This document shows, piece by piece, positions 1 through 57,153 of a DNA stretch of 57,153 nt. Under the pieces are notes generated by a model. That model had not been told where the DNA came from and made no database searches. It saw only the letters and a list, made by a program, of their open reading frames with translations. Position 1 is the stretch's first letter. Every line of letters begins with the position of its first letter. The translations under genes were made by a program, and so were the position numbers. Origin of the DNA: Reclinomonas americana ATCC 50394 (taxonomy: Eukaryota); assembly GCA_048213135.1 (NCBI GenBank), contig PS015023.1, positions 30,869 to 88,021 on the forward strand. The letters are read 5' to 3'.

Positions 1-39
1 ATCGCGCGTATCTGGAATGTGGTGATCATGAATGAAGTG

Positions 40-559
40 TTATATTTTTATGGGTATCCCACGTTGACCTGGAACACGCCCTCGTCGTAGACACCAAAGA
101 ACTCGAGCACCCGCGCAACAAGCACACATGATGGTGGAGGAGGCTGTTAAAGCTTACCGATACAGTACAAGATCAGATGTTTAAAATAACGCAGAATTGA
201 AGCACTCCTCGCTTGCATCGCACCAAGAACTCACTGTGAGTGGGGTGAGAAGCCAGTTGCAGGCCAATCATGTCACGGAGAGGTGTGTTGAATATACGCA
301 ACACATTGAGCTTGGTCTGCCAGCAGCAGAATGGGATCCGGAACAGTCTCATATGCATGCATGTTGCCTTTTAAATTTTGGGACTGTGCACGTACGCGTG
401 GGGGAAGGGAGGGGACAAGGAGTGAGAGTGGGGGAGAAAGAAAGAGGCGAAGAATCAAACACAGCGCTGCGAGCGAGGTGACGTGCAGCGAGTGTATGTG
501 TGCGTGACAGCTGCAGCTGACAATCCCTCGCACACACTCACTCGCCTGTGTAACATTCG
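40..559 (-). pseudogene. Decayed unprocessed duplicate of part of the TMEM184-family gene at 4465-9429
   Basis: Exons and introns align with about 6180-6660 (FCCWQTKLNV, EFLVRCKRGVLQF, VLEFFGVYDEGVFQVNVGYP). Indels shift the frame of the SQKGNMRLL exon, about 25 nt are inserted before a donor, and an acceptor region is deleted. It runs into an N-gap. Confidence 0.8.
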
Positions 560-1283
560 NNNNNNNNNNNNNNNNNNNNNNNNNNNNNNNNNNNNNNNNN
601 NNNNNNNNNNNNNNNNNNNNNNNNNNNNNNNNNNNNNNNNNNNNNNNNNNNNNNNNNNNNNNNNNNNNNNNNNNNNNNNNNNNNNNNNNNNNNNNNNNNN
701 NNNNNNNNNNNNNNNNNNNNNNNNNNNNNNNNNNNNNNNNNNNNNNNNNNNNNNNNNNNNNNNNNNNNNNNNNNNNNNNNNNNNNNNNNNNNNNNNNNNN
801 NNNNNNNNNNNNNNNNNNNNNNNNNNNNNNNNNNNNNNNNNNNNNNNNNNNNNNNNNNNNNNNNNNNNNNNNNNNNNNNNNNNNNNNNNNNNNNNNNNNN
901 NNNNNNNNNNNNNNNNNNNNNNNNNNNNNNNNNNNNNNNNNNNNNNNNNNNNNNNNNNNNNNNNNNNNNNNNNNNNNNNNNNNNNNNNNNNNNNNNNNNN
1001 NNNNNNNNNNNNNNNNNNNNNNNNNNNNNNNNNNNNNNNNNNNNNNNNNNNNNNNNNNNNNNNNNNNNNNNNNNNNNNNNNNNNNNNNNNNNNNNNNNNN
1101 NNNNNNNNNNNNNNNNNNNNNNNNNNNNNNNNNNNNNNNNNNNNNNNNNNNNNNNNNNNNNNNNNNNNNNNNNNNNNNNNNNNNNNNNNNNNNNNNNNNN
1201 NNNNNNNNNNNNNNNNNNNNNNNNNNNNNNNNNNNNNNNNNNNNNNNNNNNNNNNNNNNNNNNNNNNNNNNNNNNNNNNNNNN

Positions 1284-1954
1284 CAGCATTCCACTACGCC
1301 GCTCGCCTCGGCCGTCTCCCTGAGATGGCGTATTGGTGGAAGTTGTGGACTCGGAAGTATGGGAACGATGCGCAGCTGCCACCGTTGGTCGCCAGGAATG
1401 GCTCCACGCCACTCATGGAGGCCGTCCAGCATGACAAACGGCAAGTGGTTGAGTGGTTGCTTGCCGATGAGCGACGATGTTCGCTGGAGACGGTGCGAGC
1501 GGTGGTGACCCGTCCTTACGGGACGCAGTACACTGCACTGCATTTGGCGGCCGCGAATGGCAAAGAAGCCATTGTGCGCGCCCTCGCCACCCGGTATCCC
1601 GATCTCCTCCTCATGGTCAACGAAAGGGGCGAGACGGCGGCGCAAACGGCACGCAGATGCGACGCGCATCAAGTGGCCGAGTTGTTGGAGCGTCTCGAAG
1701 TGCCTCATCGAGCTCAGCAGGAGTTCGAGTGCGTGCGCTCGGCCCTAAGTGCAGTGCACGAGATGCAGCAAGAGGAGGGCGACGATCCGTGGTGCTTGGC
1801 GGAGATCGTGCTGCGCGCCTTCCTCCTCGAGCATATGGAAGTCGTCGTACATCGGTGCTTCACCGACGCCCATCGTCGGCCGCGCGGGGCGACCCGCGGC
1901 CGGGGAAAGCCGCGGCGCTCCAGCGCAAGCCCGCGAGCAGCTGCAGAGGAGTAA
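1284..1954 (+). CDS. Ankyrin-repeat protein (5' end may lie in the gap)
   Basis: Ankyrin motifs NGSTPLMEAVQHDKRQVVEWLL, YTALHLAAANGKEAIVRAL and NERGETAAQTA in one open frame ending TAA at 1954. Confidence 0.75.
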
Positions 1955-2701
1955 GTTGCGTGGGTTTTGTTGATTTGCTCCTCCTCCTCTTCTTCTTCTT
2001 CTTTGTCTTCCTGTCATCCTTTATAATTACGGCCTGCATGGCCCCATCGATATCGATATCGTATCTTGTGCCTGATCGTCATGCCTTTGTTTCCGCACAG
2101 CCTCTCGATCTCGTCAAGTCACCTGCAGACAGGCCGGGAGGCNNNNNNNNNNNNNNNNNNNNNNNNNNNNNNNNNNNNNNNNNNNNNNNNNNNNNNNNNN
2201 NNNNNNNNNNNNNNNNNNNNNNNNNNNNNNNNNNNNNNNNNNNNNNNNNNNNNNNNNNNNNNNNNNNNNNNNNNNNNNNNNNNNNNNNNNNNNNNNNNNN
2301 NNNNNNNNNNNNNNNNNNNNNNNNNNNNNNNNNNNNNNNNNNNNNNNNNNNNNNNNNNNNNNNNNNNNNNNNNNNNNNNNNNNNNNNNNNNNNNNNNNNN
2401 NNNNNNNNNNNNNNNNNNNNNNNNNNNNNNNNNNNNNNNNNNNNNNNNNNNNNNNNNNNNNNNNNNNNNNNNNNNNNNNNNNNNNNNNNNNNNNNNNNNN
2501 NNNNNNNNNNNNNNNNNNNNNNNNNNNNNNNNNNNNNNNNNNNNNNNNNNNNNNNNNNNNNNNNNNNNNNNNNNNNNNNNNNNNNNNNNNNNNNNNNNNN
2601 NNNNNNNNNNNNNNNNNNNNNNNNNNNNNNNNNNNNNNNNNNNNNNNNNNNNNNNNNNNNNNNNNNNNNNNNNNNNNNNNNNNNNNNNNNNNNNNNNNNN
2701 N

Positions 2702-2742
2702 TGGTATCCAAAACATCGATATCAACACAGACACCAATCCTA
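2702..2742 (-). repeat. Fragment of a dispersed repeat family (see 17745, 21010, 44745)
   Basis: Reverse complement reads gattggtgtctgtgttgat[atcgat]gttttggat, matching gattggtatctgtgttgatgttttggat near 44830. Confidence 0.7.
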
Positions 2743-2982
2743 GCATGCCACAGACAGTGTCAGATCTGCCACTGGACTGCCGCCGAGACTGCAGACGTCT
2801 GGTCCGTGGCAGATGACTGTCTGCTCAGACCTTGCTCTGTCTGCCACAAGGTCTATCGTGTGTGGACGATAAAGGTGTGTACAATTAAATGTAGTGCGCG
2901 GACAATGCTCGCCATCTTTACTTGCTCTCACTCACGCAATATAACCAAGCGCGCGCTGGCGCACTTGCCCTTCGTTCGAGCA

Positions 2983-3518
2983 ATGGCCTTCGAAAGCGAC
3001 CAAGCTCAACTTGACTGGCTAAACCGCGAGATCGACTGGGCAGAGAACTGCCGTCTTGATGAACCTCACACACTGTACGAGGAAGAAGGCAGCGATAACT
3101 ATTGGTTTGAGGTCCTCGTCTATCTTATTGAAAGAAACAGAATGTGGCTTGAGGCACTGGTGCCGAGGTCGCCTGAGCTGGAGTCTCGATGGAGGTGCGT
3201 TTTGTGTCTTCTTATATATTGCTGGTTTTCTTTTTGTTCATTTTTTCGAATTCAAGACGTGCAGAGCTGAGGCTGGCCTGGTTGCTGGTGGAACGTGGCA
3301 CTGTGCGGGCACTGCGTACATTGGTGCGCGCCACCAAATATGAGCTGCGCGACCCTTATTGTTACGGGAGAGGTTGGCAGACGCCCGACGTGTGGCTGTC
3401 GCTGACGGACACCGACAAGGTTGGCTACTNNNNNNNNNNNNNNNNNNNNNNNNNNNNNNNNNNNNNNNNNNNNNNNNNNATCGCCCGTAGCGGTGCAGGC
3501 GAAGAGGAAGACCATTAA
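2983..3518 (+). CDS. Small hypothetical protein, at least 2 exons, spans a short gap
   Basis: MAFESDQAQLDWLNREIDW...ESRWR, then a GTGCGT...GTGCAG intron, then in-frame AELRLAWLLVERG...DKVGY[gap]IARSGAGEEEDH*. No family recognised. Confidence 0.45.
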
Positions 3519-3713
3519 AGCGATCGTTGCCAGTAACTAGTTTGTTGGTTGCGTGAAGCATACGCATGCACAGCCAGAATTCTAGAAGAAGAAGGAGCAC
3601 GAAGTGCGACGTAAAAATCGAAGACTTTTCCAGTGGTTGCTCCGGTGCAAGAGAACGTAACCACCCCAGCCTGCACGTCCTCTATTGGCTGTAATCCTGG
3701 CCGGTTCGCACCG

Positions 3714-3761
<48 letters not shown>

Positions 3762-3802
3762 ACAACATCGATTCAGGCTCGTCCTGCGCAGCTGAAAACG
3801 AA

Positions 3803-4288
3803 ATGTCGCGCCACTTGGAGCGCGTTTCGTATGCGCCTGGTGGAGGCACAGGTGTCTACATTACTGCAGAAGACATGCTGCGGGCGGAAGCCGAAGAGGA
3901 CAGCAGCCACACTCCCAGCAGCAACGTGAGTCTCTCTCTCTGTCTCACTCTTTGTCTCACTCTCTCACACACTGGTGCAACAACAGCAGCAGCAAGTTGT
4001 AAACATTGTTCCGCGCGATCCTCTGGCGCCCAGTCGCGAGGTGTGATCAGTTGTCTCTTGCACTCACTCTCTCTCTCTCTCTCTCACACACTCACTCTCT
4101 CACACACTTGTGCACAGGAACGCGAGGCAGAGCGACCACAGATGTTCTTCTATTACCCCAAGTACTTGGACGTGGATGCAGTGACGCTCATTGCGCAGAA
4201 CCTCCTCGACACGTGGGAGAAGGAGGAGCAGGAGCAGGAGACAGAGGAGAGACGACGACAGCGCACTGTGCAGCCTCCTCCTCTGTGA
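3803..4288 (+). CDS. Small hypothetical protein, 3 exons
   Basis: MSRHLERVSY...PSSN|GTGAGT, QVVNIVPRDPLAPSRE|GTGTGA, EREAERPQMFFYYPKYLDVDAV...PPPL*. Splice sites are phase-compatible. No family recognised. Confidence 0.5.
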   Translation: MSRHLERVSYAPGGGTGVYITAEDMLRAEAEEDSSHTPSSNVSLSLCLTLCLTLSHTGATTAAASCKHCSARSSGAQSRGVISCLLHSLSLSLSHTLTLSHTCAQEREAERPQMFFYYPKYLDVDAVTLIAQNLLDTWEKEEQEQETEERRRQRTVQPPPL

Positions 4289-4464
4289 GAAAAATGTGGA
4301 TCTCAGCACGCCCCTCCAGTCAGGCGTGTCAACCCGCGCGCAGAGAGCAAGTCGATCGAGGACATCTGATCGAGGGCAGGCCAAGCAAGCAAGCGCACAA
4401 GTGTATCTCTGCTGGAATTGTTCATTTTATAAGTGGCTGTTGTGCTGCTGGCTGGTGGCCCATG

Positions 4465-7400
4465 TCAGAGAAGGCTTTCACCATCGTCGCCGTCGTCGGT
4501 GGATCGCGGTTGTAGAGGCTCGGTGCCGTCGTCAATGGCGGCGGTCTTGCTGCTCCGCTTCTTGCTCTTGCTCTTGCTCTTTCTCGGCTTGTCGGGGCGC
4601 GGTGCGGCGGCTGCGGCTGCGGTGGGAGCGACTGTGACGCTTGAGGAGTGCAGTGGTTGGAAGGCCTCTGTCTCGTCGCTGAGGGGGGCAGCAGCTGCGG
4701 CGGCGGCGGCGATGCTGATGGTGGTGGAGCGGGTGGCGGTGGCTGACAAGGGGAAGGACGAAGGGGAAGGGGAAGGAGGGAGAAGTGAGATGATGAGGGA
4801 ACGGGAGAGAAAATGGAAGTGGGAGACAGGATAGTGAGACGCGGGAAAGGAGGGAGACAGAAAAGAGTAGCAATGATCGACGGGACACACCTCGCTGTCC
4901 ACCGGTCTCCACATCCTCGACAACCGCCGCAGTGGTAGTCGTCGTTGTGCCGCTCAAGAACGACCCATAAGTCCCCGGCACCGATGACGCCGCCTCGGCG
5001 CGAATGTTGTCGAGGCGCTTCAGTGCGCGAGGCTGCTCACGAGCGACCTGCAGTTGCGACAGTCAGTACACGGACACGCTGCGACGAGGTGGGAAGAAGC
5101 ACGTCGCAACTCCAACGGAGCCGACCACCAGCGCCGTGTCCTCTTGCGTGGTGGCAATCGCGAAGTGACCATCGGCAGCGGCCTGAACACACTCGTGAGT
5201 CTGTAATCACTGTGCTTGCCCTGATACAGTCACACACCATGGGCTGCGAGTAGGCGTGGCGTGCACTGCTGCTGAAAGTCTCACGAGCATCCTGCACCAC
5301 GTCCTTGACCTGGAACAGAGTCTTAACCTGCGCGGAGGGGAGGGCGTCAGGTAAGTGGAGCGCTTCCAACTCAGGAACACCTCGCGATATACCATGCGAC
5401 CGAGCGGCAAAATTGGTCTCTCCTCCTGCACGTACACACACACACACAAATGCATGAGAAGGAGGAACGATCAAGTGGCGCATGTTGAACAACGCACCTT
5501 TCTCGCCTCGGCCTCTGATCGGAATGGCTTGTGGGAGAAGGCAAAGTAGTGTAGCATGGCAATTAATGCGACCTGTGGAGGGAGGGGGAAAGGGAGAGAG
5601 AGGAGATGAGAATGGCGAAACGAGAGGCAGGTGGCAACGCTGCAAGAGAAGCACATGCAACAAACCTCAATGCAAATGGCAAAATTCTGGAGGCCAGTGG
5701 CAATGTCTTGTGAGGTGAACGGAGGAGCGTCGTTGATCAGACCGATCTTGACGAGAATGGCGACAGCGACGCCTTGCCAGAAGCTGCGCTTGGCAGGTGA
5801 GCACACTTCCGACATACAATGAGCACGAGGCAGGCACACGCACCTGAAGAAAATGAGCAGCTTGATTGACCTGTGGCGGGGTGAGTCAGCAGGGAGCGCT
5901 ACATGGGAGAGTCTCTCACATTGGACGCACAGGAATTTCAGGAACGGGCTGTAGTTCTTGAGATCCTTGTGCACCGCTTGGTAGAACACGATAAGGAACC
6001 ACATGGATGCCTGCACGGGACACACAAGCGTGAGATGCGCCGAAAGTGTGGCGTACAACACGTCGACCACACACCGTCACACTCAGATTGTTCACAAAGG
6101 CTGCGCAGTGGTGGTGGACATGAATTGAGAAGCGCCAAGCAGATGGTTGTGCAATCTAGCAGCCAGACGTACCAATGTATGGGTAACCCACGTTGACCTG
6201 GAACACGCCCTCGTCGTAGACACCAAAGAACTCGAGTACCAGCGCAACAAGCGCACACGACGGACTGCGCCAGCAGCAACGAGTGAGCCTTTTCTTTGGG
6301 CACAGGAGAAGACTGTGAAAGCTCACCGAATAATGCAGAATTGAAGCACACCTCGCTTGCATCGCACCAAGAACTCACTGTGGGGTGGGGGCGGGAAGTC
6401 AGCTGCAGGCCAATCATGTCACGGAGAGGTGTGCTGAATATACGCAACACATTGAGCTTGGTCTGCCAGCAGCAGAAAGGGAACAGTAGTCTCATGTTGC
6501 CTTTTTGGGACTGTGGGGGAGGGGAGGGGACAAGGGGGTGAGAGAGTGGGGGAGAGAGAACGAGACGGAGAATCAAACACAGCGCGTGAGGTGACGTGCA
6601 GTGAGTGTATGTGTGCGTGATAGCTGACCATCTCTCTCACACACTCACTCGCCTGTCGACACGCGATTGCCTACTTTCCCCCACTCAAATTCGATCAGGA
6701 AGCATCTGTCTCGTTGATCTGTCAACTCGCTCACTGTCTAGCCACACACTCACGCATCGCCTAATTTCTCCTCTCACACTCGACAGGAACTATCTGTCTC
6801 GTCCATCTGTTACCTCGTTCACTTGGCCCACCCTGTCTCTCTCGCTTTCCCTCTTTCCCTCTCTCCCCGTCACACTCAAAGCCATCGCACTGCGTCTAGT
6901 TTCCTGCACAGAATTGCTCGCCTCTAGGCGGGCCAATCAACAGTTTCATGAAGCCACACGGCAGGCTGACCATCTCACTCGCCAATTGGCGCACACACTC
7001 ACGCATTGTCTTCTTTCTCCTCACGCTTGACAGCAACTATCTGTCTCGTTCATCTGTTTGGCCCACCCTGTCTCTCCCGCTTTCCCTCTTCCCCCACAGT
7101 CAACGCACTGCTTCTAGTTTCCTGCACAGATTTCGCTCGCCTCCAAGCAGGCCAATCAACAATTTCATGAAGCTACACGGCAGGCTGACCATCTCACTCG
7201 CCAACTGGCGCACACACTCAAGCATTGTCTTCTTTCTCCCCTCGCTTGACAGCAACTATCTGTCTCGTTCATCTGTTTGGCCCACCCTGTCCCTCCCGCT
7301 TTCCCTTCCCCCACAGCCAACGCACTGCTTCTAGTTTCCTGCACAGATTTCGCTCGCCTCCAAGCAGGCCAATCAACAATTTCATGAAGCTACAAGGCAG

Positions 7401-9169
7401 TCAGTGAGTCTCAAACAAAAGCATGCGCGACAAAGCCCTGCCCGGTCGCACCTGTACAACACAAACGCCTGCCCAACGAATGGTCGGGAAGAGTCAGCAA
7501 ACCGCCACAGCAACGCAAAAGGACGTTGAAACACACTCTCTCACCTCGTAGCTGCACCCAACACAGCAAATCGCGTACACGTGAGCAAATCCGAACAACA
7601 CGGCGTGAGATTGAGGGACAAGCACACACGCACCAATCACGAATCGTGTCGACATAGATGCTGGCGTCGCGGAAGCGCAGTGAGATCCATGAAGCAATGC
7701 CGTAGATCTGCGGGCGTGGAGAGAGTGAGAGAGAGGCGAGTACGCAAAGGGAGAGAAGGACGGGGGAATGGGAAATGGCGCTTCTTCTGGGCACTTTTCA
7801 GAGGCAGGAAAGAGGCGGAGACTGCATCTATGAAGCTTCTTCTTTCGATTATCAAAGACAGAGAGGGAGAGTGACAGGCGAGCGAAGACGGTGACTCGTG
7901 TGTTGCCTCGCTCGTAAAGAACAGGGAGGAAGGATGACGAGGAAGGGAAACGGCGCTTCTTCTAAGCCCTGGCATCTCATCTCCTCTCAGAAGCAGGGGA
8001 GAGGACGGAGATTATTGCATGTACGACGCTTCTTGCGTCGATTCTAGAGGACAGGAAGGGCGAGCGACAGGCGAACGAAGATGATGGTTCGTGTGTTGCC
8101 TCGCTTCTAAGGACATGAAGAAAGGATGACGAGGAAGGGAAACGGCGCCTTGCCTCGAAGAGAGGAGAGAAACCATTACATCTCTGCGATTCTCGCGTCG
8201 CTTCTCAAGGACGAGAAGGGTGGTTGAAGAAGGGTCGACTCTGCGCCCTCTGTGCCTCTTGTATCTCCTCTCTGACAAAGGATACACCATGTCTCGCTTC
8301 TCTTCTCAAGGAGAGGAAGGGTGGTTGAAGAAGGAACGACTCTGCGCCCTCTGTGCTTGTTGCGTCTCTTCTCTATGTGCGAAAAGACGAACGGAACGCC
8401 ATGTCTCGCTTCTCTTCTCAGGGAGAGGAAGGGTGGTTGAAGAAGGATCGACTCTGCGCCCTCTGTGCTTGTTGCGTCTCTTCTCTCTGAGTGCGAAAAG
8501 ACGAAGGGAACGCCATGTCTCGCTTCTCTTCTCAGGGTGGTTGAAGAAGGGTCAACTCACGCCCTCTGTGCCTCTTGCATCTCCTCTCTGAGTACGAAAA
8601 GACGAACGAAACACCACGTCTCGCCTCATACACCAGGAGGAAAAAAGGTCGCCTCTCCGCCCTCTGTACCTCTTGCCTCTTCCCCCACAAGAAGGAAACC
8701 ACCACATCATACACGTCTGTGTCGCCTCCATCTCAAAGAAGAGGAAGGGTGGTTGAGAAACGCGTCTCTCTTGGAGTCAAAGCGGACAACCTTACGCCAA
8801 ATGCCTCTCTCTCACACCTCCTCTGACAAGCAGCACGACTGCACAGAGGTCACGATCGACTACTTCCCTCCTCGCTCTCCCCTGGGTGCTTGCCCACTCT
8901 CTCTGTCTCTCCCTCTGTGTGTGTGTGCTCTCACTCACAGACTGCCTCACTTGTCTCACTCTCCCTCACTTGTCTTACGTGTCTCCCTCTTGTCTCTCTC
9001 ACTCACTCTCACACACTTACTCAGTTGTCTGAGCAACAACTCACCGGCACCATCAACAGAATGCGAACGACTGTGACACACAAAGAGAAGAGGAATCAAA
9101 TCATCACATGTGAGTGACAAGCACATACACACACACACACACACAAAGAGAGAAGAGAGCGCGCGCACG

Positions 9170-9201
<32 letters not shown>

Positions 9202-9282
9202 TGCGCGCGCGTAACTCACCCCAAATTTGTAATGCCGGGCGACTGTGCGCACACACACACACACAAGAGAGACAGTGAGTTG

Positions 9283-9320
<38 letters not shown>

Positions 9321-9429
9321 GCAACTAATAGTGAGACAAGTGCATGTAAATCTCCACCACTGAGAAGATGACAGCAACCCCGGCAAACACGCCCGCAATG
9401 AGGTACACTGTCCACAGTTGCATACCCAT
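4465..9429 (-). CDS. TMEM184: TMEM184/OST-alpha (Solute_trans_a) family membrane protein, copy A, about 19 exons
   Basis: Spliced motifs HLSHYYRPALQIWVVRILLMVPIYGIASW, YVDTIRDCYEAFVLYSFMKLL, CKRGVLQF, PFLKFLSIKLLIFFSFWQGVAV and GLQNFAICIEVALIAMLHYFAFSHKPF. Confidence 0.92.
6740..7400. repeat. About 217-bp tandem triplication containing a TMEM184 exon
   Basis: Exon copies at 7326-7389, 7109-7172 and 6891-6953, with shared flanking intron sequence. Confidence 0.9.
7760..8760. repeat. Degenerate intronic tandem repeats (about 90-120 bp units)
   Basis: Recurrent gggtggttgaagaagg..cgactctgcgccctctgtgc and catgtctcgcttctcttctcag. There is also a duplicated block ggatgacgaggaagggaaacggcgc. Confidence 0.8.
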
Positions 9430-9619
9430 CTTTACACACACACACTCTCTCTCTCTCTTCCTCCTCCTTTGCCTCCCTCTCTCTCTCTCTTTATCTGCCT
9501 CTGTTTGAAATGGACTGTGCCGGGACGATTTCATTCAATCACACGTGACAGACAGCGGACGGGGGGGCGCGCACTCTCACTATACATCTTTCTCACTCTC
9601 ATTCTCTGTTTTGCTCTCA

Positions 9620-11235
9620 TTAGAACTCCACGGTCATCTTGCTCTCGAGATCGGTGTTGCCCAGCATGTCCATGAACTCGGTGAATGAGATCTTGCCGTC
9701 TGTGGCAACCAATGGGTGAGTGAAGGAGAAGGCGAGGCTCGTGTGTGTGTATATATGTGTGTGTGCGTTGCTCTATGCGTGCGTCTCCTTGTTGTCTCAC
9801 TTCGTGTGCGTCTGTTGCCCTCTGCGAAAGAAGAGGTGTCTCTCTTCACCCCTCTGTCTCACTGTGTGTGCTGGTGCCTGTGTGCAGGCGCGTGTGTCTC
9901 TCTGTGTGTGGGGCATGTGTCTCTCACTGTCTTGCTGAGTCGGTACCTGTGCGTCTGTGCGCTTGCGGGCTTGTGTGCCCCTCTGCGCCGTGAGAGGCCT
10001 TTCTCACTCGATATTACTGTGTGCTGGTGCCTCTGTGCGCAGGGGCGTGTGTGTAGGTGTGTGTATTCGTGTGTGTTTCTCTGTATCTCACTGCGTGTGT
10101 CGGTGCCTGTGTGTACACGCGTGTGTGCAGGTGTGTGTGCCCCTCTGTGCATGGAGAGGTGTTCTCTCTCTGTCTCTCACTGCGTGTGCCTTATTTGTGC
10201 GTGATCATCTGCGTGAGAGGATACGTCTCTCTCCCTCTCTCTCTCTCACACACACGCACACTGCGTATGTGCCTTGCGTTGCGCGTGTCCCTCTGTGTCA
10301 CTGGGAATGTCTCTCTCTCTCTGCATCTCACTCCGCATGTGTCGGCGTGTGTCTCACAGTGTGCGTCAATCTGAGTTTCTGCTGCTCACCGCCGTCCTTG
10401 TCGGCCTCCAGAATCGTCTTGTCGACAATGTTTTGCAGCTGTGGGGCCAACGAGGTGAGCGGCAGAAGGGTGCGAGTGCGTGCGCGTCGTCATGCTTTGC
10501 GATACCTGCTGGTCGGTGAGGTTTGTGCCGACCATCATCTTGAGCACCTCGAACAGCTCGCGGTTGGTGATAAAGCCGTCGCCGTCCAGATCGTACACGG
10601 CAAAGGCGACTGTGTCACGAGAGTGGGTGAGTGGGCAGGAGGGTGAGTGTGTGCGACAGCGAGGGCACGCAACACTTGAGCTTGTCGGAGCTCTCGCCTC
10701 GTGACGAGAACACGGCCAGACCCTCCAGGAATTCCCGGAAGTTGACGTTCTGAGCAGGAGGGAAGCGGAGAGGAGGGAATGAGAAACAACAGCAGCCAGG
10801 AGAGAAGGTGAAGAGTGCTCACGTCTGCCTTCTTCTCGTTCGACATACTCGTGAAAGAGTCAAGAGTGCGGATGCAGAATGCCACCACACACTCTTTGCG
10901 CACGAAAACTATGTCACCTTCTTTCTCCCCGTCCTGTTCGTCGTCTTTCCTCCATCTTTGCCTCTCGCTCTCCATTCGTCTCTCTCTCTCTCTCTCTCTC
11001 TCTCCACGTCCTGTTCGTCGTCATTCCTCCTTCGTCTTTCTCACTCTCCATTCGTCACTCTCACTCTCACTCTCACTCTCTCACACACTTTCTCTCGCTC
11101 TCTCTCTCCCTTTGCCTCTCCCGCTCGCGCTCGCCACCAACCTCATCGCCGTTCTTGTCAAAAATGGTCACCACTCGCGACGCCAGTGGATTGACAGCCA
11201 GTTCTACACACGCCGACAAACAAGTCAGCCCAGAG

Positions 11236-11311
<76 letters not shown>

Positions 11312-12234
11312 TCTCTCTCTCTCTCTCTCAAAGAGACGCACGTGGAATGTCCATGAACTCCTCTTTTGAGATGTTGCCGTTGCCTTTAGAGAGACACAGA
11401 CAGAATGAGACTATACAGACTGCTGCAAATGAGAAATGGCACAAGCAAGAAAGGTGAGAACCATCCTTGTCAAGCTTCTGGAAGCGCTTGTACCTGAGAA
11501 CGCAAAACGTGTGAGTGAGTCAGTGAGAGAGACAGAGATTGTGAGAAAAGATCTGATATTTACGCAACAATCGCTTGACCTGAGGGCGATAAACGGAAAT
11601 GAGATTGATGTGAGTGATGAGTGAGCGTAAGAGGGAGAGTGAGAGAGAGAGAGAGTATGAGTGTGTGCGAGAGAGAGAGAGTGCGTGTCTGTGTGAGTGT
11701 AAGTGAGACTGTGTGAGCGATCATGTAAGATGAAATCATATGCTTGTTGTTGTCAACACAGTGCATGAATCTTGCGTGTGAGTGCTTTTGTGTGTCAGAG
11801 AGAGCGAGAGAGAGAGTGTGTGTGTGAGTGCGTGTCAGAGAGTTTGTGCGATCTTGTGCTGTCATGTGAATGTGTGATGACCTCACGCGCTTGCTGTTGT
11901 CAACAAAGAGCATGCGTGTGTGTGCTTGTGTGTGTGCCTCTGTGCGCCTGTGTGTGTGTGAGAGAGCGTGATGTCCCGTTGCACTCTCACTCACACGCAC
12001 GTGCACGCACACACTTGCGCGCGGCTGTTTGCGGTGACAAGCAGTGTGTACGCATACGCACCTCCTTGTGTGAAAAGTTGGTGGAGCGTTGAAGCTCCTC
12101 AATCTTCACAACGCACACGCACATAAACATAAACTATTATGAGCATCTCCAAAGAGCGACAGTTTGCTCTCAGACTCGTTGTGTGTGTGTGTGCGCACCT
12201 CCTCCAGCTTCAGTGACGTGTTGTTGGCACCCAT
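9620..12234 (-). CDS. CNB1: Calcineurin regulatory subunit B (4 EF-hands, N-myristoylation-type start), 10 exons
   Basis: Spliced: [50 protein letters not shown]...[24 protein letters not shown]...[63 protein letters not shown]...KMTVEF*. Confidence 0.96.
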
Positions 12235-13239
12235 GGCTGCTGATTGTGTTGTTGCGCGGACGGAGTTGCCGTTGTGGGACGTGTGTGGGACTTGATTGGC
12301 CGCCGTGCTCGAATCGTTGTCTGCGTACATAAAAAGCGCACGCTCGTTGGTTGCAGTTCTCGAGGGTATCGCAGAGAGCTCCGGTGGATCCGGAGGCGTT
12401 CACTGAAGTGTGCTTGCATGTCCGGATTGAGCCGAATGCGGAAGCGATATCGACTGCTAGCGCTCGCAAGGTCGGCTCACATGCGGATGCATTCAAGCGC
12501 ACAAATTTGCATGTGCATCATCTTGAGGCTGGGCTTTTGTGGCTCCAGAAACGAATTTGAAATCGGCGATCGATCCACAGAGCTCGGAAAAGGTCGATCG
12601 ATCTTGGTCGGTCGCCGAAGGTGCCGTCGGTCGCAAAATCGAGTGCACTCGCAATCGGTGCCTGCTGACGATCCCTTTCTGCAGCAGCCACAACAACAAC
12701 TCCAGGGTGCATGCTCGCCTCATTCCCATAGTCGCGGCATTGAGTTCAACGAATTCGAATTCTGCCTCGATCGCGAAATAGTACTTATCGCAAAGAGCGA
12801 TCGTTTCCGCGCCTGTCAATGCAGGGGGCCCTGCCTTCTTTACAACTGAATCCTTCAGCAACGCTGCGTCTATGCGCGGTTGCAATCGAGTATCGATATC
12901 GAGTATCGATATCGTGACGTCGATCGATCGCGCGCGCGACGTCGACAGGTCGATCGCGAATTCGAATCCCCTTCGCAAGTCGATTCTCAGCCAATACAAC
13001 CTCCAAAGGCATCCACGCTTGACCCTCCAGCCACTCGATCCTGCCCTTTCCCGCACACACCCTTGAACACAAACACGAAAAACCAATCGACCGAAATTCT
13101 TGGCGGGAAATCGACGTCGATGCTCACTCACTCACTCGTCGTCGCTCGCGCCTTTCTCGCCTCGCCCTCACGCTCCCTGCTTCTCCTCCCACCCCGTCTC
13201 TCCCTCGCCCATCGCCACCGATCGGCACTGCTGTCACTC

Positions 13240-14038
13240 ATGAGTGGCGGCGGCGAAGAAAACCATCAACACCACCACCTCACAGTGTCATCGCTGGCCA
13301 GTGGCTCCTCCTCGTCCTCCAACCCCTCATCACCAACTGCTTCCCCAGGCGGCAGCTCATGTTGCGTGCACGTACACACACGCAACAAAGTGAGGCTGTG
13401 TGTTCGTAAATAGGTACACTGTCTTCTTCTTCTTCTTCGTCGCTCACTCTCATCTACACAACAGCAGCGAGTGAAGTCGAGGGCGATCCTCTTGTCCAGT
13501 TCATCGTCATGCGAAGAGATCTCGAAAAGGTGATTGAGGAACCATCACATCATCATCGCTCTCTCTTTCTGACATCTTTTGCCTCACAGGAGATGCACTG
13601 GCCAACGGGCGCACTCATCTCACAAGCGTGTCACGGTGAGGTGTCCCTTCCATTCTCACTCTCACTCACTCACTCTCCCACTCTGCGCTCACCAATGGAA
13701 CAGCCTGCGTGTCGATCATATGGACGACGGCGACCGATGAGCAAACGGCGCACTACGTTCACGATCGTATGCACAAGGTGGTGAAGGAGGTCAAGGACGA
13801 GAAGGCTCTGCTGGAGTGCTCCAGACACTTGGAGACATCGGGTGTTGTTCACAAGTTGTGGGTGCGTCTAGATGTCTCCAGCCGCAGCACTCTTTCTCTC
13901 TTTCTCTCTCTCCTGCTCAAGCCTGCGCGCTGCGTGCAGATTGAGATGCCGGAGAACATTCCCACGTGTATCGCCACCAAACCCTACCCGCATAGCTTCC
14001 TTTTCCCGCTCTTCAAGAAGCTGCGTCTTTACAAGTAA
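13240..14038 (+). CDS. PTRHD1: Putative peptidyl-tRNA hydrolase, PTH2 superfamily, PTRHD1 type, 5 exons
   Basis: [63 protein letters not shown]. Confidence 0.9.
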
Positions 14039-14249
14039 ACCTCACCAGTGTACATACACGCGCCACGATTGGCTTTGCCTCCTGATAGAGAAGATGACTG
14101 TTGGAGAGGAGTAATTGTGAGTTCTGTATTCTGTTGATGATAGGCGGATGTGTTTCAATTGTTTTTTGCTATTCTTCCTCCATCACTATACCGACGAACG
14201 TCTATGAATATGGCGGTCGCCCTCCGCCTGTACTGCGTTTTCATGTACG

Positions 14250-16293
14250 TTACAACAAGTGTCTGTCGACGGTGCACTCGTTGACGACCAGGCGCCAGTC
14301 TCTCCACTCGGCACTGGGGTGCTCGCCGGAAAAGTGCAGCCAGCCGCGACCCTGCGGTTGGCAGGTGCCGAGCGGGCGCATCTCGTGCAGGCTGCAGTTG
14401 CGGGCCACGTGTGGCGGAGCGACGATCCACACGTGTTCTGGCGGTTCGGGAGCGGGGTCGTCGAAAATGAGCCGTAGCAGTGCTCGTTGTGCCTCGGCGC
14501 ACGAGTGCACCTCCATGAGCCACTCGACCGGTGCACCGCTGTCGCCCTGCGCCAGCGCGCGCGGCAGCAGGTACGTGCCAATGAGTAGCACGGGTTCGCG
14601 CGGATGCTCTGCCATGGCGCGCGCCACAGGCACCACGCCGGCTTGGTGGATGCCGCCCCAGAAGATGAGCAGGCCGGCGTTGAAAATCAGCCACACGACC
14701 ACCAGCCAGCGCGAGGGTGGCGCGTGCGGACAGGCCACCACCACCACCGGCGCCAGCAGCGGCAGCAGGAAGCGTGGCTCTTGATGTGGCGCCACAGACA
14801 GCAGCAGCATACCGCACACCACAATCTGCGCAGAGAGGCGTACGGCGTCGAGGGGCGAGGTGAGTGCACGCCACAGGCGCCAGTATAGCACAATCGCCAA
14901 GGGACCTGCACAGAAGGAGAGAGAGAGAAGGAGAGTGAGCGACTGGGAAGCTGGCGGCAGCACGCGTTGCTCGAGACCGTAGAGCATGGGCATGTTGACG
15001 AGGGCGTGTAAGAAGCGCGGATTGAGTCCGTGCCGTGCCAAGTTGGCCGGGTCCAAGTTGTACAGCAGATTGTTGAGTGGAGTGAGCACCAGGCGGAATC
15101 CCATCGAGGTGCGGAAGAACCACGAGTCGATCGCCACAATGCTCAACGCCGTCCACGCAGCCGCCAGCAGCCATGGCACAATGGCGAATCCTGCACCGCA
15201 AGGCGTCACGAAAATAAAATTGACCGAGGCGCAGAGAAGGGCCAACCCCAACCTGTGTAACGTGCTCGTCGCACCAAGTGCACCAGGAGTGGCAGCGCAA
15301 AGAACACAAACGAGAAACGCGTGAACACGGCAAACGAGAAGAGAGCGCCCAGCGCCACACTGCTGGTCACACTCTGCGTCACACCAATGAGACCACCGAA
15401 GAAAACGACACACAATCGCTCTCTTTTCTCTCTCACCTGCTTCGACGCGAGTGCCGCGCGCAGCAAGAGACACAAGCAGAGCGTCTCAATGCCGTTGGAG
15501 AACGAGCGCGTGAGCAGCGTCAGCGTCGCCCACGACGAGGCCACCAGCAGCGCGGCCCACGGTCGCTGCGCCGGCGTGCACAATCGACGCACAGTGTCGT
15601 CTGTGCCCACCAACAACACGTGAGCAACGTCACAGATACACACAACCACACCGCGGCAGCGCACCGACAACAAACGAGGAGAGCAGGAAGAGCAGGCGAG
15701 AGGCCACCAGCACCGCAGTTGTCGTGTTCACTCGAATGGAAATGAGCAGCATGATCGCAAAAAGAGAGCGAAACAACCAGTCGCTTACCCGACACGCCAG
15801 TGACAGCCTGCACAAGTGGATCCACGAATTCCTGCAGCACATACAACGGAACACCCGCAAAGATCGCTCTGCGCACGCACGAATGTTCCGATCAGAAGGG
15901 GGGAAAAAAGGAATCGCGCTTTTTTTCTCTTTCTCTGTTGGTTATCATCGACAACTCAACGGTGGAACAATCGATCGCGCGGGCGTGTGTCTCGCCTGGA
16001 ACTCCCACGCCACAAAGCGACGTCGACCAGTCGATTGTGGCGCGACAATCTCCACGCTTTGCATGAACTCATCGGCGTGAACGTAGCCCGGTAGCAACAC
16101 GCACGCACTCAACGCACGCACGCACACACAAGTCAGCCAACCAAACACAGAGATCGCTTTCGACGTCGCCACGGCGGCGCGCTCACCAGCGAAGAGCGTA
16201 CAGCGCAACGAGAATCACACGCGCGACGTTGCTTCTCCTGTGCGATGGTGAAGGCAAAGCAGCGCCGTTGCCGTTGACAGCAGCGTGTTTCAT
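14250..16293 (-). CDS. PIGZ: GPI mannosyltransferase 4 (GT22, PIGZ/SMP3 type)
   Basis: PGYVHADEFMQSVE, AWEF, TRSFSNGIET, TPLNNLLYNLDPANLARHGLNPRFLHALVN, PHQEPRFLLP and HQAGVVP. Confidence 0.92.
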
Positions 16294-16395
16294 CGCTTGC
16301 GCGGTGAAAAAATCAATGAATGAGCGGACGTCCTCGCTGCGTCCCGCGCAACTGTCCACGCACCCTTTTCCACGCAGTGTGTGTGTGCTCTCATC

Positions 16396-16996
16396 ATGCA
16401 GACACATGAGCTTGCATGGTTGATTGCTGGTGCGCGCTCTCTCTTTCATTCTCTCTGTCTTTGTGTGTGCAATGAATGCATTGACCCCTTACTGTGTCAT
16501 GACTCTCTCACAGGCATCTTTGCGTTTTCCGCCTTGTGCATCTCTCTGTATGAGATTGTGTTGCACTTTCGAGTGAGTGATTGTGTTGACTTTTTGTGAT
16601 TGATTGCGTTGTTGCTTTGTCATTGATTTCATTGTGTGTTTTTGTAGCATTATTATCGGCCACATCAGCAGATTTATGTTGTGCGCATTCTGTTGTTGGT
16701 GCCTGTGTATGCTGGTGAGTGGGAGGTGAGAGGGAGAGAGAGAGAGAGAGGAGGGGAGGGGAGGAGAGTAGGAAGGGGAGGGAGGGAGGGAGGGAGGGGG
16801 AATAGAGAAGGAACTGACAGTTTGTCTCTCCTTGTCTGTCTGTCTGTTTCTCCTTCTCTCGTAATTGTGGGGAGCCAGACTGTGTGTGTGTGAGAGAGAG
16901 AGAGGCTGAGCAGCCGCCGAACAGCCGAGTCCCTTCATGAAGTCTTCTCTCAGAGGCCTGCAGCGACTGTCTTGCAACGCAACATTGTTGCTCTGT

Positions 16997-17056
<60 letters not shown>

Positions 17057-19490
17057 CTATTTATCTTTTCTTTCGCTTGCTCTCTTTCTGTCTCTCTGTC
17101 TGTTTCTCCTTCTCTCGTGGATGTGCACACCCAGGAAAGGTTCGGTAGCCCGTTGTGAAGTCTCCTCACTGAAGGTAGCAGCGACTGTTTTGTCTACATC
17201 CTGCTCGCAACACTGTCACTCTGTCTCTCTCCCTCCTGAACGCGTACAGAGCAGAGCAACTGAGTCTGTTCGTGAAGGCTGTCCCTCTTTATCTTGCTTT
17301 CTCTCATCCAGACAGGGTGAGGTTGAGCAGCCACAGAGCAGTTGAGCTCCGTCAGTCTCTTTCTCTCTCTCAATCTCTCTGCCTCCTGAACGCGTACAGA
17401 GCAGAGCAACTGAGTCTGTTCGTGCAGGCTCCTCACTTGAAGATGGTTCGCAATAGCGTTGCTCTGATTTCGTCTCTCTTTCTCTAGCTGTCTCTCATCC
17501 AGACAGGGTGAGGTTGAGCAGTTGTAGAGCAGTTATGCCCCGTCAGTCTCTCCCTCTCCCTCTCTCAATCTCTTCTTCAAATCTATACGTCCTTCCCTGC
17601 AATCTCGCTTTGTGTTTTGTCGCCGTGGACTCCTCCGACATTTTTTCTATATTGCCCCCGTGCCATTGCTCTGTATTCTGTTGATGTGAACTCGTTGCGG
17701 TATTGAGAGGCTTCCAGTCACTGGGAGAGAGAGATCGCTGTACCTGTACTCATTGAAGACAGCTTGATGGTTGTTTGTTGGTGAACGAATTGCTGTTGTT
17801 GTTGAGTTTTCTCCGCAGCGGCGATTTTCTCCCTACCTATCTCTCTTCGCGATCTGCCCCCTCTCCCCCTGTGCTCTCCTCACCGCCTCCCCCTTCTGCC
17901 TCACCCACAGTCGACTCATGGTTCGGCGCACGATTCATCGACGCCTCCGTGTACCTGGATCTCATCCGCGATGCAGTTCCGCTTTACCCCCCTCTTCTCC
18001 TCCATCTCTCCGTTTCACCCCCACTAATTGCGCCGACTAATTGCAGTACGAGAGCTTCGTGCTGTGGTCCTTCATGCAATTGTGCATCAGCCTCGTCGGC
18101 GGTGAGCGCAAGCTCATCCGGATATTACTGAAGAAGGAACCCATTCGCTACGTGTTCCCGTTTTGCTGCTGGCGAACCAAGCTGGATGTGTTGCGTGCAC
18201 CGCCACTTCTCACGCTTCATCCTGTATTCTCACTGCGCGACTGTGCAGGCAATGGTTCACGCGAACTAAGGTACTGTCGTCGTCCACGTCACTCGCAAAT
18301 CATTATCACTAAACCTTCTCCTCAATGCACAGCGATGGGTCCTGCAGTTCATGCTCGTCAAGCCGGCCTGTGTTTCGTGCTCCTCTTCCTCTCTGTGTGC
18401 CTCCCCGACGTGTCCTCTCTCTCTCACCCGATGAGTGCATCAGGCCGTGCTGGCGTGCATTTTGCAAGTGTTTGGCGTGTACGGCGACGGCAACTTTACC
18501 ATGACCAACGGCTACACGTACATTACCATCATTGACAACACCAGCATTACGGTTGGTGGTGGTGGCGAGAGAGAGACACAACAAGACGAAAGAGAGGGAA
18601 GAGAGAGAGAGAAAGAAAGACAGAAAGAAAGAAAAGAGAAGAAAGAAANNNNNNNNNNNNNNNNNNNNNNNNNNNNNNNNNNNNNNNNNNNNNNNNNNNN
18701 NNNNNNNNNNNNNNNNNNNNNNNNNNNNNNNNNNNNNNNNNNNNNNNNNNNNNNNNNNNNNNNNNNNNNNNNNNNNNNNNNNNNNNNNNNNNNNNNNNNN
18801 NNNNNNNNNNNNNNNNNNNNNNNNNNNNNNNNNNNNNNNNNNNNNNNNNNNNNNNNNNNNNNNNNNNNNNNNNNNNNNNNNNNNNNNNNNNNNNNNNNNN
18901 NNNNNNNNNNNNNNNNNNNNNNNNNNNNNNNNNNNNNNNNNNNNNNNNNNNNNNNNNNNNNNNNNNNNNNNNNNNNNNNNNNNNNNNNNNNNNNNNNNNN
19001 NNNNNNNNNNNNNNNNNNNNNNNNNNNNNNNNNNNNNNNNNNNNNNNNNNNNNNNNNNNNNNNNNNNNNNNNNNNNNNNNNNNNNNNNNNNNNNNNNNNN
19101 NNNNNNNNNNNNNNNNNNNNNNNNNNNNNNNNNNNNNNNNNNNNNNNNNNNNNNNNNNNNNNNNNNNNNNNNNNNNNNNNNNNNNNNNNNNNNNNNNNNN
19201 NNNNNNNNNNNNNNNNNNNNNNNNNNNNNNNNNNNNNNNNNNNNNNNNNNNNNNNNNNNNNNNNNNNNNNNNNNNNNNNNNNNNNNNNNNNNNNNNNNNN
19301 NNNNNNNNNNNNNNNNNNNNNNNNNNNNNNNNNNNNNNNNNNNNNNNNNNNNNNNNGAGAGAGAGAGAGAGAGAGACAGAGAAGACTGGAGGGAGAACAA
19401 CACGGAAGAGATTTGAAGAGGTTCGAGAACAGTCAGAGCGCCCTTGACTCTTGACCAGGGGTGAATCATGTTAACCAACCTCGACCATCC

Positions 19491-19521
<31 letters not shown>

Positions 19522-20915
19522 ATGAGACGACTTGAAGGAGAACAACACGGAAGAGATTTGAAGAGATTCGAGAACAGTCAGAGCGCCCTTGACTCTTGAC
19601 CAGGAGTGAATCATGTCGACAATCTCGACCATCCAGAGAAAGAGAGAGACAGAGACAGAGCCAGAGACAGAGTGAGAATGAGATGACTGGAGGGAGACCA
19701 ACGCGGGAGAGATTTGCAGACATTTGAGAATAATCAGCAGAGCGCTCTTGACTCTTGACCGTGGGTGCATCAGAGATATGCAGACATTGGTGAATCATGA
19801 GTGCCAACCTCCCTCCCCCCTCGGCCCCTCCCCCTCGTCCCCTCCCCCTTCCCCCTTCTCCGACCGTGCAGATCTCGATGTACTACCTGATCATGTTCTA
19901 CGAAGCCGTCAAGGACATCAAGTCACTCCGCCGATTCCGCCCGCTGCTCATGTTCATCTGCATCAAGGTGAGAGCGATCTCGTGGAGTGTGTGCGCGCCG
20001 AGGCCCATACTGATGCAAATTTACGCAGATTGTCATTTTCTTCTCATTCTGGTGCGTTCTCGATATCTTCTTATCACCGAAAGAGTGCCCACTCATCAGC
20101 ATTGTGTGAACAGGCAAGGAGTGCTGGTGAGTCTGCTCGTCAAGTGGGGCGCCTTGCAAGACGTGGGCACGTGGACGACCGATCACATTGCCGCCGGTCT
20201 CCTCAACTTTTGTGTGTGCCTCGAGGTGCGGTGCAACAGTTCACTGGCGCGGTTGTGCTTTCTCTCAATCAACAGTGCGCAGGCCTATGTGATTTCGGTC
20301 TCCCACATTTACGCCTTCTCGCACCTGCCATTCCGACGCATGGCCGAGGCCCGCAACGAGACGCGCCCCGTCATGCAACTCGGTTGCGTCTCTCACTCTC
20401 CCCCACACTTGCTGCTCTTCGTCGCCTTACACGCTGTCGCCAGGCAAAATGGTCAAGGAGGTGCTGCGCACCAACGACATTATCGACGACGTGCGCATGA
20501 CCTACAGCAGTCGCGCAAAAGACGTGTGGAGCAGCGATGGATACCAGCAGGTACGCCGTGCCTGCACGCAAGCGCATCACAAGTGCACTGTTTGCAGCCT
20601 CTCATCCCCTCGCAACCCCAGGGCGACGACGAGGCCGCAGTCGGCGGCACCGGTGGCAGCTCGCCAGGCTCGGCCTCGGGTCGAGTTACGCCACCCTCAC
20701 ACCTTCTCTTTCCCCCACCCCCATCCTTACCCTCGGCATTGCAGCGCAAGAAGCGACGGCCATCCTCCGCTACCGGCTCGCAAGCCGGCGACAGCGATGC
20801 CGGCGACGGCCTCGAAGCTGTCGACTCGGGCGATCTGAGTCCAATCTCCAGTGTCGGCGGGTCCGGAGCTCCCCACGTAGCCTCCTCGGCACCCGAATTG
20901 AGTTCACCCGTGTAA
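16396..20915 (+). CDS. TMEM184: TMEM184/OST-alpha family membrane protein, copy B (spans a gap)
   Basis: HYYRPHQQIYVVRILLLVPVYAVDSW, YLDLIRDAYESFVLWSFMQL, KRWVLQFMLVKP, ISMYYLIMFY, NFCVCLE and HIYAFSHLPF. It shares several intron positions with copy A. Confidence 0.9.
19370..19800. repeat. Intronic tandem repeat, about 3 units of about 150 bp
   Basis: Repeated ggagaacaacacggaagagatttgaagag..tcgagaacagtcagagcgcccttgactcttgaccagg. Confidence 0.85.
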
Positions 20916-21009
20916 ATATAATATATCGAAGTCTGGCCTATTCTCGAGATTGGATGTGCTGTGTACGATCGCTTCGCGTCTATGCAAGTGCATCAAATCC
21001 ACTGTCGGG

Positions 21010-21172
21010 GCTTCAAACAGGTCGAGAACTGCGATCTTCACAGCATACGTGGTACACAAGGAACCTGCTGCTGCCTCAAGACTGGTGTTTGTGTTGATAT
21101 TTTGGATATATATGGTTGTACTTGGTCATCAAGACAGCTGTCGCTTGTTTGGTGAATGAATTATTGTTGTTG
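21010..21172 (+). repeat. Dispersed non-coding repeat (related to 44745-44912, 17745-17806, 2702-2742)
   Basis: Shares gaacctgctgc...tgtgttgat.ttttggat...cttggtcat..agacagctgt..gcttgttt..tggtgaatgaatt with 44808-44912. The block gtcgagaactgcgatcttcac matches 44755-44775 in inverted orientation. Confidence 0.8.
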
Positions 21173-21318
21173 AACAGAAGAAAACATGCCACTAACATCA
21201 AGACTGGTGTGTCTTGGATGATCAAGACATGCTTGGTGAGGTGACAAATCCCGATGAGACAAATATGCTCGCGATATCCAACTTCAATCACACACTCAAA
21301 ACAGACGCAGTGCATCTC

Positions 21319-23169
21319 ATGAGGCGGCCCGCCCACTGGGCACTCACTGTATCAGTGGTCGTGGTGCTGCTGCTGAGTGTTTCCGCGTTGGCATTACGAT
21401 CTTCGGTTTGTGAGAAGAGTTGCACACATAAGCTTCTCTCTCAAGTCTCTCACTCACTCTCGCGCACACAGAGGGAACGACAAGCCGATGACATTGAGCC
21501 TATCGGTACTAAAAAGCGCGCTCATTCTCTTGCTCACTGTGCGCACTCACACTCGCATGCGCGTGACAAAAAACGCAGAGGCCGTGGCTGTCTCACGACC
21601 ACTCTCACCATCCTCCGCAGGTCTTACACACACACACACACACACCGTCCACAATGACAGCTTTCAATCATCTTCACTCACTCACTTTTCTCTCTCTCTC
21701 TCTCCGTTGCCTGTCATTCTCTCCTCTCCCCCCCTCCCTCTCTCTCTCTCCCTCTCTCTCTGTCTCTCTGTTTCTCTCTCTTGTCACCCTCTCCTCTCCC
21801 TCAGCTCGTCGACTTCGTGGTCCTCTGCGGAGTGTCGACGACGATGAGCCAGTGGTGTTGGCCGAGTCGGAGATCGACTGGGGTTCCATGCTGGGATCTC
21901 TCAAGCTCGGCACCGATGACTCGGGGCGCATTCTCGACGACACCATCGATGACACGGATCAGGCCGGCGGTGGCGATCTGCTGGACCCTCCGTCGTGCGG
22001 CGGCAAGGCCGGTGGTGGTGGCATTGGCGGCAGCAGCAGCTTCCTTCGGCCACCGGCACCGACCAAGGACGACATGTTTGAGCAGCGTGAGGAGGTGGAG
22101 AAGTTGCTGAAGGATGCCGAGTCGGTGCTGGGCGGGGGCAAGAAGGGCGGCGCGAAAGGTGCAGGAGGCGACGGCGATGGTGGTGATGATGATGATGAAG
22201 ATGGCGCCGGTAAGGGCGGTGCCGGTGCCGGTGCCGGCAAGGGTGGTGCTGGCAAGGATGGCGACGACGGCGACGGCGAGGACGGGGACGGCAAGGACGG
22301 CGACGGGGATGGTGATGATGGGGAGGGCGGTGGCAAGGGCAGACGCGGAGGCAAGGGTCGCGGCGGTGACGACGAGGACGGTGGCGAGGGGCGCTCGGAG
22401 GAGATGTCCAAGTTGCTGAAGGAGGCCAAGGAGGCGGCGGCGGCCAAGGCCAAGGCGGCGGCGGCGGCCAAGTACAAGGCCAAGCTGAAGAAGCTGCAGA
22501 AGAAGCTCAAGTGCTTCAAGCGTGCACGCAAGCGTCTCAGTGCCAAGAAGCGCTGGCGTCGCTTGCAGGCCATGAGCGATCCGCTGGCCGGCAACTACGA
22601 CCGCATCAGCGACGCTCTCAGTCGTGCCATCAAGCACATGGAGACGAACATCTCCCGCGAGGTCAAGAGCCACCGCTACACCAAGGACGAGCTGCGCGAC
22701 GAGGTCGACAAGGCCTTGCATGCGGCTCTCAAGAGACACGAGGCGGAGGTGGCCAAGTCGGTGAGCAACAACAACAAGAACAAGAAGCAGCAGATCGTGG
22801 CGTTTGTGGATGAGGGTGCCGCGCCCATGCCAGCGGTTCGTGTCACATTCCCCTCCTTGTGCATTTGTATTTCCTGTTCATGCTTACGGTGTTGTCGAGC
22901 AGATGGACCCGAGTCTGACGCCGTGCGCTCGCATGCATGCCCGTTTGTTGGACATGTTCTTCAAGGCGGCGCTTGAGTGCCAAGTGGAGGAGACGCACGA
23001 CGCGACGGCCCCACCGGTGGACACTGCCAGCTGCGAGACGAGGCAGCACATGATGGAGGCACTGCAGGCCAAGTTCGCGGCGCACTGCCCCGAGTACACG
23101 GGTAAGTGTGTGTGGGTGATAAGGGATGGCACTGGTTGCTGACTGTCCTTCCGACCCGCAGACACGTAA
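21319..23169 (+). CDS. Predicted secreted protein with a Gly/Asp-rich acidic tract followed by a Lys/Arg-rich helix
   Basis: Signal-peptide-like exon MRRPAHWALTVSVVVVLLLSVSALALRS splices (GTGAGA..CAG, phase 1) into the long GC-rich ORF at 21804-22835. Further exons start MDPSLTPC and end with D-T-stop at 23169. Confidence 0.65.
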
Positions 23170-23256
23170 GGCTGTTCCATGCGGTGTCGCAGGAGCGTGC
23201 AAGGGAAAGTGGTAAAAATGGAAGAACATATGTTGGATCAGCATTAAGCTTCACTC

Positions 23257-25803
23257 TTATGAGACAGCAGACGAGCCAATGGTGGCCGCAGCCAGGCGCT
23301 GGCCCAGCTCGCGACCGACGTGCACGCACAGCGCACCGCGCAGGCGGACTGGAATGTGTGTGTCGTCACGGCGCCATAATCTCCACTCACTCTCCGGCGG
23401 TCGCGTACCGACAGTCTCGGAGACCCATTGGGTTAGGCGGTCGCCCACATTGTCTTTGTTGCTTTTCGGCAGTTGCCGTCTACCCCCGTCATGATCGTCA
23501 CCGGCCTCGTCGCCCAGCGACCTCCATCCCACATCCACGATTTCCACAGACAGCCACTCGCGAGTGGACTTGTGGAACACCTCGTCACACATCATCGACA
23601 GGAACACACGCAGAATGGACTCCGAGTCTGCCGGTGGTCGCGTGCATCGAATACGCAGCGTGCGTTCGCCAGTGCCCCCAACCATGTTGGCCGTGGCCTG
23701 GTGAAGCAGAGCAGCGGGATCCGTGTGGAATCCGCGCTCCACCGACTCACCCAGCGCCAAATGCGCACTGTGCGGGTCGACGTCAAGCATCGCTCGCACC
23801 AGCACCGCGTACAATCGCCTGCTCGGTCGACACACTGGCGAGTCGACGACCAGAGCACGAAACATGTCCACTGCGCGTTGCGCTTGACCTGCACTAATCA
23901 GGGCCGACATGCATGAGGCCAGCAGCAGGTCGGGACGGTGTAGGGTCGCCAGTGTTCGCCGGCGTGCGTTTGCAAGCCGCTTGAATGCGGTCTCGGCGAG
24001 GACAACTGCCTCGCTGATTTCGCGATTCGCCAGTAGCGCCTGAATCATGGCGCGCAGCACGAGTGGATCACGTTCGGTTGCCGGGCCCGAGCGGAAAAAC
24101 GATCGAGCACGAGCGAGATCACCAACCTGCCGTCGTCGTGAGTCACGTGACAGCACACTCACACTCTCATTTTCTTTCTTCACGTACCTCGCCAAGAGTC
24201 TTGATGCACGCGCGGTGGACGGTGGCACGCAGTTTCCGAGCTTCATCGTGGGGGAAAATGCGTCCCACCAGCGACAACACGCGATCCACGTCGTGTGTCG
24301 TGCCGAGATGGGCGACCGCGTCAAGCAACGACAGCAGCGGCATGTGGGCATTCTCCTTGTCGCACACCACACCGAGCTGCGCCACACACAGTGAGTGTGG
24401 AAACACACACAAGAGAGGTGCCGCGTGCGTGCGTACCTCGTCGGCATACGCAAACGCCTGATCGAGACGGCCGAGCAAATGACAGCCCTTGATGAGGCTA
24501 GTGAAGAGGCCGGTGGTCGGCTGCACGCCGTACGAAGGCAGAAACGTGCGATACACTTCGTCGGCGCGCTGCATTCGACCGCCCTCGCAGCACACATCGA
24601 CCTGCTCACCACTCTCATTGGTACAGGTCTGCAACACAACATTCTGGAGTGACGGCGACGCACCACAATGTTGAAAATGACGGCGTCGGGGAGCACACGT
24701 GACGCCCGCATGTCGTGCACAATGGTGAATGCGTCGTCCACACGACCCTCTGGCACGAGAGCCTTCAGAGCCTGCGCATACATGCGCAAGTCGAGCGTCA
24801 CGCTCAACGCTCTGGCCTCGCGCACCAACCCGGTGACCAAATCACCCCGATCCAGTTCACGACACATCCACAGCAGCGTCTTGTACGTGCTCCCATCGGG
24901 CCTGCATAGCCGTTCAGAGGACCGCAAAGCTCACACACAGGCAACTTCGCGTACACACCTGTGCAAGTGCGCCACCTGTTGTGCAGGGCGATTTGTTTCA
25001 ACACGAAAAGCTCAAGTCACCTAAGCATCAAAACACAACGCACCAGCTGTTCCGGTCTGCTGCTGAGCATGTCACGGTACATGGCCATCGCCTGAGTTAC
25101 GTCGCGCTGCGATCGCCACAGTGCGCCCACCACCGCATTGTTGATACCGACTGTGGACTGCGCACCCGGCCCCATGCTCTGCAGCGTGTGCCACACATCG
25201 ATAACTCCCATGAGACTGCCGAGTTGCAGGTGCGCGTTGATGGCCAGGCTGAAGACGGAGGCGCTCACGGGTGGCGCCTGGCCCTGCACGCACACAGGTA
25301 CCCCACATCAGCATCGCCATCATCAACCATGGCGCAGTGAGTGGGGCAGAGGAGAGACCATCAGCAGTGGTGCCGACTGAACCATGGCGTCGTACAGGCG
25401 CAAGGTTTCGCGGTAGAGTGACGACTGATTGAGCGACTCCATCAGCGACACCACACGAGCACTTGCATCGTGCACCGAAAGCGTCGACGAGGAGCTCTGA
25501 CACAGCGAGCTGATGCAATCAGTCATCACACAATGCACACGCACTCGCGCTGATGCAGAGTGCACACACCGCAGTTGGTCGATGCAGGAGCAGTGTGTGC
25601 ATCTGCGCTGCGAGTTTCCTCAACCGACTGGAGCGCAGCAGCAGTGAGCGATAGAGAGAGAGTGTGTGAGAAAGACAACTCCTCGGAGACCTCTGTTCAG
25701 CGTCGTCGGGCTTTGTGGCGATCGTGTCGTGTTTGGCTCGACTGCTGGCAGCACGCACACCGATGCTCCATCTCTGTGTGCATCGGGTGACCAGCAGGAG
25801 CAT
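23257..25803 (-). CDS. Pentatricopeptide-repeat protein, probably mitochondrial, with a possible degenerate C-terminal Smr-like domain
   Basis: PPR units PDGSTYKTLL, DLRMYAQALKALVPEGRVDDAFTIVHDMRASRVLPDAVIFN and PTTGLFTSLIKGCHLLGRLDQAF. Arg/Ser-rich N-terminus MLLLVTRCTQRWSIGVRAASSR. Confidence 0.8.
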
Positions 25804-25861
25804 CGCTTTCGATTCTCGCTTTCGATCTCCGTACGAGTGAATGCAGGACAGCAGCAACACT

Positions 25862-29344
<3,483 letters not shown>

Positions 29345-29398
29345 TCACTGGTGGAAGACTGAGCAGAGGACCACGCACAGGACTTCTTCGAGAGATGC

Positions 29399-32264
29399 AT
29401 GAGCGCAGAGGCTGAGCGGATTCTCCTTGCTGCAGAGGGCGCACACTGTGTGGACACGCACTTGTGGCAGGTGCGTCTTCTTTGGTGCTGTGCATGAGTG
29501 CCAGTTGTGTCGCTCACACGCACAGGGCGACAGAGGTATCGCGAGGAGCGACGTGCAGTGTTGGAAGCAGTGTGTGATGCTGCTGTGGGAGATGACTGCA
29601 GTGCGCTGTGGGAACGAGTGTGCTTGGTGTTTGGAGTGCGTGCGTGTCTGTCGGAGTCGGTGCGGCGGGAGTGGGTGTCGCTGGAGGAGGAAGAGGCGCG
29701 AGTGTTGAGTGAGGTGGTGTCGTTGGCGTTGCGTGAGCGGCGAGGGAGTGTGGCGGCTGTGGTGCTGTACGGTCTGCTGCGCGATCATGTGGCCGATGAT
29801 GAGGCGCTTGGCCTTGCTCTGGTCGAGGTTCATCTGCATTCTACACAGTCGTTGCGCGTGGCGTGACTGCTGACTTGCGGTCGTGTCTGCAGAGCATGCA
29901 GTGCCTGGTCAGGCAGCAGTCAGTACCGCTCGTGGATGTTGTCGACCGGCTGCTGCTGGCGCAGCCGGTGGACAAGTCGTGGCCGTTTGTGAGGCTCTTG
30001 CAGGAATGGTTGGCGAAGGAGAGTGAGATGAATGCGACCACAGCGGAGCTCGCTGCGATAATCGGCGCTACTTCGCGTGTGTCGATGGAGGAGGACGACA
30101 CGTGGCTGAAGAGCCCGGCACTCGACCCGCAGACGGTGCATCGCCAGATTGTCGCCTTGCATCGACGCAGCACGTCAATCGGCAGTGCGGAGGAGTCGCA
30201 GCAGCTTGCAGCGCTGTGTGTGCGTCGGCTGGACAGTGTGTGTGGTGGGGACGCGGAAGGTGATGCGCACCGCGGTCTAGTAGTGGCCCTGCTTCACGCA
30301 ATCGGTCGGTGTGCGCGAGTGGCACCACAACTGGCTTTGATGCACTTGGACTTGTCTCGCCGGTCTGTGCACACTTCGTTGGCTTTGTTCATGATGCAAT
30401 GGCGCCGACGCCATGGAGCTGCTCGACCGGTAGATGTGGCGTTGGGTGATGTGCTCGTGAAGCTGCTCGAGGGCCTCTGTGTTGCGTGCCGTTCCTTCGT
30501 CAGACAGCATCGCCATCGCGTTTACTTAAAAGCTGTGCGCATGTTACAGGATCACCGTGACAAAACACCACACGCTGCCGCAGTGCAGTCGCTGTTGCTA
30601 GCTTGTTCCACAGAGGTGGGATGGTCGCCCTGCCCCCCCATCTCGCTAATGTGTCTCACTCTTCCATTGCAGTCTCCGCCTTGTTCGCTGTCGAGTGCGG
30701 AGACCTTTGTGCGACTGGTTCGATGCAGTCCGTGGGTCGCCGACCACATCTTCCGCTCGACGACGTTGATCGTTTCGCTCGTTTCGTGGTGCCAACTAAC
30801 TGCTATGCGGCTGGTGCGTGTTTTCCGTCCGAACCATGTCGACGATGTGGCTGTCGCTGATCGGCGGGATGAGTCCGTGCAGGCGACAGAAGAGCACCTG
30901 ACTGGCGAGTCCGCCGGCACACTGTGTCACTATCTGAGCGCGCTGGCCGTTGTGGTGCATCACGCAGTAACGCAACGCCCACGCACGCTCGCCCGTGGTG
31001 CGGTTTGGTCCAGCAAACTGTGTGCCAGCATCGTCGGTACATGCGCGTTGTTCTCGCCGTTGATTCTGCTGTTGGTGCTGACAGGTGTGCTCTTGAAAGA
31101 CACTGCGTTCGCGGCAGCGATGGTCAAAGTGGCCACGGCCCGACAGCGGGCGGTGGAGGTATGTTATCTGTCTCTCGTTCTCTCCGTGTGTGCGATCGCT
31201 CTCTCATGTGTCTGCTCGCAAGATTGTGCACTCGTGCCTGCGCTCCGTAGTTTTTCGCGATGCGCTGTGCACGCGAACCGCAGCACATTCGTCGCATCGC
31301 GTGACCACCATTATTGTACATGCTCTGCAATGCGTGTGGCCGGCTGCCAACCTCGCTGCACTGGAGGCCGTGCGGTGTGTTGTGTGTGTGTGTGGGCGCG
31401 CACGCACTCTGTCGTTACCGGCTTCTCACTGCGAATCATCAGCACGTGTCTTGCGCTGGCGAGCGAGGACAATGAGGAGCTGCATGGATCGGCGGCCGAG
31501 GCCGTGGCCGTGGTCCTCCTGCACGACGGTGTGTATGTTGTCGGTATTTTGGGTTGGATCTTGGCTGACTTCGTGTTGCAGGTATTCTCGAGTGCTGCAG
31601 CCGCCTGTTGGCGCACCCGGTAGAGGCAGTGCGCAAGTCAGCAGTTTCACTCGTCGCACAGCTGTGCACCGAGATCTGTACGACCACCGTGCATGATGTT
31701 GCGTCGTCGATGTTCTCGTCTCATCTGTCTGCGGTCTTTTGTTGATTGTGTGTTGCGACAGGATGCGTTGCTTCGCCTCTGCTCCAAGCAAGTGCTGCGA
31801 CCACTGCTCGACAGAGCGCAGCATGACGGTGATGCAGAGGCACGCACCGCTTGCAAGTCATTGCTGGAAGAGCCGAGGCATGTTAGCACTCGACAGTATC
31901 GCTGATCTTGTCGTTCTCACTCTGGCATTCGCAGACTGCAAGTTCCGCTGGTGGTCCTCGGCGGCGGAGCACTGATGCCGGAAGCAGAGCGACAGGCCAT
32001 CGAGTCCGACATTCGGCAGGCCGTGGAGCAGGAACAGCAAGTGATTCGGTGTGTGTCTGTGCTCAGACGTCTCCTCGTCATGTCTGCATCTCACGGCGCA
32101 CTGGTCGCAGATGGTTGCGATTGCAAACCGGTCGAGACAGCAGTGCGACAGCGCCACTGCCGCGACTGTTCCTGCCGGCTTCCGTGCGTGACTACTATAC
32201 TCGCATGCTCAAGCCGGCATCTGCCGGCACCATCGCTGCCCTGAGCCCTCCAGCCAAGCTGTGA
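29399..32264 (+). CDS. Uncharacterised Leu/Val/Ala-rich helical (ARM/HEAT-like) protein, multi-exon
   Basis: Long coding-like frames joined by short GT-AG introns from MSAEAERILLAAEG to ...LSPPAKL*. No diagnostic motif recognised, and internal junctions were not all resolved. Confidence 0.6.
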
Positions 32265-32340
32265 TATATTTTCTTTCATTACTGTGAAGAGAAAAAAAGA
32301 AGGGAGCCATAAAGCGCGCAGTTATTCTCCAAGCTTGCAT

Positions 32341-35300
32341 TCATGGCAAGTCTACCGTGTCCGTCCTACCCGCAAGATTTCTGAATGGCGCCTCCAGCAC
32401 AGCGTAATCGGGCAGTGCCAGTGGTGCGAGAGCGGCACTCTGGCGTTGCACTTCGGAGAAAAACGTGCCGAGGGCCGTCATAAACGCGCCTGCTCACATA
32501 TTAACAAAAGGATGAGTGTGGGAAGACGGATCTTTCAAGCGAGACGGTGTACGCACGGCGGTCGGCGGCGGAGCCTGTTGCCGCCGGTTGTCTTCCCTCG
32601 ACACCGATTTCCAGTGCTGCTTCTACTGCGCCGCTGGCCATGTGCTGCAAGAATGTTTCCTTGCTGTGCACAATGAGCTGCACCCAAGCGTGTGTGTGAG
32701 CCAACTGCGGAGGCACACATACAGTGCTGCGAAACGCACCTGCTCAGCCACTTTCTTGCCCTCCTCCAACTGCTTCACCAAGCGCGTCCATGGAAGAGTG
32801 GTGCCGCGAACCATGGCGGCGAAAATGTACCCGAGACCCTCCATGTCGTCGAGGTAATTTTGCGCTGCACCGAATGTGAGGGAGGAATGCAGTGAGGCAC
32901 AGCAGCGTTCACACACATACCTCGAGCCATGTGCGTCCGAAGACTCTTCCACTGCGGTGTGCCACATGATCGCCACTCGGCGGCCACGGTCACATCCGTG
33001 ACGCACCCAAAATCGCACAGCACAATGTCGCTGAGCTTGACGGTTCTGTGCGTGGGGCAGCGGTTACTTTCAACGAAAAACAAACAAAGAAGCAATGGAG
33101 GAACTCAACTGGCCGGACTGGCGACGGAGCAAAAAGTTGGTCGGCTTGATGTCGAGGTGCAGGGCCTTGCAACGCGTGTGAAACTCGCGCATCGTGTTGA
33201 TCATGGTCACTGCCACGGCGGCCATGGTCTTGTAGCTCATGCGTGCCTCCGTGAAGCGATTGCGTCGCATCACGTCGTTCAGCGTCTCGTCATAGGCCTG
33301 CATTCCCCCGAAAAAGTCAGCAGCTGACGGCAATCCTCACAGAGATTGCCATGCAAGTCACGCAACTTCCAGCACCAAGATCTCGGTGCCGACAGGGCCC
33401 ACCGACTCGTCGATGAAATAATCGTACACTCGGGGCAAGTGCACTGCACGACATTCCCGAGTGAAAACCACGGGAAAGACAGCGCGACATATGCGTCGCC
33501 ACACAACAAACATACCGAAACCACGGCCGTGGAACTTGCGCAACAAGAAATTCTCGCCATACAGCGTGCACTGGCGGCGTGCATTCTTGGACTTCTTCTG
33601 CATCGTGAACGTCTTGAGCGCCACAGTCGAGCCTCGAATGGTCTCCTTCCAGAATGCCGTGCACTTGGCTGGCACAAATATGTAAGATTGAGGTGGGGGA
33701 GGTGAAACGGGCATACGAGTGACGGCGCACCAGCAAACACGGGACCACTGGCACCGCGCCCGAGCACGCCCGTCAGCTCGTACTCCTGAATGCCGTCCTT
33801 GGAGGTTCCTCGAATGATGCGGTGCTCGCGTGTCCACACCTTGTCGTGTGCCAGCAACGACTCCAGCGCATCCTCCTTGCTCTGCACGTTGGTCGGTGGG
33901 GGTGGCGAGAACAGGCTGGCGGCGGCGCTGCTGCCGGCTGGGGATGAGAACTTGGAGGCGGAGGCGGAGGAGGACTTGGAGGAACTGGCGGCGGCGGCAG
34001 GTGGTGGTGGCGGTGGCGGTGGGGTGGATGGTGGTGACTTTGATGGGGAAGGGGGAGGGGGAGGGGGAGGGGGAGGGGGAGGGGAAGGGGAAGGGGAAGG
34101 GGAAGGGGAAGGGGAAGGGGATGGTGAGGGGTGAGAGGAGGGGAAGGGTGAAAGGGGCGAAGGAAGGAGGAAGAGAGAAGTGGAAGGTGAGGAGAAAGAG
34201 GGAGAGGGGAAGAGGAGAAGGAGAAGGGTGAGCGAAGGAGAAGGGTGAAGGGAGGAGGGGAGGAGAAGGCGGATTGAGGAGAGAAAAGAGAAGGAGGAGG
34301 TGAGGACGAAGAGGAAACGAGAGAGAGAGAGAGAGGAAGGAGAGGAACGAGACAACGGTGAAGCAGAGGGATAGAATGAAGAGTGTGAATAAACGAGACA
34401 AGGATACAGAAACGGCGCGAGATTATACGGTGAGTTGGTGCAACAAGTGAGGAGATGATGGAGGCACGAGGTCGGAAAGAAGAGAGGAGAGAAGGGAGAG
34501 AAGAGTCGTGTGAACCAGGGGGTTGGAGAGAAGAGACGAGAGACGGTGTTACAAGAAGACAGAAACGGTGCGAGACTGCACGGTGAGTTGGTGCAACAAG
34601 TGAGAAGATGATGGAGGGAGGGACGAGAGCGAAAGAAATAGAGGAGAGAAAGGGGGAGAAGAAAGAGGCGTGAACCAGAGGGTTGGAGAGAAGAGTGTGA
34701 GACGGTGTGGCAAGGAGACAGAAACGGTGCGAGACTGCACTGCGAGTTGGTGCAAACAAGTGAGAAGACGGGTGGAGAGAGGGATGAGAGCGGAAAGAAA
34801 GAGGAGAGAAAGGAGAGAAGAGTGAGCATGAACCAGAGGGTTGGTGTTACAAGGAGACACAAACGGTGCGAGATTATACGGTGAGTGGTGCAAACAAGTG
34901 AGAAGATGAGAAAGAAGATAGGAGAGAAAGGGGGAGAATGAAAGAAGAGAGAAGAGGTGCCGACCGTCTGGACCCACACACGGTGTCCTTCAGTCGTCAC
35001 GCGCCATCTCCAAGAGTGATGGAGAGAGAGAGAGAGAGAGAGGAATGGCGAGATGAGAAACGGAGTGCAAAGAGACGGAGCGGTGGAAACTGTGAGGATG
35101 GATGCAGAGAGTGTGGCATGCCCGCATACCGACTGCGCCGACGTGGGCGCTCGTCTCCGTGGTCGTGCAGCAGCGGCAGCAGCAACAGGCACAGGCTCCG
35201 CCACAATCGGCTCTTGCGTGCGCTGGCGCTTCTGTGGCGGTGGATCGACTGCTGGTGTTGGCGCTCGTCGCGCACCACGCTTCACGTGCACAAAGTCAAT

Positions 35301-35962
35301 GTCGCCACCCGCGTCGTCGTCGTCATCGCTGCTGGCCGACAAATCCATGGGGCGCACGTCCTCGTCGTCGCTCTCCGACTCGGGAAGTTCATTCTGCGCA
35401 GCGTGCGATTCAGTTGCCTCTTCTTCTCTCTGGTCATCCACAAGTGATCTCTGGTACCTTGCGCGAGGCCGGTGCTCTCCGAGCAACAGCCGACTTGGCA
35501 CGAGGCGCCTGCTGCAAGTCACGGTTCACTTCATGAGCACGTCCGTCACGGATGATGGATGACACATGCGGAGATGCGCAACGTTCTCCTGCCCCTGGGC
35601 CTTGCTGGCAGGCTGCTTGGCTGCTCGGGAGGCGGTGGCCTTGGTTGCGCGGGTGCCTTTTTCGACGGGCGGTGGTCCGTGCTCGGCAAAGAGTGCGCGC
35701 AGTTGGTCGGCCTGTGATGAGAGGGAAAGTAAGGAGGAGGAGGTGGAGGGAAAGAAGAAGACTAACATCAACAACAACAACAACAACAGCAGCAGCAGCA
35801 ACAAAGGGGAATGAGGAGGGGAAGAAGAAACCAGTGCGAGATGAGCTACAGACAACACAAGCTGCCAGACAGAGGAGACGACTGCAAGGAACGGATGCGA
35901 ATAGTGTGATGCTCACAAAGGAAGGGTAGGAAGCAAGCGCACTGAGTGAAGAGTTTACAACA

Positions 35963-35999
<37 letters not shown>

Positions 36000-36753
36000 G
36001 AAGGAGCAAGTTGAGCGAGACGACAAGATGAATGCGGGTGATTGAGAGGGCCCGGGGGCATGATGCTCGACAGGAAGCAATCACAGTGTGCGAATTCCCG
36101 GCGTGGGTGAAGAGTCTGAAACAAGAGAGAGAGAGAGAGAGAGAGAGGAGGAGTAAGAAGTAGAAGTAGTAGAGACGTACACGTACGAAGGACGGACGAC
36201 GTCGTACGAACCAACGTAGTACGAACCGAAACGGAAGGAAGGAAGGAACGGAAACGGAAGGAAGGTAACGTNNNNNNNNNNNNNNNNNNNNNNNNNNNNN
36301 NNNNNNNNNNNNNNNNNNNNNNNNNNNNNNNNNNNNNNNNNNNNNNNNNNNNNNNNNNNNNNNNNNNNNNNNNNNNNNNNNNNNNNNNNNNNNNNNNNNN
36401 NNNNNNNNNNNNNNNNNNNNNNNNNNNNNNNNNNNNNNNNNNNNNNNNNNNNNNNNNNNNNNNNNNNNNNNNNNNNNNNNNNNNNNNNNNNNNNNNNNNN
36501 NNNNNNNNNNNNNNNNNNNNNNNNNNNNNNNNNNNNNNNNNNNNNNNNNNNNNNNNNNNNNNNNNNNNNNNNNNNNNNNNNNNNNNNNNNNNNNNNNNNN
36601 NNNNNNNNNNNNNNNNNNNNNNNNNNNNNNNNNNNNNNNNNNNNNNNNNNNNNNNNCGAAGAGAAGGTAGGAGGAAGGAGGGTACGGTACGTACGCGCGG
36701 ACGAGGAAGAGTACGTACGACGACGACCGAACGACGACGAGAGAGAGAGAGAG

Positions 36754-36793
<40 letters not shown>

Positions 36794-37299
36794 GAAGTGA
36801 AGAGTAACTGAAGCGGGTTGAGCAGCAGCCACGTGACAGAAGTCAAATGCACGAAGAAAGAGACGAGAAAACTGCTAAGAGATGGAAAGGGGGCGGCGTG
36901 AAGGAAGAGTTTGAAACCGAGAAATAGAGAGACAGAAGAGCAACTTGACAGTGCTCAAGCAAGACAGCTGATTGTGCGAGTGGAGACGGAGAGTGAGGGC
37001 AGCATACAGATGAAACAATGCCCAGGGAATGAGCACGGGGCACAGACGTGAAGAGGACGACAGGAAGAGATAATGCAAGCAGTGGAGGGATGCAAGCGGG
37101 AACTCAGGGGAGCTGTGAGTCCCTCTCCCCCTCTCTGTCTCTCCCTCCTTCCCCACCCCCCTCTCTGTCCCTCGCACCCCACCTTCTCCTTCATCGCATT
37201 CTCCCGCGCACGAGCCGCCAACAGCCGCATATGACGAATCTCTCGCGGCGACATCACATCCAGTGACTTGCGCGTAACACGCTGCGGAGTGGGATCCAT
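32341..37299 (-). CDS. Divergent CK1-group Ser/Thr kinase (non-RD) with a long disordered N-terminus
   Basis: LGRGASGPVF, VALK, LPRVYDY, LHLDIKPTNFLL, LCDFG, CGTPQWKSLRTH, DDMEGLGY...LPW and PDYAVLEAPFRNL. These are CK1-group hallmarks: no APE motif, DDxExLGY, LPW, PDY. Exon 1 (37299-37183) joins in phase 0 to 35711 across an N-gap. Confidence 0.85.
34400..34930. repeat. Intronic tandem repeat, about 4 units
   Basis: Repeated agaaacggtgcgaga.t..acggtgagttggtgcaacaagtgag...tgaaccagagggttgg. Confidence 0.85.
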
Positions 37300-37460
37300 G
37301 GCGGAGAAAGCAGCAAAACAAAAAAAACAAGACACGACTTAGTGGCGCGAATCGATCTTGTCAGGGAAGTAACGGTCATTTTGTGTCTTTCGTTTGGTGT
37401 GTTTCGTCTTGTGTTTCGCCCTGTGTGAAGTGTGTGTCTGTGTGTGAGTGAGAGAACATC
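37300..37460. promoter_or_regulatory. Putative shared bidirectional promoter/5'UTR region between the kinase and the BAF-like gene
   Basis: 161 bp between divergent ATGs (37299 on minus, 37461 on plus). Inferred from position only. Confidence 0.5.
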
Positions 37461-37760
37461 ATGTCTTCTGGTGATCACCCGTGGTTGGCGGATCTGACGG
37501 AGAGGTCGCGTGACAGGATCTCAGGCTTCAAGGAGCAGGTGCGTCTGTGTGTGAGGAATAGAGTGTGAGTGTGTGCGTGTGTGTGTGTGTGTGTATGTGA
37601 GTGCTGACTGTGTGCATGTGTAGCCATTCCCCAAGACATGGGATGACTTTCCGGGAGTGGGTCCAGTTGCAGCAGCAACGTGTTGCGTCACTCACTCGTC
37701 TCTCTCTTCCTCTCTCTTCCTCTCTCTCTCTTCCTCTCTCTTCCTCTCTCTCTCTCTGAG

Positions 37761-37795
<35 letters not shown>

Positions 37796-39697
37796 GCTCA
37801 CTCACTCACTCACACACAGCGTGCTCTACATATGAGCACAATGAGGCCTGATTTCGCTCTCTCACGTCTGTATGCTCACTCTCAGTCTCACTCTGCTCTN
37901 NNNNNNNNNNNNNNNNNNNNNNNNNNNNNNNNNNNNNNNNNNNNNNNNNNNNNNNNNNNNNNNNNNNNNNNNNNNNNNNNNNNNNNNNNNNNNNNNNNNN
38001 NNNNNNNNNNNNNNNNNNNNNNNNNNNNNNNNNNNNNNNNNNNNNNNNNNNNNNNNNNNNNNNNNNNNNNNNNNNNNNNNNNNNNNNNNNNNNNNNNNNN
38101 NNNNNNNNNNNNNNNNNNNNNNNNNNNNNNNNNNNNNNNNNNNNNNNNNNNNNNNNNNNNNNNNNNNNNNNNNNNNNNNNNNNNNNNNNNNNNNNNNNNN
38201 NNNNNNNNNNNNNNNNNNNNNNNNNNNNNNNNNNNNNNNNNNNNNNNNNNNNNNNNNNNNNNNNNNNNNNNNNNNNNNNNNNNNNNNNNNNNNNNNNNNN
38301 NNNNNNNNNNNNNNNNNNNNNNNNNNNNNNNNNNNNNNNNNNNNNNNNNNNNNNNNNNNNNNNNNNNNNNNNNNNNNNNNNNNNNNNNNNNNNNNNNNNN
38401 NNNNNNNNNNNNNNNNNNNNNNNNNNNNNNNNNNNNNNNNNNNNNNNNNNNNNNNNNNNNNNCTCTCTCTCTCTCTCTCTGTCTGTCTCTCATTTATCAT
38501 GAGCGCAAGGGGTGCCTGCAGCCATGGTTGCACTCCCATTCTGTGTCTTCTCTCTTCTTTCTCTTCCTGTTTCTCCCTTCTCCCTTCTCTCTTTCTCTGT
38601 CGACACACACACGCACGTGCACTTCTCTTCTTCTCCCTCTTGCACACATCTTGCTGATCGATGAGCACAAGGGCAACTGCATCTGTTTGGTGTCATGATT
38701 TCACTGTTCTTTCTCTCTTCTCTCTGTTCCCCCCTCCTCTCACTCTCCTCTCTCTCTCTCACACATGCACAGGCACTCTCTCTCCTCTCTCTCTCTCACA
38801 CAGTTATCATGAACACAAGGGCACCTACATGTGTTTGGTGTCACGATTTCACTGCTCTTTCTCTTTTCTCACTCTCCTCTCTCTCTCTCTCACATGCACA
38901 CTTCGTCTCCCTCTTGCACACGTCTTGCTGATCATTGAGCACAATGTAAACCTGCAGCTGCTTTTGGGTGTCGTGCTTTCGCTCTCTCTATCTGTTCTTC
39001 GTTCTTGCTTTTGCCTGTCTCGCACAGTGTGCATGCGTGTTGCTGCAGACAACACCCTTGGCTCTCTCGCTCGCACACTAGCACATCCTTTCACTCATTT
39101 ACTCTTCTCCTCTTCTTCTGCGCCTACAGTTCAGACGACACTCTCACTCTCTCTTCTCTCTCACCCACCCCGCACTCTTCGTGTGCCTTTTGCGCTTCCA
39201 GCTCTCTCTGCCACTTATCGCTCCAATCCTCTCCCTCTCCCCTCTTCTCCCCTCCCCTTCCCCCTCAACGCCCCCTCACTCCCTGTCTCGCGCGCAGTTG
39301 AGGCGCTAAACATCAAGAACCCGGCCATGTTGCTGGGTGAGTGCTTTGTGTACCTCTCGAGAGAGTTGTCCTCGCCCTCCGTTCTCACTCACTCCCACTG
39401 ACGCAGGCAAGTTCCTCTCGACGGGTCCAAGTGGGAAGGATGTGCCCGAGTTCTACTCGTGGTTGAGCTCCAATGGGGTTTGTTTTTCCTCTGCCTGTTG
39501 GTTCTCCCGGTCGGCATTCCACTCACCTCGTGTCTGTCCTTCGTTGACAGATCCCGACTCCGCGTGTGCTCTGTTGCGAACGAGTGAGAGGTGCACAACG
39601 CGAAAGAAAAAAGGTGACTGACTTGCTCTTGTATCTTGCAGGCTTGCAGTTGCTGTCGTGGTGCGCGACGCATGATTTGTACGTGCCGGGCGAGTGA
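37461..39697 (+). CDS. BANF1: Barrier-to-autointegration factor (BAF)-like protein, 107 aa, 6 exons
   Basis: Exons 37461-37538, 37624-37681, 39298-39336, 39407-39477, 39551-39572 and 39642-39697 are all GT-AG and phase-consistent. Product: MSSGDHPWLADLTERSRDRISGFKEQPFPKTWDDFPGVGPVAAATFEALNIKNPAMLLGKFLSTGPSGKDVPEFYSWLSSNGIPTPRVLCLQLLSWCATHDLYVPGE. It matches BAF motifs F..EP, L.GIG (HhH), VLGQFL, F..WL and C...L..WC with the expected spacing. Confidence 0.75.
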
Positions 39698-39860
39698 ACG
39701 CCAGTCTTCCTCGTTTCTCGTGCGTGAATGTCTGTGTGTGTGCGATGAGAGAAAAAGAAAGAGATAGACAGACAACAAGAGAGTGAAGCTTGTTTTACTT
39801 GCTATACACGCCTGTCCGCTGCTTGCTGTCCTCTCCGCTCTTTCACTTTGTTCTATCGCC

Positions 39861-41768
39861 ATGAGCGCACCGCCTCCCGGATCACTGGCAGCGGCATACA
39901 TGGCCACCCGCCCGCCCGCTGCTGCGGCCGCCGCCGGTTCCCCGCCGGCAACCATCTACGCACCAAACATGCCGGGTTCGGGTCCGATGCCGGCTCCAAT
40001 GATGATGGTGCCGATGATGATGCCCGTCGGTTCCCCCATGACCATGAACATGGGTGCCATGCCCATGCCCGTGCAAATGCCCATGCCGGGACCGCCTTCG
40101 CCGTCGTCGATTCCGGTGTCGCCGAGAAGCGTTGCACCTGGCACGCCGGCTGAGGTCGAGATGCAGTTCATCGCGCGTGGCAACGGCAGCGTGGCACACC
40201 CGCTGGCGGCTGTCGGCGGCATGCAGGAGGTGAGTGCGTGATGTGTGTTCGAAAAAGCGGGTTCTGTTTTGAGTGGTGATGATGATGATGATGGGTTTGC
40301 GCTGCAGACGCTGGCGGTGATGGCGCAGCAGAGCAAGGTGCGCCTGGAACGCCCGCGATACGAGCGCATGGACCAGCCGTTGCGACGAGGTTTGTGAGTG
40401 TGCGCGTGTGTGTGTGTGTTGCGTGATTACCTGTATGTCAGAGTCGTTCATTATTGGACACAGTGGAGGAGATTTCGTGCGACTGCGCCGCCTGCTGCGT
40501 GCTGTGCAACCTGTGCTGTACATGCAAGGGCCCGTCGACTCTCACCACTGTGCAGGGTGGCACGGTGCAGGTGAGAGAAGGCGCACTTGCTCTCGTCCGG
40601 ACGGGAACCGTTTTAAATTTGCAGTCTGCAGGTCTCCAACGAGAACACTCGCGGCGCGCTCTTCCGCAGCAAGGTGCTGTGGACCGACGAGATCAAGCTA
40701 CCTGGCTGCTGCAGCATCCTCTGCTGCTGCTGCCGCTGCGGCGATTGCTGCACCGGCGACCTGCCGAATGACATTACCTGGGAGGTGAGCAGCGACGTCG
40801 TTGACTGCTTCTCTCCGTCGTGCGTGTTCGCCAAAGCCCCCGTGCACAGGAGTCGGCCATCTTCTCCCACGCCGCGTACGACCCCCAAGACCCGCGCTCG
40901 ACAGCCTTTGCCGTCCGGCGTCGAACTGTGCGTCGCAAGACGCCTTATGCGGCTCCGTTGCGGACATGTCATCGTCCTTTTCGCAACCCCCTACACTCAC
41001 CATATCGCCCCGTGCCCGCAGTGCGCCGTGCTGCTGCTGCACGCAGTACTATTACCCGGTGGAGCGCACCGACATTGCGGTGGTCGACACGCGCCACGCA
41101 CAGCACCCGGTCGCCACCGGCGCCATCAATGGTCCGCACAACACCGTCTTCACCGACATTAATGGCTTTGGTGCGGGACCGGCACAGTGCTCCATGAACA
41201 CGTCCACCACGCAGATCACGCAGGTGCCTGTGCGTCATCGCCTCGATCCGGGCTGCTGTGCGCCGTGTTGCATCTGCCTCGGGTGCCACGGCAGCCGCAT
41301 GTGCCAGTACGAGTGCTGCATGCAGTACGCCGACACGGTGGACGAGTGGCACTTTATGCGGCCGAACCCGCAGGTGATGGGCGGCAGCGAGCAGGTCGGG
41401 CGCATGGTGTTCAAGGTGCCGGGTGTGTCGGCCACCCGCGTGAAGCTGAAGGGCATCAATACGCCTGTGGACGATCAGGATGGTGCGTCGTGGTGATCCT
41501 TCCCTCTTTCTCTCTCTCTCCCAGTTGCTGACGGGGCGTTCACAGATGACCTGCCGGTGGCCGGCAACGTGGAAAAGGGCCTGGCGCTGGAGTTCACGCC
41601 GGTGAGCACGGCGGAGGAGAAGCTGGCCATGGTGGGAGCGGCGCTCAGCGAGTGGCCGCGTGCGGTGTGTGTGTGTGTGTGTGTGTCTGCAGTTGTTGGG
41701 TGTGGTGTGTGGGTTGTTCGCTGAGATCGAGAGGTGGGGGTGCAGGATATTCTGTTCGCCAGCGATGA
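39861..41768 (+). CDS. Cys-rich phospholipid-scramblase/Tubby-C-like protein with a Pro/Met-rich N-terminus
   Basis: Pro-rich N-terminus, several poly-Cys clusters (CCSILCCCCRC, PCCCC, GCCAPCCIC), QVGRM, and C-terminal LALEFTPVSTAEEKLAMVGAAL resembling the scramblase F.I.FP....V..KA.MIGA segment. Confidence 0.55.
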
Positions 41769-42004
41769 GTTGCACCAGACGCGCTCGGGCGACATTACTG
41801 TCGTGGCACGCAACTATCGTTCCGCGGCTCGGGGCAAGCGCTTCTCCAAGAATGGTTGACAGCGCAACTGCAACAAGCGCCTTTCCAAGACACAATTCAT
41901 GCGACTATTTTTCCGAGACTCCCACTCGCAGTCAATAAACATCTGACGAGAGCGAAAACGGCAAAGCACTACATGAAGTCACCACGACAGGCACTACTTG
42001 TGCC

Positions 42005-42926
42005 TCACTCCTCCGCCGGCGGGGCCGCGTGCGCCGGTCGACTGGAATACAAGGTGGCACGGCCCATCATCTCCAGAGGGTCGGGGCCCTCCTCCGGACC
42101 CGCATCCTCCACCACCTCCTCCGCATCAATGTCATCCGGACGCGCCACAATCACTGCACGTCGCCAACGCAATGAGAAAGCAGGAAAACAGAAACTGTTG
42201 TTTTCGTACCGAACACACAGACCAGTGCACGGGGCGTGTCTGACCAGGTGGTCGACCATGGAGCCCATGAACATGCGCGACAGACCGCCTGCTCCGTGCG
42301 TACCCACCACCAGAAACGTGGCATTCTCCCGCTCCGCAAATCGCACCAGACCGTGACGAATGTGCTTCGCCGGAACAATGCGTTCGTGAATCGTATAATC
42401 GCCCGACGGGAGATGCGCCTGCAATGAGGAAAGAGTCAGAGAGGGGAGAGAGATGCGCTCTTTTCTTCTCTAACAATGTGTGACCTGCAATGTGGTCTTG
42501 GCTTGCTCCAGATTCGTGGCGGCCTCCTCCACCACCGGTGGCATCACCATCAGCTGCGCAATGGGCACCACTCGTCCATCGCCGTCTTTGACTGCCTGTG
42601 TGTGTGTGCGCGAGGAGAAGAGAGAGTGAATGAGCAAATCACGCGCACACACACAGAATGAGGGTGGACGACGCGCACATCAGAGTCCTTGATCAGTGCC
42701 ACGAGGAGAATCTCGTCGCCGGGGCGCACCAGACACGCACACTTGCGCACAGCGTGCAGGGAAAACTTGGAACTGGAGAGACACAGAGAGTGAGAGAAGA
42801 GCGGGTGAGAGGTGTGTTGTGTAGACGCACGCACCCGTCGACTCCAACCACAAAGCGTCGCATGTTCTTGATGGCGGCGGCCTCTTGTTCGGGTGAGCGT
42901 CGGATGTGGAGACGTAAGGGACACAT
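42005..42926 (-). CDS. Universal stress protein (UspA-like)
   Basis: RRFVVGVDGSKFSLHAV...PGDEILLV and LVVGTHGAGGLSRMFMGSMVDHLVRHAPCTVIVAR. Start codon uncertain. Confidence 0.88.
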
Positions 42927-43316
42927 CTTGTCGGCGACGTCGGCTGTTGCTGTGGCTGGTGGGTGGCGGTGGGTGGTGGTGGTGGTGGTGGTGGTGGTGG
43001 TGGTGGTAGTAGTACGGCGAGAGCAGCAAGTGAACTGGGCAGAGGGAGGGAGGGGGAGAAAGGAGGGAGTGAGGGAGGAAGTGGTCAAGAATTGTTGCGA
43101 AGTCGATGATATGCAAGCTGGGCAGACCAACATTTGTGGGTTGTGGTGGGCGAGTGATCAGCACGACTGGCAAGCTGCTGGTCTTGTGTGTATGTCTCAC
43201 AGGAAGCGATGGAACAGTGGTCGCGCGCGGGATTCTATTGTCTCGACTATACATTCTAATGTAACACCTCCACGTGTGCAGGCACTCCTGCCTGTGCGCG
43301 CGCTCACCCGACAACC

Positions 43317-44555
43317 TCACAGCAACGTGCATCTGCTTGACCTCCTATTCTGCTGCGACTCCGTCGGCGACTGCGGGCTGGGATCGTCACCGACTGCGCG
43401 ACGCGGGCGCATGGTAATCGCCTCCACCGCCAGCTGCAATGCCAACTCAAACACGGCTTTCACGCCGACCCCAGTCAAGGCACTGCATGCGCGGAAGACG
43501 ATGAGTGCGTGCACACGGATTCACGAGCAAGCAGTGAGCTGTGTTTCCAGAACCTGCACTCCAGATACTTGGCGGCCTTCACCTTGACTGCCAAGGCTCG
43601 CCCAGCCTTCTCCATCACGAGTGCCGAACTCGTGCCATCTCGCAGGTCGGCTGAGAGGGTATCGCTGCGTGCGTCAGTCACTTGCACCACTGAAACGCAA
43701 GACACCAATGGCGTCTACCTTTTGTTCCGACGAGGATGATGGACGCCTGTGGGCAGTGGGTTTTGAGCTCTGGAACCCTGGATGAGTGCGTGCGGTTAAG
43801 CAAGTCAGAGAAGAGTACGAGGAGTGTGCCGATCTCGCTCACCACATTGAGGTGATGTGCTCGACAGAGGTGGGATCATCCTGCTCGCCAACAGTCAGCA
43901 TGGCGCGAGAGACAAAGAGAGACAAGTGCATGCGCAAATCCACACCAAAGCAAAGCAAGCGAGGACCACGTGCGTGGACGGGTACTGTAATGCATACAAC
44001 AGGTCAGTGCATTCGCACGACGCAACGCGAGGAGGCGAAGACGGATCATGACAGCGCACCGACAATGGTCTTAGCCGCCGGAACCTCTCGTGATCGTTCG
44101 TGTCCTGCATGAGAGAGAAGGCGGAATGCAACGAGAGCGACAGAGAGAGCGACGGCGATCACAAAAACCACGTCAGAATAGTGTTTGGGTTCACGACTCT
44201 TCTCAAAGCTGCATAAACGCTTGCTCACCCACACACCGACTATGTAGTCGCCAACATTGACCGTGGCAGTGCTGTGGCGTGCGTGAGACAGGAGCTGGAG
44301 GCGACTGAATGACATTTTTCCGACAATGATCATGATATCAACATGCATGCACACACCTCTCAACAACGTCCGTGGGTGGAATGTCGAGTTGGAATTTGTC
44401 TTCTGTGTAGCGCACCATCAGAGATGTCTGCGGGAGGGACGAGTGTGCGTGTGAATGTGTGAGTGTGAGTATGCGTGAGTGACGGGAGTGGCGTGGTGAA
44501 CCTTGCCGACTCCGTTGTCGCCCACAATGACGATCTTGACGGGGGTTGATGCCAT
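43317..44555 (-). CDS. Atypical Rho-family GTPase (G3 motif lost), CAAX CTLL, 9 exons
   Basis: MASTPVKIVIVGDNGVGKTSL...IPPTDVVES...[30 protein letters not shown]...IILVGTKADLRD...KYLECSALTG...SRCTLL*. Frame intact across all junctions. Confidence 0.88.
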
Positions 44556-44744
44556 CTTGCAGGCGGCTTGAGTACCACACACAACGCAGCGAGAAACTCA
44601 ACACGGTGGATCCCGTCAGTCGATCGATCCTGCAGAATCCGAGCGTGTACTTCTCTGCAGCCTCATTTACCAGGCGGTGCATCCGTTTATACGCATAGTA
44701 TAGGCGCGGGCACATGTATATGCATGCAACTCAACCACGCTTAT

Positions 44745-44912
44745 AATTATGCGGTGAAGATCGCAGTTCTCGACTACTTGCTTGAAGCTCCGACACACCC
44801 ACACACTGAACCTGCTGCCTCCTCATGATTGGTATCTGTGTTGATGTTTTGGATGTGGTTGGACTTGGTCATTGAGACAGCTGTTTGCTTGTTTGTTGGT
44901 GAATGAATTGTT
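44745..44912 (+). repeat. Dispersed non-coding repeat between Rho paralogues
   Basis: Alignable by eye to 21010-21172. Confidence 0.8.
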
Positions 44913-45156
44913 GTCGCACGGCATGTCTTGATCACGCGATCGCACGCCAGCATGCCATCTCGACTTTTTCTCGTTTTTCCGGTGATGTCTGAGTTTCTGG
45001 TGCTCTCTCAAGATAGTGATCATCATGCAGCTGTGTTGCTGTTTGGATTAGAAAGTTGTTGTTGTTGTTGTTGTTGTTGCTTTCGGGATCGATATCCATC
45101 TCTTCTATCATGCACTCCTTCGAATATGTACATCTCCATACGCTCCCCCGACAAGC

Positions 45157-45871
45157 TCACAGCAACGTGCATCGTCTTGACCTCCTATTCTGCTGCAACT
45201 CCGTCGGCGACTGTGGGCTGGGATCGCTCCGTGACCGCTGTGCTCTGTCAGGCGCAATAATCGCACCCCCCGACGTCTTCGTCTGCCGTGCCGACGATCC
45301 ACCGACTGTGCGACTGCTCTCCATCACCTCCACCGCCAGCTGCACCGCCGACTCCAACACGGTCTCCACACCGACTCCAGTCAAGGCACTGCAGCAATGG
45401 TGAGCGACAGAGCGTGTGTGCATGGACTCGCAAGCATCGTTGTCGTAACCTGCACTCCAGGTACTTGACAGCTCGCACCTTGGTGGCCAAGGCCTGCCCG
45501 GCCTCTGCGGTCACTTGTGACGTGCTGGTGCCATCTCGCAGGTCGGCTGCGAGGCAGCGTGCATCGGTCAATATTTTGCACGCCTGACAAGACAACTGCG
45601 AATGATTGGAGTACCTTTTGTTCCAACAAGGATAATGGACGCCTGTGGGCAGTAGTGTCTGACCTCGGCAACCCTGTACAGGAGTGCGTGTAATTGAGCA
45701 AGCCGAAGAGTGCGAGGACCTGGCAAGGAAATAGGAAGAGCACACTACTGGAGTGTTCTCTGTCGCACGCCGTCTCCCCCGATGGTCAACACATCGTGTG
45801 TGGGATATCAGCGGCTTTGTGTTTTTTCGGTCCACGCCGTGCGGCCTCGCTCGGTAGGAGCAGGAATGTGC

Positions 45872-45960
<89 letters not shown>

Positions 45961-46550
45961 CTCATCTACGTACGTACGTCGTACGTACGTACGTCGTACG
46001 TACGTACGTACGTACGTACGTACGTACGTACGTACGTACGTACGTACGTACGTACGTACGTACGTACNNNNNNNNNNNNNNNNNNNNNNNNNNNNNNNNN
46101 NNNNNNNNNNNNNNNNNNNNNNNNNNNNNNNNNNNNNNNNNNNNNNNNNNNNNNNNNNNNNNNNNNNNNNNNNNNNNNNNNNNNNNNNNNNNNNNNNNNN
46201 NNNNNNNNNNNNNNNNNNNNNNNNNNNNNNNNNNNNNNNNNNNNNNNNNNNNNNNNNNNNNNNNNNNNNNNNNNNNNNNNNNNNNNNNNNNNNNNNNNNN
46301 NNNNNNNNNNNNNNNNNNNNNNNNNNNNNNNNNNNNNNNNNNNNNNNNNNNNNNNNNNNNNNNNNNNNNNNNNNNNNNNNNNNNNNNNNNNNNNNNNNNN
46401 NNNNNNNNNNNNNNNNNNNNNNNNNNNNNNNNNNNNNNNNNNNGGGTAGGTAGTTACGTACGTCGGTCGTTTCGTTCGTTTTTCGGTTTTCCGTTACCGT
46501 CCGTCGTCGGCCGTCCGTCCGTCGGTACGGTAGGACGAGGAAGTAGTGTC

Positions 46551-46623
<73 letters not shown>

Positions 46624-47362
46624 TTCCTCACTTACCACAGCGAGGTAACGTGCTCGGCAGAGGTGGGGTTATCCTGCTCTCCAACAGTCAGCATGGCTCG
46701 AGAGAAGAAGAGAGAGAAGTGAAAGTCCGCACCAGAGCAAAGCACACAAGGAACACGTGCGTGCCCGGGTACTGTCAGTCAACAACAGTTGTCAGTGCAA
46801 GACGCAACGCGGGGAGACAGATCATATCAGCGCACCGATATCGGTCTCAGTCGCCGGTACTCCTCTTGACCGGCTGTGTCCTGCAGCGATGAGGGAAGAC
46901 ACAGCACAACGCGAGAGTGAGAGAGTGAGAGAGTGAGAGAGTGAGAGAGTGAGTGAGAAACGTGTTCCGTTCGAAATGCAAGTCTCTTCGCACAGCTGCA
47001 TGAACGCTTGCTCACCCACAGACTAACTTCCTGGTCGCCGACCTTGCGCGCAAAGTTGCTGTGCGTGTGTGCGTGGCGTGAGACAACACGAATGGCGACC
47101 AAAAATGACATTGTTGTCCGCCAATCCATCACGCGCACGCGCACACGCAACTCAATCACTGTGGGTGGAATGCCGTGCTGGAACTCGTCCTCCGTGTAGC
47201 GCAGCACCAGCGAGGTCTGTGGGGGGAGAGAGAGAGGAATGCGTGTGAATGCGTGTGTCATGCGTGTGGGGAAGTGTGAGTGTCATGGTGGGTCACCTTG
47301 CCGACGCAGCTGTCGCCGACAATGACAAGCTTGGCGACTCCGTCTTTGATAGTTGAGGTCAT
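45157..47362 (-). CDS. Rho-family GTPase with Ser at position 12, CAAX CTLL (spans a gap), 9 exons
   Basis: KLVIVGDSCVGKTSLVLRYTEDEF...PPTVIDNF...[28 protein letters not shown]...LVGTKADLRD...YLECSALTG...RRCTLL*. Confidence 0.92.
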
Positions 47363-47485
47363 TGGTGTCAGTGGTGTCCGCGTGTGGTGTGGTGGGAAAA
47401 CAGAAACGGGAAACACGTCTTGTCTGTCAGGTTCTAGAATTCTGACTGTGATATCCGACGTGAATTCATTCTTTCACAATCTCTC

Positions 47486-50400
47486 TTACTTGTACAAAGC
47501 GCCCTCCGAATCAGGGAGAAATGACCCGATCACACGAACAAGAATGCCGCACTGCCGCCCGAGGACCTCGGTTGGAAGTCCATCATTGTCACTTGCCATG
47601 GACCACACCCGCACCGTCTTGTCGTCACTGCCGCTGACAATGTGGTGCCCGTCGGGAGTGACAGCCACAGATCGCACCCACTGCGTGTGCCCCTCCAACC
47701 GTCGCACTTCCTCGCCACTCGCTAGTGACCACACTCGCACAGTCATGTCATCGCTGCCACTGATTATGTGTTGGCCGTCGGGAGTGACGACGACCGACCA
47801 CACAAACCCAATGTGTCCTCGCAACCGACGCACTGCCTCGGTGTGATTTGTCAGCGACCACACGTGCACGGTCTTGTCCTCGCTCCCGCTGACAACGTGC
47901 TGTCCGTCGGGAGTAACAGCGACAGACCACACAATGTCGGTGTGCCCCTCCAACTGTTGCGTTTCCTCGCCACTCGCCAGCGACCACACGCGAACGGTTT
48001 TGTCGAGACTTCCACTCACAACGTGCTGTCCGTCGGGAGTGACAGCCACCGACGATACCGCATCCGTGTGCCCCACCAGTCGTCGCACCTCTTCACCACT
48101 CGCCAGTGACCACACTCGCACCGAGTTGTCTTTGCTGCCACTGACAACGTGCTGACTGTCGGGCGTGACGGCGACTGAGTACACCATGCTCGTGTGTCCT
48201 TGCATACGATGCACTTCTGTGCCACTCGCCATGGACCACACTCGCACGCTCATGTCTGTGCTCGCGCTCACGAGGTGCTCACCGTCGCGAGTTACGGCCA
48301 CGGAAGTCACCCAGTCAGTGTGCCCCACGAAGCGTCGCACTTCTGCACCATTCGTCATTGACCACACACGAACCGTCCGGTCATCGCTGCCACTCACGCA
48401 GTGCTGACCATCGGGGGTGACGGCGACAGACAAAACCTGTGCCGTGTGCCCATCCTGCGGCTTTCTCGGCCACGTCACACCCGTCACATCCGCCCCTCGA
48501 AAGTCGGCCTCCCTCGCGAATGCCATGCACAGGTTCACACCTCGCAGATCGGCTCCTCTCCACACCGTCTTGTGCATCACCGCATCCCTCAGATCTGCCC
48601 CCCTGACTCGCACGCCCGACAGGTCTCGCCCACTGAACGGAACCTCCGCAAGACATAGTGCACTGGCCGCACTCGATGCCACATGAGCAATTCTTGCTTC
48701 CGTGCGCGACATCTCAATGGCATTCCACAGCACGTCGTGCAGCGACGAGTCGGCACGCACCTGTTCGGCGATGAAGGACAGGATGGAGTTGAGACCCTGC
48801 GAACAGGAGGGAAAAAGAGTGAGCTGTGCATTGCGAGGAATCTGACAGCTACTGTACCCCACACTCACCTCATCCGACGTGAGCAACACCCGTTGACCGC
48901 TAAAGCTACAGCACAGGCTGTCGACTCGATCCTGCAGAGTGGACAACAGAGACAGCTGGTGAGCAGGCGCGCCATCCTGCCACAAGAGGCAGGCTTACCT
49001 CCAGTTCAACTCCCGGATCGGCCAGAATCCGCACGTCAGCTAGCCACGACTGCGCGGCAAAATACTCCAACACCGACTTGTGCATGAATTCCACGCGTTG
49101 CTGTGACATCCCCAACCTGCTCCACCTCAGCAATGCCTGCAATCGAGTCGCTATGAGGAAACTTCCGTGCAAAAGGGACGCAATATTTACGCAACAGCGC
49201 GGGCAAGGGAGTTTTGCGACGGATCGTCACGATCGAACCACTTGGCCCACAGTTGCTGCTCAGCAATCGAGCGCTGCACACGGAGAATGGACGGGAGAAT
49301 GAGATGCCACAGCGCGACCAGACTTCAAGTAGCGCGCACACCTCCAACATGCCAGCGCCCTGCCGCACAGACGTCAGCGAGTATTGCATCATTTCGCTGG
49401 CAAGGTCCGAACAGAAATCCCACACACGACGGCAGAAAGTCTCCGTTGATTCCTCGTCGCCGTAAATCTGCGCACAAAAGGCGAGATCATAAATGCACAT
49501 ACTGTGTGTGTGTGTGGAACACATACACATCCAGCAGCAAGCAAGCACACCTGTCGAATGTTCACGTGGTGATGCTCAAACTCCCAACGCAATTTGCGAT
49601 TGGCAAACGCCTCGTACAATTGTGTTCGAGTCACTCGCATCATGGAAGCGTCACCACCGCTGGCCTTGAGGCGTTCCAGATCCTCCGTCACCAGCACGAT
49701 CATGTTGAGCATCAGTGGCTGCATGCAGGAGGCACAGTAGATGCGTGAGGATGAAGCAAGGGCAGTCACCAAGAGGCGGGACACAGCTCACCGACGACGC
49801 CAGTCCTTCCAATCCGGGAGTCTCATCAATCACTTGTTTGTGCTGTTGCCACGAGCGCGGATGGTCCACGCGCGATACCACGAACCTACATGCTCGTGAG
49901 AGAGAGAGCCAGCAGCAAGGGAGATGAGTACATGAAAGTAACTTTTGCAGAAAGAGCTCGACGTCGTCCTTGGAGAAGAGGCGCAGCATGCATCGAGCCA
50001 GCGTGCGCTCCGGTTGGTTGAACAGTGCCTCGCGCGACAGCCGTGGGTTCACTGGCACAAAGTGCTCTTCGGCCCAGAAATTGCCGAGGCGGTTGATAAA
50101 CTCGCGGCGCACTGAGACCACCAGCAGAACATTCGGCCAACTCTGCATGAGAAGTTGAGGACGAGTTTGTTGTTATGTATGGAGCTTTTGTGGCGAGTCA
50201 CGCAACGTCCAGGTCGTGGATGACAAACAAGTTGCCGGGTGGCTCACCACACTCGTCGTATCCATCGAGAACCAGCACAACGGTACCAACGCGGCGGAGC
50301 TGTACAGCACATTGGTTGTCAGGCGTCGGAGTACACACACACAGAGAGAGAGAAGAAAATGGCTACCTCATCCTCCGTCACTTGCAGCAGCGCATCAGCC

Positions 50401-51301
50401 ACTGCTTCGTTTGCCTCCTGGAGGAGGTAAGGCAGTAGCGCTCCTTGTCTGCGCAGTACGTCCTCACGAGGAATGCTGGAGAGTCGAGCCGACAACACCA
50501 GGGTGTTGTCGCGCTTGTGCAGGCGGGTGGTCAGCTGTCGCAGCAGCACGGATTTGCCGGAGCCGGACCAACCGGCCACCACCAGAACCTGCACAACAAA
50601 CGACCCAACAAGAAAGCGCGCGCGTTACTGCATGTGTGTGTACACACTCAATGTTACACAAGTGAATAGACAGCAGCAGCACCTTATCCGTCGGCTTCAC
50701 GCGGTTGACAAACTTGTCCAGTAGTTCGTCGGCCAGTAGCGCCGTCGCGCGACCTCCGGCAGAGTCGGCCTCTGATGTAGTTGCGTTGGCCCAGAGAGGA
50801 ACCTATGAGTGTCAGCAGCCAGTGTGTCAGTGTGCAAGCCAGATCAAGGCGCGACGGTAGCAGCTGCGACGACAACGCAACGAGACACTCGACGGCAGCG
50901 AGGTTGTTGGGGTCATTGGCTGCCGGCAAGACCGCCTTGACGTCGGAAGCTTCGTGGAAAGCGTCGATCTTGATCTGCAACGGCGACCTGAAGGCCAGTT
51001 CACCACTGCTAATGTATGCTCCAGCCAACGGAGAGCTGGGCGGTCGTGGTCGGGGACTTCCGTCAAGAGCTGCTCCGCAACGCGACGCTCCGCAACCACC
51101 GCCTCGAAGGGCGGGACGCGTGTGCCTGTGTCGAAATCGATGACGAGCACCGCCGCTGAGTTCAACAACAAGAGTGAGTTTGTCATTGCACGGATGCCGA
51201 CCACGATCGCGACTTCTCACAGTGTGCACAGAGGGAGACAAGATGCGGCTCCCCTCTCTCTCTCGCGTACTGATATTGTGCATCGCCACTTGCCATGCCA
51301 T
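47486..51301 (-). CDS. NLR-like STAND protein: NACHT-type NTPase + pentapeptide repeats + 7 WD40 repeats (start uncertain)
   Basis: Walker A VAGWSGSGKS, Walker B VLVLDGYDE, LLVVSVRREF (sensor 1), QPLMLNM, FMHKSVLEYFAA (winged helix), pentapeptides (ADLRDA, ADLRGVNL, ADFRGADV) and seven GH...VAVTPDG..SGS.D.TVRVW repeats. Confidence 0.88.
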
Positions 51302-51829
51302 GCGTGCACGACAGACTGCACAGTGCCGCCCGCACCCTGGGCCACTCTCACTGACGACAACAAGGACATGCAGAGCCCTTGAAATCCCACAAGAAAACGC
51401 ACCTGCCCAGTGGCAAATTCGAATCTTTTGCATTCCCGAGCTGTTCGCCACCCCGCGCAATAGGCGACACGACTCGCGAGCACGGATCTCCATCCAGGGC
51501 ACTCTCAGTAGTCACTGTCACAAAGGTGGGCGCACACGGTCGGAGAGTCATCGTGGTGAGAGAAATGCGCATCTCTCTCTGTGGGTGCGATTATTCGAGT
51601 GGTTTTGGTGGGTTTCGCACAATTTCGTTTTGGTGCCTTCAGGCCAAGTGTCCGCAGACGGCTTACCTAATTGCAGAAAAAGGGGTGAGCAATGACTGCT
51701 CCGACGTTGACTCATTTTCCACTTACATCGCAGCTTCGAAACGGGCGGAAATCCGAAGTGGAGCAGAAAGGCAGCAACAATGGCGACTATCGTCTCTTGA
51801 GTTCTGTTCTTCACTTCACCCTCCATTAT

Positions 51830-54099
51830 CTACAACAGCGTGCAAAACGAGCCCGGCGGCTTGCGTATCGGCTCCATCGACACGAGCACCACACTCTCGA
51901 ACACGGCATCCACGCCTTGGCCAGTCTTGGAGCTGCAGAGATAACAGTGAGACAACAATGCGAGTCACCCTTCTCGCGCTCTTCGCAACGCACCTGCACT
52001 CCATGTACTTGGCGGCCTTCATCCGCTTGGACAGTGCCAGACCCTCGGCAAACGAAATATGTCTGCGGTTCCCGTCTTCGCGCAAATCGCCTGTGACGCG
52101 GGTGGAGGTGTGTAAGAACGCGATACTGGTAGTACGGAAAAATGGATGCATTTGTCGCTCACACTTGGTGCCGACCACCACGATTGGCACGCCCTGGCAG
52201 TGATGACTGATCTCACGGTACCTGCGTCCAACAGTCAGGCCCTCCGTGGAGCATATTAACACAGGTATTTTTGTACGAACCACTTGGTGCCGAGGTTGTC
52301 GAAGCTGTCCTTGTTGTTCTGCGGTCGTGGGGGAAGGGGGAGTAGTGAGCAATCGACGATTGGAAGAGAAGGTGCTACCAAGAGGAAAGACAGAGAGAGA
52401 AACCCGGGGAGAGAGGGGGGTAAGAGAGCATGAGAGAGAATGAGAGAAGACAGCAGAGAAAGACGGAGGGAGAGAGAGAGAGGATGAGCAAGAGAATGAG
52501 AAAAAGAGCGGGCAAGAGAGCAAGAGAAAAGAGACAGGGCAAGAGGGAGAGAAGCAGAGAAACCCGGGGAGAGAGGGGGCAAGAGAGAAAGAGGGAGGGA
52601 TAGAGAGTGGGGAGGCAAGGGAGGAAGAACAAGAGAGAAAGAATGTGTGTGTGAGAGAGAGAAAGAGAGCAAGAAAACAGAGACTGAGAATCGCCCTCCA
52701 GACGCACCACAGAAAAGCACATGAGGATGACCTTGGCGCCCGGATACTGCGCGTACACACTTTTCGTGAGAGCGATGCAACATAGACCACGCGACGAGGG
52801 AAGGACGCCAAACCGAGAGTGGTCGCAGCCGATCATACTCCTCTTGGCCGGCCGTATCCTGGTCAGCAAGTGCATGCGTTAGTTTCTTCCACAAACTCTG
52901 CCTGTACTTCCACTGATCTCGCAAATGACTCTCGCGAAAGCGATCCCTCATGGCACACTCCTGCATCGTTCCCTTCTCTCGTGATCTCCGGCAAGTGACA
53001 GCGCACGAGAACGTTGTGTGAGCATGTGAGCTGCTAACGCCTCACTTTCCCAAGTCAATGCAGCCACGTCAGTCTTTCCCTCCCGACTGTCGATCGTCGT
53101 CACGCGGTTCACATTAACACAGCGCACAATCATCTCTCAGCAGCCCCCTCTCGTCGTGCCATCAGCTCAAGTCTTCCCCTATGCCTGCATCTCCCTCTTG
53201 ACTCTCGCACTCAAGCGACAGCAAAGCATACCAGGAGAGCATCTCAACTGCCCACGCCTCATCGCGCGAACGCATGATCATCTCTACGAATCGTCGCACT
53301 GCATCTCCCGATCGCCGACAAGCGACAGCACACTAGCACACCAGGAGAGCATCTGGACTGTACATGCCTCGTCGTGCAGACGCAAACTCCCTGCCACGAA
53401 TCGTCGCACTGCATCTCACATGCCTGTATCTCCTTCTTCACTCTCGATCACCGACAAGCGACGGCACACCAGCACACCAGGAGAGCATCCCTCGACAGCC
53501 CACGCCCCATCGCGAAACCGCACGATCATCACTGCACATGCTCCACGAATCGTCTCACACGCCCACTTGAAAGACGATCACAGTCGCCAGCTCAGCGCAC
53601 AATAACCTCCCAGCTACCCACGCCTCTTGATAGTCAACCACAATCACGCCACTCCTTCTCACTCCCATCTCTGACAAGAAAAACGCCAACTGGCGTCCTC
53701 CGCCACGAGCTTTTTCTGTCTCCATCACTCACACAACACATCTCTCTTCCCCACCCAGCACACTCACCCACAAGTTCAACAGCTTGCCTTGAATGCTCCT
53801 CGTCACATTGCTGCACAATCACTCACGCAGTCACATCTCTGCCTCCCAAACACACACACACACACACTCTCTCTCTCCACGCGACGCAACTCAATCACAG
53901 TCGGCACATGTTCCTCAGGGAACGGCTTGCCAGTGAACACCGACACCAGTGATGTCTATGTGTGCGCGTGTTTGTGTGAGAGAGAAAGAGACAGAAAGAG
54001 TGGAGACAGTGAGGACACGCACACCTTTCCAACAGCACCATCACCGACGACAACACACTTGAGAGCACCCTCTCTGCTTCGTCCAGCTGCAGCGGCCAT
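51830..54099 (-). CDS. Rac-like Rho-family GTPase with canonical G-boxes, CAAX CTLL, 9 exons
   Basis: LKCVVVGDGAVGKTSL...FPEEHVPTVIDN...[32 protein letters not shown]...PIVVVGTKCDLRED...KYMECSSKTGQGVDAVF...FCTLL*. Confidence 0.94.
53150..53590. repeat. Intronic tandem repeat, about 3 units
   Basis: Repeated acaagcgac.gcacac.agcacaccaggagagcatc and acgaatcgtcgcactgcatctc. Confidence 0.8.
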
Positions 54100-54298
54100 G
54101 GCTTTCTCTCTCACACAGTTTGAGAACGAATCGTGATGATTGCGTCACGACACACAGGACAGATTCTTTTCGGATAATGTCAATGCTCATGTTTGTTTGT
54201 TTTGTTTAGCATCCCTGCTGGTTTTTTTCCACTCCACCTCCACCCCTTCCCTCTGTGTCTGTGTGGTCTTCTTCTGCGACTGTTAAAAATCGCTTTCT

Positions 54299-55018
54299 TC
54301 AGAGCAGCACACACTTGGTCTTGCCGGGCTTGGGCGGCTTGCCGCTCGGCTTGCCTCCCGACGGCGACGACGATGAGGGTGCGAGGATGCAGCGGATCAC
54401 AGCGTCGAAGACGTTCTTCACGTGGTCGCCCGTTCTGTGAGTGGAGGCGTCGTCAGATAAGCAGGGAAAGGGTGGCAATTATGAAGGAAAGAAGTCAGCT
54501 GTCTCTCTCTCCCTCGCTCTCGTTCTCTCTCTCCCCCACGCACAAGAACGCCCGCACAGATACTAGTAATATCCACAGGCTAGCGCGACACAGAGAAGCG
54601 TGCTGACATACAGCGCTCTTTCCCTCGCGAGTTGCGCACGAACACTCTCTTCCACTCTCGCCCACACAAGGAAAGAGTCTCAGCAGTAGCATCCGCAGGC
54701 AACACAACATAAAGAGCCGCCTTACACGCGCGCGAACACTCTCTCCTTTTCTCACGATCACAAAGGACGACGTACGCAGTAACATTCGCAGGCAAATGAA
54801 CACTTAACACACGCGAAGTACTTACTCTCTCTTCCTTTCCATTACACACAAACGTCCGCAGGAAACGCAGCACAATGAGCTCTCTCTCTCTCTCTCTCTC
54901 GCAAGAAAGTATGACGACCACACTGCCGCGAAGGCTAATGTTGACACCCACACACAAAAGCCCCCAGCGCACACGCACAAGCACACTCTCTCCGCAACAC
55001 AATGGGCTGCGTTCGTAG

Positions 55019-55069
<51 letters not shown>

Positions 55070-56309
55070 CAATTCACACTTCGTTTGCTCCGCCACTGCT
55101 TCATTCAGAATCTGGCCACGCCTCCCTCTCTCATCTCTCTCTCTCTCGCTCGCTCGCTCGCTCGCTCTCTCTATTATTCTTCCTCTTCTCAATCCCTCTA
55201 TCTCATTTGCCCTCTCACCAACTCCTTTGCCCTCTCACTGTTGCCCTCTCACCCTTTCCCTTTGCCCTCTCCCCCTTCCCCCTTCTCCCTCCTCACCTTC
55301 ACGAGCACCAACGACTCATGACCCGCGCCATCGAGGTTGCCAACCACACTCGGCGCCTCGACCACATTCTGGAACTCCAGCTGCATGGCCGGCACCAGGC
55401 TGCGCAGCATCTCCTGACGCATGAGGCACGACTGCGTGTTGGCCAGCAACTGCCGCATGGCACTCATGCCGCAGCTGCGCAGCACGGCGCGGATGCGACG
55501 GTGACGAATGGCCGTGCGCAGCTACAGATGCACACCCAGAATCAGCACGCTTTTCGACACACAGCGACATTCTCTCTCCCTCTTCTCTCTCCCTCCCTCT
55601 CCCTCCTTCTCTCTCACACACCCTTTTGACACTCTCTCCCCCCACCTCCTTCCCTGTCTCTCTCTCTCCCTCTCTTCCACACTAACCTGCGCAAGCGGCA
55701 CGGGACTGCCGATAAAGTTGACAACGTGGCGCCACACTTGACCGAACAAGTCCTCGTCACTGGCACCGGCACGACGCAGGCTGCGCCACGCCAGCGCCAC
55801 GGAACGCGCATGTCGCTGCTTGTCCGTGAGTTGCTCGACGCGGGACGCGGTAACCGACGGCGTGCTGGGCGTCTGCGACGTGGCCTGCACGAAGAAGAGA
55901 GAGAGTTCATACGCCGCACACAACAATTGCGATTTTACAGCCGCACACGCAACTGCCAGGAAGGGAGCCAGCTGACTGAAGAAGAGAGCCTTGTCGACGA
56001 CTTGCTCGCAAATGACCACGTACAAATCGCTGCACATAGATGTCAGGCAAACGAAAGAAACACACAATTTGCACACCACATCACTCAACGTCGGTGCCAC
56101 GGCCTCCTCTTCCTCCGTCAGCTTGCTGCGCGCTTGCTGGTAACGCTGCATGAGCCACTTTGGCAGCTTGCCGGCGACCAAACGCCAGCAACGCATGATT
56201 GCCTCGGACGGATGCGAATCAACGGCCGAGTAGCTGAACATGACGGCCTCGGAGAGCAGCTGATTGTGCTGCAGCACGGCGGCGAAGACGGCGCGGACGG
56301 CGGCGGAGA
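54299..56309 (-). CDS. 3' part of a helical protein (HERC2/ZZEF1-like segment), apparently ending in a Rho-type C-terminal exon (CAAX CVLL); 5' end not seen
   Basis: Exons SAAVRAVFAAVLQHNQLL..., LRTAIRHRRIRAVLRSCGMSAMRQLL..., ILNEAVAEQTK (55111-55080, phase 2), then 54434-54299 TGDHVKNVFDAVIRCIL...KPGKTKCVLL*. Confidence 0.6.
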
Positions 56310-56975
56310 CTGAGAAGGGAAAGAGTGGTCAACAACAGAGTGACGGAAGAGGGGGAGAGAGAGGGGAAGAGAGTGGATGAAAGCGAAGGAAGCGAATAGA
56401 GCAACGAAGAAAAAAGAGTTGCCTTGAACTGGAGAGAAGATAGGAGACGACATGCAATGAGCGAGAACAATGTACCAATTAAGGGGTGCTGGAAGATGTA
56501 AACAACGGACGCGAGGAGGTTGTGTGACGGTGCGAAGAGAGAAGGGTGATTCAAGAGGACACGATGTTGAGAAATGCAAACAACGGGCGTGAGGAAGAGG
56601 GACATGCGAATGTCAAAAGATGAATGCCAGGAATATGATGTGTAATGCAAAGAAGACGAGATGTGAATGATGAAAAAGATCGAGGAGAGTCTCTGGAACG
56701 ATTAGAGAAGAAAACAGAGAGACAGTTGTCTTGAACCCAACATTACACGCTGTTGAGAATCAGCAAAAACTGAAGTGAGTGAACAAGCAAGCGAGGGACA
56801 GCCAGACACGACGCGCGCGCACACACACGCACAACACACGCACACACACACACACAGAAAAACAGAACGAAAGGGAGACACAGAAAGACATAAATATATA
56901 TATATACACACACATGCACACGCAGAGAGAAAGACACACAAACAGAAAACAGAACGAAAGGGAGACACAGAAAGA

Positions 56976-57063
<88 letters not shown>

Positions 57064-57153
57064 CACACACACACGAGGAGGACGCGACACGACGAAGTAG
57101 TACGTACAACAACTAACGAAACGAAACTAAGTGACGACGTAACGTAACTAGTA

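Follow-up and report, generated by a model that had tools for sequence, protein, structure and literature searches.

Excision of CACTA-type transposons may leave exactly the target-site duplication (TSD), its inverted copy and the TSD again (TSD-inverted TSD-TSD). In V(D)J coding joints, hairpins that are opened off-centre give rise to spacer-free palindromic P nucleotides. Short template-switch mutations and DUP-TRP/INV-DUP rearrangements, which are built in a direct-inverted-direct order, extend from tens of nucleotides to kilobases and carry microhomology at their switch points. For the hAT elements (Ac/Ds, hobo, Hermes), palindromic copies of the flanks and joints guided by microhomology are described in the accessible parts of PMC5873905 and PMC4561436. 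As far as the former reaches, Ac/Ds footprints are flank-derived palindromic insertions, for which the term P nucleotide is also used, with arms of at least 3 nt (47% in yeast, 20-30% in Arabidopsis), with microhomology guiding the joints after hairpin opening and with a heterogeneous outcome (28 types among 128 revertants). The PIF/Harbinger elements, with mPing, make a 3-bp duplication whose microhomology steers repair and decides its product (PMC4561436, accessible part). A 3-bp TSD is also given for CACTA / En-Spm / CMC elements in the accessible part of 10.1101/342816, which mentions their footprints without sequences. Finally, short inverted templated insertions at repaired breaks are reported from work on polymerase theta and SD-MMEJ snap-back synthesis.

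Here, we analysed a window of 57,153 nt, the whole stretch of DNA under study, which has spliceosomal introns and 56% G+C. The named relatives of its proteins are distant, the best ones being oomycete proteins (~28-32% identity). Rfam and tRNA scans of the window gave 0 hits, and two metagenome pattern scans, with a degenerate exon pattern and an exact 39-mer, returned 0 stretches each. The window opens with a contig showing 559 bases, followed by a gap of 724 N (560-1283). A gene fragment that adjoins this gap, hereafter copy A, was compared with its parent (B):

49-549, minus strand: copy A, a 500-bp DNA-level fragment of a TMEM184-like (Solute_trans_a) gene (alignment, translation and weak Pfam match)
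6178-6656, minus strand: parent stretch with Solute_trans_a exons and part of an intron (alignment and Pfam)

The script alignment of these two stretches gives ~90% identity over aligned columns, and the conserved parts differ at 37 of 405 aligned positions. Pfam PF03619 identifies the parent and the fragment alike. The C-terminal part of the parent (5471-6076, minus strand) matches with an E-value of 1.4e-18; 6159-6374 (minus strand, E 7e-5) and 6326-6418 (minus strand, E 0.007) match at family positions 115-166, and copy A matches weakly at 176-352 (minus strand, E 0.023), the last three scoring under the gathering score because the exons are short. A weak match of 7411-7797 (minus strand) to the N-terminal part of the family hints at an N-terminal exon. 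Homology places the parent, encoded on the minus strand, in the Solute_trans_a (TMEM184-type) gene family. The segment 6421-6511, which follows an acceptor-like pyrimidine tract and differs from copy A at 1 of ~74 positions, is probably a further parent exon ending at an acceptor-like site, to which Pfam gave no confirmation. Copy A appears to span two to three exons and parts of introns, and it reads as a dead or broken gene fragment because its homology to the parent stops inside an exon (at 49), a stop codon lies in frame within a 25-nt insertion and the presumed exon is thrown out of frame by 10 additional nt (350-362). The pseudogene status given to it in the initial annotation is upheld by these three defects.

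Some minor features of this gene family were also observed. Between two exons of the parent, a 71-nt intron with a GTTGCG donor is predicted (6350-6420, minus strand); its counterpart in copy A (240-260, minus strand) has 69 nt, so that the fragment reads through in one frame. The predicted parent intron at 6640-7400 holds approximately three tandem copies of a roughly 250-bp unit, each with the word GGCCAATCA, similar to one in the neighbouring exon region. Another Solute_trans_a (TMEM184-type) gene piece is located at 19794-20915 (plus strand), and the family therefore comprises at least two genes and a fragment in 21 kb.

Relative to the parent, six 6-nt insertions in copy A fit the rule that a trinucleotide u becomes u-revcomp(u)-u, hereafter u-rc(u)-u, and a further perfect 9-mer of this form lies just outside the aligned region:

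23-31: TGA-TCA-TGA, just beyond the A/B homology (9-mer match)
334-342: event 1, GGA-TCC-GGA, +6 nt (copy A versus parent alignment)
350-358: event 2, CAT-ATG-CAT, +6 nt (copy A versus parent alignment)
370-378: event 3, TTT-AAA-TTT, +6 nt, within a T5 run of the parent (copy A versus parent alignment)
386-400: events 4 and 5, GTGCACGTACGCGTG, GTG-CAC-GTG whose second junction carries a nested CGT-ACG-CGT, +12 nt
508-519: event 6, CAG-CTG-CAG-CTG, +6 nt (copy A versus parent alignment)

When the rule was undone by script, copy A became colinear with the parent here, except for 4 further nt that follow event 2 (359-362) and can be read either as CA-TG-CA or as a plain tandem copy of a 4-nt palindrome. 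Event 6 is equally described as a tandem copy of a palindromic hexamer and requires an adjacent T/C difference. The initial annotation had counted five 6-nt events and one 4-nt event; the 4-nt case is present but ambiguous, and the 6-nt events number six by its own list. Its nested reading of the 12-nt insertion at 386-400 accounts for the length exactly. By our reasoning, one event that adds palindromic bases from the two flanks does not yield this sequence. The rule covers the six exact 6-nt events, and 9 of the 15 indels in the script alignment are left unexplained. Among these are the loss of AGT (3 nt) around position 345, a gap of 3 nt around 421, 5 nt inserted at 468-472 and the insertion of roughly 25 nt at 160-185, for which a templated origin was sought and only 8-10-nt chance matches were obtained.

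In all six events (334-519), and in an additional one at 43928 (see below), the inserted bases are a spacer-free inverted copy of the immediate flank, and a direct repeat of fixed length brackets the scars (u...u, u = 3 nt), as in a footprint. The insertion sites share no common target motif, and no donor for the inserted blocks was found elsewhere in the window except short palindromic repeats. A spacing of roughly 10 bp between the first four sites offers too few points for a claim. Three events fall in the presumed exon 6421-6511 and two at its acceptor. Taking the intact parent as the polarising reference, as originally proposed, is sound for the insertion at 350-362: it shifts the frame of the presumed exon, and therefore at least those 10 nt are derived in copy A. 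The parent stretch holds exons, however, and is not neutral; selection on it explains much of the A-versus-B asymmetry. The opposite polarity would have an ancestor with palindromes that the parent lost by deletion between 3-nt direct repeats. Microhomology-mediated deletion can indeed collapse each u-rc(u)-u to u, and the 12-nt block is flanked by two GTG copies. However, with those 10 additional nt at 350-362 the ancestral exon would have been out of frame, as far as this partly predicted exon is concerned, and the origin of the palindromes would still require the same generating process. We consider this scenario hardly credible.

The comparison with the described systems reveals a partial match to each of them. 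The hAT elements make 8-bp duplications and heterogeneous footprints that usually lose bases, whereas the scars described here have a unit of exactly 3 nt and lose no bases, and the window shows no element. The 3-bp TSD of CACTA / En-Spm / CMC elements matches the 3-nt unit, yet the window contains no CACTA-type ends, element or transposase. According to the accessible part of PMC4561436, mPing is excised precisely and targets TTA/TAA, in contrast to the 6-nt scar observed here with u = GGA, CAT, TTT, GTG, CGT, CTG and GCA. The P nucleotides of V(D)J joints are likewise spacer-free palindromic additions; however, they are somatic and RAG-dependent, and they form u-rc(u) only, as the joints have no flanking direct repeat. 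Short template-switch mutations and DUP-TRP/INV-DUP rearrangements share the direct-inverted-direct topology but not the 3-nt unit free of microhomology. Polymerase theta and SD-MMEJ need a loop, copy sequence upstream of the pairing site and have no fixed 3-nt unit. In RIP and other defences against duplicates the mutated copy is a duplicate, as in our case, but the mutations here are of another type, show no transition bias and fall in hot zones that are partly non-duplicated in the window.

Chance does not account for these insertions. The interval 320-530 contains six u-rc(u)-u 9-mers, whereas 1000 Markov simulations averaged 0.05-0.08 and never exceeded 2-3; the parent stretch 6460-6650 contains none. 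For the whole window, 44 non-simple u-rc(u)-u 9-mers were counted (12.6 +/- 2.6 expected), with imperfect scars escaping this 9-mer test. The control arrangements u-comp(u)-u (16), u-rc-rc (17) and u-u-rc (22) all remain below 44; simple repeats confound the two other controls, u-rev(u)-u and u-u-u. With microsatellites masked, the unit length k had the following effect:

k = 2: 253 observed, 212-233 expected
k = 3: 50 observed, 15-21 expected
k = 4: 4 observed, 1.6-2.8 expected

The excess is specific to 3-nt units, with k = 2 and k = 4 at expectation. Six-base palindromes in general show no enrichment, numbering 884 in the window versus about 834 by naive expectation. The insertions are thus non-random and stereotyped, as the initial annotation had claimed from their regularity.

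The distribution of the signature over the window was examined by counting independent loci per stretch against Markov-2 simulations of that same stretch:

1-559: 6 observed, 0.12 expected (P 5e-9)
1284-2142: 4 observed, 0.38 expected (P 6e-4)
2702-3429: 2 observed, 0.14 expected (P 0.01)
12301-13000: 9 observed, 0.51 expected (P 4e-9)
43801-45200: 4 observed, 0.46 expected (P 1e-3)
3480-12300: 2 observed, 1.84 expected (background)
19357-36271: 4 observed, 4.6 expected (background)
46444-57153: 3 observed, 2.7 expected (background)

Altogether, 39 loci were found versus 13.2 expected; 25 of the 39 lie in the five hot zones and the remaining window is at expectation. Six of these u-rc(u)-u loci, on two short contigs, are 9-mer matches:

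1894, 1938, 2021, 2046-2060, 2715 and 3245: u-rc(u)-u loci on the two short contigs

The process is patchy, copy A being >100-fold hotter than most of the window. A process that acts at a uniform genome-wide rate is at odds with this picture, in which the counts in most of the window do not rise above chance and the enrichment is confined to a few zones of kb scale. The tandem-repeat blocks of the window contain no u-rc(u)-u 9-mer positions, except two in 38465-39000. At least two of the hot zones are probably 5' intergenic regions. An artefact of assembly, cloning or sequencing where coverage is poor is a very improbable source of the signature. Copy A lies beside a gap on a contig showing 559 bases, and the hot zones 1284-2142 and 2702-3429 are contigs of 859 and 728 bp between gaps, as an artefact might have it; the hot zones 12301-13000 and 43801-45200, however, carry the same signature inside contigs of 15.2 kb and 7.6 kb. 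Moreover, we know of no sequencing or assembly error that produces exact, nested 3-nt inverted triplications.

The initial annotation had also raised a targeted decay of duplicated DNA. This option is not borne out: the A/B pair shows no RIP-like bias towards C:G to T:A transitions (14 GC>AT versus 9 AT>GC transitions among the 37 differing sites of 405 that were aligned). Nor does the window hold a paralogue of the cluster at 12301-13000, the densest one outside copy A. The loci of this cluster are:

12386-12966: second cluster, 9 independent u-rc(u)-u loci in a CpG-rich stretch

This cluster holds 12 collapsible events with nesting up to four deep at 12916-12971, which mirrors the nested insertion of copy A. 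Simulations that keep the di- and trinucleotide content yield 0.5 versus the 12 observed. The cluster also contains 45 six-base palindromes (15-17 expected), and the CpG observed/expected ratio is 1.49 in 12370-12990. It probably separates two divergent genes, a minus-strand one starting at ~12236 and a downstream one encoding a PTH2 domain. Several of the palindromic words recur: TCGATCGATC occurs at 12568, 12596, 12920 and 44621, ATCGATATC six times with unrelated flanks (2046, 2052, 2715, 12892, 12905 and 45088) and CGATCGCGA three times in the window. The first two are mostly found in what appears to be 5' intergenic DNA. The recurrence of 9-mers such as ATCGATATC and CGATCGCGA suggests either a target preference or selected promoter motifs, and part of the enrichment at 12.3-13.0 kb may have one of these origins. 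That the enrichment outside copy A consists largely of selected palindromic promoter motifs, with copy A as a separate oddity, is a stronger proposition and an improbable one. The four occurrences of TCGATCGATC, the unrelated flanks of ATCGATATC and the likely 5' intergenic position of two hot zones, one of them with the CpG ratio given above, all speak for it. On the other hand, many different palindromes are involved, the structure at 12916-12971 is nested in the way of copy A, the simulations keeping composition fall far short of the observed number, and neither copy A nor the event at 43928 is accounted for.

This last event is polarised by a second paralogue pair, as judged from the alignment of two small-GTPase genes (43830-44545 versus 46620-47340):

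43928-43936: GCA-TGC-GCA, +6 nt within an intron of GTPase copy 1 and missing from copy 2 (alignment and probe test)
44327-44340: TGA-TCA-TGA / ATCA-TGAT-ATCA in GTPase copy 1, a probable insertion with an ambiguous local alignment

The probe test for polarised events, which misses those <14 nt apart, recovered only 508/511 and 43928; a match at 11998 was set aside for its low complexity and 6 mismatches. The tandem small-GTPase copies themselves (43300-44555 and 45140-47340, minus strand) have ~70-80% DNA identity and diverged introns.

We tentatively attribute the insertions to excision footprints of a cut-and-paste transposon, or family of transposons, with a 3-bp TSD, a reading to which we give slightly less than an even chance. 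First, the element would insert and duplicate 3 bp (u) on both sides. Its excision would then leave each flank as a covalently closed hairpin, and both hairpins would be nicked 3 nt from the tip. The resulting palindromic 3' overhangs would be complementary over their terminal 3 nt, because both flanks end in the same u, and could anneal, be filled in and be ligated. The product would be exactly u-rc(u)-u, with a gain of 6 nt. This hairpin-nick geometry is our own derivation; the steps that it combines are described for Ac/Ds (PMC5873905) and, as to repair steered by TSD microhomology, for mPing (PMC4561436). Clusters and nesting may reflect repeated landing in the same accessible DNA, either by local hopping or by a preference for nucleosome-free or 5' regions, together with an attraction to the small palindromes that earlier visits had left. 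DNA transposons have known insertion preferences, and 5' intergenic hot zones fit them. In our analysis, spacer-free palindromes with a constant third direct copy would need a prior direct repeat together with palindromic nucleotides derived from the flanks, as a hairpin break without target duplication would give u-rc(u) only. The 3-nt specificity fits a fixed 3-bp duplication. Of the options listed in the initial annotation, the hit-and-run transposon footprint is thus the best explanation, in that a hairpin-type route acting on a 3-bp direct repeat gives both the spacer-free palindromes and the third direct copy. Most likely, the transposon excision footprint, a scar of known kind, is represented here in an unusually clean and dense form. 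Against footprints, the six scars are perfect here, whereas known hairpin footprints are heterogeneous, and six visits in 190 bp imply a very high local rate. The recurring 9-mers and the missing element (see below) weigh on the same side. Our literature search for this footprint found no description of TSD-inverted TSD-TSD scars or of their clustering.

When 53 kb of the window were searched for inverted ends bordered by target duplications, no convincing element emerged. The only two candidates with 3-bp flanks (12231-15176 and 53973-54117) rest on short or low-complexity matches. The latter (145 bp, with GT/GA-rich inverted ends of 16 nt and GTT on both sides) may represent either a miniature element or a fortuitous low-complexity match. 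The 34 reading frames compared with Pfam included no transposase match, and a general repeat search of the window was swamped by microsatellites. Occurrences of CACTA and TAGTG are scattered, none of them paired as ends around a hot zone of the window, and the combination of CACTA-type ends with a Transposase_21/24-type protein is not found within it.

The lack of a visible element in the window would be accounted for if a nuclease of the host, such as a domesticated transposase or one engaged in abortive integration, made staggered 3-bp breaks in accessible DNA, with ends that became hairpins and were resolved to u-rc(u)-u. The 3-nt specificity, the spacer-free palindromes and the hot zones support such host break-repair as much as they support footprints. 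Nevertheless, filling in a staggered break produces a direct rather than an inverted duplication, and this route therefore still needs a duplication step followed by hairpins, as transposition provides. To our knowledge, no element-free 3-nt break-repair pathway of this kind exists in any organism, and we regard the idea as doubtful. In more general terms, a locally targeted process without a resident transposon might add revcomp(u)+u beside u in accessible or duplicated DNA and hit its own products again, which we judge less likely than footprints but to have a real chance. The outcome would be nested palindromes, promoter words of palindromic form and, perhaps, the (ACGT)n blocks at which the assembly breaks.

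Template switching during replication or repair synthesis, also among the initial options, would copy u, take 3 nt off the complementary strand and return, perhaps in a burst while the fragment was being copied. The direct-inverted-direct topology is what such a switch and return yields, the events cluster in one copied fragment, and templated inverted insertions are reported from the polymerase theta and SD-MMEJ work. This origin nonetheless has little probability in our view: no complementary junction dinucleotide, and hence no microhomology for priming on the other strand, is offered by the parent sites (GGA|A, CAT|G, TTT|T and GTG|G), snap-back synthesis requires a loop that is missing from these palindromes, and neither the 3-nt specificity nor the 12301-13000 cluster, which within the window does not represent copied DNA, is explained.

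If the insertions are indeed excision footprints, the window records transposon visits that left no element behind. Such hit-and-run visits are normally invisible to genome annotation. They would rank among the main local causes of indels and, in copy A, compete with substitutions (6 events versus about 30 substitutions in ~400 nt). Should no element exist, the scars would argue for a break-repair route, so far undescribed, whose geometry is fixed at 3 nt. In either case, exact u-rc(u)-u is a simple searchable signature, which could gauge hit-and-run transposition and hairpin repair in any genome and serve to ask whether scars seed palindromic regulatory words.

Two further features of the window deserve mention. 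Three assembly gaps (26380-27040, 36180-36760 and 45960-46560) are flanked by (ACGT)n runs, with ~25 copies at 45968-46067, and have degenerate GTAC/CGTACG-rich blocks beside long (CT)n/(GA)n tracts. These unusual palindromic (ACGT)n microsatellites probably caused the three gaps, and the (ACGT)n/GTAC blocks might be the end product of repeated palindrome-building events. Besides, a dispersed repeat of ~110-130 nt is present near gene ends at 21054-21167, 44801-44914 and 17750-17796, with 80% identity between two copies, and includes the short inverted pair TCAAGACA / TGTCTTGA.

Follow-up and report, generated by a model that had tools for sequence, protein, structure and literature searches.

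The window analysed here, a 57-kb stretch of Reclinomonas americana DNA, carries on its minus strand three intact Rho-like genes of nine exons each (A, C, and D; models built from coordinates) and an intact STAND receptor gene that sits between A and C. An orphan exon of Rho type lies upstream of A, and every gene of the locus is on the same strand. The features are, in transcription order:

54299 to 54434, minus strand: orphan Rho-type terminal exon, with an alpha-5-like segment, a Ser/Pro/Lys-rich tail, CVLL, and a stop codon
51830 to 54099, minus strand: Rho-like gene A, 9 exons, 187 aa, CTLL end
About 47486 to 51186, minus strand: STAND receptor gene, 12 exons, ∼960 aa
47590 to 48431, minus strand: WD40-coding repeat array, ∼6.7 copies of 126 nt, 70% matching (tandem repeat finder, self-BLAST)
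45157 to 47362, minus strand: Rho-like gene C, 9 exons, 227 aa, CTLL end
43317 to 44555, minus strand: Rho-like gene D, 9 exons, 203 aa, CTLL end

Only 123 nt separate the stop codon of the receptor gene from the ATG of gene C, which is in the same frame; the remaining intergenic gaps of the locus are 199, 643, and 601 nt. A search of the remainder of the 57-kb window revealed no further Rho-like exons. The initial annotation had read from this strand a tail exon, a canonical Rac-like gene, a NACHT-pentapeptide-WD40 gene, a G12S Rho, and a G3-dead Rho, and this gene set was recovered as intact models. Its description of the Rho array as progressively degenerate held for the G boxes only; as genes, all three have intact open reading frames. 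The locus is probably best described as four separate genes with position as their sole link.

The introns of A, C, and D are GT-AG throughout (8/8 in each gene), and exons 3 to 8 are identical in length across the three genes (43, 45, 39, 38, 59, and 97 nt), consistent with the common intron positions that had been proposed along with the common CTLL end. The exons of gene A (minus strand) are 54099-54025, 53955-53891, 53810-53768, 52858-52814, 52746-52708, 52318-52281, 52221-52163, 52090-51994, and 51932-51830; intron 6 of gene C contains an assembly gap (46068-46443). Residue states were read from an alignment of the three proteins with P0135, a canonical Rac-like protein. In this alignment, Tyr32 is absent from all three proteins (His in A, Ile in C and D), as is Phe37 (Ile in A and C, Val in D), and Thr35 is retained in each, just as switch I had been read before. 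The G1 box is GDGAVGKT in A, GDSCVGKT in C, and GDNGVGKT in D; the G3 box is DTAGQE in A and C and DTNDHE in D. Both G1 (GxxxxGK[S/T]) and G3 (DxxG) are thus found in A and, with Ser at position 12, in C; D keeps G1 and lacks the DxxG glycine because its G3 reads DTND.

Gene A has canonical G1 to G5 boxes in the built model, in agreement with its earlier label, together with Y32H and F37I. Gene C has the expected G12S plus A13C, Y32I, and F37I, an intact DTAGQE, and a long Ser/Arg-rich tail. Gene D carries G12N, A13G, A59N, G60D, and Q61H, and its switch I is longer by two residues; with DTNDHE at G3, the term G3-dead is apt. With all of its G boxes kept, A would probably be a normally cycling switch. 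Judged by these residues, C and D are most likely atypical Rho proteins that do not cycle, D being a possible pseudo-GTPase. The C terminus is a CAAX box in all cases: the three genes end in CTLL, and the orphan exon ends in CVLL. Because the last residue of the box is Leu, A, C, and D would be expected to be geranylgeranylated and anchored to membranes.

Do these genes belong to the Rho family? The unspliced exon 7-8 stretch of gene A (P0121) matched 55 distinct PDB sequences (E ≤ 0.01), all 55 of them Rho family members, with Rac1 as the closest (E = 1e-5). C and D match the Rac-like P0135 exon by exon (tblastn); the read-through of C exons 2 to 4, used alone, gave no PDB match. In all three proteins, the Rho insert lacks 9 residues relative to Rac1 and P0135, which upholds the earlier claim of a shortened insert; the same deletion is found in the public fragments P0123 and P0126. 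None of the three has the Rho insert of ∼13 residues between G4 and G5. Short-insert and insert-less Rho proteins are nevertheless accepted family members according to PMC8305917, which also places such proteins on record in Amoebozoa, e.g., EhRho1. Among insert-less or short-insert protist and fungal proteins (EhRho1; P0123 and P0126; yeast-type P0137 to P0141), Rho-type motifs (ten residues followed by.EC) go together with a missing or shortened insert, as they do here. The loop DLREDGN..H..FA.G is common to gene A and P0123, and Entamoeba EhRho1 is described in PMC8305917 as lacking the insert and having a changed switch I. Two word-index searches and one exhaustive search recovered no close relative of full length for any of the three genes. 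The matches were fragments or relatives at most 49% identical over most of the query; the sole closer match, P0142 (79% identical), covered just 31% of the query. We think it fairly likely that the three genes represent a lineage-specific, short-insert subtype of Rho GTPases derived from Rac.

In Rnd proteins, GTPase activity is abolished by substitutions at the positions of RhoA Gly14, Ala61, and Gln63 (PMC6696182). The GTPase-deficient Rnd and RhoH proteins of animals offer a parallel, since D is substituted at all three of the equivalent Rac positions (Gly12, Ala59, and Gln61) and C at position 12; in addition, the CAAX end is retained and the fold is otherwise conserved. Unlike Rnd proteins, which keep the DxxG glycine, D has lost it through G60D, and A, C, and D differ further in lacking most of the Rho insert and in having non-canonical switch I residues. 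The three genes are unlikely to be orthologues of the animal atypical Rho groups, since these groups originated within Metazoa (PMC8305917).

C and D are tandem duplicates. They share 69% amino acid identity (dS 0.45, dN 0.20, ω 0.44, Z = 3.8), and their introns can still be aligned (identity 0.69 to 0.88 versus 0.58 to 0.65 for shuffles). Analysis by region gave an ω of 0.40 for the G domain (Z = 4.0), 0.50 for switch I-II, and 0.94 for the tail, with no region reaching 1; a dN/dS check at the switches, suggested by the initial annotation, thus gave no sign of positive selection. D has an intact start, stop, open reading frame, and 16/16 splice dinucleotides despite a dS of 0.45 from C. In a neutral simulation, the D open reading frame and splice dinucleotides survived in 0.5% of 5,000 runs at d = 0.1, and D was intact in 0 of 5,000 runs at d = 0.225, which makes an intact D under neutrality very unlikely. 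C and D are under purifying selection. With an ω of 0.40 to 0.44 and a Z of 3.8 to 4.0, they are therefore not neutral relics; neutral evolution of the divergent Rho genes had been named beforehand among the grounds for giving up an immune role of the locus, and it is not what we found.

Could D, and perhaps C, nevertheless have been inactivated recently and be on the way to becoming a pseudogene, the array consisting of decaying duplicates? The destroyed G3 of D, the non-glycine residues at position 12 of C and D, and the tail ω of 0.94 are what such decay would produce, as are the lineage-specific changes, of which D has 16 and C has 8. However, this difference is not significant in a relative-rate test (chi-square 2.67), the G domain is constrained (ω 0.40, Z = 4.0), and D has kept its reading frame, start, stop, and 16 splice dinucleotides across a dS of 0.45, for which the neutral expectation is <0.5%. 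We consider ongoing decay improbable. Of the 16 changes in the D lineage, 10 lie within alignment columns 46 to 70 (switch I to switch II), a clustering that fits adaptive change at an interaction surface equally with loss of switch function. The explanation that we favor, and hold to be reasonably likely, is that the locus contains lineage-specific atypical Rho paralogues, Rnd/RhoH-like in their substitutions, beside an unrelated STAND sensor. For a housekeeping small GTPase, an ω of 0.4 would be high; this counts against the explanation, as do the clustered changes in the D lineage, the common strand of all genes, and the 123-nt spacing between the receptor gene and C.

The introns of the receptor gene are likewise GT-AG (11/11). 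Its exons from 50588 downward are secure, and the first three (51186-51082, 50974-50882, and 50802-50683) are tentative. The protein starts with a short N-terminal region of ∼105 aa in which no known domain is recognized; a NACHT-like NTPase follows, then pentapeptide repeats, and finally seven WD40 repeats of 42 residues each. Pfam scored WD40 at 261.8 bits in 7 stretches and Pentapeptide at 36.5 bits (cutoff, 20.2). The P-loop exon by itself scored below the cutoffs for both NACHT (19.2 versus 26.7 bits) and AAA_16 (32.3 versus 32.6). Residues 104 to 463 of the receptor model align to residues 492 to 822 of the bacterial protein P0109 (E = 1.9e-14), in which residues 495 to 652 are NACHT by Pfam (54.8 bits). 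Walker A, Walker B (hhhhDGxDE), and a C-terminal motif of the F.HKS..EY.AA type are all present in the model, in order and aligned to P0109, and the WD40 and pentapeptide repeats provide the C-terminal repeat sensor of a NACHT-clade STAND NTPase. The repeats proposed in the initial annotation are confirmed by the Pfam scores, and the P0109 alignment supports a NACHT-like NTPase. Pfam found no family on the 275-aa open reading frame at 50684-51511, which covers the N-terminal region, where an effector or adaptor domain would lie and where the exon structure is uncertain; no HET domain was matched by Pfam upstream of the P-loop. The receptor is a sensor-type STAND NTPase without a recognizable N-terminal effector domain. 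Its seven WD40 repeats vary mainly at 6 of 43 columns, each with 4 to 6 different residues; few variable positions on an otherwise constant scaffold suggest a surface diversified for ligand binding.

The order of NTPase, pentapeptide repeats, and WD40 propeller is shared with bacterial P0109 (Mortierella endosymbiont) and amoebozoan P0091 (Soliformovum irregulare), and P0109 aligns over the repeats (35 to 39% identity) as well as the NTPase. Unlike proteins of this type, the receptor is encoded with 11 spliceosomal introns and has a short N-terminal region devoid of known domains; P0091 has twice the length, with an ARM-like part at its N terminus. Fungal HNWD proteins (HET-NACHT-WD40) also combine NACHT with closely similar WD40 repeats in which variation is confined to a few positions per repeat. 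In contrast to them, the receptor has pentapeptide repeats and no HET domain, and its WD40 repeats are only 70 to 74% identical at the DNA level, those of HNWD being much more alike. Pentapeptide and beta-propeller repeats are listed in PMC7159879 among the repeat types of NTP-dependent bacterial conflict systems. The locus adds a member to the intron-bearing eukaryotic proteins of NACHT-pentapeptide-WD40 architecture.

The 123-nt, same-frame spacing between the receptor gene and C could reflect shared transcription. One reading is a signalling module, with the receptor and its Rho neighbors co-regulated because the GTPases would act downstream or as membrane adaptors; receptor and Rho C might then share a transcript or be joined in a fusion isoform. 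In line with this idea, a GTAAGA donor-like site overlaps the receptor stop codon, 24 in-frame GT...AG candidate introns can be drawn, and the receptor has no effector domain of its own. However, two genes will share a frame by chance one time in three, and the donor that overlaps the stop codon has a score of −0.4 (minimum of known introns, 1.7). All candidate fusion introns have an acceptor score of ≤1.2, and none of the 33 known introns scores below 3.0. With every candidate acceptor below all known introns of the locus, a receptor-C fusion intron is not credible, and we regard a signalling module as unlikely.

Is there a connection between the receptor and the GTPases other than position? 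A comparison of the receptor N terminus with the Rho proteins revealed no common motif and no similarity beyond that of shuffled controls. A metagenome scan gave two contigs only, of 1.5 and 2.5 kb, which carry no neighboring genes. The initial annotation had proposed a guard/decoy locus, in which the STAND protein monitors Rho baits or decoys. Spelled out, the WD40 surface would watch the Rho paralogues at the membrane, pathogen effectors that modify the Rho switch regions would act on C and D as non-functional baits, and modification would lead to oligomerization of the receptor. The genes do adjoin, co-oriented and closely spaced; D is under selection despite its lost G3, with its lineage changes clustered in switch I-II, and the WD40 repeats have few, highly variable positions. 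There is also a precedent, in that animal pyrin is reported to guard RhoA activity (review PMC11781737). However, the receptor lacks a recognizable N-terminal signalling domain (Pfam, on the open reading frame described above), positive selection is not seen in switch I-II, and when a scan is very large, a lone adjacency of this kind will occasionally turn up by chance. On the Rho switch, the effector targets named in the initial annotation are Tyr32, Thr35, and Gln61. Two of these three are affected, Tyr32 being absent from all three paralogues and Gln61 from D, which counts against bait function. With Phe37 missing as well, the paralogues would imitate only poorly the canonical switch surface on which effectors act. 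A decoy would be expected to keep the targeted surface and lose its own function; here, G3 is lost in D and position 12 is altered in C and D, and Thr35 alone is retained of Tyr32, Thr35, and Phe37.

The sensing of Rho perturbation by pyrin and NOD1 is similar only in its theme of an innate sensor coupled to the state of Rho. The sensing of RhoA activity by pyrin is indirect, its gene is not known to be linked to Rho genes, and no Rho decoy paralogues are known for pyrin/NOD1-type sensing. Among the entries listed by a literature search on guard/decoy systems, none dealt with Rho decoy paralogues. Because position alone connects the receptor and the GTPases, a guard/decoy role is speculation, and we judge it unlikely. 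It is very improbable that the STAND receptor and the neighboring membrane-anchored Rho paralogues form one immune unit in which GTPase-dead C and D are baits and the variable WD40 surface reads their modification or sequestration by microbial effectors. If the receptor did read the state of the GTPases, Rho-switch guarding, as in animal pyrin, would have arisen independently and with dedicated decoy paralogues, and the locus would be a genetically linked guard/decoy system on small GTPases outside plants and animals, compact enough for study.

Under the explanation that we favor, atypical Rho paralogues beside an unrelated sensor, C (at position 12) and D (at 12, 59, and 61) are substituted at the positions where Rnd substitutions block GTP hydrolysis, D having G60D in addition, and both may act through abundance and location rather than GTP turnover. 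The locus then adds to the atypical Rho proteins members with a short insert and a non-canonical switch I, one of them with its G3 destroyed yet under selection.

The orphan exon, of 45 residues, stands alone upstream of gene A; partner or upstream exons were looked for and none were found. It had no Rho match in the PDB, and an HMM of A, C, and D matched it at the corresponding profile positions with an E value of only 0.22. The exon begins at an AG acceptor whose phase matches that of exon 9 in the three Rho-like genes. By BLASTP (E = 1e-5), it shares 11 of 14 residues with the alpha-5 region of P0123, a public Rho fragment that has no insert.

The three Rho-like GTPase genes of the locus could each be modeled as nine exons, with GT-AG dinucleotides at all eight introns. 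Gene D was modeled by hand from a three-frame reading of the minus strand, and its exon phases were used for automated finding of the matching exons in C and A; the automated scan placed exon 3 of A at 53810-53768, flanked by proper splice sites. None of the three translated models contains an internal stop. The locus comprises the following units:

54434-54299, minus strand: orphan Rho-type terminal exon
54099-51830, minus strand: gene A, Rho-like GTPase, 187 aa
about 51186-47486, minus strand: receptor gene of NACHT-pentapeptide-WD40 (STAND) type
47362-45157, minus strand: gene C, Rho-like GTPase, 227 aa
44555-43317, minus strand: gene D, Rho-like GTPase, 203 aa

Exons 3 to 8 have the same lengths in A, C, and D (43, 45, 39, 38, 59, and 97 nt), so that intron positions and phases are common to all three, and each protein ends in CTLL. 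The gene models thus confirm the shared intron positions and C-terminal end described in the initial annotation. Its description of the Rho residues, with Tyr32 and Phe37 replaced and Thr35 kept, was borne out by alignment to P0135, a canonical Rac-like reference.

Table. Switch I residues and GTPase boxes of genes A, C, and D in the alignment with Rac-like P0135
Position 32: A, H; C, I; D, I
Position 37: A, I; C, I; D, V
Thr35: present in A, C, and D
G1 box: A, GDGAVGKT; C, GDSCVGKT; D, GDNGVGKT
G3 box: A, DTAGQE; C, DTAGQE; D, DTNDHE

In Rnd proteins, substitutions at the positions equivalent to 12, 59, and 61 abolish GTP hydrolysis (excerpt of PMC6696182). The same positions are changed in D, which additionally lacks the DxxG glycine. 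We predict that A would cycle, that C would bind GTP with poor hydrolysis, and that D would show weak nucleotide binding or none.

The 909-nt intron 3 of A contains a 110-nt tandem repeat (53212-53417; 1.9 copies, 80% matching) and a second exon-3-like sequence (52928-52889) located 30 nt upstream of exon 4. The latter is preceded by AG and lacks a GT donor, and its frame stays open across the 30 nt and on into exon 4; its score of 8 against exon 3 of C was reached by 0 of 500 shuffles. It may represent a relic exon or one used alternatively. Intron 6 of C holds an assembly gap (46068-46443); (TC)n and (TACG)n arrays occupy 45873-46067 on one side of the gap, and a second (TC)n array (46552-46613) lies about 100 nt past its other edge.

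Database comparisons placed these genes in the Rho family. The translation of the unspliced A exons 7 and 8 (P0121) matched 55 distinct PDB sequences at E ≤0.01 (best, 1e-5), all of them Rho family members, among them Rac1, Rac2, Rac3, RhoG, yeast RHO1, and engineered Rac1 fusions; a read-through of C exons 2 to 4 gave 0 PDB matches. In the alignment of the A exon 7-8 stretch, the Rho insert region is 9 residues shorter than that of Rac1. Two public Rho fragments, P0123 and P0126, have this 9-residue deletion in common with the window genes, and the loop of P0123 is nearly identical to that of A. Rho proteins with a short insert or none have been described before, Entamoeba EhRho1 being an example (excerpt of PMC8305917). 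A protein search with P0121 returned 18 candidates, of which 0 were scored, and an exhaustive search returned 11 matches; 9 of the 10 examined were Rho fragments of 90 to 188 aa. The third-ranked match, P0124, was rejected as an unrelated repeat protein with a motif resembling GNRRH.DFAE. Both P0124 and the top match, P0122 (4,736 aa), are long and repetitive and match residues 31 to 63 of P0121, a segment in part intron coded; both matches are probably spurious. With P0123 as the query, 9 matches were obtained, the best being ≤49% identical across most of P0123; the match to P0142 reached 79% identity but covered only 31% of the query. Cluster look-up identified P0127 as Ascaris RhoU.

Are the divergent copies decaying? 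The C and D proteins are 69% identical (dS 0.45, dN 0.20, omega 0.44, Z 3.8), with an omega of 0.40 (Z 4.0) in the G domain. Their introns are alignable in 7 of 8 cases, the gap-bearing intron 6 being left out, at identities of 0.69 to 0.88 versus 0.58 to 0.65 for shuffles. Gene A is 41 to 45% identical to C and D, with a dS of about 1.3 that is near saturation, and is much older than the C-D split. With A as the outgroup, 16 changes were assigned to D and 8 to C (31 ambiguous), a difference in relative rate that was not significant (chi-square, 2.67). Ten of the 16 D-lineage changes lie within alignment columns 46 to 70, a stretch that starts at the end of switch I and reaches switch II. No region with an omega of ≥1 was found in the C-D comparison; the tail gave 0.94 over 32 codons. 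For switch I-II, where the initial annotation had looked to dN/dS, the C-D omega of 0.50 gave no hint of positive selection. In neutral simulations, which ignored indels, the D open reading frame and splice dinucleotides were retained in 0.5% of 5,000 runs at 0.1 substitutions/site and in 0 of 5,000 runs at 0.225 substitutions/site. Together with the omega and Z values of the C-D comparison, these simulations indicate that D is a maintained gene and no relic, under constraint that is relaxed for a small GTPase. Neutral evolution of the divergent Rho genes, raised in the initial annotation, does not agree with omega values of 0.40 to 0.44 and Z values of 3.8 to 4.0, and we consider incipient pseudogenisation unlikely.

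Divergence between C and D is uneven. Their last 86 nt (45141-45226 in C versus 43301-43386 in D), which run from the last part of the tail over the stop to about 16 nt past it, show 93% identity, compared to about 70 to 72% in other gene parts, and dS is 0.14 over the last 23 codons versus 0.50 in the G domain. Such low divergence at the 3′ end suggests either gene conversion or a 3′ element under constraint. The C-D similarity ends at the gene bodies, and the duplication therefore carried no receptor sequence; self-BLAST showed no receptor relic adjoining D.

The orphan exon opens at an AG acceptor, matches exon 9 in phase, and has CVLL as its C-terminal end. In a single comparison it matched the P0123 alpha-5 segment at 11 of 14 residues (E 1e-5), and it was the best open reading frame outside A, C, and D against a hidden Markov model of the three genes, at the right profile positions (E 0.22 among 1,666 open reading frames). 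A PDB search with it yielded no Rho protein and 2 chance matches to Integrator subunit 5, and no upstream partner exons were found. We read this exon as the putative remnant of a fourth Rho gene. Upstream, at 54647-54594, lies a weak Rho-like stretch of the type EC-S.AT..GK.AV that two Rho fragments match (E 0.33 and 4.4); it may be a further trace of a lost Rho gene or may have arisen by chance.

The full receptor model has 12 exons, 960 aa, and GT-AG at 11 of 11 introns. Its exons from 50588 downward are clear; the first three are tentative, since more than one bridging of two frame changes in that part is possible. Pfam recognized seven WD40 stretches (261.8 bits) and a Pentapeptide domain (36.5 bits versus a cutoff of 20.2). 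The P-loop exon alone stayed under the curated cutoffs for NACHT (19.2 versus 26.7), AAA_16 (32.3 versus 32.6), and nSTAND5 (27.1 versus 34). Residues 104 to 463 align to the bacterial NACHT-pentapeptide-WD40 protein P0109 within a 120-sequence set (E 1.9e-14), across Walker A, Walker B, and a C-terminal helix motif, and the aligned part of P0109 is itself NACHT (54.8 bits). By this transitive evidence, the receptor is accepted as a predicted NACHT-like STAND NTPase. The domain order also occurs in P0109 and in P0091 from the amoebozoan Soliformovum irregulare. Pfam assigned no family to the N-terminal region (about 105 residues). The WD40 propeller occupies about residues 635 to 930 of the model. 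The seven WD repeats (42 to 43 residues) are nearly invariant save at six columns, each with 4 to 6 different residues, and their DNA copies are 70 to 74% alike. A comparison of residues 1 to 185 of the last exon with longer proteins gave 213 matches, mostly generic pentapeptide proteins, with no copy of the window's own receptor among them.

What, then, ties the receptor to the GTPases? All units of the locus lie on one strand, separated by 199 nt (orphan exon to A), 643 nt (A to receptor, model dependent), 123 nt (receptor to C), and 601 nt (C to D). Position and spacing are the only positive facts linking the receptor to the GTPases. As a co-regulated signaling module of receptor and Rho genes, the arrangement strikes us as improbable; we think it probable that the atypical Rho paralogues and the STAND sensor are co-located by coincidence or merely regionally. 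The other reading, that of the initial annotation, pairs the receptor with the Rho paralogues as an immune guard and its baits or decoys. Guarding of RhoA by animal pyrin is established (excerpt of PMC11781737), so the idea is not absurd. However, the receptor has no visible signaling domain, and a single adjacency carries little weight when the scan that yielded it was very large. Effectors modify the Rho switch surface at target residues such as Tyr32 and Gln61; with Tyr32 and Phe37 replaced in A, C, and D, and Gln61 replaced in D, these proteins would be weaker mimics of the effector-modified surface. We therefore regard an immune pairing as unlikely. The Rho genes and the receptor add to known classes, and the proposed guard/decoy system has the standing of a hypothesis.

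A HET-s/NWD2-style motif common to the receptor N terminus and A, C, and D was not found (scores of 26 to 35 versus a shuffle 95th percentile of 33 to 38), and a metagenome search for orthologous loci gave two short, uninformative contigs. The stop codon of the receptor and the start codon of C (47486-47362) share a reading frame, 123 nt apart with two stops between, and a donor-like GTAAGA overlaps the receptor stop codon. We scored the full set of 24 in-frame GT...AG fusion candidates with matrices trained on 33 locus introns. All had poor acceptors (≤1.2 versus a minimum of 3.0 in known introns), and the donor at the receptor stop scored -0.4 versus a minimum of 1.7; a receptor-Rho C fusion by splicing is not supported.

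The window, a eukaryotic draft sequence, contains eight N gaps; its GC content is about 0.53 to 0.62 across the stretches without gaps, and most introns of the modeled genes measure 57 to 135 nt. For the next gene upstream of the orphan exon (55522-56328), Pfam gave no family, and the Atlas neighbors were weak, helical-repeat-like, and of low recognition. By eye, three open reading frames elsewhere in the window resemble the following:

28399-28590, minus strand: glutamyl-tRNA synthetase exon-like
14250-15485, minus strand: GPI-mannosyltransferase-like membrane protein
23257-24930, minus strand: helical-repeat (PPR-like) protein
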